The notes under the pieces were generated by a model, which was given only the letters and a program-made list of their open reading frames with translations, was not told the DNA's origin and made no database searches. A stretch of 63,508 bases of DNA, filler included. It is 3 parts of 3 records of this genome, joined end to end, with 100 filler letters (N's around TTAATTAATTAA, not from the genome) between each part and the next. Parts side by side here need not be neighbours in the genome. Positions count along the whole stretch, not along the records: positions 23,236 to 42,685 come from SRR31156797_2481; 2 more parts are not named here. One strand, given 5' to 3'. The translations under genes were made by a program, and so were the position numbers. This document shows, piece after piece, positions 1 through 63,508 of the stretch; within the stretch, counting starts at the first letter, position 1, and the number at the start of each line of letters is the position of its first letter.

Positions 1-597
1 TGCCATAAATGGAACATACCACTCTTCAAAACCTCGCTCTCGATTAAAATCTAAAAAGTAGTTGATAAGAGCTCTCTCTAATCTTGCACCGATCCCTTTA
101 AGTGCTGAGAATCTACTTTTTGCTAGTTTTACACCTCTAGTAAAATCGATCATTCCATTGTTTTCCCCAAGTTCCCAGTGCTCTTTAGGCTCAAAAGAAA
201 ATGATGGCTTTTCTCCAATCACTTCTAGGACAACATTCTCATTTTCATCTGCACCAATTGGAACTTCATTATCAGGAAGATTAGGAATACCAAGTGCAAA
301 GTTTTCCATTTGCTCTTCTAAAGTTCTTACTTCATCTTCTAGCTGTTGTTTTTTTGCTTTAAGCTCAGCTATCCCAGCTTGAAGAGGCGCTATATCTTTG
401 CCTTCTTTTTTATAAGCTCCAAATTGATTTGAAAGCTGCTTTTGCTCAGCTTGAGTTGCTTCCATCTCTTTTCTTTTACTTTTAGCTGCTTCTACATCTT
501 TTTTAAGTGTTTCTAGCGTCTCTTTTGTAACACCTTTTTTTGTAAGTGCCTCACTCATAGTATCAAAATCTTTTTGTAATAGTTTTATATCAATCAT
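1..597 (-). CDS. serS: Seryl-tRNA synthetase (5' part; runs off window start; missing from ORF track)
   Basis: Manual translation from ATG at 597: MIDIKLLQKDF... and GARLERALINYFLDFNRERGFEEWYVP, typical of SerRS. Confidence 0.93.
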   Translation of the reverse strand, partial: MIDIKLLQKDFDTMSEALTKKGVTKETLETLKKDVEAAKSKRKEMEATQAEQKQLSNQFGAYKKEGKDIAPLQAGIAELKAKKQQLEDEVRTLEEQMENFALGIPNLPDNEVPIGADENENVVLEVIGEKPSFSFEPKEHWELGENNGMIDFTRGVKLAKSRFSALKGIGARLERALINYFLDFNRERGFEEWYVPFMA

Positions 598-1210
598 TTA
601 GTAATTTTCCTTTTTTTATTTGTATATCATCTTGGATGATTCGAGAGATCTCCTCTTTTTTAATAAAATCAGCTCCCATACTTACGATAAACTGGCTAGC
701 TTGTGCCACAGTTAAAGTAGTAGCTTTGAGTTTGTCTTTATGTACTACAACGGTATATCCACTCGTAGGATTTGGACTGGTTGGTACAAATAATACATAG
801 ATATCTTCATGTTTACTAAGCACATATGCTGGTACCCAAAGATCATCTTTAGGATACTCTACTAGTACCACCTCTTTTTTGATATCTTTGCTATTTGGTT
901 TAAAAAGTTCTGTGATCTTTTTTAAAATAGAATAGATAGTTCCTATCGCAGGAACTTTTTCTAATATTTTATCAATGGTTGAAATAACAAATGATTTTCC
1001 AGCTCTCTCAATTGATGATCCAATAGCAGCTAAAATAAGGGTAATCACTATAAACAAGATAAAAGTATATGTAGTACTATTAGTATAAGAAAATACATAT
1101 TTAAAAAGATTAATACTGTATTTATTGATAAGAATGATCAGTTGAATAACAATAAGCAGAGGGATAACAGCCAATGCACCAACAAAGAGATATCTAAAAA
1201 ACTGCTTCAT
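590..1210 (-). CDS. DUF502 family membrane protein
   Basis: Two N-terminal TM segments; VVLVEYP and VFVPTSPNPTSGY motifs. Confidence 0.85.
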   Translation of the reverse strand: MKQFFRYLFVGALAVIPLLIVIQLIILINKYSINLFKYVFSYTNSTTYTFILFIVITLILAAIGSSIERAGKSFVISTIDKILEKVPAIGTIYSILKKITELFKPNSKDIKKEVVLVEYPKDDLWVPAYVLSKHEDIYVLFVPTSPNPTSGYTVVVHKDKLKATTLTVAQASQFIVSMGADFIKKEEISRIIQDDIQIKKGKLLND

Positions 1211-1264
1211 CTTATCCTCTAAAATTTTTGGGTATTATATCAAAAACAAACTAAGGATATATTT

Positions 1265-2230
1265 TTGAGAATATTAAGTGGAATTCAACCAAGTGGTACA
1301 ATTCATATTGGGAACTATTTTGGGATGATTAAAAAGATGATAGAATCTCAAGATGATGGTGAGCTATTTGCTTTTATCGCTTCTTATCATGCGCTTACAT
1401 CAGTGAAAGAGAAAGAAGTTTTACAAAAAAATATTTTTGAAGCAGCGGTAAATTTTTTAAGTTTAGGAATGGATCCAGAAAAATCAACATTTTGGGTGCA
1501 AAGTGATGTGCCAGAAGTATTAGAACTTTACTGGATACTTTCAAATCATACTCCTATGGGACTCCTAGAGCGAGCTCACAGTTATAAAGATAAAACAGCA
1601 CGAGGACTTGCTACAAACCATGGGCTTTTTTCTTACCCTGTATTAATGGCAGCGGATATTTTACTCTTTGATTCAAATATTGTGCCAGTAGGAAAAGATC
1701 AGATCCAACACGTAGAGATGACAAGAGATATTGCTAATACTTTTAATAATGCTTATGGTGAAATACTGGTTATGCCAGAAGCAAAAGTGGATGAGGTTGT
1801 TGCTACAGTTCCTGGAACTGATGGAGCGAAGATGTCAAAGTCGTATGGAAATACTATTGATATGTTTGGATCTAAAAAAGGACTAAAAAAGCAAGTGATG
1901 AAAGTAGTTACTGATTCTAAAGAGCTTCATGAACCAAAAGAGTATGCCACTTGTAATGTATATAAGTTGTGTGAGCTTTTTATGGATCAAGGTGAACTTG
2001 AAGCATTACAAAAACGATATGCGACTCCAGGTGAGGGGTATGGACATTTTAAAATCACTTTAATGGATAAGATTAATGAACACTTTGCTCCATATGTTGA
2101 GCGAAGAGAACAGCTGATTAATAATCCAGATGAAGTAAAAGAGATCTTAGCTCATGGAGCCGGGAAAGCTAGAAAAGTAGCCAGTGAAAAGATCAAACAA
2201 ATCAAAGATGTAGTTGGATTAAATTACTAA
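1265..2230 (+). CDS. trpS: Tryptophanyl-tRNA synthetase (TTG start)
   Basis: SGIQPSG, HIGNY, YPVLMAADIL, VPVGKDQ, KMSKS motifs. Confidence 0.97.
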   Translation: MRILSGIQPSGTIHIGNYFGMIKKMIESQDDGELFAFIASYHALTSVKEKEVLQKNIFEAAVNFLSLGMDPEKSTFWVQSDVPEVLELYWILSNHTPMGLLERAHSYKDKTARGLATNHGLFSYPVLMAADILLFDSNIVPVGKDQIQHVEMTRDIANTFNNAYGEILVMPEAKVDEVVATVPGTDGAKMSKSYGNTIDMFGSKKGLKKQVMKVVTDSKELHEPKEYATCNVYKLCELFMDQGELEALQKRYATPGEGYGHFKITLMDKINEHFAPYVERREQLINNPDEVKEILAHGAGKARKVASEKIKQIKDVVGLNY

Positions 2231-2233
2231 AGA

Positions 2234-3565
2234 ATGAATATATCTATCAATAAATCTTACCAAGGTATTTTAATTGCATTTGTTTTAGCATTATCAGGCT
2301 ATTTTATAGCAGGTAATTTTTTTGATGAGATCCATTCTCGTTTGATTGGAGTAGTTGTTTTTTTAGTAACCTTATGGACTAATGAAGCTTTACCTTTAGG
2401 GGCAGTTTCTTTACTTCCAATCATTTTATTTCCCTCTTTAGAGATACTCAGTACCAGTGCAACTACTGCAAACTATTCTAAGTCAATTATCTTTTTATTT
2501 TTAGGAGGCTTTCTTTTAGCAATTGCTGTAGAAAAAATAGGTTTGCATAAGGTGATCGCGCATAAGCTTTTAAACGTGTTTCCTAAAAGTAGTCGAGGGA
2601 TTATTTTTGCCTTAGCTATCACTTCAGCATTTTTAAGCTCCTTACTTTCAAATACAACAACAGCACTTCTTTTAATGCCCATTGCTTTATTTTTAACAGA
2701 AAATAAAGAGCTAAAGATACGATTTGTTTTAGCTATTGCCTATGGAGCAAGTATAGGAGGGATTGTAACGCCTATAGGAACTCCACCAAATCTTATTTTA
2801 ATGGGCTTTTTACAAGATAACGGACTAGAAACGCTAACCTTTATTACCTGGATGGCTAAAACACTTCCCTTGGCTATTATAATGCTTACAATAGTACCTT
2901 TTATTCTTTCTTTTGGTGCAACACAGTTTAGAATAGAAAATACTCTTGATTCAAAAGAATTAACAAAAGAGCAAAAAAAGCTTTTAAAGATCCTTGGGCT
3001 GTTAGTAATCGTTTTATTGATTAACTCTTTTTTTAAGTTAAGTGAAGCTGGAATCTTACTTGGTTTTGGACTTTTGATGTTGATCCCAAATTTTGGGTTT
3101 ATAGAGTGGGAAGATAGTAAAAAGATCCCTTTTGAGATCATCTTTTTATTTGGAGCAGGATTTTCAATAGCCAGTGCTTTTGGAAGTACAGGTTTAGCTG
3201 AAGCGATCTCAAATCTCTTATTAGGGATAACAGAACTCCCACCTATATTCCTACTATTCATAGTAGCCTCTTTAGTGACTTTTACAACAGAAGTGACAAG
3301 CAATACAGCACTCATCTCCATAGCTCTTCCTATTCTTTACTCTTTAGGAGTAGCTTCTAATATGAATACAGAGCTTATCTTAATGATAGCAACTATCTGT
3401 GCTAGTTATGCCTTTATGCTCCCTATTGCTACACCACCTAATGCAATAGCAATGAGTAGTCAAGTAGTTTCCATAAAAACCATGGCTAAATATGGAATAG
3501 TATTTAATATATTTGGAATAATCTTAACTGTGCTTATTTCACAAGTTTGGTGGAGTTTATTTTAA
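2234..3565 (+). CDS. DASS/SLC13 sodium-coupled anion (dicarboxylate/sulfate) symporter
   Basis: Highly hydrophobic; two SNT motifs, TPIGTPPN and LPIATPPNAI. Confidence 0.88.
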   Translation: MNISINKSYQGILIAFVLALSGYFIAGNFFDEIHSRLIGVVVFLVTLWTNEALPLGAVSLLPIILFPSLEILSTSATTANYSKSIIFLFLGGFLLAIAVEKIGLHKVIAHKLLNVFPKSSRGIIFALAITSAFLSSLLSNTTTALLLMPIALFLTENKELKIRFVLAIAYGASIGGIVTPIGTPPNLILMGFLQDNGLETLTFITWMAKTLPLAIIMLTIVPFILSFGATQFRIENTLDSKELTKEQKKLLKILGLLVIVLLINSFFKLSEAGILLGFGLLMLIPNFGFIEWEDSKKIPFEIIFLFGAGFSIASAFGSTGLAEAISNLLLGITELPPIFLLFIVASLVTFTTEVTSNTALISIALPILYSLGVASNMNTELILMIATICASYAFMLPIATPPNAIAMSSQVVSIKTMAKYGIVFNIFGIILTVLISQVWWSLF

Positions 3566-3823
3566 AAACTCTTTGATTTTTGTTTGTTCTTTAATTTGTG
3601 ATTGAATTGTATTTGTATGTTTTTTTAAAAATATTATATTTTTATAGAAAAGTTCAGATAACTCTTTTAGTTCAGATAATTGTAGATCAAAATCTTGTAT
3701 GGCAGACTCTGTTAAATATTTTTTATACCAAAGATCCAAAGAGTGAGCACGTAGAGTATCATCAAGTGAATCTACGTATCTCAACTCTTGAAGTGCTTTT
3801 AAAGACCAGTTTCTTCTTTCCAT
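3557..3823 (-). CDS. Small helical hypothetical protein directly after fliS (FliT position)
   Basis: 88-aa ORF overlapping the fliS 3' end on the same strand. Confidence 0.6.
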   Translation of the reverse strand: MERRNWSLKALQELRYVDSLDDTLRAHSLDLWYKKYLTESAIQDFDLQLSELKELSELFYKNIIFLKKHTNTIQSQIKEQTKIKEFLK

Positions 3824-4155
3824 GCCTCAATTAATCCTGTAACAACTTTTTTTACTTGAGCAATAGCTGTTAAATTATTGTCAACTCCTGCACTAAAAAG
3901 TGTTTCTATTTGATAAAGGTAAAGACCATCTAAATAATACGCTATATCACCACCTTCAAAATCAAGTATATTTCTTAATTCATCAAAGATAGCAATAGAT
4001 CTATTGATATATTCAAACTTTCTTTCTATATCATCTTCTTCCATTGCACTTTCAACAAATGAAAGGTATTTTAAAAGCCCCTCATAGAGCTTTAATATAA
4101 GCATATAAGGGTCTTCTGTTGTTGCTGCTTGTTGGTTATATACGTCTAAGCCCAT
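3799..4155 (-). CDS. fliS: Flagellin export chaperone FliS
   Basis: Y..QQ..T.DP..LILKLYEG, LDFEGGDIA..L..LY.Y, L.EAW pattern; follows fliD. Confidence 0.9.
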   Translation of the reverse strand: MGLDVYNQQAATTEDPYMLILKLYEGLLKYLSFVESAMEEDDIERKFEYINRSIAIFDELRNILDFEGGDIAYYLDGLYLYQIETLFSAGVDNNLTAIAQVKKVVTGLIEAWKEETGL

Positions 4156-4242
4156 GTGTGTTAATCTCCATATAAAATAATCAAACTATGTAATGATTAT
4201 ATTACATATATACTTAAAGTATATTAATTGTTTTACATTATC

Positions 4243-6405
4243 TTAGTTTGATGCAACTGATTGCTCAATCATTAAACTAAGACCTGAAAACGAAGATTCC
4301 ATCTGTGAAATAAGCGCTGCATATTGTGCAAATTGAGCAGATAATGTATTATATTTTATATCTAGAGCTTCTAAAGCTTCTTCTCTTTCTTCTTCTAAAT
4401 CTGCTTGTTTTTCTGAAATACTATTTTCATATCTAGTTATTAAACCATCTGTTGCATCTAAATTATCTAAGTAATCTTGTAAAACTAATCCTAGACCTAA
4501 GTATTTAGTTGAATCAGTTTCTGGAAGATCTTCATCTGTAGTATTCCCTAATAGAATTGCTTTGATATCATCGTAATTATTAACAAGAGCTTCACCAAAT
4601 GTAGTTGAATCTAAAGATAAGTGACCTTGTGTATCTAGTTCTAGTCCAAAAGCAAATAAGTTTAAGTCTTTATCCTCTCCATATGAACTAAAAAATATTT
4701 CTTTTATTCCACTAATCATAGATCTTAGTGTTGAAGTATCACTAATTGATGTATCAGGGTTACTAACTTCGTCATTAATTAGATCAACTAAATTATTATA
4801 ACCTTCAAGAACTGTTTGAAGATCAGTCATAACTGAAGTAGTATCTCTTTGAATATCAATTGTAGCATTTCCAAGTTCAACTGCAGTCATTGTCAGGTTA
4901 CCTTGAATGGTCACTGTATTAGATGCGGTATTATAATCAACCCCATCAATTGTTGCTAAAAGATTTTGGGCAGATTGTGTATGACTATCTCCTCCATTTA
5001 CAAAATTAAAATCAGTATTTTGCTCTTGAATCACTAGTTCTTCAGAAGTATCACTACTTATCTGTATATTTCCTACTCCAGCATTATCATTAATTAATGA
5101 GGCACTAAAATCAGTATGTGTATCAATGTCACTTATAAGACTTGCATACGTATATCCAGCTTCATAATTAACAACTTCTGTACTATCTCCAAACGTAACA
5201 GAATTATTAGTTGATGTAGGCATTACACCTAGTGCTCCATCCGTCTGATCTCCTTCAGAATATTTAAATACTACCATTAAGCTATCACTTCCATCAGGAT
5301 TTGCTATAATATCTTCTATCTCATTGTTTGTATTTGCAGTATTCCAAGTATTTATTATATTTGTTTTATCTGCAAGTATATCATCAATGAGTTCACTAGC
5401 ATTTGCTCCTTGTGTAGTAGCTACAGAACTGCCTAAAAAGTCAACTGTTGTTGCATCTCCATTTGCACTTCCCCCATCATCTACAGTTCCTGATACCGCT
5501 ATACTATGAACCTCATTCCCTGTGAAAATATTATTATTAATAATTAAATAATCATCTTCAAATGCACTAGTACTATCAATTTCATCTGATTTCATAGTCT
5601 CATTATCAAATCCCCAATTAACATCTTGTTGTGTGATCTTAATTGCATTATCAAGTCCAGCTTCTGCACTTTTTATAACTAAACGGTATTCATCAGTACC
5701 AACTTGTTCAATAGATGCAACAAGTTCATCTGTTTCATTGATCTCAGTAGCTAGTTGTTCCATAGTTTTAGCACCTAACTCTTCAAAAGTAGTTGCTGTT
5801 GGATCTTGTACAATATTGAAGAAATAGCTTTTGTCTCCTACCTCTACATTTATTCCTGCATTTGCTACATAGCTTAAATATTCATCATACTCTGCTTGAT
5901 TATTTGGGTTTCCATCTACATCAGTCGTTATATCTAGTGGGGTTGTCCCCGCAGTTATAATAGGTGTCAATTGAGTGTCTTTTATAGCCTCATTAAAACT
6001 TGTACTTTGATAAACATCTTTTTGTGCAAGTTGTGAAACAGTAATATTTGTAGTTCCTGGTTCTAATCCTCCAACATCGACTGCATCAAATACTGCTGAA
6101 CTTCCTGTTGTTGAAGCAGAAACTGAGTCAAAAGAGTTTGTTTCTCCACTATCTAAGTCAAATGCAGAAACAGAGTTTAAAAAATCATACATTTGTGCTT
6201 TAATAACTGTTAAAGTGTCACTTTCTCCCAAGAAATCTAAAGCATCCCCAGTATCTGCATCTAGACCAGTGATATTTTCTAATTTATCATCAATATTAAA
6301 CAATATTGCTTCTTTTTCTGCTTCTTTTAATTTTGTAATAAGATCAGCATTCAAAGCAGATGAAGCTTCTGATCCAAAACTTCCTAATAAACCATAATCA
6401 GCCAT
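4243..6405 (-). CDS. fliD: Flagellar filament cap protein FliD with expanded middle region
   Basis: N-terminal LITKLKEAE and VSQLAQKDVYQS; C-terminal QFAQYAALISQMESSFSGL; lies between flgK and fliS. Confidence 0.9.
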   Translation of the reverse strand: MADYGLLGSFGSEASSALNADLITKLKEAEKEAILFNIDDKLENITGLDADTGDALDFLGESDTLTVIKAQMYDFLNSVSAFDLDSGETNSFDSVSASTTGSSAVFDAVDVGGLEPGTTNITVSQLAQKDVYQSTSFNEAIKDTQLTPIITAGTTPLDITTDVDGNPNNQAEYDEYLSYVANAGINVEVGDKSYFFNIVQDPTATTFEELGAKTMEQLATEINETDELVASIEQVGTDEYRLVIKSAEAGLDNAIKITQQDVNWGFDNETMKSDEIDSTSAFEDDYLIINNNIFTGNEVHSIAVSGTVDDGGSANGDATTVDFLGSSVATTQGANASELIDDILADKTNIINTWNTANTNNEIEDIIANPDGSDSLMVVFKYSEGDQTDGALGVMPTSTNNSVTFGDSTEVVNYEAGYTYASLISDIDTHTDFSASLINDNAGVGNIQISSDTSEELVIQEQNTDFNFVNGGDSHTQSAQNLLATIDGVDYNTASNTVTIQGNLTMTAVELGNATIDIQRDTTSVMTDLQTVLEGYNNLVDLINDEVSNPDTSISDTSTLRSMISGIKEIFFSSYGEDKDLNLFAFGLELDTQGHLSLDSTTFGEALVNNYDDIKAILLGNTTDEDLPETDSTKYLGLGLVLQDYLDNLDATDGLITRYENSISEKQADLEEEREEALEALDIKYNTLSAQFAQYAALISQMESSFSGLSLMIEQSVASN

Positions 6406-6431
6406 AATATCCTCCTTAGAATATAATTATA

Positions 6432-9095
6432 TTATTTTTTAAGCCCTAGCAAAACTTGTAACATCTCATCAACTGTTGTTATAATTTTTGCATTTGCTTC
6501 ATAAGCAGCTTGAAATTTGATTAAATTTACCATCTCTTCATCTTTATCAACTTTTGTAAGTTGATCATAGATAGATTGAAGAGATTCTGTAACTGCTTCT
6601 TGTGCTTCTTCATTAAAGATTACTGTTTCTCTATCATCTGCAATCGTTACTCTTAAAGATTTAAAATAATCTGCAAATGATTGATTATTTTCTCCTGTTC
6701 CATCAAAGTCAATATCTTCATTCCACTGAAGATCAGCTAAATAGTCTAGTTTTTCTTGAGTTAATGTGTTAATAGCTCCTTCATTAAAAGAAAGAGTTTT
6801 TACACTGTTACCACTAAATAAGTTAATTAAAACTTCTTTATCTGCATCGTAATTAATATCTACTGCATTCGTTCCTAAAATATAGCTACCATCTTCATTT
6901 TCAATATAAGCACCTGTAAGATCAGCTAACTTTTGTGCAAATAGATCAAGTTTCTCTTTATACTCTTTAAAAAGGTTATTTCCTGAATCTGTTTTAATAT
7001 TATCTAAAATAGGACTTAATGCACCAGATGTGATAGATATTTCCTTATCATAAATTTCTAAATGAATATCATCAATTCCCTCTTTACTAACCGTATCATT
7101 AAGAGTTGCATATGATCTGGAATTATTATCATTCACTAAAAGTTCACCAGTAAAAGATCCCTCTTCTCCATCAATATTAGCTTCTATAAATAAATATCTA
7201 TCGGCAAATCCAGGATTATTAGGATTAGCTGGTGCTAATGTTGCTGGATCTTGATATTTCGCATGATCTGGATCAGAGGTAAGTACTTTATTCCCATCTT
7301 TATCTAGGTCATATTTACCATTATATGCGGTGATTGTACCACCAATGTCTTTATCATTATTGATTTTATAAACTAGAGCTTGGATAACATTATCTTGGGT
7401 AATGAGTCCAATTCCCCCGTTTGCTGCTCCTGTTCCATCAAAATCCACTGGTGTAACACCATCTGCCTCATACACAGTATCTCCAAGAGTAACACTTATC
7501 TCATAAGTATCATTTAATACGTAAGTTAATGTTTCATTACTCCCTTTAACCTCTTCGATACTTCCTGTAAAATTGATGCCATTACTTTCACTATTCATTA
7601 ATGAAGCTACATCTCCCTCAGTATCTACATATGTTACAATAAGCTGATTTGACTTTTCTCCAAGTTGAATTGATGCAATTTCCTGATCAGGATGGGCAGC
7701 ATTCCATGTTGCTCTAATAGCTGCTTCATTTGCAATTATTGCTTGTGTTACGGTTGCTTGATCATCTCCCATTTGCACTGATATTGTGTGACCTAAAAAA
7801 TCTATAGTTTTAGGAATACCTACTACACTTGTACTTCCATCATCAACAGTCCCAGTTATCTCTAATGTTTGTGATTCACCTATTTTTGTAGCAAAACCTT
7901 TTGTAGTTTCAACTATATTATCAAAAACAACTCCTTTACTGCTTGTACCTGCAACATCTATTAAAGGGACATCTCCTTCTGTAGTATCATAGGTGATTTC
8001 AAGTCCAGTTGTTCCTGCTCCACCTGGTTGGGCGATTGATGCAATAGTTTTGTGTGGATTATTTGCATTCCATGTAGCAATAATTGCAACTCTATCTGCA
8101 AATATTGCATCAGCCACTTGACCAGCAGTATCACCCATTGTAACATTTACAGGCTCTCCTAAAAATGTTATAACTTTTGCTGTTCCCGCAGCGTCTCCAC
8201 TTCCATCATCTAATGTTCCAGTCACATCGAATGTTTGTACTTCAGCAGTATTTGCTACACTTGTACCTGTAAAAGATGGTAATGAACTTACATAGTCACC
8301 ATTTATACCAGTTGTTAAAGTTGTACCATCAGAGTTTTTAGCTGCATAAATATCTTTTTGAGGAGTATATTGCTCTATAAGTTTTATTTCATGAACATTT
8401 GTATCAAACCGTACAGCTGTTACTCCTGCGATGTTTAATTGATAACTATCATCTCTAAAAATTTCCACATCAACATATTGTGCAAGCTCTTGCTCTAGGG
8501 CATCTCTTTTATCTAATAGATCATTTGGATTTCCATATGTAGAATCAGTAATTTTTTTACTTATTTTACCAATTTCTTGTAAGATGCCATTAACTTTATC
8601 TACAAGTTCTTCTGTTTCATCAAGTAAAAGAGCTTCTTTTTTCTCAATATCTTCGTATAAGGTTTGAAGATCAGAAACAATACTATTTGCATTATTTAAA
8701 ATATCATTTTTATAAACTTCATTACTAGGAGTAGTTCGTAAATTTTCAATTGATTCAAAATATCTATTAAGATCAGCTGACAAACCTGAGTCATCTGTTT
8801 CAGCAAAAATAGATTCCATATCTTCAAGTATTGAGTTTAATTCTTTATAATCGTTGAGTCTCGCTTCTTCTGTGATAATATTTTTGAACATATATACATC
8901 AGTAACTCTTGTAACATCATTTACTAATACACCACGTCCAGTTATTCGAGCATCATTAAAATCAATTTCTGAAGTATTTACAACTCTTTTTTTGTATCCT
9001 TCAGTATTTTGATTGGCAATGTTGTTCATCACATTTTCAACTTGTGTTTGTGATGTTTTTAATCCAGTTTGTGCAACGTTTAATGTGTGTAACAT
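6432..9095 (-). CDS. flgK: Flagellar hook-associated protein FlgK, long (887 aa) with internal duplicated module
   Basis: LNVAQTGL...NNIANQNTEGYKKR N-terminus; NDLLDKRD; VDKDEEMVNLIKFQAAYEANAKIITTVDEML C-terminus. Confidence 0.95.
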   Translation of the reverse strand: MLHTLNVAQTGLKTSQTQVENVMNNIANQNTEGYKKRVVNTSEIDFNDARITGRGVLVNDVTRVTDVYMFKNIITEEARLNDYKELNSILEDMESIFAETDDSGLSADLNRYFESIENLRTTPSNEVYKNDILNNANSIVSDLQTLYEDIEKKEALLLDETEELVDKVNGILQEIGKISKKITDSTYGNPNDLLDKRDALEQELAQYVDVEIFRDDSYQLNIAGVTAVRFDTNVHEIKLIEQYTPQKDIYAAKNSDGTTLTTGINGDYVSSLPSFTGTSVANTAEVQTFDVTGTLDDGSGDAAGTAKVITFLGEPVNVTMGDTAGQVADAIFADRVAIIATWNANNPHKTIASIAQPGGAGTTGLEITYDTTEGDVPLIDVAGTSSKGVVFDNIVETTKGFATKIGESQTLEITGTVDDGSTSVVGIPKTIDFLGHTISVQMGDDQATVTQAIIANEAAIRATWNAAHPDQEIASIQLGEKSNQLIVTYVDTEGDVASLMNSESNGINFTGSIEEVKGSNETLTYVLNDTYEISVTLGDTVYEADGVTPVDFDGTGAANGGIGLITQDNVIQALVYKINNDKDIGGTITAYNGKYDLDKDGNKVLTSDPDHAKYQDPATLAPANPNNPGFADRYLFIEANIDGEEGSFTGELLVNDNNSRSYATLNDTVSKEGIDDIHLEIYDKEISITSGALSPILDNIKTDSGNNLFKEYKEKLDLFAQKLADLTGAYIENEDGSYILGTNAVDINYDADKEVLINLFSGNSVKTLSFNEGAINTLTQEKLDYLADLQWNEDIDFDGTGENNQSFADYFKSLRVTIADDRETVIFNEEAQEAVTESLQSIYDQLTKVDKDEEMVNLIKFQAAYEANAKIITTVDEMLQVLLGLKK

Positions 9096-9148
9096 AATAA
9101 TACCCCTATATATTTTACAATTCTAAGATAACAATTCTTAAAATTAGA

Positions 9149-9916
9149 TTAAAAAGGAGAGATAGTTTCAATCACTTTGGTTCCCCAAGGTTTCTCCTCA
9201 TTATCTGATTCTGTTCCTGTTTTGTATAGCATCACTTTTAAGTTTGCTAATCTATTTGAAGTTACTTCACTTTTCACATTTAGATCTTCAGGATTCATAA
9301 CTCCACTAAGTTTTATAGTAACTCTTTGTCCTCTTACAACAATATCTTTTTCCCCTTCTAAAAAGTAATTGCCATTTTGATATTGTTGTGTAACTACAGT
9401 TGCTATATCATTAATGAGTTCATCAGTTGCTTCTGATGATGATTCGGCATTAAAATTACTTGTTGAGGTACCTGTAGATATACCAATTCCAAGAAGACCA
9501 TTGATCCCACTAATAATTGATTTAAGAAGTCCTGGACTCTCATCATTTGGTGTAACCGATAAAGGAGTGACTGTTTTATCATTTTCTAAAAGTCGTTGTT
9601 CTTTTTTTGAACCTGATTCGGTTATTCTTCCTTTATTCGTCCCCTCTGTTGTTCCTTGTGTCCCTTCATTTATAAGAACATAAACAATATCACCAATTTG
9701 AAGATCTTTTCTATCAGTGAATAAAGACCCACCTTGGTTTGAAAAAAGTGATCCTTTTGATTTAGTTTTTGGTTGGGATATTTTTTTAGGAATTTGATAT
9801 TGAGGTTGTTTTTTTATTTGTACAGAAGAGTTAACAGCTTTTGTACTACTAGTACATCCAGAGACAAAAACAAGAATAAAAATAAACAATAATATTTTAA
9901 AAAAATTATGCTTCAT
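9149..9916 (-). CDS. flgH: Flagellar L-ring lipoprotein FlgH (likely start ATG 9916)
   Basis: Lipobox VSGC; GSLF, LFTDRKDLQIGDIV, NGNYFLEGEK, terminal SPF; GGAG upstream of 9916. Confidence 0.9.
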   Translation of the reverse strand: MKHNFFKILLFIFILVFVSGCTSSTKAVNSSVQIKKQPQYQIPKKISQPKTKSKGSLFSNQGGSLFTDRKDLQIGDIVYVLINEGTQGTTEGTNKGRITESGSKKEQRLLENDKTVTPLSVTPNDESPGLLKSIISGINGLLGIGISTGTSTSNFNAESSSEATDELINDIATVVTQQYQNGNYFLEGEKDIVVRGQRVTIKLSGVMNPEDLNVKSEVTSNRLANLKVMLYKTGTESDNEEKPWGTKVIETISPF

Positions 9917-10334
9917 ATTTATTCTCCACAATGATTGCTAAATCAATTGCAATTTTTATATCTGTATCACTATTTTTAATAAGTGCATTCGCACCATATC
10001 TTACTAAAAGAGGTTCTATATCTGTCATATAATCACACACAATTAAAAGTCTATCATCTACAATTTTAATCTCTTTGACATATCTCTGATCTAGAAGTTC
10101 AACAATAACTTTTGCTTCTTCATAAATAAGGTTTTCAAGTTTAACTGCTTTACTAGTAAGTTTTTTTTCTTTTTGCTCTTTTATATCTAACTCTGTACTT
10201 AATTTAAAATTCTCATCTTGAAATTTTTGGCTCATATGATTGTAATATAAGAAGAACATTATAAATAAGGATATCCCAGCAATAGTTTTAACTATTAATC
10301 TTTTTTTATTTTGATTTTTAACTAAAATTATCAT
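9906..10334 (-). CDS. Single-TM coiled-coil hypothetical protein in flagellar operon
   Basis: N-terminal TM helix then coiled coil; overlaps flgH start. Confidence 0.7.
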   Translation of the reverse strand: MIILVKNQNKKRLIVKTIAGISLFIMFFLYYNHMSQKFQDENFKLSTELDIKEQKEKKLTSKAVKLENLIYEEAKVIVELLDQRYVKEIKIVDDRLLIVCDYMTDIEPLLVRYGANALIKNSDTDIKIAIDLAIIVENKYEA

Positions 10335-10361
10335 CTGTTTCCTCTTAAAATAGCACTACAG

Positions 10362-10913
10362 TTATTTAATTACAAATGAAGTGAAGAAAATATCTACTAC
10401 TGCATTTCGTGCTCTATCATCATCACCTTCCATAATAGAGTCATTTAAGATATTATTGATCTCATCAATAAGTTCCTCTTTTAGCATTGCTTTACCACCA
10501 ACTGTTAAAAGCTCTTCACTACTTCTTGCACTCACTTGTCGTATAACTGCATCAACAATCTCTGCTTTTGTATTTTCTAGTACAGATTCGATTTTAGGCT
10601 CTATTGTTTTTAAAGTAAAAGAAAGCTTCATAAGCTTTGGACGACCTTTGGCATCTGTTATATTTAAAACTAAACTATCAATAGCCCCTTTAAAAGTTTC
10701 TCCATAGTTTTCTTTTTTCTGAGTTACTTGTTCAGCTACAGGAGCAGCAGCTTCTTGTTTAGGAGTATCATCAAATAGTCCTTTTGAGTACATAAAATAT
10801 CCAGCAGCTCCAATGATTCCTAATAAAAGTAATATAAGGACAATAACAATAATAATAAGTCCTTTTCCTCCACCACTTTTAGGTTTTTCTTCTTGTGTTG
10901 TTTCTTCAGCCAT
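10362..10913 (-). CDS. fliL: Flagellar basal body-associated protein FliL
   Basis: N-terminal TM; EELLTVGGKAMLKEELIDEIN and DIFFTSFVI motifs. Confidence 0.93.
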   Translation of the reverse strand: MAEETTQEEKPKSGGGKGLIIIVIVLILLLLGIIGAAGYFMYSKGLFDDTPKQEAAAPVAEQVTQKKENYGETFKGAIDSLVLNITDAKGRPKLMKLSFTLKTIEPKIESVLENTKAEIVDAVIRQVSARSSEELLTVGGKAMLKEELIDEINNILNDSIMEGDDDRARNAVVDIFFTSFVIK

Positions 10914-10935
10914 TATGTCTATCTCCTTTTTTGAG

Positions 10936-11427
10936 TTATTCTTTTTTATTTTCTTCTTTTAATATTTTCATTTTTTCCATCAAAAGAGCTGATGTTTTTG
11001 TATCAAGTTTTTTCATGATTTTAATAACATTTTTCTCTTTCATTCGGATGATTATATCAAATACTTCATCAATCTTTCCATTATTTGTCATCTCCGTAAA
11101 GATATTTGCTACAACACCTACCTTCATTTTATCAAACATATTGATAGCTTTAGTTGTAATCTCTCCACGTATCTCTTTGAGGATCTTTTCATTTTCCTCT
11201 TTTAGTTTTTTAATAACCTCTTCAGATTTTTGGATCTCTTGTTGAATTCTTTGGAGTTCTGCTTTGTTTTTTTGATATTCTAATTCTTTGGTTTCATAAA
11301 ACTCATTTAACTCATCTTTGACTTCTAAAAGTTCTTGTTTCTCTTTAAAGTAAAGGCTATTATTTTCCTCTGCACAAAAACCGATAATTTGGGTAATAAT
11401 TAGAATAAGAAGAATTTTACTTTTCAT
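10936..11427 (-). CDS. MotE/FlgY-like periplasmic flagellar protein
   Basis: Signal peptide, coiled coil, C-terminal MgtE_N-like helical repeats (FDKMK...MKEKNVIKIMKKLD); follows the fliJ-like gene as in Helicobacter/Campylobacter. Confidence 0.7.
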   Translation of the reverse strand: MKSKILLILIITQIIGFCAEENNSLYFKEKQELLEVKDELNEFYETKELEYQKNKAELQRIQQEIQKSEEVIKKLKEENEKILKEIRGEITTKAINMFDKMKVGVVANIFTEMTNNGKIDEVFDIIIRMKEKNVIKIMKKLDTKTSALLMEKMKILKEENKKE

Positions 11428-11849
11428 TATGAAGATAACCTTTGCCTTTCTCGTGTAAGTTTTGATTGGACATATTCTGAAGATGCCAGCTCTTCTTGTT
11501 TTACCATCTCTTTATATTTTCTTTTTTTCTCTTCTTGTAGGATATATAAAAACTGTTCACTCTCTTTATTTAAAGTAATGATATTTTGATCATATACTTC
11601 AACTTGTTGAAGATAATGTAATTTTTGTTGACCAAGTTTTGCAATATGGTTTTTCAAGGTTTGTTTATGGATCTCTAAAACTCTAAAATCAGAGATAGAT
11701 CCCATAACATTCACTGTTGCACTTTTTAAGCTTCTAATCGTTTGTGTAAGCTCTTCATTGATAGAGTCAATTTTATGCAGTACTTGTTGCTTTAGAAGAA
11801 CTTGTTGGTTGATCTGTTTTTGTTTTAGGCTATAAAGTTTATCTATCAT
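11427..11849 (-). CDS. FliJ-like flagellar export protein (likely start 11849)
   Basis: 140-aa all-coiled-coil Q/K/E-rich protein coupled to the fliQ stop and motE-like start. Confidence 0.65.
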   Translation of the reverse strand: MIDKLYSLKQKQINQQVLLKQQVLHKIDSINEELTQTIRSLKSATVNVMGSISDFRVLEIHKQTLKNHIAKLGQQKLHYLQQVEVYDQNIITLNKESEQFLYILQEEKKRKYKEMVKQEELASSEYVQSKLTRERQRLSS

Positions 11850-12112
11850 TAGTTTTGCCCAAAAACAAGAATTGTATTCCAAAGTTCAAGTGTATATTGC
11901 TCAATATGATCACCTACCCAAGGAAGAGTCACTAAAATAAAAATAGATACTACGATCATTTTAGGAACAAATGCTAAGGAGGCATCACTAATTTGTGTTA
12001 CTGCTTGGAAGATACTAATAATCAGTCCAATAATCATACTTACAATAAGCGATGGTAGTCCTAATATCAGAATTATTTTGACAGTTTGTTGAGCAATTGC
12101 TAAGAGATCCAT
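11849..12112 (-). CDS. fliQ: Flagellar export gate protein FliQ
   Basis: GLIISIFQAVTQI.D.SLAFVPK motif. Confidence 0.95.
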   Translation of the reverse strand: MDLLAIAQQTVKIILILGLPSLIVSMIIGLIISIFQAVTQISDASLAFVPKMIVVSIFILVTLPWVGDHIEQYTLELWNTILVFGQN

Positions 12113-12113
12113 T

Positions 12114-12596
12114 TTACTCTTTTATCTTAATAGTGATCTCAATAGTTTTATTTTTTAGGAGTTCATTGATAATTGAGACTACAGAGGAACTACTTGCTTC
12201 TATTGTTGTTGATGGGATATTTTCATGTATCTCTTGAGCTGAAGAGTTGTCTAGGATTTCTTCTTGATTATTTGAAACTGTTTCAAGAGATTCTGCCTCT
12301 ACCTCATTAGGAATATCTTCTTCCAAAGGTTCGTCTGTTTGCTCTTGTGTTGAATCATCTTCAATAAAGTCCTCTATATGAATTTCATCTTCACTAATAG
12401 TATCATCTGTAGTTTCTATGGCAGTTTCTTCTAGATTTTCTATTTTGATATCATCGTCAGCAATAGTGTCCTCACTTGTTTCTTCTATAGAGTCTTCAGT
12501 TAAAAGCTCTTCGCTTGAAGTAGTAGGAGTTTCACCTAAAGCATCTAGAATATCTGATTCAACAATTTCATCTAATTGTGAAAGTTCATCTGCCAT
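12114..12596 (-). CDS. Highly acidic protein resembling the C-terminal part of ChePep/CheP
   Basis: D/E-rich disordered core; ends ELLKNKTIEITIKIKE. Confidence 0.55.
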   Translation of the reverse strand: MADELSQLDEIVESDILDALGETPTTSSEELLTEDSIEETSEDTIADDDIKIENLEETAIETTDDTISEDEIHIEDFIEDDSTQEQTDEPLEEDIPNEVEAESLETVSNNQEEILDNSSAQEIHENIPSTTIEASSSSVVSIINELLKNKTIEITIKIKE

Positions 12597-12609
12597 TATT
12601 TTTTCCTTT

Positions 12610-13050
12610 TTAGTTATCTATTGAAACATCTTTAAGCGCATCTAAAGTGTCATCTTCAAGCATTTGATCAATATAGGAGATCTCATGTGCTTTGAGTTTT
12701 GCTGCTTCTATAGCTTCAAGCCGTTTTTCTATATATACAATAAGATCGTCGTATGTTCGAATACTGATATCCCCAACTCCATGATTATCTAGATAGTGTT
12801 TCGATATTCCATCTTTAGGAAGAAGGAATTTAAAGAGTTTGGAGAAAAGATCATCTTGAAGAACTTTATTTTGATCTATAATGAAGATCTGAGAAGGGTC
12901 TTCTTCTATAAGCTCTTCAAGGTGATAAAGATAATTCACATCTTCAATAACACCATCTTCAATTTTAAATCGAATATTCCCTCTATCGAGTATTTTATGA
13001 ATATTCATTTTAAAAGTTGTATCCCCATAAATGTATATATTCAAAAACAT
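12610..13050 (-). CDS. Hypothetical protein, possible degenerate receiver-like domain
   Basis: First gene of the leftward flagellar operon; alternating beta/alpha pattern. Confidence 0.55.
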   Translation of the reverse strand: MFLNIYIYGDTTFKMNIHKILDRGNIRFKIEDGVIEDVNYLYHLEELIEEDPSQIFIIDQNKVLQDDLFSKLFKFLLPKDGISKHYLDNHGVGDISIRTYDDLIVYIEKRLEAIEAAKLKAHEISYIDQMLEDDTLDALKDVSIDN

Positions 13051-13148
13051 TCCTTAATTTGAGTTTATTTTGTTCATTATATAAAAAATTTATTAAAGTT
13101 CAGATAAAATAAGCTCAATTAATAAATAAAATCTTGTAGGACATTATA

Positions 13149-14240
13149 TTGAGATACATTCTATATTTATTGCTGTTTTTACACTCTATGTATGCTCAAA
13201 CAATCAAAGATATTTCAAATATTGTTGGAATAAGAGAAAACCAATTAATTGGTTATGGAATGGTTGTGGGAGCAAGAGCTGGTGGTGATTCAAAGATATC
13301 AGCTCAAACTTTGCAAAACCTTTTAAGAAATTCAAATATGAATATTGATGTTGGTGATGCTGGTGATTCAGGAGCAGTAATAGTAACTGCAGCTCTGCCT
13401 CCATTTGCAAGGCAAGGGGATAAGTTAAAAGTAGAAGTTGCTGCTTTAGATGGAGCAAACCTTGATGGTGCAACACTTTTAGTCACACAGTTAAAAGGGA
13501 TAGATGGAAAAGTATATGCACTAGCTCAAGGAACTATTATTGGTATTGAGGGTGAACCTGTTAGAGGCAGACGAGCAGAGGGATCAAAAACAGGATATAT
13601 CTACAATGGGGCCATTGTTGAAAATGAGTTGGAATATAACTTAAGAGAAGAGAAGTCAATTACTTTAAGTCTTATAAAACAAGATGCAAAAACAGCTGCT
13701 TTAGTTGAAGAAAAAATAAATAAGATCTTTGGTGAACCAATTGCTATGGCATATGATACAAGAACTATAGAAGTAAAAAAACCAAAAGATATGTCAATAG
13801 TAAGATTTATTGCTAAAATTGAAGATATTGAACTTGGTACGATGATGAAAAGAAAAGTGATCATTGATCCAGTTAAAGAGATCATTGTAGCAGGCTCTGA
13901 TATTACTATAAACCCAGTAACAATCTCTAGAGAAAATTTCACATTAAGAGTAAAGAAAACAGACCTTAATGATAAAGAGTGGAATGATCCTGAGAAAAAT
14001 GTAGGAACAAATAATGGTGATGAAACAGTTATAGAACAAGTTCCTGCACAAGCAGAACAAAATGATGCAGATGTGATAGAGTTTACAAATTCATTAGTAG
14101 ATACAAAAGCAGAACCAACAGTATCAGATCTTATGAGAGCAATGAAGACTATGAATTTAGATATATCACAGATAATTGAGACATTTCAAATGTTAGATAA
14201 CCTTGGTGCAATAAATGCAGATGTGGAGATAATAAGATAA
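13149..14240 (+). CDS. flgI: Flagellar P-ring protein FlgI
   Basis: IKDI..IVGIRENQLIGYGMVVG, VTAALPPFARQGD, DGKVYALAQG motifs. Confidence 0.95.
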   Translation: MRYILYLLLFLHSMYAQTIKDISNIVGIRENQLIGYGMVVGARAGGDSKISAQTLQNLLRNSNMNIDVGDAGDSGAVIVTAALPPFARQGDKLKVEVAALDGANLDGATLLVTQLKGIDGKVYALAQGTIIGIEGEPVRGRRAEGSKTGYIYNGAIVENELEYNLREEKSITLSLIKQDAKTAALVEEKINKIFGEPIAMAYDTRTIEVKKPKDMSIVRFIAKIEDIELGTMMKRKVIIDPVKEIIVAGSDITINPVTISRENFTLRVKKTDLNDKEWNDPEKNVGTNNGDETVIEQVPAQAEQNDADVIEFTNSLVDTKAEPTVSDLMRAMKTMNLDISQIIETFQMLDNLGAINADVEIIR

Positions 14241-14241
14241 G

Positions 14242-15342
14242 ATGGCAGAATTTTTAAGTCAAGATGAGATTGATGCGCTTTTAGATATAGCAGATGAAGA
14301 TGGTGGTCTTGAGGAGCTTCCTGAAGACGTAGGTTCCGCAGCTAAAGATAAAAGTTATGCCATATATGATTTTAAAAAACCAAATAGGATCTCAGCTGAT
14401 CAAATGAAAGCATTTAATGCACTTCACGATAAGATGCTCCGAACTACTATTAGTGATCTCTCAGCAATGCTCAGAAAGATCGTTGATATTAAGCTTTACA
14501 GTATTGAGCAGATGACATACGGAGAGTTTATTCTCTCTATTCCTCAAATTACAAGTTTAACAACACTATCAATTAAACCGCTTGATGGAAGAATTGTTAT
14601 GGAGTGTAACCCTGCTATTAGTCACAAGATCATAGCTCATCTTTTAGGAAATGGGGATAGCTCTTTAACTGATTCAACAGAGAAAGAACTAACAGATATA
14701 GAGATGGAAGTTTTTAATCATTTCTATCAACTTATTATTAAACATTTAAAGATCACATGGGATGATGTTTCTACAATTAATTTTAAAACGGAAAGTATGG
14801 ATACCAATGCAAATGCGATTCAGATCATTTCAGATCATGAGATTGTACTTTTAGTTGTTTTTGAGATCACTATTGATGATGAATCTGGGTTCTTATCGAT
14901 CTGTTATCCTATATCTTATATAGAGTCTTTATTAAATATTATTGTTGAAAAAGTATTTGCTGAAGCAAAAAATAGAAAAGTAAGTAAACAAAGAGATATC
15001 AATGCCCTAATGTCAGGTGCAAAGATGAATATTGAAGCTATTTTAGCGGAAACTGAACTTCCTATAAAAGATCTTTTAAATTTAAAAGAGGATGATATTA
15101 TCGTATTTAGTAAAAATGCCAATAGTGCTTCATCCAAACTCTATATTAATAAAAAAGAGAAATGGTCTGTTGTTGCAGGGGCATCAAATAATAGAAAAGC
15201 GGTTCAAATACAATCAAATATTGATCATGAAAAAATGGAAACTTTAGCATCACTTAAAGGGCTACATGAAGAGAGATTGGAAAAAACACGTAAAGCAAAT
15301 GAAGCGATAGCCAAACTGATCTCGGTAAAAGATGATTTTTAA
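14242..15342 (+). CDS. fliM: Flagellar motor switch protein FliM
   Basis: N-terminal LSQDEIDALL, YDFKKPNR, EQMTYGEF, ELTDIE. Confidence 0.96.
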   Translation: MAEFLSQDEIDALLDIADEDGGLEELPEDVGSAAKDKSYAIYDFKKPNRISADQMKAFNALHDKMLRTTISDLSAMLRKIVDIKLYSIEQMTYGEFILSIPQITSLTTLSIKPLDGRIVMECNPAISHKIIAHLLGNGDSSLTDSTEKELTDIEMEVFNHFYQLIIKHLKITWDDVSTINFKTESMDTNANAIQIISDHEIVLLVVFEITIDDESGFLSICYPISYIESLLNIIVEKVFAEAKNRKVSKQRDINALMSGAKMNIEAILAETELPIKDLLNLKEDDIIVFSKNANSASSKLYINKKEKWSVVAGASNNRKAVQIQSNIDHEKMETLASLKGLHEERLEKTRKANEAIAKLISVKDDF

Positions 15343-15408
15343 AAGCTTTATTAGTTTTTTATAAAAATAACACTATAATCATCTGTTAATTTTGAACATA
15401 GTAAAAGG

Positions 15409-16514
15409 ATGATTATGCTTTTAACTCCTGGTCCAACAGCAGTTCCAGAGTTCGTTAGAACTGCAATGAGTGGAGAAACTCTTCACCATAGAACTCCAGA
15501 ATTTGAGAATATATTTAAAAATACAAGAGAGCTTTTATTAGAACTACTTGATATGCCAGAAGCTCTAATGTTAGCTTCAACAGGTACAGGTGCTATGGAA
15601 GCATGTGTAACAAATCTTACAACACAAAAAGCATTAACAATTAATGCTGGAAAGTTTGGTGAGCGATTTGGAAAAATTTGCGCTGCACATAATATTGAAA
15701 ATAGTGAATTAAAGTATGAGTGGAATACTCCTGCTTCAATGAAACAGATCGAAGAGACTATTAAAAATGATAGCTCAATTGATTCATTATGTATCCAAGT
15801 ATGTGAAAGTGCTGGAGGGCTACGACATCCAGTTGAAGATATTGCCAAAAGTGTAAAAGCTATTAATCCAGAGATTATGATTATTGCTGATGGAATTACA
15901 GCAGTTGGAGTTGAGAAGATTGATACAACACATATTGATGCATTGATCACAGGAAGTCAAAAAGCCTTAATGTTACCTCCAGGTTTAGCAATGATAGGCC
16001 TTAGTGAAAAAGCAGTGGCAAAGATTGAAAAAAATGCAAAAGGGTATTATTTTAATCTTGCAGCTGAAATTAAAAAGCAACAGCAAAACACTACAGCATA
16101 TACTGCTGCTACAACATTGATCATTGGTCTTGGATCTATCTTAGAAAAGATCAAAGAGATAGGGTTTGAAACCTTATATTCACAAACTGCAAAAAGAGCT
16201 GATGCAACAAGGGAAGCTCTTAAAGCAATTGGCTTAGAGATATATCCTACAACTCCAGCAAACTCAATGACTACAATCTACACAGAAAAGTCTAATGAGA
16301 TTAGAAAGATGTTAAAAGAGGAGTTTGATCTTAATATTGCAGGTGGTCAAGATCACTTAAAAGGGAAAATTTTTCGGATTAATCATATGGGATTAGTAGA
16401 AGACTATGAAGCTGCATGGGCAGTGAATAGTATAGAGATGACTTATGCAAAATTAGGGCTTCGTGCCTATGATGGAACAGCTAATAAAATATTTATGGAG
16501 AAAATGTACTCAAA

Positions 16515-16518
<4 letters not shown>
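15409..16518 (+). CDS. Class V PLP aminotransferase (alanine-glyoxylate/serine-pyruvate family)
   Basis: LLTPGPT, HHRT.EF, STGTGAMEA, GSQKALMLPPG, GGQDHLKGKIFRI.HMG. Confidence 0.9.
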
Positions 16519-18615
<2,097 letters not shown>

Positions 18616-18700
18616 GAACCGTAAAAATAGTGAAACTATTCATTATTTAAGGGTCGACCGTAAATTATATGCACAAGCATAATTGGAGGAAACAAGCAGG

Positions 18701-19252
18701 ATGAAACTAAAAAAGCAACATAGTCCATATATAGCAAGAAAAATAACAAAAGATATAATCAATGCTCCCTATGTAGAGATGCGAAAAGAGAAATCTCTTA
18801 TTACAAGTGAATGTGAAAGAATTTTAAATGAAGATATCCAAAAAGAGATAGAACTTGATGAAGCAGTAACAGATTTATTAGAGAATCAAGAAGATGAGAT
18901 AGAGTTTTACAAAGCAGACTATAGACAGCTTTTTTGGATGACAAAAAAAAGACTTGCTAATGAGTATGGAGTGAATTTAAACTTTGAAGATAGATTTTCA
19001 AATATTGCCCATGCAATTATGGATTATTTATATGAAGAGGATTTTATCCATTTTACAGTAAATGATAATCAGATAAAAAATCTTATTGCAGGTTCAATAA
19101 ATGATTTTATTAAAGGGTATGATGAAGCAGATAGTGCAGCTTTTGAAAAGATCAAATCGTATAAGAGAAAGTTGATTCCTGGAACAGAGGATTATGATTT
19201 GGTATTTCAAAGATTGTATGAAGAAGAGTTGATAAAAAAAGGGTTGATATAA
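18701..19252 (+). CDS. DUF507 family protein
   Basis: KIKSYKRKLIPGTEDY...LYEEEL.KKG C-terminus typical of Campylobacterota; upstream of carA. Confidence 0.8.
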   Translation: MKLKKQHSPYIARKITKDIINAPYVEMRKEKSLITSECERILNEDIQKEIELDEAVTDLLENQEDEIEFYKADYRQLFWMTKKRLANEYGVNLNFEDRFSNIAHAIMDYLYEEDFIHFTVNDNQIKNLIAGSINDFIKGYDEADSAAFEKIKSYKRKLIPGTEDYDLVFQRLYEEELIKKGLI

Positions 19253-20373
19253 TGCAAACAGTTTATGTATACTTAGAAAATGGGCTTTTTTTGGAAGGGA
19301 AATCTTTTGGTGCAACTGGGACAGTTGTAGGTGAAGTGGTATTTAATACATCAATGACTGGATACCAAGAGATCTTAACAGATCCAAGTTATGCAGGTCA
19401 ATTTGTAACTTTTACAATGCCAGAGATTGGAAATGTGGGAGTGAATGATAATGATAGTGAAAGCTCACAAATTCACTGTAAAGGGATGATTGTAAGAAAC
19501 TATAATGAAAACTACTCAAACTTTAGAGGTGAAAAAAGTTTATCTGAACTTTTAAAGCAAAATAATACTTTAGGAATTTGTGATATAGATACAAGATATA
19601 TAACAAAAGTATTAAGAGATAATGGAGCGATGATGATGATAGCTTCTACTGAAATCTCAGATTTAGATGAGTTAAAAACAAAACTTGAAGCAAGCCCTAG
19701 AATTGAAGATATCAATTATATCGAACAAGTAAGTACAAAAGAAGCCTATATCCATAAGTTTGGAGCATGGAATATGTCAACTATGTCTTATGATAAAGCA
19801 GTGATGAGTGATAAAAAGATCGTTGTTATTGACTTTGGGGTAAAAAGAAATATTTTAAATGAGCTAGTTGCTTCAGGATTAGAAGTGGAAGTGATCCCAA
19901 GTGATTTTAATGGAGATGACCTAGTAAAACGATTTGAAGATGGTGAAATAGGTGGAGTGTTTTTAAGTAATGGTCCAGGAGATCCTTTAACTCTTACAAA
20001 TGAGAAAGAGCAAGTGCAAAAACTGATTGATAAAAATATTCCAATGTTTGCTATTTGTTTAGGACATCAGATGTTAAGTATCGCTCATGGACATGATACT
20101 TTTAAGCTAACATTTGGTCAACATGGTGGAAATCATCCTGTAGCAAATACAGAAAAAATTGTAGAGATTACAGCGCAAAACCATAACTATAATGTTCCAG
20201 ATACTATTAAGCAAATAGCTGATATTACACATATTAATCTATTTGATAATACTATTGAAGGGGTAAAGTATAAAAATAAACCCATCTTCTCAGTGCAACA
20301 TCATCCAGAAGCAAGTCCTGGACCACATGAGAGTAAGTATGTCTTTAAAGAGTTTGCCGATATGGTAAAATAA
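19252..20373 (+). CDS. carA: Carbamoyl-phosphate synthase small subunit
   Basis: GEVVFNTSMTGYQE.LTDPSY, LSNGPGDP, ICLGHQ, QHHPEASPGP. Confidence 0.98.
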   Translation: MQTVYVYLENGLFLEGKSFGATGTVVGEVVFNTSMTGYQEILTDPSYAGQFVTFTMPEIGNVGVNDNDSESSQIHCKGMIVRNYNENYSNFRGEKSLSELLKQNNTLGICDIDTRYITKVLRDNGAMMMIASTEISDLDELKTKLEASPRIEDINYIEQVSTKEAYIHKFGAWNMSTMSYDKAVMSDKKIVVIDFGVKRNILNELVASGLEVEVIPSDFNGDDLVKRFEDGEIGGVFLSNGPGDPLTLTNEKEQVQKLIDKNIPMFAICLGHQMLSIAHGHDTFKLTFGQHGGNHPVANTEKIVEITAQNHNYNVPDTIKQIADITHINLFDNTIEGVKYKNKPIFSVQHHPEASPGPHESKYVFKEFADMVK

Positions 20374-20376
20374 GAT

Positions 20377-20404
20377 AAAGGCAACGTCTTCGTTGCCTTT
20401 TTTT
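20377..20404 (+). terminator. Rho-independent terminator after carA
   Basis: AAAGGCAACG-TCTT-CGTTGCCTTT followed by T run. Confidence 0.85.
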
Positions 20405-20420
20405 ATATCAAAGGAATTAA

Positions 20421-21173
20421 ATGGAAACGATCACTTTTATTGGAAATGGAAATATGGCACTCTCTATTGCTCTTGGATTAAAAGAACTTTATAAGATCGA
20501 AGTTGTTGGAAGATCAATAGAGTCTATGGAAACGTTTGAAGCTAAACTTGGAATAAAATTAGAAAAAAATCTTTTGGAAAACTTTGATATCAGTGGAAAA
20601 ACTATCCTACTTTGTGTCAAACCTTATAATATAGAAGAGGTTGGGAAACAACTAAAAGGAAAAGCCAAAGAGTTATATTCAGTTTTAGCAGGAACAACTT
20701 TAGAAAGCCTAAAAGAAAATATAGCTTCAGAAGCAACTGTGAGAACTATGCCAAACCTTTGTGCAAGTGTAGGAAAGTCTCTTACTACATTAACAGGAGA
20801 TGTTAGTTTGGAACAAAAAGCGATAAAGCTTTTTAGTGCTATAGGAGAGCCCTTATGGTTACAAAGTGAAAAAGAGCTTGATATTGCAACAGCAGTGGCT
20901 GGAAGTGGTCCAGCTTATCTAGCATTGGTTCATGAAGCATTATGTGATGGGGCAGTGAAACAAGGGATGAAACGAGATGATGCAGTAAAAGTAGCTAATG
21001 GACTTTTCAATGGATTTGGTGAGTTAATAAAAGAAGAAAAAAACAGTGATATAAAAAATGGGGTAATGAGCCCTGGAGGAACAACAGCTGCAGCATATAG
21101 TGTATTAGAAAAGTACAGTGTAAGAAGTGGTTTTATAGATGCAGTTGAAGCCGCTTATAATAAGACAAAATAA
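20421..21173 (+). CDS. proC: Pyrroline-5-carboxylate reductase
   Basis: FIGNGNMA, RTMPN, AGSGPAY, VMSPGGTT. Confidence 0.95.
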   Translation: METITFIGNGNMALSIALGLKELYKIEVVGRSIESMETFEAKLGIKLEKNLLENFDISGKTILLCVKPYNIEEVGKQLKGKAKELYSVLAGTTLESLKENIASEATVRTMPNLCASVGKSLTTLTGDVSLEQKAIKLFSAIGEPLWLQSEKELDIATAVAGSGPAYLALVHEALCDGAVKQGMKRDDAVKVANGLFNGFGELIKEEKNSDIKNGVMSPGGTTAAAYSVLEKYSVRSGFIDAVEAAYNKTK

Positions 21174-21183
21174 AAGGGATATA

Positions 21184-22416
21184 ATGGAAGAGTTTTTACA
21201 ACAGTCTAAAAATGCAATGAAAACAATTGCAACACTTGGAGGAAGTGTTAAAAATGATATATTAAAACAGATGGCAAAGGCATTACGAGATAATTGCGAA
21301 CTAATCTGTAATGAGAATCAAAAAGATATGATAGCTGGGGAAAAGAATGAGTTAAGCTCAGCTTTGATGGATAGATTATTATTAAATGAACAAAGAGTTG
21401 AGGGGATGGCAAGTGCTATTGAGCAAATCTCAATGTTAAAAGAGCCTGTAGGAAGAGTTCATGAGGGATGGATCGTAGATAATGGAATGAAAATAGAAAA
21501 AGTTTCTGTTCCTATTGGTGTAATAGGTATTATTTATGAAAGTCGACCAAATGTTACTAGTGATACTGCAGCGCTTTGTTTTAAAAGTGGAAATGTATGT
21601 ATCTTAAAAGGTGGAAAAGAAGCAGAAAATTCAAATCAAGTAATAGCAAAAGTATTACAAGAGGTGTTAGAAAAAAATGATCTTCCAAAAGAGATTGTCT
21701 CACTTCTTCCTGATAGTTCACGGGAGGGAGTTGCAAATCTAATTAAACAAGACAACTATGTAGATCTTATTATCCCAAGAGGTGGAGAAGCACTAATTAA
21801 ATTTGTAACATCAAATGCAACTGTGCCAGTGGTAAAACATGATAAAGGACTTTGTCATACTTTTGTGGACAGAGATGCTGACATAGTAAAAGCTTTAAAT
21901 ATAACACTCAATGCAAAATGTAGACGTACTGGAATATGTGGTGCGATGGAGACTTTATTAGTAGATGAAAATATTGCTGAACAATTCTTACCAAAATTAG
22001 TAGATAAGTTTAAAGAGAATGAAACAGAGTTTAGAGGGTGTGAATTAACTCGTAGAATAATTAGTATAAATAAAGCAACTGAAGAGGACTTTAACACAGA
22101 ATACCTAGATAATATTCTATCAATTAAAGTGGTAAGTGGAGTAAAAGAAGCGATCAACCATATAGCAAAATATGGATCAGACCATTCAGATGCCATTATC
22201 ACAGAAAACTATACCACAGCAGAGACTTTTTTAAATAGTGTTGATAGTGCCTGTGTATATTTAAATGCAAGTACTCAATTTACAGATGGTGGTGAATTTG
22301 GGTTTGGAGCAGAGGTTGGAATTAGTACCAATAAACTACACGCTCGTGGACCTATGGGGATCAATGAATTGACCACATATAAGTTCAAAATCTATGGAAA
22401 TGGGCAAATTAGGTAA
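21184..22416 (+). CDS. proA: Gamma-glutamyl phosphate reductase (likely start 21184)
   Basis: IIYESRPNVT, LKGGKEA, IPRGG, NASTQFTDGGEFGFGAEVGISTNKLHARGPMG. Confidence 0.97.
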   Translation: MEEFLQQSKNAMKTIATLGGSVKNDILKQMAKALRDNCELICNENQKDMIAGEKNELSSALMDRLLLNEQRVEGMASAIEQISMLKEPVGRVHEGWIVDNGMKIEKVSVPIGVIGIIYESRPNVTSDTAALCFKSGNVCILKGGKEAENSNQVIAKVLQEVLEKNDLPKEIVSLLPDSSREGVANLIKQDNYVDLIIPRGGEALIKFVTSNATVPVVKHDKGLCHTFVDRDADIVKALNITLNAKCRRTGICGAMETLLVDENIAEQFLPKLVDKFKENETEFRGCELTRRIISINKATEEDFNTEYLDNILSIKVVSGVKEAINHIAKYGSDHSDAIITENYTTAETFLNSVDSACVYLNASTQFTDGGEFGFGAEVGISTNKLHARGPMGINELTTYKFKIYGNGQIR

Positions 22417-22511
22417 TTTTTTGTAAATTAAGAGTGATATTTAAAATATTTTAAAGTTAGTTTTATTTTTTCTATGATAAAGTTGTCCAAATTTAAAATA
22501 GGAGTTTTATT

Positions 22512-22772
22512 ATGGCAGTAATTATTACTGATACATGTATTTCATGTGATGCTTGTTTAGATGAGTGTCCAAATGAAGCGATCGTTGACAATGACGAAAA
22601 TCCAACAGGTGAAGATATCTATTATGTATTCGCAGACAAATGTACTGAGTGTATAGGTGATCATGATACACCAGCGTGTGCTGAAGCATGTCCAACTGAG
22701 GGATGTATTGTATGGGGTGAAAATCCAACAACTGAAGGTGCAGTTGCTGGTCAACCTTGCGTAGAAGATTAA
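22512..22772 (+). CDS. 2x[4Fe-4S] ferredoxin
   Basis: CISCDACLDECP and CTECIG...CAEACP motifs. Confidence 0.93.
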   Translation: MAVIITDTCISCDACLDECPNEAIVDNDENPTGEDIYYVFADKCTECIGDHDTPACAEACPTEGCIVWGENPTTEGAVAGQPCVED

Positions 22773-22792
22773 GATAAGCTTAATTTAAGAAG

Positions 22793-22831
22793 AAAAAAAG
22801 GTAAGAGATTCATTTCTCTTGCCTTTTTTTT
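22793..22831 (+). terminator. Rho-independent terminator after ferredoxin
   Basis: AAAAAAAGGTAAGAGA-loop-TCTCTTGCCTTTTTTT hairpin (one G-U pair) with T tail. Confidence 0.8.
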
Positions 22832-22913
22832 ATTTTTTCGATATAATCCCCGACTTTTAATGTGGCCAGGGCCACATGTGGTGACAAAACATAAAAAAAC
22901 TTAGGAGAAAAAG

Positions 22914-23135
22914 ATGGAGCAAACGTTATCAATCATTAAGCCTGATGCAGTAGCAAAAAACGTTGTTGGAAAGATCTTAGATAGATTTGAAAGTAATGGA
23001 TTAAGAATCGCTGCAACAAAAAAATTACAATTAAGCCAAGCTGATGCTGAAGCTTTTTATGCAGTTCATAGTGAAAGACCTTTCTTTGGTGAATTAGTTG
23101 AGTTTATGATCTCTGGACCAGTTGTAGTTTCAGTT
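22914..23135 (+). CDS. ndk: Nucleoside diphosphate kinase (truncated by contig end)
   Basis: [35 protein letters not shown]. Confidence 0.95.
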
Positions 23136-23235
23136 NNNNNNNNNNNNNNNNNNNNNNNNNNNNNNNNNNNNNNNNNNNNTTAATTAATTAANNNNNNNNN
23201 NNNNNNNNNNNNNNNNNNNNNNNNNNNNNNNNNNN
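23136..23235. other. Artificial contig linker
   Basis: 44 N + TTAATTAATTAA (stops in all six frames) + 44 N; genes on both sides are truncated. Confidence 0.97.
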
Positions 23236-24609
23236 ATCAAACATTTTATAAATGTCTGATGATGGTTGGTGAATTACTACAAATATTAATTTTCCTTTTA
23301 GAGCTAATTCTCTTAAAAGGTCCATTACATTTTCTGAGTCACGGGATGAAAGACCCGAGGTGGGTTCATCAACAAAAAGGATAGAAGGTTCGCGAATTAG
23401 CTCCAGCGCAATGTTCAGGCGTTTTCTTTGTCCTCCACTAATGGTTTTGTTTAATGGAGATCCAACTTTTAAGTCTTTCCTTTCAAAGAGCCCTAAGTTT
23501 TTAAGCGTTTTTTCAACTAAACCATCTATTTCTTCTTCGCTTTTATCTTTGAAACAAAGCTTTGCGTTGTAGTATAGGTTTTGATAGACAGTTAGTTCGC
23601 TAATTAACAGATCATCCTGAGGAATAAATCCAATAACTCCTTCAATCTTTTCAGGTTCTTCATGGATATTAATTCCATTGATTTTTACATCTCCTACTGA
23701 AGGTTTTTCAAGGCCTGTAAGTAAATTGAGCAGGGTTGTTTTTCCTGCTCCTGATGCACCCATAATTCCTATGAGTTTACCTTGCTCTTCAGATAAATTG
23801 ATATCTCTTAAACCAATACCGCCATTAGGAAATGTAAAACCAGCTTCTCTTACATTAAATGTAATTCTGGATGATGTGAGATCAGCAAGAAAATGAGCTA
23901 CTACATCAGAGTAATAGACTGGCTTACCTTTAGTGAGTTTGAGCGTGCTTCCGTTAGCGAAAAGGTAAATGCTTCGGTTGTTAAGTGGCAGTCCGTTGAG
24001 AAAAATTGTTTGATTTCCTGTGTAACGCAGAAAGTAAAGGTCAACACTTTTAATTTGTAATACAAGTAGATTTCCGTCGAGGTCTTCGCTATGGATGTGT
24101 TTACTATCAGTGCCGTCTCCTTCTTTTGCTGCGGTAATTTTTAAGATGTGGGGGTTACTAATTTTCTCTGGTGCCTCTACCACAAATGATTCTGTACTTT
24201 CAAGTTCTTCGGTAAGAATGTTAAATACCTCAGCTACGGTATTTATAATGGCCATTCTTTGCTCTGTAAATTGTCTATCAGTATTAACAAGCTCAAACAA
24301 ACGCACAAGTACAACAACTTTTTGCTTTTGATTAAGTTTTTTGTTAATCTTTTTACAAATACCAAGAATCTTTACAGAATCTTTAACCGATGTAAGCTGA
24401 CGCTCTTTATTTTTATCCTCATCAATTTTGTCAGGATCAAAATCAGCGTGTTTATAAAAAAGTTTGAGATATTCTTCCACAGCATCTTTGCTGAGCTGCG
24501 AAATAAGGAAAGTTTTCACAAACTCCACTTCGCTCTCTTGCACGCCATCATCTTGTTTTGCAATAATGGCAAAAAGCTGCATTAACGCCTTTAATATCTC
24601 TTCACTCAT
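23236..24609 (-). CDS. ABC transporter ATP-binding protein with N-terminal TerB-like domain and ABCG/White-type NBD (3' end cut by contig end)
   Basis: Walker A GASGAGKTT, signature ISGGQRKR, Walker B LFVDEPTSGL, IHQPSSDIYKMFD; N-terminus LFAIIAKQDDGVQESE. Confidence 0.85.
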
Positions 24610-24651
24610 AAATTAAAAGTTACGCCTTGATAAATTGATCAGACAAAATAA

Positions 24652-25035
24652 TTAGTCAAGCGAATAGCTTACTTGCTCAAATGGTACTTCCACAATATCA
24701 GCATATTCTTCTCCAGCTTCTTCCATATCTTCGTCATCTTCAGGGAAATGCCATCTGATAAGTATTTCTTTATCATCTTCGTGCATTTCTTCAAGCTTTA
24801 ACAAGATATCAAGAATAAGCTTTGAAGACGCTGTGTTGAAGTAAACCAGTTTGAAATTGAAAACTGTCTTTTCGTTTGGTTCTTCAGCGTATCTGTCTAA
24901 CCAATCAAGAATAGGCTCATAAAAAGCGGCTACATCTTCTGGTAATGAACGTCCTGATATTTCAAAAATCTCATTTGGGGCGTCTAAAGTTACACTTGGT
25001 GTATCGTCTGTTCCTATAATCTTAATTACTTCCAT
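24652..25035 (-). CDS. SiaC-family (DUF1987) regulatory phosphoprotein
   Basis: TP.V, ISGRSLPED...FY.PI..WL, L.YFNTASSK (phosphoacceptor Thr motif), DEDMEEAGEEY. Confidence 0.88.
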   Translation of the reverse strand: MEVIKIIGTDDTPSVTLDAPNEIFEISGRSLPEDVAAFYEPILDWLDRYAEEPNEKTVFNFKLVYFNTASSKLILDILLKLEEMHEDDKEILIRWHFPEDDEDMEEAGEEYADIVEVPFEQVSYSLD

Positions 25036-25048
25036 GGTTTATGTTAGT

Positions 25049-25627
25049 TTAATTGTTTCTTGAAATTTTAGATGTAAATACAAAGAAAGAATACTCATCA
25101 TTTATTGATAAGAAGTTGTAATATAACTTATTGCCTGTTTTTTTGGCAATATCAATAAATCCAAGTCCTGCTCCACCTTTGTTCGAAAGTCTTCCTTCTT
25201 TAATTTGTTGCTTGTAAAGCATTTTAAGACCGTCTTTGTCAAGACTGTTGATTTTTTCGAGCATTTCTCTAATTTGATCAACTTTCGATTTGTTTAATAC
25301 GTTTCCAGTAGTAATGTTGTATGAATCAACATTTTTACTCAGCATAAAAATGCCCCGACCATCTTTTTTGAGGTCGTTGACATCTACGGTCTCAGCGTGC
25401 TTGCTAATGTTTTGCAAACACTCTACCATAACATGGAAAACCTTCTTCTGGGTCGACGGTCCCTCTTCGTCGGCCTCCATGTTTGTTTCTGTCAATGAGG
25501 TAAATGCTTTAGTTATTTGGTGAGTGACTTCACCTTCATAAACAAGCGTTACCTCATGGTCTTTCATAGTTTTGTAAAAACTATAGACAAATTCGAGGAA
25601 ATCTTTAATATCTACTTTGTCATCCAT
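25049..25627 (-). CDS. SiaB-family GHKL protein kinase
   Basis: VECLQNISKH, TGN, GGAGLGFIDIAKK; adjacent to the SiaC-family gene. Confidence 0.85.
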   Translation of the reverse strand: MDDKVDIKDFLEFVYSFYKTMKDHEVTLVYEGEVTHQITKAFTSLTETNMEADEEGPSTQKKVFHVMVECLQNISKHAETVDVNDLKKDGRGIFMLSKNVDSYNITTGNVLNKSKVDQIREMLEKINSLDKDGLKMLYKQQIKEGRLSNKGGAGLGFIDIAKKTGNKLYYNFLSINDEYSFFVFTSKISRNN

Positions 25628-25651
25628 AACAGTTATTTTGTTTGAAGGATA

Positions 25652-28282
25652 TTAAAACTCTATACCTATTAGTAACACATCATCAATTTGTTTGTTATCT
25701 CCTTTCCATTTCTGGAAGTCTTTTTCAAAATAATCATTAAACTTAGCCATTGAATATTCTGCATTGGCAATTAATGCCTCTCTTATTCGTTTAGCTTGAT
25801 ATTTTCTTTTGTCAGGGCCACCTACCTGGTCTGGCAATCCATCTGAGAAAAAGAATATCTTGTCGCCTTGTTCCATCTGCAATTCGTAATTCTCAAAATC
25901 TTTTTCCGGCTTTTTACCCAATGGTATACCTCCAATGGCTTTTCTATTTCCTTTATATTCAGTCAACTCACTATTTCTTAATAGATAAAGTGGCCTGTGT
26001 GCACCTGCGTAATGCAGATGATTTGTTTTCAAGTTTATTTTACAGAAAGCAATATCCATTCCATCTCTAGCATTTGCACCTGCTTTATCCTGTCGCAATG
26101 CGGATCTTACACCTACATGAAATTTATCTAATATTTGTCCTGCATTCATTTCTTCATCATGGTCTACTACATTATTTAAAATGAAATATCCAATGAAGGA
26201 AAGTAGAGCGCCCGGTACACCATGACCAGTACAGTCAACAGCAGCAATGTAAATATAATCTCCTTTTTCAAAGAACCATGGGAAATCACCACTTACTACA
26301 TCTCTTGGTTTATAGAAGATGAATGATTTTGGCACAAACTCTTGTATATGAACCGTATTAGGCAGTAATGATTTTTGAATTCTTTCGGCGTAATTAATAC
26401 TTTCTGTAATATTTTTATTTTTTTCCTTTATCTCATTCTCAATTTTCTTTTGCTCGGTGATGTCATGAGCAACAAAAAGAATTGTTTCCAACTCACTTTC
26501 TTCGTTAAATTCAGGTATTGTGCTAACCTGCATTATTCTATCTCCAAAATTAGTTGGAAAAACAGTTTCGTAGTTTTGTTTTTGAGTTGATTTTACGGTG
26601 TCTTTAATGGCTTCAGTAAAGAAGTTTTTAATGTCTTCTTTAAACTCAACTTCATGCAGTTTTTTAGTGACAATTGTTTTGTTATCGACGCCGGTAAATA
26701 TCTTTACAATTGGATTGGCGTAGAAGAATTGACCCTCTTCGTTCAACCGCATGATCATATCGGGAGAGTTTTCTGAAAGGGCTTGCATTTTACTTTTCAT
26801 GCGTTCCTCTTTCTCTGCTCTTTTACGCTCTGTAATATCTTGAGAATTAAGGATAATTCCAGCAATGGCTTCATCTTCAAGCAGGTTTCTTCCTGTTGTT
26901 TCAAGGTATATTTTTTTACCTGCTTTGTTCATATAAGTATATTGAATTACGATGGTTTCTTCGGGCTCATCCAATAGCTTCTTGAACATATTTTGTAATT
27001 CTCTCGTTCCTTTTGCTGTAAGTCGATCAAGGTCTTTACCTTCCATCATTTCCTGCACAGTAAAGCCATAAATATTAGCTACTGAAGGGCTTATGTATTT
27101 AAGGTGTAGTTCTTGATCATAAATAGATATAACCTCTGATGCATTTTCAAGTAATGAATGCAATCTTTTTTGTGCATTTTCAACTTCGGTAATTTGTTGT
27201 TCCAGTTTGGAATTTGATCGCTCAAGTTCTTCATGCGTCGCACGCATTTCTTCAGCATTTTGTCTCAATTCTTCTTCGTTTTCTTTAAGCTCTTCAGTCA
27301 TTTCCTGAGAATCACGAAGTAGTTTTTCTGTTCTTTTATTAACCTTGAGGTTGAAAAGTGTTCTGGCAATTACATCACTAAGTTCGGTAAGGAAATTTAT
27401 TGTTAGGTCGGATATGTCTTTGTCAAGTGATGCAAATTCTAATACACCCTGTAGTTTTTCATCTGTTATAAGAGGGACTACAAGTATAGAGTTTGGTTTT
27501 TGCTCTTTTAGTAACCCGGAAGTAATTGTTAGGTAGTCTTCAGGTATTTCTTTTCTATAGATAATATCCATCTCAAATGCAGCTTGCCCTACTAAGCCTT
27601 CACCAATTTTAAATTGTTGATTCACATACTTTCTTCGGTTGTAGGCATAAGTTGCTTTATTTTCAATGATATTTTCTTCTTCGTCATAAATATAAAATGC
27701 TCCCTGCACAACTTTAATATAATCAATCAAATTTACAAGCGTATCATAGGCAAGTTCATCAAGATCATTGTGCAGCCTTAGAATGGTAGCTATTTTATCT
27801 TTACCGGCGGTTATCCAGCTTCTTTCAGATTCTTTCTTAGAAGTTTGTAGTAGATTATTCTTCATCCTGATCAGGGATTTTCCAAGTAAATCCTGATCAT
27901 CAATAGCGGCTTCTTCTATATCAAGTTTCCCCTCACCAATTTGTTTGGCAAAGTATGCGTTTCGTTGTATGATTGATTTCTTCTCTTCGAGATCGTTATC
28001 GTATGATTTTTCCAGATTTTCAATCCATCTTTCCAGTCTGTAGCCAATTATTCCAAGTACAATTGGGAATAAATCAAAAATAAATACAAGGTTATTGTTT
28101 TTATGCATTTCAACTATTCCAAAAATGTTAAGTTCATAGTTGTTTGAAATGAACTCAATCATCCAGATAGATAGCGGAAAAACAAGACTAACTAAGACTA
28201 AACCCGTGGGAAACCTGGATTCAGTTCCGTAGCCAAGTAAAAACTTCCTTATTTGTATGCCTCTTATTTGATTACTCTCCAT
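25652..28282 (-). CDS. Membrane sensor phosphatase: TM-HAMP-like-GAF-coiled coil-PAS-PAS-SpoIIE/PP2C (SiaA analogue)
   Basis: GAF FKIGEGLVGQAA; PAS ends QDITERK and HDITEQK; PP2C VSGDF, DCTGHGVPGA, DGMD, SDGLPDQ, IDDV. Confidence 0.9.
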   Translation of the reverse strand: MESNQIRGIQIRKFLLGYGTESRFPTGLVLVSLVFPLSIWMIEFISNNYELNIFGIVEMHKNNNLVFIFDLFPIVLGIIGYRLERWIENLEKSYDNDLEEKKSIIQRNAYFAKQIGEGKLDIEEAAIDDQDLLGKSLIRMKNNLLQTSKKESERSWITAGKDKIATILRLHNDLDELAYDTLVNLIDYIKVVQGAFYIYDEEENIIENKATYAYNRRKYVNQQFKIGEGLVGQAAFEMDIIYRKEIPEDYLTITSGLLKEQKPNSILVVPLITDEKLQGVLEFASLDKDISDLTINFLTELSDVIARTLFNLKVNKRTEKLLRDSQEMTEELKENEEELRQNAEEMRATHEELERSNSKLEQQITEVENAQKRLHSLLENASEVISIYDQELHLKYISPSVANIYGFTVQEMMEGKDLDRLTAKGTRELQNMFKKLLDEPEETIVIQYTYMNKAGKKIYLETTGRNLLEDEAIAGIILNSQDITERKRAEKEERMKSKMQALSENSPDMIMRLNEEGQFFYANPIVKIFTGVDNKTIVTKKLHEVEFKEDIKNFFTEAIKDTVKSTQKQNYETVFPTNFGDRIMQVSTIPEFNEESELETILFVAHDITEQKKIENEIKEKNKNITESINYAERIQKSLLPNTVHIQEFVPKSFIFYKPRDVVSGDFPWFFEKGDYIYIAAVDCTGHGVPGALLSFIGYFILNNVVDHDEEMNAGQILDKFHVGVRSALRQDKAGANARDGMDIAFCKINLKTNHLHYAGAHRPLYLLRNSELTEYKGNRKAIGGIPLGKKPEKDFENYELQMEQGDKIFFFSDGLPDQVGGPDKRKYQAKRIREALIANAEYSMAKFNDYFEKDFQKWKGDNKQIDDVLLIGIEF

Positions 28283-28288
28283 ATAATT

Positions 28289-29050
28289 CTACTTATCTGT
28301 CTCTGAATAGTGTTTGGCCAATTTGTTCAAGATTGTATTTAGTTTCTCAAGTTTTTTGTCATTTAGTTCTTCAAAAAAGGCCAATTCGGTTAATGCCACC
28401 GTTTTGTCCTTATGAACCATTGGTGCTATTAGAATAAGCACCGGCTTTCTTTTGCCTAACCCTGAAATAACTTCTGTATAATTTTCAGGTAGTTCTTTAA
28501 GCACAATTTGTTTTTTATCCCGTGCAGCCTGCCCTGTCAATCCTTCTCCAATCTTAAACGGCTGTGGTTCTTCTTCTCCATAATAGGCATAAGTACTTAG
28601 AACTTGAAAAGCATCTGTTTCTTTGTCAAACTTATAAACCAATCCTTGAACAATACTTAATTCTTTTCCTAGTTGTGCAAGTAATTTCTCCGATAATGTT
28701 AAAGGGTTTGTTTCCTTTGATAACTGAGCAATTAATTTGTCAAATTCTTCTGCTTGTTGCTGCTTTTCGTCCTCTTCTTCTGTGTTTTTTTGGTTTATAA
28801 TGTCGTTTATCGTGATTTCCTGACGTGTCTCAGTCTCTTTTTCTTTAAGCAGGTCCTTTGTTTGTTTATAAAGATTTGTTCCAATTGTATAAATTCTAAT
28901 AATCCCTAAAATGATTACTAATGTCAGTCCTGCCAAAATATAATTGAATCCGAAAAAGTTTAAGCTTACAGCATAGGCTCCAATTAAGGCTAAAATGACA
29001 ATAACCAGGTAAATGGAAAGAAAAGATCTATATTTCTCAATTTGATTCAT
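28289..29050 (-). CDS. Two-TM GAF-domain protein without output domain
   Basis: Two TM helices, then GAF (YAY...FKIGEGLTGQAA...ISGLG...P). Confidence 0.8.
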   Translation of the reverse strand: MNQIEKYRSFLSIYLVIVILALIGAYAVSLNFFGFNYILAGLTLVIILGIIRIYTIGTNLYKQTKDLLKEKETETRQEITINDIINQKNTEEEDEKQQQAEEFDKLIAQLSKETNPLTLSEKLLAQLGKELSIVQGLVYKFDKETDAFQVLSTYAYYGEEEPQPFKIGEGLTGQAARDKKQIVLKELPENYTEVISGLGKRKPVLILIAPMVHKDKTVALTELAFFEELNDKKLEKLNTILNKLAKHYSETDK

Positions 29051-29060
29051 AATTGCGAAA

Positions 29061-29627
29061 TTACTGTAATTTTAATAAAAATCGTATTATTTCGTCCGTT
29101 TTCATAACATGGTCAATATTTGTAGCCTGCAATGATGCATTTGTCATTGTAGGTACTTGACACTCTTTTGGATCCTGCACTATGGTTAAGCCTCCATTGT
29201 CTTTAACTTTTTTAATTCCCATTGCGCCATCCTTGTTGGCCCCGGATAGAATAATACCAATTAGTTTCTGTTTATAATTATATGATGCTGAGATAAATGA
29301 TAAATCTATTGAAGGTCTGGAATGATTAACCGAATCTTCTGTAGATAAAGCAAATTTATTCCCGAGTTCAATGTACATATGGTAATTGGCTGGTGCTAAG
29401 TAAATTATGCCGGATTTTATTGGATCCTTGTCATCCGGTTCACGTACTGGCATACCAGCTTTTATTGAAAGAGCTTCTACAAAGCCAGACCGCACATGTT
29501 TTAGCCTGTGTAGGCATAAAAACACAGGTAATGGGAAACTTTTAGGTAATGCTGCAATAATGCGTGTAATTACCTGAAAACTTCCTGCACTTCCTCCTAT
29601 TATGACTGCTTTGTACTTTGGTGTCAT
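29061..29627 (-). CDS. cheB: Stand-alone CheB-type glutamate methylesterase (no receiver domain)
   Basis: IGGSAGS, LHRL, YLAPANYH, RPSID, ILSGANKDGA; Ser-His-Asp triad present. Confidence 0.9.
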   Translation of the reverse strand: MTPKYKAVIIGGSAGSFQVITRIIAALPKSFPLPVFLCLHRLKHVRSGFVEALSIKAGMPVREPDDKDPIKSGIIYLAPANYHMYIELGNKFALSTEDSVNHSRPSIDLSFISASYNYKQKLIGIILSGANKDGAMGIKKVKDNGGLTIVQDPKECQVPTMTNASLQATNIDHVMKTDEIIRFLLKLQ

Positions 29628-30455
29628 TTATTCAGCTCGTTTCTTATATATTTTTTCTTCTTTATTTAGGACATTTACTTTACTAAAATATGATGTGCTT
29701 TCTAAAGATTCTTTACTTCCAATGGAAATTACTCCACCTAACAAAGTCGACTTTAAAAGCTTTTCAACAACTTTATCTTGCAAAGATGGATTGAAGTATA
29801 TCAGCCGATTTCTATAAATAACCAGATGGTACCCTTTTAAAGGCTCATCAGTTAAAAATGAATATTTTCTGAATTCAACATTTTCAATCAACTCACTATT
29901 CATTTTGGCTTTTACTCCTTCAACTTTATAATATGCGCTTAGACTTGAAATATCTGAGAATCGTTTATAATTTGCTTCACCGATTTCTATCTTTTTCAAA
30001 TCATAAAGTCCACCTTTTTTTATTTGCTCAATTCTCAGGTCACTAAGACTTGTTGCTAATACTTTTGCATGCTTTAGCATACCTGTTTCTTTGAGCATTA
30101 TAAGCAAGGTATATAAATCATCACCACTGGTTACGCCGGGGACTAATACCTTGAAATCTCTATTTTTATATAAGTCAGGCAAATATTTATCCCGTATATC
30201 TCTCCAACTGGAAGGATCGCGAAACATTTCTGTTGTGTCTACTAATCCCTGACTTAAATACTTTTCAAATAAAAGCTGATTATTCTCGATGTTCGATATG
30301 AAATCAACAATACTTGAATAATTATTTTCATTCATGACATACAACAACCTTCTTTTGAAGGCAGTTAAGGCAAAACCCATAAAGTCAAGGCCATAAACTT
30401 CCTTTATAGCTCCAATAACTTTTTTAGTATCTACTATGCCTATATCGTATATCAT
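29628..30455 (-). CDS. Degenerate CheR-family methyltransferase
   Basis: TEMFRDP and RN.LIYF retained; GVTSGDD, ATSLS and IYRN replace GCSxGEE, ATDI and FCRN. Confidence 0.8.
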   Translation of the reverse strand: MIYDIGIVDTKKVIGAIKEVYGLDFMGFALTAFKRRLLYVMNENNYSSIVDFISNIENNQLLFEKYLSQGLVDTTEMFRDPSSWRDIRDKYLPDLYKNRDFKVLVPGVTSGDDLYTLLIMLKETGMLKHAKVLATSLSDLRIEQIKKGGLYDLKKIEIGEANYKRFSDISSLSAYYKVEGVKAKMNSELIENVEFRKYSFLTDEPLKGYHLVIYRNRLIYFNPSLQDKVVEKLLKSTLLGGVISIGSKESLESTSYFSKVNVLNKEEKIYKKRAE

Positions 30456-31298
30456 TTAATAAGCTTTCTTTTTATAAACTCCTTTTGTCCTTTCAAAACT
30501 ATTTGACACCGGTCCCAAAATACTTTCATGGGCGCCAAGTATTAGATAACCATCTCTGTATAAGTTATTGCTAAATAGTTCCAGTACTTTATTTTGGAGG
30601 TTGTTGTTAAAATATATGATCACATTTCTACAGAAAATAATATCAAATTTTGAGTAGAATATATTTTTATCGTTTACAAGGTCATGTTTTCTAAATACCG
30701 TTTTATCTCTCAGGAATTTTTTCATTTTGATAGTATCCTGAGTTTTATCGATGTCGAAATATTTTTCGTACGGAACATCTTTAACGTCTTCGTAGTTGTA
30801 TGGGTTTTCTTTAATAACTTTGTCAAAATTGTCCAGATATTGAAGATTAAATCGGTATCTATACTCACCTTCTTTGGCTTTCTCAAGCATGTCGGTGTTA
30901 ATGTCTGTTGCAAAAACTTTGGCTTTATCAAACAAGTCTAGCTCTGAAAGTAAAATTAACATTGAGTAAATTTCCTGCCCGCTGGAGCATCCTGCATGCC
31001 AAATGAAAATTGATTTGTTTTTGCGGAACTTTGGTAAGATTCTATATTTTAGTGTGATCCAAAGTTCAGGATCTCTGAACAATTCGGTGGTATTGACAGT
31101 AATGTCTTTTATAATCCGCTCAAGAAATTCTTTATCTCTACCAATCTTACTGATCAATTCAGTCATGTTCATTCTTGAGTCGCTAAGAATTTTATCAATT
31201 CTTCGCTTAAAAGAACGCTCTGAATAATCAGAAAAGTCGTATGTAGACACGCTTTTTATGGCATCGATAAACTTATTTACCTCTTCTTCTGTGATCAT
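30456..31298 (-). CDS. cheR: CheR-type glutamate O-methyltransferase
   Basis: VNTTELFRDP, IWHAGCSSGQE.YS, ATDIN, FDIIFCRNVIIYF, LGAHES. Confidence 0.92.
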   Translation of the reverse strand: MITEEEVNKFIDAIKSVSTYDFSDYSERSFKRRIDKILSDSRMNMTELISKIGRDKEFLERIIKDITVNTTELFRDPELWITLKYRILPKFRKNKSIFIWHAGCSSGQEIYSMLILLSELDLFDKAKVFATDINTDMLEKAKEGEYRYRFNLQYLDNFDKVIKENPYNYEDVKDVPYEKYFDIDKTQDTIKMKKFLRDKTVFRKHDLVNDKNIFYSKFDIIFCRNVIIYFNNNLQNKVLELFSNNLYRDGYLILGAHESILGPVSNSFERTKGVYKKKAY

Positions 31299-31329
31299 AA
31301 AGGCTTAACCAGAATTATGTTGGTTTATA

Positions 31330-31358
31330 CAAAAATAACCAAGTACGTTTCAAATGTA
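31330..31358 (-). promoter_or_regulatory. Bacteroidota -7 promoter elements upstream of the cheR operon
   Basis: Minus-strand TATTTTTG (31330-31337) and TACATTTG (31351-31358) both match TAnnTTTG. Confidence 0.55.
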
Positions 31359-31478
31359 ATAATTTATTTTAAAAAAATGACCGGGTTTATTTTACCGTTT
31401 TTGTGTTATTTGCTTTTTTTTAGGCTTAAATGAACTTTAGTTTAATATGGGAGTCCCTAAATGTTATTACAACTGTTG

Positions 31479-32522
31479 TTAATCAAATAATATTTTTATT
31501 GTCACAGGATTATGATCACTGTTTTTGAAACCTAAATCCATGGTCGTTGTTTCAATAGCTTTTAGGTTTGGTGATAGTAAGAAGTAGTCAATAATGGTTT
31601 TATATGAATTTTTATTTAAAGGTTTATCCAGACCCCTATTAGTAGGGTGATTTGGATCGTAAGCAAATGTCCAATCTTCAGGTAAAAAATCCCCTGGAAC
31701 TGTTTTTGGTATAAATTTGTCATTTTTGGGCTCGCTTCCGAAATGATTTAATTTAATGCCTTCTGGGACTTGATTCCAATCAGCTCCAACTATTACATAA
31801 TGACCTTTCTGATATTTTTTCAGCATCCATTCTTTTAATTGATTCATTTGCATTGCTCGCAAATTTCCATCATCATAAGCGGTATTGTGCGAATTTACAA
31901 CAAAAAGTGTGTCTGTTTCATTTATTGGAAATGCTAAACTGGTGAAGCACCGGTCTAACATAAAGAGAGACTTTGGCCAGGAATAGTTTCCTTTAAATTG
32001 ATGTCTGATTATGTTGGCGGGTGTGTATTTGCTTCCGGTTAAAATACCGGAGTTCACTTTTCCCAATGGGTCGCCCAGGGGTATTGGTATGAATTTAACT
32101 TTATAGTTATAGGTAAAATACCAAAAGTGACTATTTACCCCATTTTGAATTTTTTCTTGTTGGTTGACTTCATAAGAGCGTTTGGAATCAATATCGACTT
32201 CTTGCAAAAGGATAAGATCATTTTGTTTTTGTGATTTAAGAAAATTTAGAATTGCCGAAAGATTAGACTGGGCAATTCCTTTTGTGGTTTGCATATTTTC
32301 CCCTCCGTCATAAAAAAAGTCCATATCTGCACCAAGTCCGGCATATCCTATATTCCATGTTAGAATTGATAATGTATCTTGTTTTAGCCAGTCCGTTTTA
32401 TTTTCTTCTAAGACTATTTTTTCTATGGGTTTGTAATCAGAAAATGTTGCCCAGGCTAGAAAAGCACCAAAAGCAATTATAAGCGTAATAATCGTTTGAA
32501 TAAGTATTCTTACAATTTTCAT
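31479..32522 (-). CDS. Endonuclease/exonuclease/phosphatase family protein with N-terminal anchor
   Basis: LTWNIGY, LLQEVD, GADWN, IDYFL.S, SDHNPV. Confidence 0.88.
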   Translation of the reverse strand: MKIVRILIQTIITLIIAFGAFLAWATFSDYKPIEKIVLEENKTDWLKQDTLSILTWNIGYAGLGADMDFFYDGGENMQTTKGIAQSNLSAILNFLKSQKQNDLILLQEVDIDSKRSYEVNQQEKIQNGVNSHFWYFTYNYKVKFIPIPLGDPLGKVNSGILTGSKYTPANIIRHQFKGNYSWPKSLFMLDRCFTSLAFPINETDTLFVVNSHNTAYDDGNLRAMQMNQLKEWMLKKYQKGHYVIVGADWNQVPEGIKLNHFGSEPKNDKFIPKTVPGDFLPEDWTFAYDPNHPTNRGLDKPLNKNSYKTIIDYFLLSPNLKAIETTTMDLGFKNSDHNPVTIKILFD

Positions 32523-32582
32523 GATTTATAAATTTTCAGAACATCTAAGATAGTATTTTTCATACTTAAATAATAAAAATAG

Positions 32583-32590
32583 TATCTTTG
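32583..32590 (+). promoter_or_regulatory. Bacteroidota -7 promoter element for purQ
   Basis: TATCTTTG matches TAnnTTTG, about 35 nt before the start. Confidence 0.55.
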
Positions 32591-32625
32591 ACCCGAAATT
32601 AATGGTATCAAAAAAAGCATTACTT

Positions 32626-33321
32626 ATGAAGTTTGGAGTAGTAATATTTCCGGGATCCAATTGTGATCATGATATGATTTATGTGTTAAATAAAAAGCTT
32701 CATCATGAGGTGGTTGAGCTTTGGCATAAAGATGATGATTTGCAAAATGTAGATGTTGTCGTTCTACCAGGTGGGTTTTCATATGGCGATTATTTACGGT
32801 CCGGTGCTATTGCCAGATATTCACCAATTATGAAAGAGGTGATAAAGTTTGCTGATAATGGAGGATATGTATTTGGAATTTGCAATGGATTTCAGATATT
32901 ATGCGAAGCAGGATTATTGCCAGGTACATTATTACATAACTTAAACCAAAAGTTTATTTGCAAAAACACATTTATCGTACCCGATAATCATGAAAGTGGT
33001 TTTAATATGTATGTTCCCAAACAACCATTGAATATCCCTATTGCCCATGGTGAAGGACGCTATTTTGCTGATGAAAAAACCATACAGGAATTGGAGAATA
33101 ACAACCAGGTGCTTTTCAGATACTCAAATGAAGAAGGAATTGTGAATGGTGAAGGTAACCCCAATGGTTCGGTAAATAGTATTGCAGGAGTTTGTAATGC
33201 TTCAAAAAACGTTTATGGAATGATGCCTCACCCCGAAAGAGCTGCTGACGAAGAGCTTGGGAATGAAGATGGAGCTCTTATATTACGTTCGTTTATTAAT
33301 TTTGTGAATGAAAGAAAGTAA
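32626..33321 (+). CDS. purQ: Phosphoribosylformylglycinamidine synthase subunit PurQ (likely start 32626)
   Basis: FPGSNCD, PGGFSYGDYLR, GICNGFQIL, PIAHGEG, GMMPHPER. Confidence 0.97.
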   Translation: MKFGVVIFPGSNCDHDMIYVLNKKLHHEVVELWHKDDDLQNVDVVVLPGGFSYGDYLRSGAIARYSPIMKEVIKFADNGGYVFGICNGFQILCEAGLLPGTLLHNLNQKFICKNTFIVPDNHESGFNMYVPKQPLNIPIAHGEGRYFADEKTIQELENNNQVLFRYSNEEGIVNGEGNPNGSVNSIAGVCNASKNVYGMMPHPERAADEELGNEDGALILRSFINFVNERK

Positions 33322-33328
33322 TTAACGC

Positions 33329-33886
33329 ATGCGCAGATTACTAACTTACTTTTTCCAGGGACTCATTGCTACTGCACCTATAGTCCTCACTATTTATTTA
33401 ATCTATGTAAGCTTCGTATATATTGACGGACTGCTCCCTTTTGAAATTCCAGGATTAGGCTTATTGGTAATAGTAATTTCTATTACGATAATAGGTTTTA
33501 TCGTCAATTATGCCATTAAAACACCCTTATATTATTACGCTCAAAAATTATTAGATAGGTTACCACTTTTTAAAGTTATTGTAACCTCAATTAAAGATTT
33601 ACTTAGCGCATTTGTAGGTAAAGAGAAAAAGTTTGAGTATCCGGTCAGAGTATTACTTGATGAGCATAATCAAATTGAAAGACTAGGGTTTCTTACTCAA
33701 AAAAGCCTTGATTTTATCGGTATCGAAGAGGGTAAGGTAGCTATTTACTTTCCGTCATCATATGGTATTTTAGGTGAATTATTTATAGTTCCGATTGATA
33801 GAGTGAAGCCAATGGATACTAAAGCTGCTGAAATGATGAAATTCATTATTAGTGGAGGAGTTTCCAAGACAACCATTTCTCAATAA
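33329..33886 (+). CDS. DUF502 family membrane protein
   Basis: F.QGL...P...T, IPGLG, LGFLT, MKFIISGG. Confidence 0.82.
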   Translation: MRRLLTYFFQGLIATAPIVLTIYLIYVSFVYIDGLLPFEIPGLGLLVIVISITIIGFIVNYAIKTPLYYYAQKLLDRLPLFKVIVTSIKDLLSAFVGKEKKFEYPVRVLLDEHNQIERLGFLTQKSLDFIGIEEGKVAIYFPSSYGILGELFIVPIDRVKPMDTKAAEMMKFIISGGVSKTTISQ

Positions 33887-34069
33887 CAGATAGATAACAC
33901 TTTAAAGTGTAGATATTCAATACCTTTGATTGGTTTTTATTATTTTAGCTATTGTTATGTAATAAAGATCAGAAAAATCTGTTATTTTTACAGTTTAATG
34001 TAACCAAACCTAAATTTTTTCGTCTTATGACGGGAATCTGAATTTTTAAAACCCAATAAACCCAATAAA

Positions 34070-35416
34070 ATGATACGTAAAACCCTTATTACTATTCAAT
34101 TTGTTTTTCTTATTGTTATTGCTCAAGCCCAGGATCAAAAAGAATGGAGCCTGGAGAATTGTGTAAACTTTGCGCTGGAAAATAATCTTGCCTTAAAGAA
34201 CCAAAATCTTACGGTTAGCATGTTAAATAATTACCGCCAAATGGCAAAATTTAATAGACTACCCGGAGTTAGTGCATCAACTAGTTTACAACGTCAGTTT
34301 GGGCAAACTTTTAATCAGGCAAAACTCGCCTTTGTTGACGAAAATAAGAATCAGTTTAACGCAAGCATCAGAGCAAATGCTCAGGTATTTAATGGATTTA
34401 AATATAAGTATGATATTCAAAAAACGACATATGATGTGCAAGCAGCTCAGGCTGATCTTGATGTACAAGCCAATGATCTGGCTCTAAATATTGTCAACTA
34501 CTATCTTCAAATTTTATATAACCGTGAGCAATTGAATGCTGCTGAAATTCAATTAGAAGTAACAAATAAGCAAATTGAGCGAACTGAAGCCCTTGTAGTG
34601 GCAGGAAGTACAGCCAAAGGTGATGTGTTGGAGCTTAAAGCTCAAGCTGCTGATGAAAAAGCTCAGATTACAAATTACGCAAATTTAGAAAGACAGGCTC
34701 GTATTAATTTAAAACAAGCTATGAATTTTTCAGGAGATAATATGGCTGTTTTAAATCCCAAAACTATTAATGCTGATAGCTTGTATCTTCAATTGCCTCC
34801 AATAAATGATGTTTACTTATCGGCATTGGAGCATTTACCGGAGATAAAAGCTGCACAGGCGCGTATTAATTCAAGTGCTCAGTCAATTGATATTGCAAAA
34901 GCAGATTATTATCCAACATTAGATGTTGGTGCTTCTCTTTCTACTTTTTATGATCAATCATTTCCAGATCCTGAAGACCCTGCCTCATCATATACTTTCT
35001 TTGAACAGGCTGGTGACTTTAGAACTGCTGTTGCATATGTTCAGCTTTCAATCCCTATTTTCAATAAAATGCAGGTGAAATATAATGTTCAGAATGCTCA
35101 AATTAGTTATGAGCAAGCTCAAACAGATGAACTTATCACACAACAGAATATTTATAAAACTATTGAGTCTGCCCACAGTGACGCTCAAAGTGCCCACAGA
35201 AGTTTTACTGCTGCGAAAGAGTCCTTAGCTGCCAGTGAGGAGTCATTTCGTTATGCTGAACAAAGATTTAATGCGGGTTTAATTAATTCTGTAGACTACA
35301 ACCTGGCAAAGTCGAATTTATCTAAAGCTCAGGTGGCGTTACTTAATGCACGTTATGAGCTTATATTTAAGGTGAAAATTCTGGATTTTTATATGGGTAA
35401 ACCACTCAATCTGTAA
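34070..35416 (+). CDS. TolC-family outer membrane efflux protein
   Basis: Signal peptide; WSLENCVNFALENN, YYPTL, SIPIFN, RFNAGLINSVDY. Confidence 0.88.
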   Translation: MIRKTLITIQFVFLIVIAQAQDQKEWSLENCVNFALENNLALKNQNLTVSMLNNYRQMAKFNRLPGVSASTSLQRQFGQTFNQAKLAFVDENKNQFNASIRANAQVFNGFKYKYDIQKTTYDVQAAQADLDVQANDLALNIVNYYLQILYNREQLNAAEIQLEVTNKQIERTEALVVAGSTAKGDVLELKAQAADEKAQITNYANLERQARINLKQAMNFSGDNMAVLNPKTINADSLYLQLPPINDVYLSALEHLPEIKAAQARINSSAQSIDIAKADYYPTLDVGASLSTFYDQSFPDPEDPASSYTFFEQAGDFRTAVAYVQLSIPIFNKMQVKYNVQNAQISYEQAQTDELITQQNIYKTIESAHSDAQSAHRSFTAAKESLAASEESFRYAEQRFNAGLINSVDYNLAKSNLSKAQVALLNARYELIFKVKILDFYMGKPLNL

Positions 35417-35435
35417 AAGTCAATTGCTTTTTTTA

Positions 35436-35443
35436 TAATTTTG
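35436..35443 (+). promoter_or_regulatory. Bacteroidota -7 element for tsaB
   Basis: TAATTTTG 16 nt upstream of ATG. Confidence 0.5.
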
Positions 35444-35459
35444 CCCAAAATCAATTATC

Positions 35460-36152
35460 ATGGGCAAGATTTTAAGTATTGATACAGCCACGGATATTTG
35501 TTCTGTGGCTTTGGGATATGATGGTGAGCTTAGAGATAAGATGGAATCTGCTGAAGATCGATCTCATGCCAAGCTTTTGACGGTCTTAATTCAGGATATT
35601 TTAGATAAAAATGGATTGCAGGTTTCAGATCTTGATGCAATTGCTGTAAGCGAAGGACCAGGTTCATATACGGGTTTGCGAATAGGAGTTTCTGCAGCCA
35701 AAGGGATGTGTTACGTAAGCAAATTACCTTTAATTGGCATATCTACGCTTAAAACAATTGCAGCAGGTTATTTGAAGAATAATGATGTTTCAAATGAAAC
35801 TGTATTGCTTCCAATGCTTGACGCCAGGCGTATGGAAGTATACTACGCTGAATACGATAGTTTATTAAATGAGAAAATTGCAGCTACTCCACTTGTAGTT
35901 GATGAAGATTCTTTTAGAGAGTATGATACGAAAGATGAAGTTGTTTTTTTAGGAAGTGGTGCTCTAAAATGCAGCGAAATTTTATCATTTAAAAATGCAA
36001 CTTATATTACTGATATACTTAATAAGGCAGAGTTTATGGTAGATATTGCGGAGCAAAGCTACAGCATTAACAAATTTGTTGATGTGGCATATTTTGAGCC
36101 AGCATATTTAAAGCCATTCATAGCGACACAACCTAAAAAGAAGTTTTTCTAA
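35460..36152 (+). CDS. tsaB: tRNA threonylcarbamoyladenosine biosynthesis protein TsaB
   Basis: ILSIDTAT..CSVA, GPGSYTGLRIG, DARRMEVY. Confidence 0.95.
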   Translation: MGKILSIDTATDICSVALGYDGELRDKMESAEDRSHAKLLTVLIQDILDKNGLQVSDLDAIAVSEGPGSYTGLRIGVSAAKGMCYVSKLPLIGISTLKTIAAGYLKNNDVSNETVLLPMLDARRMEVYYAEYDSLLNEKIAATPLVVDEDSFREYDTKDEVVFLGSGALKCSEILSFKNATYITDILNKAEFMVDIAEQSYSINKFVDVAYFEPAYLKPFIATQPKKKFF

Positions 36153-36184
36153 GTCGCATATAACACAGATTATTACAAATTGTA

Positions 36185-36192
36185 TATTTTTG
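36185..36192 (+). promoter_or_regulatory. Bacteroidota -7 element for efp
   Basis: TATTTTTG 17 nt upstream of ATG. Confidence 0.5.
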
Positions 36193-36209
36193 CAAAAAAC
36201 TAAATAAAA

Positions 36210-36779
36210 ATGGGAGATACTACAGATATCAAAAACGGATTGACTATTAATTATAAAAATGGTCTTTATGCAGTGGTTAGTTTTCAGCATGTGAAACCTG
36301 GAAAAGGTCCTGCATTTGTGCGTACTAAATTGAAAAATATTGAGACAGGTAAGGTAATTGACAATACATTTTCCTCAGGTGCAAAACTTGATATAGTTCG
36401 TATTGAAAGACGTCCATATCAATATTTATATAAAGATGACACTGGTCTTATTCTGATGAATAATGAAACCTATGAGCAAATTCCTGTTGACGAAAAACTT
36501 ATAACAGGGTATGAATTCCTTAAAGAGGGAATGAATGTTGAAGTTGTATTTCACGCGGATAAAGAAATTCCTCTATTTGCTGAATTACCAATGCATGTTG
36601 AAATGGAAGTAACCTATACCGAACCTGGTGTGAAAGGTGATACTACATCTACTACTGTTATGAAACCTGCTACAATTGAGACAGGTGCCGAAGTAAATGT
36701 GCCACTATTTATTAACATTGGAGATAAGATTAAAATTGACACAGCTACCGGAGCATATGTCGAAAGAGTTAAATCTTAA
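36210..36779 (+). CDS. efp: Elongation factor P
   Basis: HVKPGKGPAFVRTKL, TEPGVKGDT, KPA.IETGA. Confidence 0.97.
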   Translation: MGDTTDIKNGLTINYKNGLYAVVSFQHVKPGKGPAFVRTKLKNIETGKVIDNTFSSGAKLDIVRIERRPYQYLYKDDTGLILMNNETYEQIPVDEKLITGYEFLKEGMNVEVVFHADKEIPLFAELPMHVEMEVTYTEPGVKGDTTSTTVMKPATIETGAEVNVPLFINIGDKIKIDTATGAYVERVKS

Positions 36780-36825
36780 TTTGCATTCAGCTTAAAATTG
36801 TATAAATTGCATGTAAATTCATATT

Positions 36826-38055
36826 ATGGCAAAAAAAGCATCTTTGCATAGGCTGCAGTTTTGTAATTTTAAGCTGGATTTTTTGCTTAACGTTACCCTT
36901 GCTATTAATGAAAATTTGCCTATCCAGGAATTGCTGGATAAATTCGTAAATATTCTTCGTGAAGATCTTAACATTGGAAAACTTATTCTTTACAAGTACA
37001 ATGAAAAATGGGAAACCTTAATTTACGATGGTGTTTCTAAAAAACTTGTGGATGATCTTTCAGTTGAGAATGATTTACTTTATTACAAACAAATTACAAA
37101 TCTCACCACTACTTTAAATACCAATCTAAGTCAATTTGATGTTATAATTCCTGTTTATCATAAAGACAGAGCGTTAGCATACCTTGTGATTGGAGACATT
37201 GATGAAGAGAGAGTAGGTGTTAGTCCAACCATTAAACACTTACATTTTATTCAAACATTAGCCAATATTATGGTTGTGGCTATTGAGAATAAAAGGTTGT
37301 ATAATCAAAACTTGCATCAAAAGGTTTTGCATAAAGAGCTTGAATTAGCATCAAAAATGCAAAACATGCTGATTCCAACACATGCCTCATTACCGAATAA
37401 TGATCAGATAGAAACTGCTGCTTACTATTTACCGCACTTTGAAGTAGGTGGTGATTATTACGATATAATTAAGTTAAACAGCCATAGTTATGGTTTTTGT
37501 GTGGCTGATGTATCCGGAAAGGGAATCTCAGCAGCCTTGTTAATGTCTAATTTTCAGGCTAACCTAAGAGCTTTGCTGACTGAGAAAACTTCTATGAAGG
37601 AGGTTGTGATTAATTTGAATGAACGAGTAATGAAAAGTGCTAACGGTGAAAAGTTCATTACATTATTCATTGGTCGTTATAATGCAGAGGAACATCGTTT
37701 AGAATATGTTAATGCAGGGCACAATCCGCCAATATTCTTCGAACCGGGTGCTTATCAAATTTCGTATTTAAAAGTGGGATGCACAGGAGTTGGAATGTTT
37801 GATGAATTGCCAAGTATACAGGTAGGAGAAGTTTATACAACTCCAGGCTCCAGACTTTTACTGTACACCGACGGAATGGTTGAGCTTGAAAATGAAAATC
37901 AGGTTGAATTTGGCACAGGTATTATGGAGCATGAATTGGTCCAAAAGCAGTCAATTGAGGATATCGTAAATAAAACAATTGATCAATTAGATGAGCATAA
38001 AGGTGCAGGGAAATATGACGATGACGTTACCCTATTTGGGTTTGAGTTTCATTAG
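36826..38055 (+). CDS. RsbU-like PP2C/SpoIIE phosphatase with N-terminal GAF-like domain
   Basis: VGGDYYD, ADVSGKG, NAGHNPP, YTDG, DDVT. Confidence 0.88.
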   Translation: MAKKASLHRLQFCNFKLDFLLNVTLAINENLPIQELLDKFVNILREDLNIGKLILYKYNEKWETLIYDGVSKKLVDDLSVENDLLYYKQITNLTTTLNTNLSQFDVIIPVYHKDRALAYLVIGDIDEERVGVSPTIKHLHFIQTLANIMVVAIENKRLYNQNLHQKVLHKELELASKMQNMLIPTHASLPNNDQIETAAYYLPHFEVGGDYYDIIKLNSHSYGFCVADVSGKGISAALLMSNFQANLRALLTEKTSMKEVVINLNERVMKSANGEKFITLFIGRYNAEEHRLEYVNAGHNPPIFFEPGAYQISYLKVGCTGVGMFDELPSIQVGEVYTTPGSRLLLYTDGMVELENENQVEFGTGIMEHELVQKQSIEDIVNKTIDQLDEHKGAGKYDDDVTLFGFEFH

Positions 38056-39505
38056 TAATTTCGTTCTTTTCAGAAAAACTTTTTTCGTATAAATCTATTG
38101 CTACAATTACTGCAGTAAATCCCCAAAACGGAACTGAAATTTTATCCGTATCCAGAAAATTATTTAAAAATCCGTGCAAGTAGTATGTTATTAAACCAAG
38201 AAGTGCTCCCATTAGGTAATTTTTGAGAGCCGGATCTTTTATTTTGTAATATCTTTTTATGGCTACAACAAGCACTGTAATAATTAATCCAAGATAGGTA
38301 AGCATTCCAAAAACACCTTGCTCCGAGAGTGGTCCAAAGTATTCTGAATGTGCATTGCCCATATCACCTGCATTAGTTGAAATAATGGTTTTTTCATATG
38401 ACATTTGATATGGAGCATACTTGAACATGTATGTGCCCGGACCAAATCCCAATAATGGTTTTTCATCAAACATACGAAATGCAGACTTCCAACGATTAAT
38501 TCTTTCTAAATTTGAAGCATCACTACTAATGTTAGTCATAGATTTGACGTGGTCTCCGATATTTTCAACTGAACTATCTTGTCGGTTTTGTTCTAGTTGA
38601 ATCATTATTTTGCTCCATGAAAAAAGAATAGCAAACAACACAATCAGTGATAAGGTTGTGATATATTTCCAGTTAACTCTTAGTCGTATGACCAAATATA
38701 CTAAACCAGCACCAATAACACTAAGCCACGCAGCCCTTGAATACGAAAACATCAAGGCTATTACAAACATTGTAAGCATACTGATGGTGAAAATTCGCAT
38801 CAGTAATGATTGACCTTTTCTAATGGCAAAAATGAATAGTATAGGAACATAAAATGCAAGAGCTGCTCCATAAATAGTATGGTCTTTAAAGAATGGATTT
38901 GAGGCCCAGTGTGCAATCCTGCTATCAAAAATACCATAAGTAAGGTGGCGAACTAACGCATATACAATTACTATAATGGTTGGTATCGTATATAGCCAAA
39001 GCAAACGCTGTATATCTTTTTTACTTTTAAGTATTATCACCATCAAATAGTAGAATACTACTAAAAACCATAGTCTCATGGCAAAAAACTTAATGCTGAC
39101 AACAACCATTGTGCTGGTAATTGTTGTAATAAGCATCCAAAACATCAAAATAAGACTGGCTATGGTCACAGGGTGATAAATAACCTCTTTTTTAATTAAC
39201 TTTTTTGTTGGAATTAGTATAATAAACAACAGCAATAAGCCTGCAAGTAAGGGCTCTGTTGGAATAAACATATTAATAGGAGCTTCTCGAACATATTCAC
39301 TAAGGGGAACAGATAGAGGCACCATAAATATGATTAAAAAAACAAGCTTGTCAATTGACTTAAGTGCAAGCCATACAATTAAGAAAACGTAAGGGATTAG
39401 CAATGCAAAATAAAATTCAGCGGCTATTGCAAAAGCAGTAATAGCTAAAAATATTGCTGCGATTGAAAAGAAAATAAATTGTGTTTTTTTGAAAAGTTCT
39501 CTCAC
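38027..39505 (-). CDS. O-antigen ligase/Wzy_C family membrane protein
   Basis: Multi-TM; SYSRAAW, SNLER..RW, G.GPG, AHSEY...L.E.G. Confidence 0.85.
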   Translation of the reverse strand: MRELFKKTQFIFFSIAAIFLAITAFAIAAEFYFALLIPYVFLIVWLALKSIDKLVFLIIFMVPLSVPLSEYVREAPINMFIPTEPLLAGLLLLFIILIPTKKLIKKEVIYHPVTIASLILMFWMLITTITSTMVVVSIKFFAMRLWFLVVFYYLMVIILKSKKDIQRLLWLYTIPTIIVIVYALVRHLTYGIFDSRIAHWASNPFFKDHTIYGAALAFYVPILFIFAIRKGQSLLMRIFTISMLTMFVIALMFSYSRAAWLSVIGAGLVYLVIRLRVNWKYITTLSLIVLFAILFSWSKIMIQLEQNRQDSSVENIGDHVKSMTNISSDASNLERINRWKSAFRMFDEKPLLGFGPGTYMFKYAPYQMSYEKTIISTNAGDMGNAHSEYFGPLSEQGVFGMLTYLGLIITVLVVAIKRYYKIKDPALKNYLMGALLGLITYYLHGFLNNFLDTDKISVPFWGFTAVIVAIDLYEKSFSEKNEITNETQTQIG

Positions 39506-39510
39506 AATTT

Positions 39511-40521
39511 TTAAGACTTCAATTGCTTTTTAGTTGAATCTATAATTAGCAATAATAAAATACTGAAGATAAAAGCTCCAAATGTAGAAACAACAACAAT
39601 TAACCATCTAATTGGATATGCTTTTTTCTCTGCAATTTGGGCACTTTCAACAATATATGTGTGAGGCAGAGATTCATTGGCATCAACCTGTGCAAGTTCA
39701 AATTTTTCACGAACTTCACCAAAACGCTTGTTTGCCATATATAAACGATCTCTTACTTTAACATAATCACCTCCATACTCGGATAGTACTTTAAGTTTTT
39801 CTTCAAGTTTTCTTGCCCCTGCCATTCTGTTTTCAGCAATGGCTACTGCATAAGCATCATTGTATACTTCTGATTGCGATTCGTAGTTGTTGATTCCTTT
39901 TTCACGGATTTGTTTAAATTCTACTTCAAGGTTATTGATTACCGAATCAAGATAATCATATTCTTTCTTAACAATGGCGAGTGCTTTTAAGGCGCGTTCT
40001 CTTTTCATGTTGTTCATAACCGTGTCTACTAATGCAGCAATATCATTGGCCATGTTTGCAGCAAGCTCGGGATCTTTATCTAAAACTTCAATTCTGATAG
40101 ACATAAATTGTGTTCGCTCAATGGATACATTACCATTGTATTCTTCCTGCAATTTTGTACGAGGGAAAGCACCTTTGGGATCAATTTCGTAGTGCTCGTA
40201 TAAGTTATATTTTTTAACAACCCGGTCTCTGATTTCATCTGATAAAAGAATCTGCATCATTTGCTCAACCTCTTCTTCCTCACCAAATACCATTAAGTCT
40301 TTGGTTGTATTCGACTCTGTTAAAAGTCCTTTTGAAATAGACCCCGATGTGGCCGGGAACATGATTACGGTTGATTTAAATTTCGGTGTAATAACCAATG
40401 ATGCTATGATCGCTATTATTGCTCCAACAGTAGTTATAGCAAAAACAGGTTTCCATTTTTTGAGTATAAAAACAATCAGATTTGACGAATCAAAGTTATT
40501 TTCTTGTTTGTTGGTGTCCAT
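39511..40521 (-). CDS. Wzz/chain-length determinant (polysaccharide co-polymerase) family protein
   Basis: TM at each end, coiled-coil periplasmic region, KKAYP.R before the C-terminal TM. Confidence 0.8.
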   Translation of the reverse strand: MDTNKQENNFDSSNLIVFILKKWKPVFAITTVGAIIAIIASLVITPKFKSTVIMFPATSGSISKGLLTESNTTKDLMVFGEEEEVEQMMQILLSDEIRDRVVKKYNLYEHYEIDPKGAFPRTKLQEEYNGNVSIERTQFMSIRIEVLDKDPELAANMANDIAALVDTVMNNMKRERALKALAIVKKEYDYLDSVINNLEVEFKQIREKGINNYESQSEVYNDAYAVAIAENRMAGARKLEEKLKVLSEYGGDYVKVRDRLYMANKRFGEVREKFELAQVDANESLPHTYIVESAQIAEKKAYPIRWLIVVVSTFGAFIFSILLLLIIDSTKKQLKS

Positions 40522-40543
40522 TTTGGCGAAATTTAAGTTTTTG

Positions 40544-40551
40544 CAAAAATA
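40544..40551 (-). promoter_or_regulatory. Bacteroidota -7 element for the wzz/ligase pair
   Basis: Minus-strand TATTTTTG about 22 nt upstream of ATG. Confidence 0.5.
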
Positions 40552-40590
40552 TAAATATATGCTGATTTGATACTATCTAATCGCGCGTAT

Positions 40591-42555
40591 TTATATTTCA
40601 ACACTATATTTTAGTATTAGTTTTTTAGTCTCACCTGGTTTTAATTCTATTTCCCATGTTAGAAATCCTTTGTCTTTTTTTAGTTTTGCTCCTGAAAGTT
40701 CAATTGGCTCAACTTCCTTTTCCTTGATCTGACTTACCGGTATTTGATCTTCAATTATTAATGAAATGTTTTCAGATTTGGAGTTTCGTGCTGATATCTC
40801 ATAGGTGAACGTTTCTTTCTTCAACCTTCCTCCCAATGTGTGATCTGCTTCATAGTCTTTTGTTTCTTTTTTTACTACTACGGCCGGGTCTCTAGCAATG
40901 CTTAACTTCATGGTGTCTTTTGTGCTCTTTTCTGACAATGGAATGCTTCCAACCCAGGTCTCTTCAAAAAACACTGAAGCATTACCTTCCAGAATTTTTA
41001 TTTCATCCCAATTTGTTATTTCAGCAATCAGGAATGATTCGTCTGCAAATTCGGGAACAGCATAATATTTAAATTCTGCTGGAATGGAGGTTGTTTTATA
41101 TTCAATGTATTTTCCTTTTTCACCGGTAGGGATGTCATATTTTTTATCGAAATTGTAGTTGATACGGTTTGTTTGCTTGTTAGCCACAACGCCTGAGCTG
41201 TAAGAGCTACTAATGGAAGGTTTTTCTCTTTTGTAATTGATACTTTTCGGCGGTGCCGACTTGCCTCTACTGCTTCTGAATGTTCCACCACCACTTCCGC
41301 TGGGATTTATTTCATCTGCAGTAATTGTTCCACCACTTGAGGTATTATATTTATCAATCATGGGTACTTTGTATTCAACAACCTGAATCTCATCTAATGA
41401 AATAGAGGTTTCATTCAAATAAATGTCAAGAAGTGTTACTTTTTCATTGTTTACAGTTACATTACTTTCCATTTTTTTCTGATAACCTACTGAGGATATT
41501 ATCAAATCATAATTTCCCGGTAATACAGGTTTTAATACGTAGTTACCGTCGAAGTCACTTGTAGTTCCTGCAATTTGATAGCCATTTTTTTCTGCAACAA
41601 TATTGGCAAATGGCACACCATTTCTGTCAGCATCTAATATGCGACCTTTAATTGCTCCAGGACCATCAATCTTTTTGAATGTGCGTTTTGCGCTGCCATA
41701 ATTTGGTTTATTATACCCGACATGCCAAACTTGTAATTCGGGTTTAATATTGGTTTGCACAGGGTTAGCGTTGCTTATGCCTAACTGGATGTTCTTCCAG
41801 TTGTTTTGACTATTTTGTGTAACAATCGCTTTGTGAACTAATTTGATAGGTTTTGCGGTGCTTTCTACGAACAAATCGTAAACGGGTTGCCAGCCTGCTT
41901 CAGGTAGGAAGTAGGTGAGGATTAATTCACCAGAAAATGAGGTTTCGGTTTCTCCTAAAATAAAAACTTCAGCATAAGCTTTTTGTTCATCTTGTTTTTT
42001 ACGCATTTCAATGTTGAGTTCACTCATTTCGTTTTTTATTTCATTGAGTTTTTCGTTGAGATCGGTTGTCTTTTTCTGAATGAGAAACATTCTTTCGCCA
42101 TAAAAATCTGTAACAGCGTTAAGCTGTTCTTTTGTAAGTGTTTGATCACCTTTTATATTGTAGTTCGATTTTAGCAGGTGTTGTTCTTCTGATAAAGCTT
42201 TTAATTGATTAAGTATACCTATTCTTTTTTTATTAAGCGATTCAATTTTTTTATTAGTGCTTTCAAATGCATTGGGCTTAAGTTGATTGGTGTTGATTTT
42301 TGGCTCCAAAGAGTGGATTTTAATTTTATCATCAGCTTTTAAGCGAATCGATTCAGGGTCGGCACTGATTGGCAGCCCTTTTAGTACTAGTACAAATTCG
42401 CCTTTTGGCAGTGTAATGTCGATATTGGTTTCAATTTGTGCCCCTTCTAAAAAGAACTGAACTTTTTGTATGGGTGCGTCGAACTTGAGTGTGTCTGCTG
42501 CATGGATTTGAATAATAGCAGCGAAGGATAAGATTGAAAGTAATAATTTTTTCAT
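40591..42555 (-). CDS. DUF4140/DUF4139 (MuiA-like) secreted protein with inserted carboxypeptidase-regulatory-like domain
   Basis: V.FF.EGAQI, AGWQPVYDL, QNSQNNW, IEDQIPVS, GFLTWEI; insert IKGRILD...GVPFANI...GTTSDFDGNY. Confidence 0.8.
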   Translation of the reverse strand: MKKLLLSILSFAAIIQIHAADTLKFDAPIQKVQFFLEGAQIETNIDITLPKGEFVLVLKGLPISADPESIRLKADDKIKIHSLEPKINTNQLKPNAFESTNKKIESLNKKRIGILNQLKALSEEQHLLKSNYNIKGDQTLTKEQLNAVTDFYGERMFLIQKKTTDLNEKLNEIKNEMSELNIEMRKKQDEQKAYAEVFILGETETSFSGELILTYFLPEAGWQPVYDLFVESTAKPIKLVHKAIVTQNSQNNWKNIQLGISNANPVQTNIKPELQVWHVGYNKPNYGSAKRTFKKIDGPGAIKGRILDADRNGVPFANIVAEKNGYQIAGTTSDFDGNYVLKPVLPGNYDLIISSVGYQKKMESNVTVNNEKVTLLDIYLNETSISLDEIQVVEYKVPMIDKYNTSSGGTITADEINPSGSGGGTFRSSRGKSAPPKSINYKREKPSISSSYSSGVVANKQTNRINYNFDKKYDIPTGEKGKYIEYKTTSIPAEFKYYAVPEFADESFLIAEITNWDEIKILEGNASVFFEETWVGSIPLSEKSTKDTMKLSIARDPAVVVKKETKDYEADHTLGGRLKKETFTYEISARNSKSENISLIIEDQIPVSQIKEKEVEPIELSGAKLKKDKGFLTWEIELKPGETKKLILKYSVEI

Positions 42556-42685
42556 AGCAATAGGTTTTCTTATTTAACCGATAATTTTCAGCAATATTGT
42601 TTTTTCGAAGATACCTAATTTTCAATAATTTGATAATATTATGTTCTTTGTCTTGATACAAAGAACCAAAAATCAAGACTTAGTA

Positions 42686-42785
42686 NNNNNNNNNNNNNNN
42701 NNNNNNNNNNNNNNNNNNNNNNNNNNNNNTTAATTAATTAANNNNNNNNNNNNNNNNNNNNNNNNNNNNNNNNNNNNNNNNNNNN
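42686..42785. other. Artificial contig linker
   Basis: 44 N + TTAATTAATTAA + 44 N; base composition changes across it. Confidence 0.97.
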
Positions 42786-42808
42786 AAAGAACCATTTATG
42801 GACAGACA

Positions 42809-43519
42809 CTATCTAACAACGCCGGGGGTTGAATTGGTTTTTGCCTCTCTGATCAGCATTAATCCGCATCCAAAAGATTTTGCCGGACCTATCCCCTTGT
42901 ACAACACTTTTCTCAGTTTTTCAGGGTTGCTTACCGTCAGGCGACCTGAATAGTTTAGAACTGAAAGGCGAATTAAATTGCCATTGTCCCGTTTTTGAAA
43001 GGTGTGTTGTTTATAGCCTCCCACCCAGACATCGGAGTCATCCAATACAAATCCGTTTTTGGCCGATCTGGCCGCCAGCCAAGCCAATCCTTCCCTTCGT
43101 ATTATTTCCGTTTTTGGCGGCGGCGGCGCCCCGGATTCATTTTCGTTTTTGTATTTCCATTTCGCGTCCATAACTACGTCATGCCTGCGAAATCGCCCCT
43201 GGCTGTCCTTTTTATTTCGAACCGGATTGGCGGTCAGAACAAAATCCAACACCTGCCCTTCCCTAAGCACAGGATTGTATTCCATGCTGTGAATATCCCA
43301 TAATCCGTTATAATTATTAGGTTTAGCCTCTGAGACAGTAATCAGGACGGGGCCGTCGACCCTGCTTTCAAACCTATAAATAAAGTCTCTTTCATGATCG
43401 AGGTCTTCATAAAAAAAAGACCAGATCATTTTGTGAACCTTGTAGGCGTCGGTCGCCGAGCTGCCGGAGTCTGGAGTTCTACCTGCAATTTTGGCTGGTG
43501 TAATTTTACTTATAAACAT
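42809..43519 (-). CDS. cas6e: Type I-E-like crRNA processing endoribonuclease Cas6e/Cse3
   Basis: Y..H..IW (catalytic His), R.FIYR, F.L.ANP, WL, G.L.V..P, C-terminal G-loop GIGPAKSFGCGL. Confidence 0.9.
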   Translation of the reverse strand: MFISKITPAKIAGRTPDSGSSATDAYKVHKMIWSFFYEDLDHERDFIYRFESRVDGPVLITVSEAKPNNYNGLWDIHSMEYNPVLREGQVLDFVLTANPVRNKKDSQGRFRRHDVVMDAKWKYKNENESGAPPPPKTEIIRREGLAWLAARSAKNGFVLDDSDVWVGGYKQHTFQKRDNGNLIRLSVLNYSGRLTVSNPEKLRKVLYKGIGPAKSFGCGLMLIREAKTNSTPGVVR

Positions 43520-44098
43520 GAGCCTAATCCAATCGGAATTACTGGTTATACAAATTAGAGCAAGCGATGTATTAGGTTAAGCTGCATATATTATGCAGAT
43601 TAAAAAACGGCTCAATTCTGGGTTAAGGGCCTTTAAGCTCTATCCATCCAGGGTTATATTTTAAACGCCCAAATGTTTATTGGCAGTTGGGAAGGTAATA
43701 AAATGGAAAAAACGCCCCCAAACCAGCCTGATAATTCTGGAGTCCTGGCAGTCGGAATTTCGCTGCTCAAGATTCATCCCGGATCTATAAGAATCCCCCT
43801 TTAAACTGGCGGCATTATATAGAATGGATATTAGCGTGTCAATAGTTGTTGTCATGGTTGTCGATAGCACATGATATGGCCGATTTAGAGAAGCTTAACG
43901 GGTGACGGAGGTAAAAACTGAAAAAAAGACGGAGATATGGAACGGCATGTAGTATATTCATTTTTCCGACCGCATCCGTGTCTAACGGCCATTTTGGAAC
44001 AATGGGACAAATCGTTCCAGGCGAAGGCGGCAATGCTGATAGTTTGGTGCATCGCACCCGATTAATAAGGTTGACGGCGCCTTAATACAGGAGGTTGC

Positions 44099-45064
44099 AT
44101 GACTAGTTTGACCATATTGGATCACAGGCAGTTCAGAACTGACGCTCCCGACTTGGAAATGGAAAAAATAAACAGAGATATTGAAAAAACGCTTTCCGAA
44201 CTGCCGCCCATGCACACGATTGAACCCCAGGTGATACGCGACGCAAGAGAGCAGGGCCTGGGGATCTGGGGGCCGTTTAAAATCCTGGACGAAGTCGAGG
44301 AACGGGTTATAAAAGGCGCCGGCCGGGAAGTCACGGTCAGAATTTATACACCTGATGAAGTAAAAGGGGTTTACCTGCACATTCACGGCGGCGGTTTCAT
44401 GCTTGGCCGGGCCCATCATTATGATGAAAAAGTCGCCATGCTGGCGGACGCATGCGGGATGGCCGCGGTGAGCGTGGATTACAGGCTGGCGCCTGAAAAT
44501 CCTCATCCGGCAGGGCCGGACGACTGTGAAGCAGCCGCTGTCTGGTTGATAGAAAACATGGTCTCCGAATTCGGAACAGATAAACTTATTATAGGAGGAG
44601 AATCGGCAGGGGCGAATCTTTCAGCGGTTACGCTTTTAAGAATGCGCGACAAATACGATTTCAAAGGATTTTACGGCGCCAACCTGATCTATGGGGTTTT
44701 CGATCTTACATTGACGCCCAGTTGCCGTAACTGGGGCGAGCGGCCGCTGGTGTTGACCACTCCTCTAATGAAGTTCTTCAATAATAGTTACGCTTCTGAA
44801 GAAAAGTTCACCGACCCGGATGTTTCCCCTCTTTATGCAGACCTGTCGGATTTAAGTCCGGCGCTTTTTACCGTGGGAACCCTCGACCCCTTGCTGGACG
44901 ACTCGTTATTCATGCATTCCCGCTGGGCCGCAGCCGGAAACAGGGCCGAGCTCGCGGTTTTTCCCGATGCCATCCATGGCTTTAATGCTTTTCCCAGCAG
45001 GACAGCCCAAAAAGCCAATGACGGCATTGCCGATTTTATAAAACGGGCAATTAACGGGTTTTAG
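44099..45064 (+). CDS. Alpha/beta hydrolase, HSL (family IV) esterase
   Basis: HIHGGG, VDYRLAPE, GESAG, DPL.DD, HGF. Confidence 0.92.
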   Translation: MTSLTILDHRQFRTDAPDLEMEKINRDIEKTLSELPPMHTIEPQVIRDAREQGLGIWGPFKILDEVEERVIKGAGREVTVRIYTPDEVKGVYLHIHGGGFMLGRAHHYDEKVAMLADACGMAAVSVDYRLAPENPHPAGPDDCEAAAVWLIENMVSEFGTDKLIIGGESAGANLSAVTLLRMRDKYDFKGFYGANLIYGVFDLTLTPSCRNWGERPLVLTTPLMKFFNNSYASEEKFTDPDVSPLYADLSDLSPALFTVGTLDPLLDDSLFMHSRWAAAGNRAELAVFPDAIHGFNAFPSRTAQKANDGIADFIKRAINGF

Positions 45065-45085
45065 AACCAATTATAGAGGATTAAT

Positions 45086-45127
45086 CGAAAACCGGTTTCC
45101 AAACATAGGGCTGGAAACCGGTTTTCG
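45086..45127. terminator. Perfect 16-bp hairpin between convergent esterase and ridA (probable bidirectional terminator)
   Basis: CGAAAACCGGTTTCCA-N10-TGGAAACCGGTTTTCG. Confidence 0.7.
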
Positions 45128-45187
45128 CTTTCAATCAATCATCCCATTGGCCGGGTTGAGCTGCGCTAATCCGGCCTAATAATCAAT

Positions 45188-45568
45188 TTATAAAATTGCT
45201 ACAGCTTCAACTTCCACATTTGCCCCCTTGGGCAAGGCGCTGACTTCCACACAGGCGCGGGCCGGAGGTTCCGCCTGAAAATATTTCGCATATATTTCGT
45301 TAACCAGGGGGAAGTCGCTCATGCTGGTAATGAAGACAGTTGTTTTGACGACATCATTCAGAGACGCTCCTCCCGCGGCGAGCACGGCTATCAGGTTTTC
45401 CACGGCCTGTTTTGTCTGGGCCTGTATGTCTCCCTCAACGAGTTCTCCGGTTCCCGGTACAAGCGGAATCTGCCCGGATACAAAAAGCATATTTCCTTTT
45501 TTCACGGCCTGGGAATAGGGGCCGACAGCAGCAGGGGCTTCATTTGTGTTAACTATTACTCTTTCCAT
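45188..45568 (-). CDS. ridA: RidA-family enamine/imine deaminase (likely start 45568)
   Basis: APAAVGPYSQAV, VSGQIP, VVKTTVF, PARACVEV..LP, VEVEA; GGAGG RBS. Confidence 0.92.
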   Translation of the reverse strand: MERVIVNTNEAPAAVGPYSQAVKKGNMLFVSGQIPLVPGTGELVEGDIQAQTKQAVENLIAVLAAGGASLNDVVKTTVFITSMSDFPLVNEIYAKYFQAEPPARACVEVSALPKGANVEVEAVAIL

Positions 45569-45623
45569 TTCATTGACCTCCATTTTTCAGTCGGCATATT
45601 TTATTGTTGTTCAACATTGCATT

Positions 45624-45661
45624 AACCAAAAAGAAGAACACGGTTGTTCTTCTTTTTGGTT
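45624..45661. terminator. 17-bp hairpin between the lyase gene and ridA
   Basis: AACCAAAAAGAAGAACA-CGGT-TGTTCTTCTTTTTGGTT. Confidence 0.6.
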
Positions 45662-45730
45662 TGATTAATGACTATTCTCTTTTCATACTACTTTTGCAAC
45701 GTTTAGCAAATTAAATATTACAATGTTTAA

Positions 45731-46729
45731 TTAGCGGAATGTATCCATGTAGGCAAAAAGCGCCGGAGACCCTCCGGTATGCAAAAACAGGATATTTTGT
45801 CCTTTTTTGAAAAAATCCTTCCGGACCAGGTCGATAAGCCCGGCCATGGCTTTACCCGAATAAACCGGATCGAGCAAAATGCCTTCGCTTTGGGCTGTGA
45901 TTTTGACGGCTTCAACCATGGCGTCCGTCGGGAGCGAGTACCCCGGTCCGACATAGTCGCCGAAGCAAACAACGGCTTCATCGGAAATAGGAGTTTTTAC
46001 TCCCACATGCTCGGCGGTCGCCGCCACGAGTTCGCGAACAATCTTTTCCTGATCCTCTTTTGTTCTGCTTACATTAATTCCGTAAACTGGAAGGTTCGCG
46101 TTTGTTCCGCAGATCCCGACCAGCATGCCGGCATGCGTACCTGCACTGCCGCTGGGTACAACCACGGCGTCAATATCGAGGCCGGCGTCATAGAACTGCC
46201 CGATCAACTCCTGAGCGCAAACGGCATAACCCGTTGCTCCAACGGCATTTGAAGCCCCGCCCGGAACAATATAAGGCTTGCGGCCTTCGGCTTTGAGTTT
46301 ATCGGCCAGTTCCTCCATGGCGGCGAGCATATTGGATCCGCCGGGTTTGACAGAAATGGTTTTGGCCCCCATAAGCTGGTACAGGAAGTTATTTCCGGAT
46401 GCCTCCGGGGAGTAGCTCCCCTTGACGCGTTCTTCCAGCACCAGGTGGCAGTCCAATCCTTCTTTAACCGACCAGGCCAGGGTCAACCGGCAATGGTTCG
46501 ATTGGACGGCGCCGCAGGTTATAATCGTGTCAGCTCCCAGGTTTAGGGCTTCGGCTATGGCAAAATCCAGTTTACGGGTCTTGTTGCCTCCAGCGGCGCC
46601 GGGAAGCATATCGTCTCTTTTTACAAAAAGGTTTACATCCTTGCCCAATATTTTTGAGAGACGAGCCATCGGCTCAACAGGCGTGGCCTGGGTTACATAC
46701 CCCCTTCGGGGCAAACGAAATAGATTCAT
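45731..46729 (-). CDS. D-cysteine desulfhydrase / cysteate sulfo-lyase (CuyA) family PLP enzyme
   Basis: KRDD, GGNKTRKL, QSNH, PGGASN, GSAGT, LDPVYSGKAMAG, FLHTGG. Confidence 0.88.
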   Translation of the reverse strand: MNLFRLPRRGYVTQATPVEPMARLSKILGKDVNLFVKRDDMLPGAAGGNKTRKLDFAIAEALNLGADTIITCGAVQSNHCRLTLAWSVKEGLDCHLVLEERVKGSYSPEASGNNFLYQLMGAKTISVKPGGSNMLAAMEELADKLKAEGRKPYIVPGGASNAVGATGYAVCAQELIGQFYDAGLDIDAVVVPSGSAGTHAGMLVGICGTNANLPVYGINVSRTKEDQEKIVRELVAATAEHVGVKTPISDEAVVCFGDYVGPGYSLPTDAMVEAVKITAQSEGILLDPVYSGKAMAGLIDLVRKDFFKKGQNILFLHTGGSPALFAYMDTFR

Positions 46730-46857
46730 ATTATCCTCTCAATCATTTGTTGATTAAGCGCCCAAAACGCAGTTCATTCATTTCGGGCTGTTGTATTTGA
46801 ACATTCATGCCGCGATGCGTCTATTTTTATTTACGCGCGGCGGCCGCAAAAAAAGAG

Positions 46858-48222
46858 TTAAAACGATTTCTCCTTTTTCCATACCTTGAATATCTTTAAC
46901 ATCACCAGCAGTACGGCGCTTGTGGCCGCCCAGACGCCCATTCCCTGGATAATGGTGAAGGAACCGGGGAGAATGCCAGCGATCATTATAATATGAGTAA
47001 TGGCGAATACCAATATCAGCTGGCATACGCCGGATTCCAGAGCAACCGTTGTTTTGAAAGCGGGATCGGCTATCCTCAATAGAACCAGGCCCGATGGAAT
47101 GGTTCCGGTGCCGCTGCCGAAAAGAACAAGCATTCTTTCCAGATCGAACTGCCCTATTCTCCTACCCAGGTACAAAGTATAGACCATGGTGAAAATTGTG
47201 CATACAACTATCACCGACGCAATAAGAACAATATACTTCATAACGATGCCGATGGAAATGGCCATCATGGTGGCGACCATCAGAAAATCCACAAAGACGC
47301 CTGTAAAATGCTTCATCTGGGCGTCATCGATAAGGTGGCCAAAACCTGCGACGTTTATTAATTTCCGGACGATCATCGCGGTGAACAGACCCCAGACAAA
47401 AAAGAACCCATAAGTAAGCCCGGCCAGGGGAGTTCCGGCAAAGGCGAGTTGCAGAAGCCAACAAACTCCGTAATTAAGCATGTAAACCAGGGCGATCAGG
47501 GCCAGGTGCAGGCTGAAGGAATCCAGGTTGGCCGAATGCACGGTTTCCCGTCCGATATAGTCGTTACTGGTTTTAAGCTTGATGCCGGTCATGAAGTCCT
47601 TTTCCAGGGCTTTGACCGGGAAGGCGGTATGACCGTTTTTAACTCCCCAATTGGCCAGAGGCACGCCGATGAAAAAGGCGATCAAAAAACCGATTGCGGA
47701 AAAAGTCAGGGCAATGGTCTGGGCGTCGGGGATGTTGAAATTGCTTTCCCAGGCGCCGCCGATGGCCAATGCCTGGCCCGGGCCCTGAACAAAGCCGTGA
47801 GCCACAAGCATGCCCAGGCCGTCGTAGTTTTCGGAACCGGTAATCCAGTTTACCAGGGCCGCTGTTCCGCCTCCGATTATACCCTGCAGGCATAGCAAGG
47901 CCCCGGTGGCAAGACCGAGCCATAAGGCCCCGCGTAAAACCGTTTTGCCGCCCGAAGACCCCTTGGAATTTTCTCCCCCGCCGGTGAGACCCAAGGCGAT
48001 GAAAGATGCATTGAAGAGGTGAAAGGAAAAAAGTTTAAACATTTCCGGTTTAAGGCCGAACCAACCGAAACTGACCACTACAAAACCCAACAGGCCTCCA
48101 ATCATGCTGGCCGGCACCAGGTATTTTCTAAAGAGAGTGATATAAGCGCGACAGAGAACTCCGATAAGGAGCATCGCTCCCATAACTCCAATAAGCAGCA
48201 GGGGATTAAAAGATTCTATCAT
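46858..48222 (-). CDS. GltS/ESS-family sodium:amino-acid symporter
   Basis: PASMIGG, GFVQGPGQA..IG..WE, FGSGTGT...GL.LLRI.DP. Confidence 0.8.
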   Translation of the reverse strand: MIESFNPLLLIGVMGAMLLIGVLCRAYITLFRKYLVPASMIGGLLGFVVVSFGWFGLKPEMFKLFSFHLFNASFIALGLTGGGENSKGSSGGKTVLRGALWLGLATGALLCLQGIIGGGTAALVNWITGSENYDGLGMLVAHGFVQGPGQALAIGGAWESNFNIPDAQTIALTFSAIGFLIAFFIGVPLANWGVKNGHTAFPVKALEKDFMTGIKLKTSNDYIGRETVHSANLDSFSLHLALIALVYMLNYGVCWLLQLAFAGTPLAGLTYGFFFVWGLFTAMIVRKLINVAGFGHLIDDAQMKHFTGVFVDFLMVATMMAISIGIVMKYIVLIASVIVVCTIFTMVYTLYLGRRIGQFDLERMLVLFGSGTGTIPSGLVLLRIADPAFKTTVALESGVCQLILVFAITHIIMIAGILPGSFTIIQGMGVWAATSAVLLVMLKIFKVWKKEKSF

Positions 48223-48267
48223 TAGCGTTTTCCTTCATGGTTTTAGTATTATCGATCAACAGCAGTA

Positions 48268-49860
48268 TCAGTTCCGTCGCAGGACTATTCCGGCGTGGTC
48301 CGAGGTTCTCTTTCCCTGGCTGAACGCGCAAACGCCGTTAACGATGACGTGTTCAAAACCGTCGGGATAAACATTGGGATTGGCAATGGTTGAATTGTCG
48401 GTCACTTTTTCCAGATTAAATATAGTCACGTCCGCGGCGGCGCCCGGAATCAGTCGCCCGCGATCTTTCAAACCAAGCCTGGAAGCGGGAAGGCTTGTGA
48501 TTCGCCTCAATCCTTCTTCCAGGGTCAGAGCTTTTTCATCCCGCAGGTAGTAGGCGATGAACCTGGCCGTCCAGTTAAATGCGAGGAATCCGCCGGCTTT
48601 GAGACCGGCCAGCAAGCCTTCGTTAGCCGCGGCCATGGAATCGGAAATAATAGCGCATTTTGAATCGGCCAGGGCCAGCCGATTGTCATATTCGGAAAAG
48701 GCTTCGCTGGTGACAAACACTCCGCCAAAGCCTTCCCCTTCTTCGATCAAAATGTCAAAGATCGCATCCCATCCGGTTGTTTTCCTGTCTTTGGCTATTT
48801 CTTCAATGGACCGTCCCAGGTCGGCGGTATTAACCGCGCTGCTGAGGAGCCTGATCTTGTCCCATTTTTCTTCAACCGCCAAACGCCAGACCGGCATGGG
48901 ATTGACCTTTAATTTTTCTCTGCCTTTCCTGGTTTTCATCAGTTCAAGAAGTTCATCCGGAGGAAGGCTGAAAGCCCACGACGGAAGCAAGGCGGTCAGG
49001 GCCGTATGATTCCAGTTTGTGGGCATCAGGTCCATGGCCGCGTCTACGCCCTCTTCCCTGGCCCATTCGATCATCTGCAATGTGTTGCGCATGGCTCGGG
49101 CGGGTCGGCCGTACTTGGGATTGATATGGGAAATCTGGAGGCGGACCCCGGTTTCCCTGGCCACGTCCAGGGCTTCGCCGAAGCCTACGTAATATCGGAT
49201 ATCCCGGTTCCGTGCGTGTGTTGCGTACAGGCCGTCTACATCGGCCGTCGCCCGGCAGAACGCGGCCAGTTCATCATACTTGGCTTCCTTGCCCGGATGG
49301 TATTCCAGTCCGGTCGTAAATCCGAAGCCGCCCTCTTTCAGGGATTGCTCCAAAAGTTTGACCATGGCCGCTACTTCATCATCCGAGGCCGGCCTGGGCG
49401 CTTCAAGACCCATGACAATTTTGCGCAAGGCCCCGTGCCCGACCATGCCCACTACATTTGTGGCAATGGCTGATTTATCCATGGCCTCCAAATATTCGGC
49501 GTATGATTTCCAGGTTCCGAGATCGGGAATTCCCAATGAGGAGAAAAAAGCCGTTCTTGTCTCATCAGTGCACGGCGCCATGCTTACCCCGCACTGCCCG
49601 ATAACTTCCGTAGTCACGCCCTGCCTTATCTGGCTTTCAGCCCTTGGGTCGACCATTAAGGTCATGTCTGAATGAGTATGGATATCAATAAACCCGGGCG
49701 CCACGATCAGGCCGGTTGCGTCTATGGTCTGTCCGGCTTCCACATCGCCCAAAGCGCCCACCGCCTCCACGCGGCCGCTGTTGATGCTGACGTCTCCGTA
49801 AAAACCGGGTTGGCCGGAACCGTCTACAATGAATCCGTTTTTTATTAAAATTTCAGCCAT
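48268..49860 (-). CDS. N-acyl-D-amino-acid deacylase (D-aminoacylase) family amidohydrolase
   Basis: IVDGSG, APGFIDIHTHSD, QGVTTEV.GQCG, GHGALR, ITSLPA.RLGL.DRG. Confidence 0.88.
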   Translation of the reverse strand: MAEILIKNGFIVDGSGQPGFYGDVSINSGRVEAVGALGDVEAGQTIDATGLIVAPGFIDIHTHSDMTLMVDPRAESQIRQGVTTEVIGQCGVSMAPCTDETRTAFFSSLGIPDLGTWKSYAEYLEAMDKSAIATNVVGMVGHGALRKIVMGLEAPRPASDDEVAAMVKLLEQSLKEGGFGFTTGLEYHPGKEAKYDELAAFCRATADVDGLYATHARNRDIRYYVGFGEALDVARETGVRLQISHINPKYGRPARAMRNTLQMIEWAREEGVDAAMDLMPTNWNHTALTALLPSWAFSLPPDELLELMKTRKGREKLKVNPMPVWRLAVEEKWDKIRLLSSAVNTADLGRSIEEIAKDRKTTGWDAIFDILIEEGEGFGGVFVTSEAFSEYDNRLALADSKCAIISDSMAAANEGLLAGLKAGGFLAFNWTARFIAYYLRDEKALTLEEGLRRITSLPASRLGLKDRGRLIPGAAADVTIFNLEKVTDNSTIANPNVYPDGFEHVIVNGVCAFSQGKRTSDHAGIVLRRN

Positions 49861-49919
49861 TATTACTACCTTCCTTTTTGAGCAAATAAGTCAGATTATT
49901 TATGGTTTCCTTTTTTCAA

Positions 49920-51140
49920 TTATGGATTGTTAACGGTTGCTTCCAGTGACTCCCTGATTACAGCGGCCACGACCCGGCAGTCATCCAGGGAAAAGGTCAG
50001 AGGTATGCGAAAGTCGCATAACGTGGACAGAATTTTTCCTGCTTTGACCAAATCGTGTTTCAGCGACAGGAATTTCCAATTTTCAAAAGTGGCCGTGAAT
50101 CCTTTCGGTTCGCTCCGGCCGAACCACTTTACTTCAACGCCTCGTAACGAACACTCTTCAACGAATTTTTCCGCCTTGTTCGTAGAAAAATCAGGCAGGC
50201 TGAACTGAAAGGAACTGGCCGCGTACTTTTCTTTTTCCGGCCGCTTGGGAATAAAAATATGTTCAGTGTTTTTCAGTTCACTTTCCAGTATCCTGTATCG
50301 TTCATTCCAACGCTCGCAGTTCCCGGCCAGGTTTTTAAGCTGCGGGCGCAGGAGAGCCGCCTGCAGGTTGGACATTCTGAGCGAATAATTCGGGATCAAT
50401 TTTTTGTATTTTTCAAAAACTTCCAGAGGAGGGCGGGCCAGGTGGGTTTCGTACAGCATGTACGACCCGGAATACAAAACGGCTTTGGCGGCGATGTCTT
50501 CGTCATCCGTGATTAAAAGTCCGCCTTCGCCGCTGTTCATGTGTTTATAAGTCTGTGTGCTGAAACAGCCGATATCGAAAAAAGTCCCGGAATATTTGTC
50601 GCCCCACTTGGCGCCCATTGTGTGAGCGCAGTCTTCCACGACCTTTAATTTATATTTATGGCAAACTTCCACCACTCTATCCATATCGGAAATGTGCCCC
50701 CGCATGTGTGAAAGCATTAAAACTTGAGCTTCGCCCGAGGCCGCCTTCTTTTCCAGGTCTTCCAAATCCAGGGTGTAGTCTTCATTGATGTCGACCATGA
50801 GTGTGTGGGCGCCCGCGTTTTCCACGGCGCTGGGCACGGGCGCCAGCGTGAAAGCGTTGCACAGGACCTTGTCCCCGGGCTTGACTCCCAGGCATTTGAG
50901 GGCGATATAAAGAGCGGACCCGCAGGAGCTGAAAGCAGCGCAATATCGCTTGCCGAAATATTCAGCTATTTCCTTTTCAAATATGGATGTTTCGGAAGTT
51001 TCTCCAGCAGCAATGTTATACCGGTGAAGGCGGCCGCTTTTCATCAACTCCACGGCCCGTTCAATTCCCTCATCGGGTATGGGCTCCTGCAGGGTGAATT
51101 CCTTGGAGAAGACGGTATGTTTATTTTCATCAACAGGCAT
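49920..51140 (-). CDS. DegT/DnrJ/EryC1/StrS-fold PLP enzyme (likely start 51140)
   Basis: VEDCAH, FSTQTYKHMNSGEGG (PLP Lys); N-terminal FTLQEPIP...GRLHRYN. Confidence 0.85.
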   Translation of the reverse strand: MPVDENKHTVFSKEFTLQEPIPDEGIERAVELMKSGRLHRYNIAAGETSETSIFEKEIAEYFGKRYCAAFSSCGSALYIALKCLGVKPGDKVLCNAFTLAPVPSAVENAGAHTLMVDINEDYTLDLEDLEKKAASGEAQVLMLSHMRGHISDMDRVVEVCHKYKLKVVEDCAHTMGAKWGDKYSGTFFDIGCFSTQTYKHMNSGEGGLLITDDEDIAAKAVLYSGSYMLYETHLARPPLEVFEKYKKLIPNYSLRMSNLQAALLRPQLKNLAGNCERWNERYRILESELKNTEHIFIPKRPEKEKYAASSFQFSLPDFSTNKAEKFVEECSLRGVEVKWFGRSEPKGFTATFENWKFLSLKHDLVKAGKILSTLCDFRIPLTFSLDDCRVVAAVIRESLEATVNNP

Positions 51141-51173
51141 GATTTTTCCTCTAATTTCCAACCAAGTTGATTA

Positions 51174-52490
51174 TTATTCCTTGAAATAATCGTCGTTGGA
51201 AAAAACCGTGAAATCGAATTCCTGCTCCGGAAAATACTTTCGAAGCCTTACATCTGCTGCCCGGGCATGACCTTCCATGCCTTCCAGCCTGGAAATGCGG
51301 GATGCCACGGCCCCGATTTGCAGGTTTGCTTCCCTGGATATTTTCTGGTAGGTGACGGTCTTGATAAATTTATGTACACTGAGCCCCCCGGAGTAGCGGG
51401 CCGCTTTTTTTGTCGGCAGGATATGGTTTGTGCCTGACGTTTTGTCGCCATAGGTCACGGTGGCGCCTTCCCCCAGGAACAGGGACCCATAGTTGGTAAG
51501 ATTTTCCAGCCAGTAGTCCAGGTCTTCGGCTTGAACCTGGAGATGCTCGGGTGCGTATTCGTCGCTTACTTCAACCATCTCTTCCCTGTTGGAACATAAA
51601 ACCACTTCGCCGAAGTCCCTCCATGAAGCCAGGGCGACATCGGAATCGGGCAGGGTTTTTATAATTTGAGGTAGCAAGTCCATGACCTTTTCCCCGAGTT
51701 CCCTGGAATCGGTCACCAGCCATACCGGCGAATCAAAACCGTGCTCGGCCTGGCTCATCATATCCACAGCCACTACCAGGGGATCGGCCGAGCCATCGGC
51801 AATGACCAGGGATTCGGAAGGCCCGGCAAACACATCGATGCCTATTTGTCCAAAAAGGATTCTTTTGGCCTCGGCCACAAAGCGGTTGCCGGGACCAACG
51901 ATTATATCGGCCGGATTGCCCGTAAAAAGGCCAAAGGCAAGCGACGCGACAGCCTGAACTCCGCCCATGGTCATTATCACGTCCGGATTGCAGATAGACA
52001 TGGCCGCGACAACCACGGGATCGATTCCCCGGCCCGCGTGAGAAGGCGAAACCGCGGTTACATAAGGCACTTCTGCCGCCCGGGCAGTGGCGATGCTCAT
52101 TATGGCCGAGGCGGCATGGGAATATCGACCGCCCGGTGCATAACATCCGGCGCAGTTGCACGGGATGAGCTTTTGTCCCAAAAGCACGCCGGGATATAAT
52201 TCCGTCTCAAAAGCCTGCATGCTGTCACGCTGACGCACGGCAAAGCCGTAAACCTGATCATAGGCGAATTTAAGATCTTCCATTACCCGCGGAGACACAC
52301 TATCCGTCTTCTCTTTTATTTCAGCCTGGCTCATAACAAAGTCGCCGGCCCAGTCGTCGAATTTTAAAGCATATTTCCTGACCGCATCTTCGCCGTTTTT
52401 TTCTATGTCGATCAGAATATCCTCGACTATCCGCCTTGTTTCGCCTTCGTCCGTGGCAGGCGTCTTAATTGCTTTTTTTAAATATTCCAA
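51174..52490 (-). CDS. HisD-family NAD+ dehydrogenase of the HpsN (sulfopropanediol 3-dehydrogenase) type
   Basis: EYLKKA N-terminus, CYAPGGRYSH, SQAEHG, APEHL, YGDKTSGTNH (GDK instead of HisD GDY), EGMEGHARAADVRL.KYFP. Confidence 0.8.
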   Translation of the reverse strand: MEYLKKAIKTPATDEGETRRIVEDILIDIEKNGEDAVRKYALKFDDWAGDFVMSQAEIKEKTDSVSPRVMEDLKFAYDQVYGFAVRQRDSMQAFETELYPGVLLGQKLIPCNCAGCYAPGGRYSHAASAIMSIATARAAEVPYVTAVSPSHAGRGIDPVVVAAMSICNPDVIMTMGGVQAVASLAFGLFTGNPADIIVGPGNRFVAEAKRILFGQIGIDVFAGPSESLVIADGSADPLVVAVDMMSQAEHGFDSPVWLVTDSRELGEKVMDLLPQIIKTLPDSDVALASWRDFGEVVLCSNREEMVEVSDEYAPEHLQVQAEDLDYWLENLTNYGSLFLGEGATVTYGDKTSGTNHILPTKKAARYSGGLSVHKFIKTVTYQKISREANLQIGAVASRISRLEGMEGHARAADVRLRKYFPEQEFDFTVFSNDDYFKE

Positions 52491-52578
52491 TTTATTACCC
52501 CTAACTTAATAAAATCATTTATTAAAGGCGCGGGCCGAAAAACGACATGCAATCGATTTACGACCAGCCCCCTTTAAA

Positions 52579-54444
52579 TCATGACGACAGTCTCCTTGCT
52601 TCAGCGGCGGCGCCTCCCGCATCCGCGGCGTACCCGTCCGCCCCGATTTCATCCGCAAATGCCCTTGTAACCGGGGCGCCTCCAACGATGATTTTGATTT
52701 TTTCGCGAAGCCCGTTTTCGGACAAAGCGTCGATCGTCTTTTCAAGCATGGGCATGGTTGTGGTAAGAAGCGCGGACAAGGCGACTATGCTAACGGGATT
52801 GCTTTGGACTTCCTTGACAAATACATCCGGAGAAACATCCACGCCCAGGTCCGTTACGTTAAAGCCCGAGCTTTCCAGCATCAAAACAACAAGGTTCTTG
52901 CCGATATCATGAAGATCGCCTTTGACCGTACCGATAAGAACATTACCCGAGGCGCCCAGGGAATCCGCGCCCAATGAGGGCTTTAGAACTTCAACAGCAG
53001 CGCCCATGCATTTGGCGGACAAAAGGACTTCGGGAATAAACATGTCGTTTGACTGCATTCTGGAACCGACGACATCCATGGCCGCAATCAATCCCAGGTT
53101 AAGTATTTTTTCAGCGTTGACGCCCTCTTCCAGGGCTTCCTTTACTTTTTGAACAACTTCTTCCTGGCGGCCGGCTATTAAAGATTGCTGTAGATCCTGA
53201 AAGATTTCATGCCGACAGGGTTCTTCAACCAGGGAGCCCGGACTGTTGTCACTATCTTTGTCATCGACGGCTGGAACATCGGCGCTTTCAGTTCCTTTAC
53301 CGGCGAGCGGATAGGTTCCGTATTTGAGGCCGGCGTCATACATGGCGATTACATTTTCCGGCGGAATATCCATCTGAAGATTGTGAACGCCGGCCACGAC
53401 ATATCCTCCACCCGGCCCCAGATCCTGAATTCTTTTCCACACTTCCTTCCGAACATCTTCCGGCGAGCCATTGGGCAAAACATCGGACGTATCAATCGCA
53501 CCCCAGAAAGTCAGCCGGTCGCCGTATCGTTTTTTCAGTTCACCGGAATCCATTCCATTGGCCGAGACCTGCACGGGGTTGAGAATTTCGACGCCCACAT
53601 CTATAAGATCGTCGATCAGATTAGTGACCGCGCCGCAACTGTGATAATAGATCTTTGCCGGCGTGAGGCTCTTGACATAATCAAAAAGTTCCGCCTGGTA
53701 GGGCTTTATAATTTCCCGGTACATTTCCAGGGAGAAATAGGGATTGTTCTGCATGGCCAGGTCGTCGGCCAATTGAAATACGTCAAGATATTCACCGACC
53801 TCTTTTAAAAATATCTCGGCATTCTTTTTACGTATTTCCAGGATTTTCGAAAGCAGGGCATGGGCGAATTCCTTGTTACCGGCCATATCAAGAAGGAATT
53901 CCGGGAGCCCGCGCAAATACCAGGCCTGCTCGAAAATGTTCCCGGGCGATCCCATGCAACCGACGATCGCGTACTCGCCCTCGGTATAAAGCTGTCTTGT
54001 CCTGGCCTTGCATTCCTTCATGCCGTAAATATCTTCGGGAACCGGCCACTGAAAATTATCCAGATCACTCAATTCCGCGTTTTTTAAAGGATGTTCGACA
54101 ATGGCGGCATAACCGGCTTCTATCTTTCTCGTAATTCCCCATTCATCAACAAAGGATGCGGACCCGTCAGTCTGGATTTCGACTGGTTGGCTGATTTCAA
54201 ACTTGTTAACGGGCCGGACATGCCGACAATCTATAGAGAAACGCTTGAGAATGGTTTCATCCACGTGTGCGGTCTGCCACTTTTGAGACATTACGGTGGT
54301 GGTAAGATGTTCCAAATCAAGTCGACTTTTCAGATTTTCATACGCACCGAGCATCAAAGTAGTTTGACGCCCGCCGCAATCCAACGGTACCCTGTCGGGC
54401 TCTTCATGATTCAGGGCCGTCAAGACCCGGTCTTTGTGTTTCAT
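52579..54444 (-). CDS. UroD/MtaA(MT2)-fold methyltransferase fused to a C-terminal corrinoid protein (likely start 54444)
   Basis: RV..AL.HEEPDRVP, DEWG, ADDLA, YHSCG, LNPVQ, FWGAID, GGGY; then MFIPEVL, GDLHDIGKNLV, SALLTTTM, VGGAP. Confidence 0.88.
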   Translation of the reverse strand: MKHKDRVLTALNHEEPDRVPLDCGGRQTTLMLGAYENLKSRLDLEHLTTTVMSQKWQTAHVDETILKRFSIDCRHVRPVNKFEISQPVEIQTDGSASFVDEWGITRKIEAGYAAIVEHPLKNAELSDLDNFQWPVPEDIYGMKECKARTRQLYTEGEYAIVGCMGSPGNIFEQAWYLRGLPEFLLDMAGNKEFAHALLSKILEIRKKNAEIFLKEVGEYLDVFQLADDLAMQNNPYFSLEMYREIIKPYQAELFDYVKSLTPAKIYYHSCGAVTNLIDDLIDVGVEILNPVQVSANGMDSGELKKRYGDRLTFWGAIDTSDVLPNGSPEDVRKEVWKRIQDLGPGGGYVVAGVHNLQMDIPPENVIAMYDAGLKYGTYPLAGKGTESADVPAVDDKDSDNSPGSLVEEPCRHEIFQDLQQSLIAGRQEEVVQKVKEALEEGVNAEKILNLGLIAAMDVVGSRMQSNDMFIPEVLLSAKCMGAAVEVLKPSLGADSLGASGNVLIGTVKGDLHDIGKNLVVLMLESSGFNVTDLGVDVSPDVFVKEVQSNPVSIVALSALLTTTMPMLEKTIDALSENGLREKIKIIVGGAPVTRAFADEIGADGYAADAGGAAAEARRLSS

Positions 54445-54511
54445 TATCCAACCTCTGTGTGAAGCAGTAATTTGAATCGCCAAGATTCAAAATTCCGAAA
54501 TCAGTTCCTGT

Positions 54512-55294
54512 TTAACTTTCGGCCATGGTTATCATTTCTGAAATATCGCCGGCCAACTTGGTGACGACTCCGGTGAAGTCCCGTTCGATTGATTCCGGAG
54601 AATATTCCGAAGCCGGGAAATCGAAACTTACGGCGCCGACAACGGTTTGCGTCTGGTAGTTGATGAGCGGAGCTCCCATGCAAACCAGACCGCTGACGTA
54701 TTCCTCGTTGTTGATGGCGTATCCCCTCATTTTTATATTGTCCAATTCCGCGAGAAGTTCATCCCTGTCCACTGTGGTGTTGGGGGTGTATTTTTCCAAA
54801 GTGCATGTTTCGAAATAGCGCATTTTTTCGTTTTCCGGCAGGTAGGCCAGAACTACTTTACCCATGGCCCTGGCGTGCATTTCGGTCATGATCATTGGAA
54901 GCCGCAGGTGAATCAGGTTCACGGCTTCTCTTCGGTATAAGGATATGAGAGTCAGATCGTAAAGCAGGGCCGAGTCTATGGTGACTTTTCGCTCGATAAA
55001 GTTATTGTCGATGAGCGGCTTGATGGTTTGCAGCAGATCAAACCCCTGGACGAAATTCTGTCCGAGCAGCAATGCCTTGGGCCCAAGTTTAATCGCCCTG
55101 TTATTATTGTTTTTTTTCAAATATCCAAGAGCTACCAGGGTATTTACAAATCTGTAGGCGGAGGTTTTGTTAATACCGGTAATTTTTGTAATTTCGGCCA
55201 GGCTTCTGCGAGTGTGGTCCCTGTCGAAGAGAGACAGAATCTTCATGCCCTTTTCGAGGGATTTGGAGAAGTACGACTCATCGTTTGTTCCCAT
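54512..55294 (-). CDS. IclR-family transcriptional regulator
   Basis: SLEKGMKIL..F, SAYRFVNTL..LGY, AMGKV.LA, T.NT, RGYAINNEE. Confidence 0.92.
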   Translation of the reverse strand: MGTNDESYFSKSLEKGMKILSLFDRDHTRRSLAEITKITGINKTSAYRFVNTLVALGYLKKNNNNRAIKLGPKALLLGQNFVQGFDLLQTIKPLIDNNFIERKVTIDSALLYDLTLISLYRREAVNLIHLRLPMIMTEMHARAMGKVVLAYLPENEKMRYFETCTLEKYTPNTTVDRDELLAELDNIKMRGYAINNEEYVSGLVCMGAPLINYQTQTVVGAVSFDFPASEYSPESIERDFTGVVTKLAGDISEMITMAES

Positions 55295-55306
55295 ACTTGA
55301 ACCTCC

Positions 55307-55368
55307 GTTACTATTATCGTAACTATGTAACTTTTTTGAGTATAAAATTACATTCCATCGATTGTCAA
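55307..55368 (-). promoter_or_regulatory. Sigma70 promoter with dyad operator(s) for the IclR-led operon
   Basis: Minus strand TTGACA (55363-55368)-N18-TATACT (55339-55344); near-palindrome GTTACTATTATCGTAAC (55307-55323); ATGTAA...TTACAT inverted repeat (55325-55353). Confidence 0.65.
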
Positions 55369-55546
55369 ATCTTTTTTAAAAGGATTAAACGAAAACAGCC
55401 GCGCCCCAAAAACAGCAACACAATGAGGAGGGAATAGGAGACTTTTCAAACGGGACGATTATCCAGGATTCTATAATGGAGATCGGCTCCTCGACAACCG
55501 GAACAGAAAGAGCGGCGTCTCAGTCGTCCAGGACCTACAAAAAAGC

Positions 55547-55581
55547 TTGACACAACTTAAAGTTCGAGTTAACTTGAAGTT
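55547..55581 (+). promoter_or_regulatory. Promoter with MerR-type dyad upstream of the liu-type operon
   Basis: TTGACA at 55547-55552, TAACTT 17 nt later, dyad TTCGAGTT/AACTTGAA (55563-55578). Confidence 0.5.
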
Positions 55582-55597
55582 CGAAAAATGGTGTGAT

Positions 55598-55697
55598 TTA
55601 AACTCTGGTAAGCAGAGACCCGATGAAGCGGCCTTCACGATCTCGGAGTTGGCAAATCAGCTTAAAATCAGCTAAGCGAATTGTCTCGCCTGGCGCA
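55598..55697 (+). pseudogene. Remnant of a MerR-family (LiuR-like) regulator
   Basis: Frame 55634-55675 reads FTISELANQLKIS* (MerR HTH start); IVSPG follows in a shifted frame; no valid start codon. Confidence 0.5.
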
Positions 55698-55911
55698 ATC
55701 GACCATTTCTTTTAAAATCGCGCATAACCTTGAAACCGTAATGATGGTTGAAATTCTATCACCCGAGGCGTTTTATACCTAGGAATTCAAGCAGGTCGAA
55801 AACTGTAACACATTGATATCAAAAATTAAAGTCAATTTTAACCGTTAACTGCCACAAACGGTTAACGGGTGATCCTTAAAGCAGCACCATGCAAGCTCAA
55901 GGAGTCGGTTC

Positions 55912-57045
55912 ATGGAATTATCCGAAGAGTATAAACTGATTGTATCCGCAGTCCGGAAATTCGTGGAAAAAGAGATTACTCCCATTGCCGAGCAGGTCGA
56001 CAAAGAGGACTTTCTACCGCCGGACTTTTTCCCGAAATGTGGAGAATTGGGTTTACTTGGGCCTACCATTCCTGAAAAATACGGTGGTTTGGGCGCTGAT
56101 CCCCTAACCCATGTATTGATCACTGAAGAGTTGGCCAAAGGCTCCGGCGGTCTAACCCTGAGTTACATCGCACACTCCAATCTTTGCGCTCACAATATTT
56201 ACAAGAATGGAAATAATTACATCCGAGAGAAGTATCTGCCCGGTCTCTGTTCGGGAGAGTTGATCGGGGCCATGGCCTTGACCGAACCAGGAGCTGGTTC
56301 AGATGCAGTGGGGATTCAGACCAGTGCTGTCGAAGACGGGGATTATTACCGGCTTAACGGCTCCAAGATGTTTATCACTAACGCGCCCGTAGCTGATGTA
56401 ATGCTGGTTCACACGAAGACGGAACGCGGCGGCGGTCCGCGCGGTATCAGTTCATTTGTGGTGGAAAGCGGTTTTGAGGGCTACAGCGTATCCAGGAAAC
56501 TGGAAAAGATGGGCTGTAACGGTTCTCCCACCGGCGAGGTTGTGTTTGAAGACTGTATGACGCCCAAAACCAACCTCCTCGGGACATTGAACAACGGTGT
56601 GGCCGTGATGATGTCCGGGCTGGATATCGAGCGGGTCATGGTTGGGGCCATGGCATTGGGGCTGGCGGAAGCCGCATTTGCCGACTCCCTGAAATATGCC
56701 AGGGAAAGAGAGCAATTCGGCCGTCCGATATCGGAGTTCCAACTGATCCAGGCGAAGGTTGCCGACATGTATACCCAGATCGAAGCGGCCCGCTTACTTC
56801 TGTACGATGTGGCTATCCAGTCCGAGGCTGGAAAACGGCTGCGAAAGGAGTCTGCCGCAGCCATCCTCTTTGCTGCTGAAATGGCCACAAAAATCTGTCT
56901 CGAAGCGATCCAGATTCACGGCGGGTATGGATACATGCTGGAGTTCCCGGTTAATCGGTATCTTCGGGACGCCAAGCTGCTTGAAATCGGCGCCGGGACT
57001 TCGGAGATCAGAAGGCTCCTTATCGCCCGGGAACTATTTGGCTGA
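55912..57045 (+). CDS. Isovaleryl-CoA dehydrogenase-like acyl-CoA dehydrogenase
   Basis: LSY.AHSNLC, GAMALTEPGAGSD, LNGSKMFITNAP, MMSGLDIER, RDAKLLEIGAGTSEIRR. Confidence 0.85.
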   Translation: MELSEEYKLIVSAVRKFVEKEITPIAEQVDKEDFLPPDFFPKCGELGLLGPTIPEKYGGLGADPLTHVLITEELAKGSGGLTLSYIAHSNLCAHNIYKNGNNYIREKYLPGLCSGELIGAMALTEPGAGSDAVGIQTSAVEDGDYYRLNGSKMFITNAPVADVMLVHTKTERGGGPRGISSFVVESGFEGYSVSRKLEKMGCNGSPTGEVVFEDCMTPKTNLLGTLNNGVAVMMSGLDIERVMVGAMALGLAEAAFADSLKYAREREQFGRPISEFQLIQAKVADMYTQIEAARLLLYDVAIQSEAGKRLRKESAAAILFAAEMATKICLEAIQIHGGYGYMLEFPVNRYLRDAKLLEIGAGTSEIRRLLIARELFG

Positions 57046-57160
57046 CACAAATCAAAAGGTTTCAGCTGCGGGTTTGACTTGAGTGGAGCGAATTTAGAAC
57101 GGCGGCATGGACTGCGCCTCTATTTAGGGCGCTATGTATACAATCCAAGGGAGTTAATGG

Positions 57161-58639
57161 ATGGCGGATATAACCAAGGTGCTGATTGCCAATCGCGGTG
57201 AAATCGCATGCAGGATTCTGCGGTCGCTGAAGAGCCTTAATATACCCGGTGCAGTGATCTATCATGCTGTGGATAGAGACGCCCCGGCAGTGAAGACGGC
57301 AAAGGAAGCCGTTGAAATAGAAGGCCGCACACCAGTGTCTGCTTATTTGGATATAGATAAGATCATTAGGGCCTGCAAGCAGATCGGCGCCGATGCGGTA
57401 CACCCGGGTTTCGGCTTTCTTGCTGAAAATGCCGGCTTTGCAAAAAGACTCGAGGCTGAGGGCGTCGCGTTTATTGGCCCCCGGCCTGAGGCCATAGAAC
57501 TGATGGGCAATAAGGTTGCGGCGCGTTCATTCTGCATCGACAATGGCTTTCCTCTTGCGCCCTCGGTAACCGAAGCCGACGCAAAAGAACGTTTTATCGA
57601 ACAGACTCGGGAAATAGGCGTCCCCTTGTTGATCAAGGCGGCAGCCGGCGGCGGCGGCAAGGGGATGCACATCGTGCGGGATTTAAACAGACTGGATGAG
57701 GCCGTTCAGTTGGCCAAAGGAGAGGCTTTGCGTTCCTTTGGCGATGATGAAGTGTATGCCGAGCGCTACATAGAGCAGCCGCGCCATATCGAGGTGCAGA
57801 TCATGGCGGATCACCACGGCCATGTAGTTCACCTGGGGGAAAGAGAGTGTTCCATCCAGCGCCGCTTCCAAAAAATAATTGAAGAAAGCCCCGCACCCGG
57901 CTTGTCCCCGGCCTTGCGCCATCGCATCTGCACTACGGCGGTTGATATCGCTCGCAAGGCGCATTACCGCAATGCAGGGACGGTGGAATTCATCCTGGCG
58001 CCGGATGATTCATTTTATTTCCTTGAAATGAATACCCGCCTTCAGGTGGAACATCCGGTAACTGAAATGGTGACAGGCCTGGATCTGGTGGAACTGCAGA
58101 TCCGCATAGCCCGAGATGAACCGCTTCCCCTCGTTCAGGATGACGTCAAATTCAGCGGGCACGCCATTGAGCTTCGTCTCTACGCCGAGGACCCTGAAAA
58201 CGATTTCCTGCCGGAAACCGGTCCGCTGTTGGCTTACCGTCTACCTGCCGGTGAAGGGATTCGGGTGGAAAACGGGTTTACCGAAGGCATGCAGGTCACT
58301 TCTTCCTTCGATCCCATGCTGGCCAAGCTGATTGTCCGGGGTAGGGATCGTGAGACAGCCATTGAGAGGGCGCTTAAGGCGTTGGGAGATACATTGGTGT
58401 TGGGCGTGACCAGCAACGTCGATTATCTGGCGAGGATTCTGGGCCATCCCGCCTATGGGGAGGGACTGATACATACCGGGTTTATCCCCCTTCATGAAAA
58501 AGACCTGAGAATGCCGCCCTTGCGTGAGGACCAACGCAATCTACTTTTGGCCGCAGCGGCTCTGAGCAACCAGGAATTTATCAATCCGGCTTATCATGTA
58601 CCGGAGCCCTATGCATCCATTGGAAACTGGAGAAACTGA
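57161..58639 (+). CDS. Biotin carboxylase subunit of (methylcrotonyl-)acyl-CoA carboxylase
   Basis: VLIANRGEIA, HPGFGFLAEN, GGGGKGM, RECSIQRR.QK, EMNTRLQVEHPVTE. Confidence 0.92.
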   Translation: MADITKVLIANRGEIACRILRSLKSLNIPGAVIYHAVDRDAPAVKTAKEAVEIEGRTPVSAYLDIDKIIRACKQIGADAVHPGFGFLAENAGFAKRLEAEGVAFIGPRPEAIELMGNKVAARSFCIDNGFPLAPSVTEADAKERFIEQTREIGVPLLIKAAAGGGGKGMHIVRDLNRLDEAVQLAKGEALRSFGDDEVYAERYIEQPRHIEVQIMADHHGHVVHLGERECSIQRRFQKIIEESPAPGLSPALRHRICTTAVDIARKAHYRNAGTVEFILAPDDSFYFLEMNTRLQVEHPVTEMVTGLDLVELQIRIARDEPLPLVQDDVKFSGHAIELRLYAEDPENDFLPETGPLLAYRLPAGEGIRVENGFTEGMQVTSSFDPMLAKLIVRGRDRETAIERALKALGDTLVLGVTSNVDYLARILGHPAYGEGLIHTGFIPLHEKDLRMPPLREDQRNLLLAAAALSNQEFINPAYHVPEPYASIGNWRN

Positions 58640-58640
58640 T

Positions 58641-59159
58641 ATGCGACGCCGGATCGATCTATTAGACGAGCAATACAACGTTACAGTTACGGGCCGCCCT
58701 GAAGCATGGCTGCTGCAGGTGGATGATGGGGAACCCCAATCAGTCGCCCTGACTACTGACAAGGATGGAGCAGGCGCCATCAAACTCGGCGGCCGGAGCG
58801 ATCGGATGAAGATTGTGGTCAAGGGAGAGATGGTCTATATCCGCGCTTTCGACCGGACTTTTACTCTGCAGATTGTGGACCCGGTGGATCAGGCCGCCCA
58901 GGAGTCCGGCGGAAGCAGCAACACCGCTCGAGCCCCCATGCCCGGCCTGGTGGTGGAAATCGTTGTCGCTGCCGGCGACCGGGTCTGCAAGGGCCAACCC
59001 ATGATGACCATCGAAAGTATGAAAATGTTGACAGTCATTACAGCGCCTCGCGACGGCGAGGTAGCCCGGATTCATTATGAACCCGGGGATTCGTTCGACA
59101 AGAATGCGGCGCTGGTCTCACTCAAGGAAGAGAAGGAAAAGCAGCATGCGCCGCATTAA
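58641..59159 (+). CDS. Biotin carboxyl carrier protein (likely start 58641)
   Basis: APMPG, ESMKM biotinylation motif. Confidence 0.9.
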   Translation: MRRRIDLLDEQYNVTVTGRPEAWLLQVDDGEPQSVALTTDKDGAGAIKLGGRSDRMKIVVKGEMVYIRAFDRTFTLQIVDPVDQAAQESGGSSNTARAPMPGLVVEIVVAAGDRVCKGQPMMTIESMKMLTVITAPRDGEVARIHYEPGDSFDKNAALVSLKEEKEKQHAPH

Positions 59160-60753
59160 GTCGAACATAGATACGCGGTCCGAAGAATTCAGGACATACC
59201 AGCGCCATAACAATATGCTAGTATCGGAACTTCGTGAACGCCAGGAGAAGGCCCGGTTCCACCGTCCGGAACGGGATAAGGAACGGTTGCGGAAACAGAA
59301 TAAACTGCTGGTGAGGGAACGCCTCGACCTTCTGCTCGATCCAGGCGCGCCGTTTCTGGAACTCTCCACGCTTGCGGCCAATATGGCCTATGACGGTGCG
59401 GTCCCATCGGCCGGCGTAGTATCCGGTATCGGCATCATAAGCGGTAGAGAGGTGCTGGTGATGGCCAGCGACAGTTCCATCAAAGGCGGCGCCTGGTATC
59501 CACTCACCATAAAGAAAATGGTCCGCACTCTGGACATCGCCATGGAAAACCGCCTGCCCCTGGTCCACCTGGTGGATGCGGCCGGGGCGTTTCTGCCGCT
59601 GCAATCCGGAATCTTTCCGGACAAGTACATGGGCGGGCGGATGTTTCGAAACCAGAGCGTCCTGAGCGCCATGGGAGTGAAGCAGGTTGCGCTGGTGCTG
59701 GGGCACAGCACTGCGGGCGGCGCCTATATACCTACACTGTGCGACTACTCCATCATGGTGCGGGGAACCGGCGGTGTATTCCTGGGAGGGCCTCCCCTGG
59801 TAAAAGCCGCCACCGGGGAGGAAGTCGCCGCCGATGAGTTGGGAGGCGCGGACGTACACGCCTCCATCAGCGGCACTGCGGATTACGCTGTGGATTCCGA
59901 GCATGAAGGGATCGCCCTGCTTCGGGAGATTGTCGGCAGCTTCCCCAGGGAGACCAAAATGGCTGTGGAGCGCAGGGAGCCCGAGGAGCCCTATTATGAT
60001 CCCCGGGAACTCTATGGCATTATACCCGATGATGTGAAGAAGCAGTTTGATATGCGAGAGGTGATTGCCCGCCTGGTCGACGGCAGCCGTTTTCACGAAT
60101 TCAAACCCGATTACGGTACGACCGCTGTCTGCGGCTATGCGTTTCTTTATGGCTGGAAGGTGGGAATTATCGGGAACAACGGAGTCCTGTTTTCAGACAG
60201 TGCGCAGAAATGCACCCAGTTTATGCAGATATGCAACCGCGACCGGATACCGATAATCTTCCTGCAGAACATCACCGGATTCATGGTGGGTAAGGCGTAC
60301 GAGCATGGCGGAATTACCAAAGACGGCGCCAAGATGGTGATGATGCAAAGCAATCTGGACGTGCCGAAACTCACCATCATGACCAATGGCAGCTTTGGCG
60401 CCGGAAACTACGCCATGTGCGGACGCTCCTACGATCCTCGCTTTCTGTTCTCCTGGCCAAACTCGCAGATTTCGGTTATGGGGATGGAGCAGGCCGCAAA
60501 AACGTTGACTCAGATTCGCGTCAAAGCGCTGCAGCGCCAGGGCAAAACCATATCCGAAGACGAAGTTCAACAGATCCACGATAACATAGCCCAAGACTAT
60601 TTGGAAAAGAGCAGCGCCTATTACTCCACTTCGGAACTGTGGGACGACGGCATAATTGATCCGGCAGATACACGTAAAGTACTGGGCATTTCCCTGTCGG
60701 CGGCATTGAATAAAGAATTCAGTGAAACCCCCAATGGAGTATTGAGGATATAA
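59146..60753 (+). CDS. Carboxyltransferase subunit, methylcrotonyl-CoA carboxylase beta-like (likely start 59146)
   Basis: RERLDLLLDPG.PFLE, TAGGAY.P, GPPLVKAATGE, QNITGFMVG, GAGNYAMCGR, WDDGIIDP. Confidence 0.9.
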   Translation: MRRIKSNIDTRSEEFRTYQRHNNMLVSELRERQEKARFHRPERDKERLRKQNKLLVRERLDLLLDPGAPFLELSTLAANMAYDGAVPSAGVVSGIGIISGREVLVMASDSSIKGGAWYPLTIKKMVRTLDIAMENRLPLVHLVDAAGAFLPLQSGIFPDKYMGGRMFRNQSVLSAMGVKQVALVLGHSTAGGAYIPTLCDYSIMVRGTGGVFLGGPPLVKAATGEEVAADELGGADVHASISGTADYAVDSEHEGIALLREIVGSFPRETKMAVERREPEEPYYDPRELYGIIPDDVKKQFDMREVIARLVDGSRFHEFKPDYGTTAVCGYAFLYGWKVGIIGNNGVLFSDSAQKCTQFMQICNRDRIPIIFLQNITGFMVGKAYEHGGITKDGAKMVMMQSNLDVPKLTIMTNGSFGAGNYAMCGRSYDPRFLFSWPNSQISVMGMEQAAKTLTQIRVKALQRQGKTISEDEVQQIHDNIAQDYLEKSSAYYSTSELWDDGIIDPADTRKVLGISLSAALNKEFSETPNGVLRI

Positions 60754-60816
60754 AACAGCGAAACAAAGGCACTTGACGTATAATTCGAGCATACATATAT
60801 AGCTGCTCAACTCGCT

Positions 60817-62181
60817 TCAGAATTTAACAGTCCCCCATAGTTTGAACAAACGGAGCAAAATTAAACAGGTCAGAAATATGCCCGCAAACACCAGAATTGT
60901 CAACCCGACGCTCCAGTTCCACCAAACCGGGCCGTTGACCAGGACAGTACAAGCGGTAATGATGGGCACTACAAAGACGTTCATAACCGCGATTTCGTAT
61001 GCGGCCGGAGTTTTAAAATCCGGATCTACTATCCTCAGCAGCAACAGCCCGCACGACACCGTGCCGGTGACTACTCCGAATATGGCGGCGGCCCGTTCCA
61101 ATCCGTAGGAATCGAGCCGACGACCGAAATACACGACGAGCCATGTCGATAGTACGCCCACACCCAGTCCGATGATCATGATGGGCGCCAGGTAGTCCCA
61201 CACGACCTTGATCTGGATGGCGGCAATGGTGGCCACAATCAGGAAGTCGACGGACCAGCCCGTGATTCGTCTTTGAATGCCGGGGTCTGACAGGTGGTCC
61301 ACCCCCACGATTTTGAAAAGCTGCTTGACCAAAAGCGCGATTCCAAGCCCGACGAAAAAGGCAAAGCCCCATAACATGGAGCCTATATCCGGGGGCAGGA
61401 ATTTTCCGATTCCACTCAACAGTCCATAGGTGAGCAGGTACACCAAACCGACGGTCGCCGCCTGAAAAGCAAGGGTTTCCACGTTGCCGGAATGGAGGGT
61501 CAGGGCGCCGGCGGGTTCTCCGCGTTCGCTCCTGGGAAGGACGCCGGTCAGAAAATCCCGGGAAAGAATAACCGGGCCTGAAGCTGAAAGCCCTTTTCGT
61601 ATCCCGTAATTCACGAGAGGCACGCCAATGAAAAAGGCAAAAATGAATCCGATGGCCGCAAATGAAAGACCTATTGTCGCCCCGTGCTCAAACCCCATTC
61701 CTTCCCAGACCTTGCCGAAAGACAGGGCCTGGCCGGGGCCCTCGTTGAAACCCAGCGGCGCCAGAAAACCGAATGTGGGAAAAAGTTTGAAACCCAAACC
61801 TGACAGAATGATGACCACAAGCCCTCCCAGGATTGCCTGCATTGGAAATGTCAGGCCCTGGATCAAGGCCATCCAGGTGGAACCGCGCACAAGTTCCTTT
61901 CCCTTGAACGGTTTGTTCTCCCCTTGGAATTCGCGGGTCAGTCCCACGGATATAAAGGATATATTGAAAAAGTGATAGGCAAGGGTCTCCAGGGTGGAAA
62001 TATCCATCAGGTCGGGAAGGATGCTGACGACAATGAACCCGGCGACTCCTCCTAGGAGGCAACTGGGCAGTAGAAACCGCTGGAAGAGCGACACCTTGGC
62101 TCTTAAGGCCACGCCCAAAAGTAGTAATAATGATAGAAATCCGAACGCCAGGACCGATTCAAAAGGAAAAGGAGGCTGCAT
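60817..62181 (-). CDS. Second GltS/ESS-family sodium symporter
   Basis: LPSCLLGG, GFNEGPGQA..G..WE, FG..TGT...GLLLLRIVDP.FKT. Confidence 0.8.
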   Translation of the reverse strand: MQPPFPFESVLAFGFLSLLLLLGVALRAKVSLFQRFLLPSCLLGGVAGFIVVSILPDLMDISTLETLAYHFFNISFISVGLTREFQGENKPFKGKELVRGSTWMALIQGLTFPMQAILGGLVVIILSGLGFKLFPTFGFLAPLGFNEGPGQALSFGKVWEGMGFEHGATIGLSFAAIGFIFAFFIGVPLVNYGIRKGLSASGPVILSRDFLTGVLPRSERGEPAGALTLHSGNVETLAFQAATVGLVYLLTYGLLSGIGKFLPPDIGSMLWGFAFFVGLGIALLVKQLFKIVGVDHLSDPGIQRRITGWSVDFLIVATIAAIQIKVVWDYLAPIMIIGLGVGVLSTWLVVYFGRRLDSYGLERAAAIFGVVTGTVSCGLLLLRIVDPDFKTPAAYEIAVMNVFVVPIITACTVLVNGPVWWNWSVGLTILVFAGIFLTCLILLRLFKLWGTVKF

Positions 62182-62475
62182 TTAACACCATAGTTCCGTT
62201 GTTGTGCGGTTAACCGGAATTATGCGGCTTAGGCCGCCAATTACTGTTTCCTGCCTCTGGCGCCGTTTTTACTCTTTAACGGGCCAGGATCCGGGCCAAT
62301 AAACACGCGGGTGATCCTTCAAAAGGCGAATACCGGCCAATTTTTTGAAAATTTCATGTGTTTTCCAGATTTAGGCATTCTAATCCACAGACATGCTTCC
62401 GGTCAAGGCGCAATAATCCATTAGCCGAATGAACTTTACCCTGACTTAAACCTTGATTTTTCTGGATTAGTTGAT

Positions 62476-63508
62476 TCAGGAGCGCAAGCGCCCCCGCACC
62501 ATTGATGAGGCGATTCCAAGAAGGCAAAGTATGCCGAATATGGTAAAAGCGGTTTTAACGCACCACAGAAATTCCGGGTAAGCCTCCGGAGTTATTTTCA
62601 CCCGGCCGATGACCAGTGTAAAAATAAGGGCCGCTATGCCCATACTGGCCATCTGCCCCAGCAGCCTCATGGTGCTGACCGCGCCCGCGGCTATGCCAAG
62701 AAATCTTTTCGGGGCGCTGCTCATGATGGCGTTTGTATTGGGGGATGAAAAAAAGGCGAATCCCAACCCAAGAATGAATAAGGAAACAAGAATATAGACA
62801 GTCGAAGTTTCATTACCGAGAAAAGATAAAAGAAACAGTCCCACAGCAGTGAGAGCCATGCCGGATGAAGCGACCCAGACTGGTTCAAACTTGTCCGAAA
62901 GCCGGCCGGCCGGCGGAGAGAACAAGGCCATGACCACGGGCTGCACAAAAAGAACCAGTCCGGCCTGCTGGGGGGTGAGATTTTTTATGTACTGGAGGTA
63001 AAGGCTCATCAGGAAAACAACGCCGAAGGTGGCGCTGTAATGCAGCAGCGCGGCCAGGTTTGAAAAAGCGAATACCCGGCTTTCCCGGAATAGTCGCACC
63101 TGAAAAACCGGGCTCTCCGTTTTCAGTTCCCACCAGACAAAAAGCCCCAACCCGGCCAACCCGGCCGCGACCAGGGCGATCCGGAACGGGTCGGGCAACC
63201 CGGTCATGCCGGTCATGAGCGAAACCAGGGACAGACCGTAAATAACCGATCCCAATAAGTCGAATCGTTCTCCTGCAGCTTCGGCCCACTCTGCTTTGAT
63301 TTTCCATTGGATAAGGGCGGCGGTTAAAACGCCGAGGGGCGCGGTTGTATAAAAGATGCTTCGCCATCCCAGGGCCTCGGTCAGAAAACCCCCAAGGACT
63401 GGTCCCATGGAGAGCCCTACATAAACGGCGGCCACGGCTATGCCGATGGCCCTTCCTCGCTCGCCCGGAGGGAAAGCAGCGGTAATAATGGCCAGACCGG
63501 CGGCGAAT
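62476..63508 (-). CDS. MFS transporter, DHA2/EmrB-like (5' end beyond window)
   Basis: Open frame to the window edge: FPPGERGRAIG...GPVLGGFL...GWRSIF, AGRLSDK, SPNTNAIM. Confidence 0.88.
   Translation of the reverse strand, partial: FAAGLAIITAAFPPGERGRAIGIAVAAVYVGLSMGPVLGGFLTEALGWRSIFYTTAPLGVLTAALIQWKIKAEWAEAAGERFDLLGSVIYGLSLVSLMTGMTGLPDPFRIALVAAGLAGLGLFVWWELKTESPVFQVRLFRESRVFAFSNLAALLHYSATFGVVFLMSLYLQYIKNLTPQQAGLVLFVQPVVMALFSPPAGRLSDKFEPVWVASSGMALTAVGLFLLSFLGNETSTVYILVSLFILGLGFAFFSSPNTNAIMSSAPKRFLGIAAGAVSTMRLLGQMASMGIAALIFTLVIGRVKITPEAYPEFLWCVKTAFTIFGILCLLGIASSMVRGRLRS

Follow-up and report, generated by a model that had tools for sequence, protein, structure and literature searches.

A conserved Bacteroidales gene cluster combining CheR/CheB-type methylation genes, a Sia-type phosphoprotein switch and an ABCG-like exporter

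In partner-switching systems such as RsbU/RsbV/RsbW and SpoIIE/SpoIIAA/SpoIIAB, a PP2C phosphatase and a GHKL-type kinase together determine the phosphorylation state of a small switch protein. The gene cluster described here shares this switch logic and its phosphatase gives a SpoIIE Pfam match, while the output of the Rsb and SpoIIE systems is a sigma factor and their switch protein is a canonical STAS domain instead of a DUF1987 protein. SiaABCD of Pseudomonas aeruginosa has the gene order phosphatase, kinase, SiaC and effector, which is also found here, and the PP2C domain, the kinase and the DUF1987 protein of the cluster each have their Sia counterpart as top PDB match, with N67 and T68 of SiaC being conserved. 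According to the account in PMC8457831, T68 of Pseudomonas SiaC is the site phosphorylated by SiaB, SiaC is structurally related to STAS, and DUF1987 proteins were suggested by the eLife authors to modulate adjacent proteins. In contrast to the Pseudomonas system, where the effector is the diguanylate cyclase SiaD, an ABCG-like pump is encoded in the effector position here, the input part of the phosphatase is GAF-coil-PAS-PAS, with cheR/cheB flanking its gene, and the NCBIfam equivalog cutoffs for SiaA, SiaB and SiaC are missed, while the SiaB family model is reached.

Receptor methylation outside classical chemotaxis is represented by methyl-accepting coiled-coil (MAC) systems, reportedly defined by Wuichet and Zhulin in 2010, with a fused CheB-CheR in MAC1 and separate CheB and CheR in MAC2. 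MAC systems have been described (PMC6943060; bioRxiv 10.1101/2022.05.07.491037), including ones with separate CheB and CheR, some of whose host organisms are devoid of other chemotaxis systems according to the preprint. Likewise, a separate, receiver-less cheB and cheR here adjoin a non-MCP sensor with a glutamate-rich heptad coil that resembles the coil of CheB-CheR fusion kinases and, going by the account in that preprint, MACs and the present system have in common that all are experimentally uncharacterised. While MACs are described there as combining receptor and kinase functions, the sensor here has a PP2C output leading to a Ser/Thr partner switch, and two CheR paralogues are present, one of them divergent.

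For the control of a transporter by a small switch protein, MlaB-MlaF is a solved precedent, in which a STAS-like protein is bound to an ABC ATPase (PMC7367683). MlaB is small, carries a conserved interface threonine and controls the ABC transporter MlaFEDB, and its phosphomimetic Thr52Glu variant reduces MlaF binding. As far as this source goes, no kinase or phosphatase of MlaB is known and its phosphorylation is unproven, whereas both enzymes are encoded next door in the present cluster; moreover, the pump here is ABCG-like, and its interaction with SiaC is suggested by the genes. Rv1747 of Mycobacterium tuberculosis is described as an ABC exporter whose N-terminus bears an FHA regulatory module, encoded in an operon with kinase PknF and regulated by phosphorylation (PMC3138270, PMC3908365), and resembles the present pump in having a cytoplasmic N-terminal regulatory module and lying beside Ser/Thr signalling genes. 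However, PknF is a Hanks-type kinase that phosphorylates Rv1747 directly, and the transporter's own FHA domains read this modification, while the module here consists of a TerB domain plus a domain without family, Pfam FHA was matched by 0 of 37 scanned members of this ABC family, and the signal would come via a diffusible phosphoprotein.

Gene cluster and its conservation

The window, i.e. the whole stretch of 63,508 nucleotides analysed, consists of three unrelated contigs (1-23135, 23236-42685 and 42786-63508) joined by spacers of the form N44-ttaattaattaa-N44. The middle contig is Salinivirgaceae-like and carries eight minus-strand ORFs at its left end, with gaps of 0, 0, 10, 6, 24, 13 and 42 nt. 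ORF calls and domain searches thereby bear out the preliminary description, which had listed eight same-strand genes in this order with gaps of 0-42 nt and had labelled the second cheR as degenerate. Its statement that MCP, CheA, CheW and CheY are absent from the contig agrees with a domain scan, in which MCPsignal, CheW, CheA-type, Response_reg and GGDEF domains gave no match at E<=1e-8 in the nine other same-contig ORFs with 90 aa or more; the EEP ORF upstream was covered too. The contig with the flagellar genes at 3799-15342 of the window is unrelated and Campylobacterota-like. Upstream of cheR1 lies a 180-nt intergenic region (31299..31478, minus strand), the one long gap at the borders of the cluster, which is likely the promoter region of the operon, albeit on weak evidence: TAnnTTTG, which we take to be the Bacteroidetes -7 consensus, matches twice, at -60 and -39 from the ATG, and its frequency per 250 nt in relatives is 0.51 upstream of cheR1 versus 0.15 in coding sequence.

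Gene neighbourhoods were surveyed for the best 80 of at least 450 SiaC relatives (Bacteroidales, species-representative genomes, SiaC 72-98% identical), so the counts describe conservation within one subfamily rather than across all SiaC genes. Among these best 80 of at least 450, siaB is present in 75/75 and the PP2C gene in 68/68 evaluable loci, cheB and TM-GAF in 58/60, and the full set from cheR1 to siaB in 53/54. In 78/79 evaluable loci from several families, the next gene after siaC is the ABC gene, which has the same orientation and starts 24-200 nt further on. The proposed co-occurrence of siaB/siaC with cheR, cheB and the ABC gene, as well as the placement of an ABCG-like exporter in the siaD position, is thus recovered, and the gene order, whose possible lack of conservation had been raised as a counter-argument, is kept in relatives. 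In place of the GGDEF gene that the preliminary description had suggested looking for downstream, a lipoprotein gene and then a gene for a secreted protein without Pfam family, both products with signal peptides, follow the ABC gene in 64 of 65 of these loci. Cluster genes recur in 60-80 of the 80 loci and flanking genes in 1-24, which, together with the recurrence of the full set, shows that the arrangement is not due to chance, and all cluster genes are under purifying selection (dN/dS).

The proposed operon reads cheR1, optional extra sensor, cheR2, cheB, TM-GAF, sensor-PP2C, siaB, siaC, TerB-ABCG, lipoprotein and secreted protein. The optional gene, found between the two cheR genes in about half of the relatives, encodes an output-less TM-HAMP-GAF-PAS-PAS sensor. 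Parts, order and conservation are established, as are the intact catalytic and phospho-acceptor motifs described below. With a probability of roughly 0.5, we regard the cluster as the 5' eight-tenths of a conserved Bacteroidales operon of 10-11 genes that acts as one signalling-to-export device.

The Sia-type switch and the ABCG-like pump

The SiaB-family protein kinase (192 aa; 25049..25627, minus strand) scores 170.5 bits with NF038262 against a cutoff of 85 and matches PF19788 with E=1.4e-42; its top PDB match is 6KKO chain A (E=2.4e-13), and the motif GAGLGxxDIA is conserved. The SiaC-family phosphoprotein (127 aa; 24652..25035, minus strand; PF09345, E=2.2e-41) gives a gap-free alignment with P. 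aeruginosa SiaC (6KKO_C), in which FNTASS lies over LNTSSI. Both N67 and T68 (codon at 24832-24834) are invariant in 37 aligned homologues, and siaC displays the lowest dN/dS of the cluster (0.006-0.011).

The ABCG-like exporter is represented by its 5' part only (458 codons; 23236..24609, minus strand), because the contig end cuts the ORF, relatives having about 1015-1150 aa. A TerB-like domain (residues 8-137, E=1.8e-6) is followed by a domain of about 95 residues without family (about 150-245) and by the nucleotide-binding domain (ABC_tran, E=2e-32; TIGR00955 E=5e-55, under cutoff), in which Walker A, Q-loop, signature, Walker B and H-loop are all readable. PDB matches are Cdr1/Pdr5 and ABCG1, the latter covering query residues 20-497 with E=7e-37. 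Full-length relatives additionally possess an ABC2_membrane domain and a C-terminal extension, and the pump has a hydrophilic insert of about 230 aa ahead of its last TM helix. In a library search, the N-terminal TerB-plus-unknown module, which matched 990 representatives at E<=1e-3, occurred nowhere but at the N-terminal end of this ABC architecture, the order N-NBD-TMD-CT being seen in 57 of the 57 matches of at least 900 aa among the best 150.

Control of this pump by SiaC is suggested by the conserved adjacency and the motifs of the two proteins. In more distant SiaC loci, a diguanylate cyclase gene occupies the corresponding place, adjacent to siaC or one gene after it, in three of the four annotated loci opened. 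Alternatively, the Che, PP2C, SiaB and SiaC proteins may form a complete module with its target elsewhere, such as a diguanylate cyclase, a sigma/anti-sigma factor or gliding or secretion machinery, while the pump and its partners are co-transcribed cargo or a neighbouring operon. This would fit the finding that none of the 150 representatives is a SiaC-ABC fusion and that the N-terminal module has no detectable similarity to any PDB chain, including SiaD with its SiaC-binding stalk. Targets of SiaC also need not be adjacent, as shown by Bernardetia, in which siaB-siaC have no same-strand output gene beside them. We nevertheless consider a target elsewhere rather unlikely, since the ABC gene keeps its place after siaC while the flanks turn over, the pump has a dedicated cytoplasmic module confined to its family, and the block offers no further cytoplasmic candidate, both downstream proteins having signal peptides.

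Methylation genes and sensor phosphatase

The intact CheR-type protein-glutamate methyltransferase CheR1 (280 aa; 30456..31298, minus strand; PF01739, E=7.6e-42, plus CheR_N) carries the SAM-binding motifs WHAGCSSGQE, ATDIN and CRNVIIYF, which align with Bacillus subtilis CheR (5FTW) and are near-invariant in 56 orthologues (dN/dS ~0.04). Its divergent paralogue CheR2 (275 aa; 29628..30455, minus strand; PF01739, E=1.5e-19) has ATSLS in place of ATDID and PGVTSGDD in place of AACSTGEE of 5FTW, is without an 11-residue segment and shows a mean identity to its orthologues of 39% versus 64% for CheR1. A dN/dS of 0.11-0.15 indicates that purifying selection still acts on cheR2, and 53 of the 54 full loci among the best 80 of at least 450 contain the gene; CheR2 is probably catalytically impaired yet kept. 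The receiver-less CheB methylesterase/deamidase (188 aa; 29061..29627, minus strand; PF01339, E=4.3e-49, residues 8-183; dN/dS 0.02-0.06) has Ser, His and Asp residues aligned with what we take to be the catalytic triad positions of 1CHD and 3SFT. The short membrane protein TM-GAF (253 aa; 28289..29050, minus strand) comprises two TM helices (10-28, 38-56) and a GAF_2 match (E=4.9e-8), and is paralogous to the N-terminal region of the phosphatase (GAF identity 35%, E=5e-17). It travels with the che genes and not with the phosphatase: it shifts with them in locus L043, where they are rearranged but still adjoin the block, and is missing together with cheR2-cheB in locus L061.

The sensor phosphatase (876 aa; 25652..28282, minus strand) contains two TM helices (27-45, 65-83), a HAMP-like segment, a GAF domain, a heptad coil, two PAS domains and a SiaA-type PP2C domain (Pfam: GAF 172-309, PAS 371-612, SpoIIE 674-875). 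NF038263 (SiaA) matches residues 608-874 with E=2.4e-50, under the equivalog cutoff, and the PP2C domain has 6K4E as top PDB match (E=7e-33), with the DVVxGDF, DCxGHG, DGxxDQ and DD motifs aligned. The coiled coil (residues 318-378; 27149..27331, minus strand) is made up of xEELxxx heptads and holds a single EExxA[ST] site, predicted to be methyl-accepting: E344-E345 in EEMRAT (residues 344-349; nt 27236-27253, minus strand). Across 64 sequences, NEEELRQNAEEMRATHEELE in this coil is near-invariant, and the EE pair is kept in 62 of the 64 orthologues, the exceptions being L023 (ED) and L061 (LQ). L061 is a single locus, the one full locus without cheR2-cheB-TMGAF; a cheR-like gene is still nearby and one of its extra sensors retains the EE site. 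The paralogous extra sensor bears the same RQNxEE[LM]xATQEE motif in 31 of 32 sequences. Furthermore, a search with the phosphatase coil gave matches to the coil in 15 of 16 CheB-CheR fusion proteins and in 0 of 31 other CheB proteins, although this similarity is weak (E 1e-5 to 1e-2 in the 47-sequence set) and affected by high composition bias; shuffled coil queries gave no match in 60 trials, a lenient control as shuffling destroys the heptad periodicity.

Methylation of the phosphatase by CheR1 and CheB is suggested by these motifs and the conserved adjacency. As another possibility, their substrate could be MCPs encoded elsewhere, in which case the methylation genes would merely be clustered with those of the Sia switch, or else the extra output-less sensor only, TM-GAF, or glutamates of the ABC protein or SiaC. 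The extra sensor, present at 30 of the 53 full loci among the best 80 of at least 450 and lacking at the window locus, always adjoins cheR1, and the EE site on its own is statistically unremarkable: [EQ][EQ]xx[ASTG][ASTG] is observed twice in the 876-aa phosphatase versus about 0.75 matches estimated from composition, so that a single match is near expectation and the weight rests on site conservation and context. Against a substrate other than the phosphatase, which we judge unlikely, stand the lack of MCP, CheA and CheW on the contig, the close association of the che genes with the block, seen at 53 of the 54 loci (among the best 80 of at least 450) and kept even in L043, the near-invariant site and surrounding coil with their likeness to fusion kinases, and the result of the motif scan, which gave no candidate site in TM-GAF. 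To our knowledge, Bacteroidales are also not flagellated and usually lack chemotaxis genes.

TerB-like domains have been proposed as sensor or ligand-binding modules. It is very improbable, however, that the ABC protein serves as input, sensing a ligand or the envelope state through its TerB module or large hydrophilic insert and informing the Sia switch jointly with the two proteins encoded downstream. Such a role would suit the near absence of periplasmic loops from the phosphatase and TM-GAF, which leaves no obvious extracytoplasmic sensor at the window locus, but the ATPase motifs are all intact, the pump follows the switch protein in the effector position of known Sia systems, and GAF and PAS domains already provide cytoplasmic inputs.

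Proposed signalling route

As one signalling-to-export device, the operon may work as follows. The membrane-anchored GAF/PAS SiaA-type phosphatase would be the methyl-accepting coiled-coil protein, whose Glu344/345 in the coil between GAF and PAS would be methylated by CheR1 and demethylated by CheB, thereby resetting phosphatase output in a form of adaptation. The divergent CheR2 and TM-GAF may act as non-catalytic or auxiliary partners of this methylation module. As with SiaABC of Pseudomonas, the phosphorylation state of SiaC Thr68 would be governed by the phosphatase and the SiaB kinase. SiaC in one of its forms, the unphosphorylated one if the analogy holds, may bind the cytoplasmic part of the pump, either at its family-specific N-terminal module or at the ATPase domain, and turn transport on or off. 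The pump would act with the two exported proteins encoded just downstream. In this family, three known signalling parts —chemotaxis-type methylation, a phosphatase/kinase switch and an export pump— would thus be joined in an uncharacterised combination.

Gene content of the cluster and its conservation

The eight same-strand open reading frames (ORFs) announced in the preliminary description for positions 23236-31298, where the middle contig begins, are present there on the minus strand, with gaps of 0, 0, 10, 6, 24, 13, and 42 nt between successive genes. They encode, in this order, a CheR (cheR1), a second protein with a weaker CheR match (cheR2), a 188-aa CheB methylesterase without receiver domain, a 253-aa membrane protein that combines two TM helices with a GAF domain (TM-GAF), an 876-aa phosphatase made up of two TM helices, GAF, coiled coil, two PAS domains and SpoIIE/PP2C, a SiaB-family kinase, a SiaC/DUF1987 protein, and an ABC protein (the pump) with a TerB-like start followed by an ABC ATPase, whose ORF runs off the end of the contig after 458 codons. 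Purifying selection acts on all eight genes, most strongly on SiaC (dN/dS 0.006-0.011), although dS is near saturation and the values are rough.

CheR1 keeps the SAM-binding motifs of B. subtilis CheR, which are near-invariant across 56 orthologues. The second cheR had been called degenerate, and rightly so, as CheR2 carries 'ATSLS' where the reference has 'ATDID' (replacing the motif aspartate) and displays a changed glycine-rich loop. It also evolves faster than CheR1 (mean identity to orthologues 39% vs 64%). Since all but one of the 54 full loci (those with at least 9 kb upstream) have cheR2, at a dN/dS of 0.11-0.15, the gene is a retained paralogue, probably a non-catalytic one, and not a pseudogene. 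CheB has Ser, His, and Asp where 1CHD and 3SFT carry their catalytic triad. The PP2C domain of the phosphatase finds its best PDB match in SiaA (6K4E, E=7e-33) with aligned metal-binding motifs, and the protein matches NF038263 with E=2.4e-50 but stays below the cutoff (172 vs 700 bits) because the catalytic domain alone matches. The kinase exceeds the cutoff of NF038262 (170.5 vs 85 bits) and matches the kinase chain A of 6KKO (E=2.4e-13); the strict SiaB equivalog NF038264 is not reached (84 bits, cutoff 225). SiaC scores 140.8 bits against PF09345 (cutoff 24.5) and gives a gapless alignment with P. aeruginosa SiaC in which Asn67-Thr68 are conserved; T68 is invariant in 37 homologues. Thr68 is phosphorylated by SiaB, which blocks SiaD binding, according to PMC8457831. 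In the ABC part of the pump, Walker A, Q-loop, signature, Walker B, and H-loop are all readable.

Conservation was assessed by a one-genome-per-species scan with an alignment of 37 SiaC homologues, which matched at least 600 stretches, at least 450 of them encoding relatives. The best 80 (SiaC identity 72-98%), representing the closest subfamily and no sample of all SiaC loci, were kept, and gene presence was counted from phmmer searches of every ORF in them with the window proteins. Their titles name Salinivirgaceae, Tenuifilaceae, Williamwhitmania, Perlabentimonas, Acetobacteroides, Acetofilamentum, and many further Bacteroidales; a few MAGs bear the labels Rikenellaceae, Cyclobacteriaceae or Chlorobiota. 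Carriers within the Bacteroidales come from rumen, gut, sediment, and bioreactors. Among these best 80 of at least 450 relatives, siaB is found in 75/75 and PP2C in 68/68 evaluable loci, and an ABC gene directly follows siaC in 78 of 79, the exception being the decayed locus L059. Both cheB and TM-GAF occur in 58/60 evaluable loci (exceptions L059 and L061). The conserved gene order that had been made a touchstone of the earlier proposal is thus found in relatives, the whole upstream set being present in 53 of the 54 full loci, all except L061.

Downstream of the pump, two further genes on the same strand follow in 64 of 65 loci (again from the best 80 of at least 450), the first encoding a lipoprotein of ~305 aa with lipobox cysteine and the second a ~145-aa protein with signal peptide. 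Neither has a Pfam family, and the lipoprotein profile gave only chance-level matches against the PDB (E>=0.016). Additionally, 30 of 53 full loci harbor an extra sensor gene between cheR1 and cheR2, a gene that the locus in the window does not have. It encodes 620-914 aa with TM, periplasmic region, HAMP, GAF, coil, PAS, and PAS, and without output domain; an example is L016 2140-4518 with a periplasmic region of ~140 aa. None of the genes flanking the block recurs in more than 24 of the 80 loci (range 1-24). Since the block is kept while its flanks vary, the conserved unit extends from cheR1 through the secreted-protein gene, and this block very probably constitutes one functional unit, of which the window holds genes one to eight, in the short variant that lacks the extra sensor. 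In L043, the genes cheR1-cheR2-cheB-TMGAF are inverted and placed after the end of the operon (7194-10322); together with the rearrangement in L061, this shows TM-GAF to be part of the che group.

Some loci display further features at the borders. A tyrosine-integrase gene directly follows the cluster in L016 (15286-16524, plus strand), which hints that the downstream border can serve as insertion site. L073 carries a second, divergent stand-alone SiaC-like gene (3013-3396, minus strand) head-to-head with cheR1 and adjoining genes which resemble lptB, tatC, and kpsF by sequence.

The window itself consists of three contigs (1-23135, 23236-42685, and 42786-63508) separated by two N44-ttaattaattaa-N44 spacers (23136-23235 and 42686-42785), and these contigs are unrelated to each other. 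G+C is ~50% in the third contig vs ~33% in the other two, and tetranucleotide profiles correlate at 0.73-0.92 within contigs, at 0.34-0.51 between the first and second, and at ~0 between the first and third. The first contig (1-23135) encodes the flagellar proteins FliS, FliD, FlgK, FlgH, FliL, FlgI, and FliM, as well as an adenylosuccinate synthase with 79-80% identity to proteins named Campylobacterota, Arcobacter or Arcobacteraceae. The cluster SiaC, in contrast, shares 99% identity with a protein named Salinivirga sp., and its best homologues are named Salinivirgaceae (order Bacteroidales). Hence, the flagellar genes of the window provide no context for the cheR/cheB pair. On the 19.4-kb cluster contig, the claimed absence of MCP, CheA, CheW, and CheY holds: at E<=1e-8, the 9 other ORFs that reach 90 aa show no MCP, CheA, CheW, receiver or GGDEF domain.

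The next gene upstream of cheR1, also on the minus strand (31479-32522), encodes a membrane-anchored member of the endonuclease/exonuclease/phosphatase family; a homologue occurs in 19/80 loci, often in the same position, and it may be a loosely linked neighbor. The contig also carries a second SpoIIE/PP2C gene (36826-38055, plus strand, 409 aa), next to which no SiaB/SiaC-like genes were seen, and the third contig starts with a CRISPR-associated gene (PF08798, 42809-43519). An Rfam scan of the window gave 0 matches, sigma-70-type promoter and terminator sites were not commoner than in shuffles, and DNA repeats stayed at chance level. PADLOC defence models yielded only generic ABC-ATPase matches to the pump NBD and none for the other 9 proteins. 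An exact-sequence look-up of seven window proteins found 0 in the collection searched.

The ABC protein as candidate output

Full-length relatives of the pump comprise 1015-1150 aa, arranged as TerB-like domain, a second domain of ~95 aa (aa ~150-245), NBD, ABC2_membrane, a hydrophilic stretch of ~230 aa, and a last TM helix. ABC_tran matches at 268-419 and ABC2_membrane at 565-753, so that the NBD precedes the TMD. The best solved relatives are PDR/ABCG transporters, with the alignment to ABCG1 spanning NBD and TMD (E=7e-37). As TIGR00955 reaches only 187 bits (cutoff 736), the pump is ABCG-like without being a member of that subfamily. Its first 270 residues exhibit a mean column identity of 68%, and a profile of the N-module, that is, TerB-like domain plus domain 2, retrieved 990 representatives (50%-identity clusters) at E<=1e-3. 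Among the best 150 of these, the order N-NBD-TMD-CT is seen in each of the 57 proteins that reach 900 aa, and no protein of 330 aa or more stops short of the NBD. By this measure, the module is specific to this pump family. Against PDB sequences the N-module profile had no match, and no Pfam family for domain 2 recurred across the 37 members scanned. Domain 2 had looked FHA-like by eye, a reading that gained no support, with 0/37 members matching Pfam FHA at E<=10. Apparent N-terminal extensions in some representatives proved to be longer linkers inside the TerB domain and not fusions.

Lying directly after siaC in 78/79 loci, the pump occupies the Sia effector position, and from this adjacency it is the presumptive SiaC effector. 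For DUF1987 proteins, an action on 'adjacent proteins' was suggested by the eLife authors (PMC8457831). Two precedents make control of the pump by SiaC plausible. In PMC7367683, the STAS protein MlaB binds the ABC ATPase MlaF through a Thr-centred surface, a phosphomimetic of this Thr weakens binding, and switching of the transporter by a phospho-regulated STAS-like protein is proposed and left open. PMC3138270 and PMC3908365 describe Rv1747 as an exporter with N-terminal regulatory module, controlled by an adjacently encoded Ser/Thr kinase. We lean towards one SiaC form binding and gating the pump.

The strongest competitor holds that the target of the signalling module lies elsewhere. It can draw on Bernardetia, one of four distant SiaC loci from the plasmid collection, where siaC has no same-strand neighbor, and on a Rosetta-stone search, which found no SiaC-pump fusion in the best 150 N-module representatives. 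None of the four distant loci has a cluster-type pump, but the other three carry a diguanylate cyclase after siaC (in Azospirillum with a histidine kinase in between, and further in Caballeronia and Burkholderia sp. RPE67), and the pump thus stands where Sia systems keep their effector. To this is added the near-invariable place of the pump in the cluster subfamily, where the GGDEF gene sought downstream according to the preliminary description did not turn up, the two post-pump gene families of relatives not being GGDEF. We accordingly keep the pump as the preferred candidate.

The Caballeronia plasmid locus L085 further encodes a 1316-aa hybrid kinase (CheB-domain, HisKA, HATPase, REC, GAF, HWE; 5317-9267, minus strand), divergent from the nearby PP2C-SiaB-SiaC-GGDEF operon at 10049-12870 (plus). 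Since the corresponding locus in Burkholderia sp. RPE67 does not show this adjacency, it was set aside as a coincidence.

The phosphatase coil as candidate methyl-acceptor

Between GAF and first PAS domain, residues 318-378 of the phosphatase form a coiled coil with xEELxxx heptads, in which 'NEEELRQNAEEMRATHEELE' is almost invariant across 64 sequences. EEMRAT (344-349) is the only coil-located match of this protein to EExxA[ST], the classical chemoreceptor methylation-site pattern. The extra sensor carries a homologous coil motif, 'RQNMEE[LM]xATQEE', in 31/32 sequences; in the TM-GAF protein, no methylation-type site was found. For comparison, 47 longer relatives of the window CheB were used, 16 of which are CheB-CheR fusion proteins. 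Of these 16, 15 are matched by the coil of the phosphatase, vs 0 of the 31 others, and 60 shuffled queries gave 0 matches. The matched coil lies ~150-250 residues past the CheR domain, with sequences such as 'NEELQxxNEEL'. As the E-values are weak and shuffling destroys periodicity, this match is supportive, not decisive.

A natural variant is provided by L061, the only full locus without cheR2, cheB, and TM-GAF. Here, Leu-Gln replaces Glu-Glu in the phosphatase with the rest of the coil conserved, which is suggestive and would fit the methyl-acceptor idea. The same locus keeps a nearby cheR-like gene and has two extra sensors, one with the EE site retained.

According to the next, less likely alternative, CheR/CheB would act on a substrate other than the phosphatase, for instance the extra sensor; in the window's own short form, that sensor is missing, and E344/E345 of the phosphatase are the predicted site. 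It is likely that CheR1 and CheB reversibly methylate E344/E345 and, in loci with the extra sensor, its homologous site as well.

Proposed mechanism and its meaning

In the scheme we favor, CheR1 and CheB would methylate and demethylate E344/E345 of the phosphatase (and the corresponding site of the extra sensor, if encoded), and methylation would tune SiaC-P dephosphorylation against the SiaB kinase. One form of SiaC would then bind the cytoplasmic N-module or NBD of the pump and gate it, and the pump would act with lipoprotein and secreted protein on some envelope substrate. As a whole, these four steps are given a probability of roughly 0.5. The weakest alternative, in which the pump is an input and not the output, sits poorly with a gene in the Sia effector position.

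The cluster resembles SiaABCD in its SiaA-type PP2C, SiaB-family kinase, and SiaC with Thr68 phosphosite, while it differs in lacking an adjacent GGDEF gene and in the ABC gene following siaC. In PMC6943060 and bioRxiv 10.1101/2022.05.07.491037, MAC1 denotes fused CheB-CheR and MAC2 separate CheB and CheR; MACs are described there as receptor-plus-kinase proteins, never characterised experimentally, which sometimes occur in organisms without other chemotaxis system. As in MAC2-type systems, separate cheR and cheB adjoin a non-MCP sensor in 53/54 full loci. The conserved heptad coil with one EExxAT site, a candidate methylation site, shows weak similarity to the coil of CheB-CheR fusion kinases. 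Unlike in the MAC class, the output is SpoIIE/PP2C, with HisKA and HATPase_c not found in the phosphatase. Unlike in the canonical chemotaxis pathway, MCP, CheA, CheW, and CheY are missing from the cluster contig (E<=1e-8), and CheB has no receiver. The pump shares NBD-before-TMD order, ABC2_membrane, and intact ATPase motifs with ABCG/ABC-2 exporters, but, unlike Rv1747-type exporters, has no Pfam FHA match in domain 2 among 37 members scanned.

Each module is known —MAC-type CheR/CheB, SiaABC switch, ABCG-like pump— but the literature searched on SiaC/DUF1987, CheR/CheB, and MAC2, the founding MAC paper lying outside that scope, does not describe them combined: neither a methylation-adapted sensor with PP2C output nor an ABC pump as presumptive SiaC effector was found there. 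If true, the scheme would extend sensory adaptation of the chemotaxis type to transport or envelope export for the first time. The pump would be the first ABC transporter to have its own STAS-like regulator under kinase/phosphatase control, and also the first target of a SiaC protein that is not a cyclase. The cluster offers a conserved non-cyclase candidate for DUF1987/SiaC control outside Pseudomonas and renders testable both the switching of an ABC transporter by a phospho-regulated STAS-like protein and, through the predicted site E344/E345 and the natural variant L061, the role of CheR/CheB in bacteria without chemotaxis.

To our knowledge, Bacteroidales usually lack flagellar chemotaxis. 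Quite tentatively, they may have re-used the methylation 'memory' of CheR/CheB for an adaptive, history-dependent Ser/Thr partner switch, in which SiaC as diffusible phosphoprotein would gate an ABCG-like envelope machine of pump, lipoprotein, and secreted protein. The cluster is widespread in Bacteroidales, and with at least 450 SiaC relatives in species-representative genomes, 990 N-module representatives, and varied habitats, its function is probably ecologically relevant.
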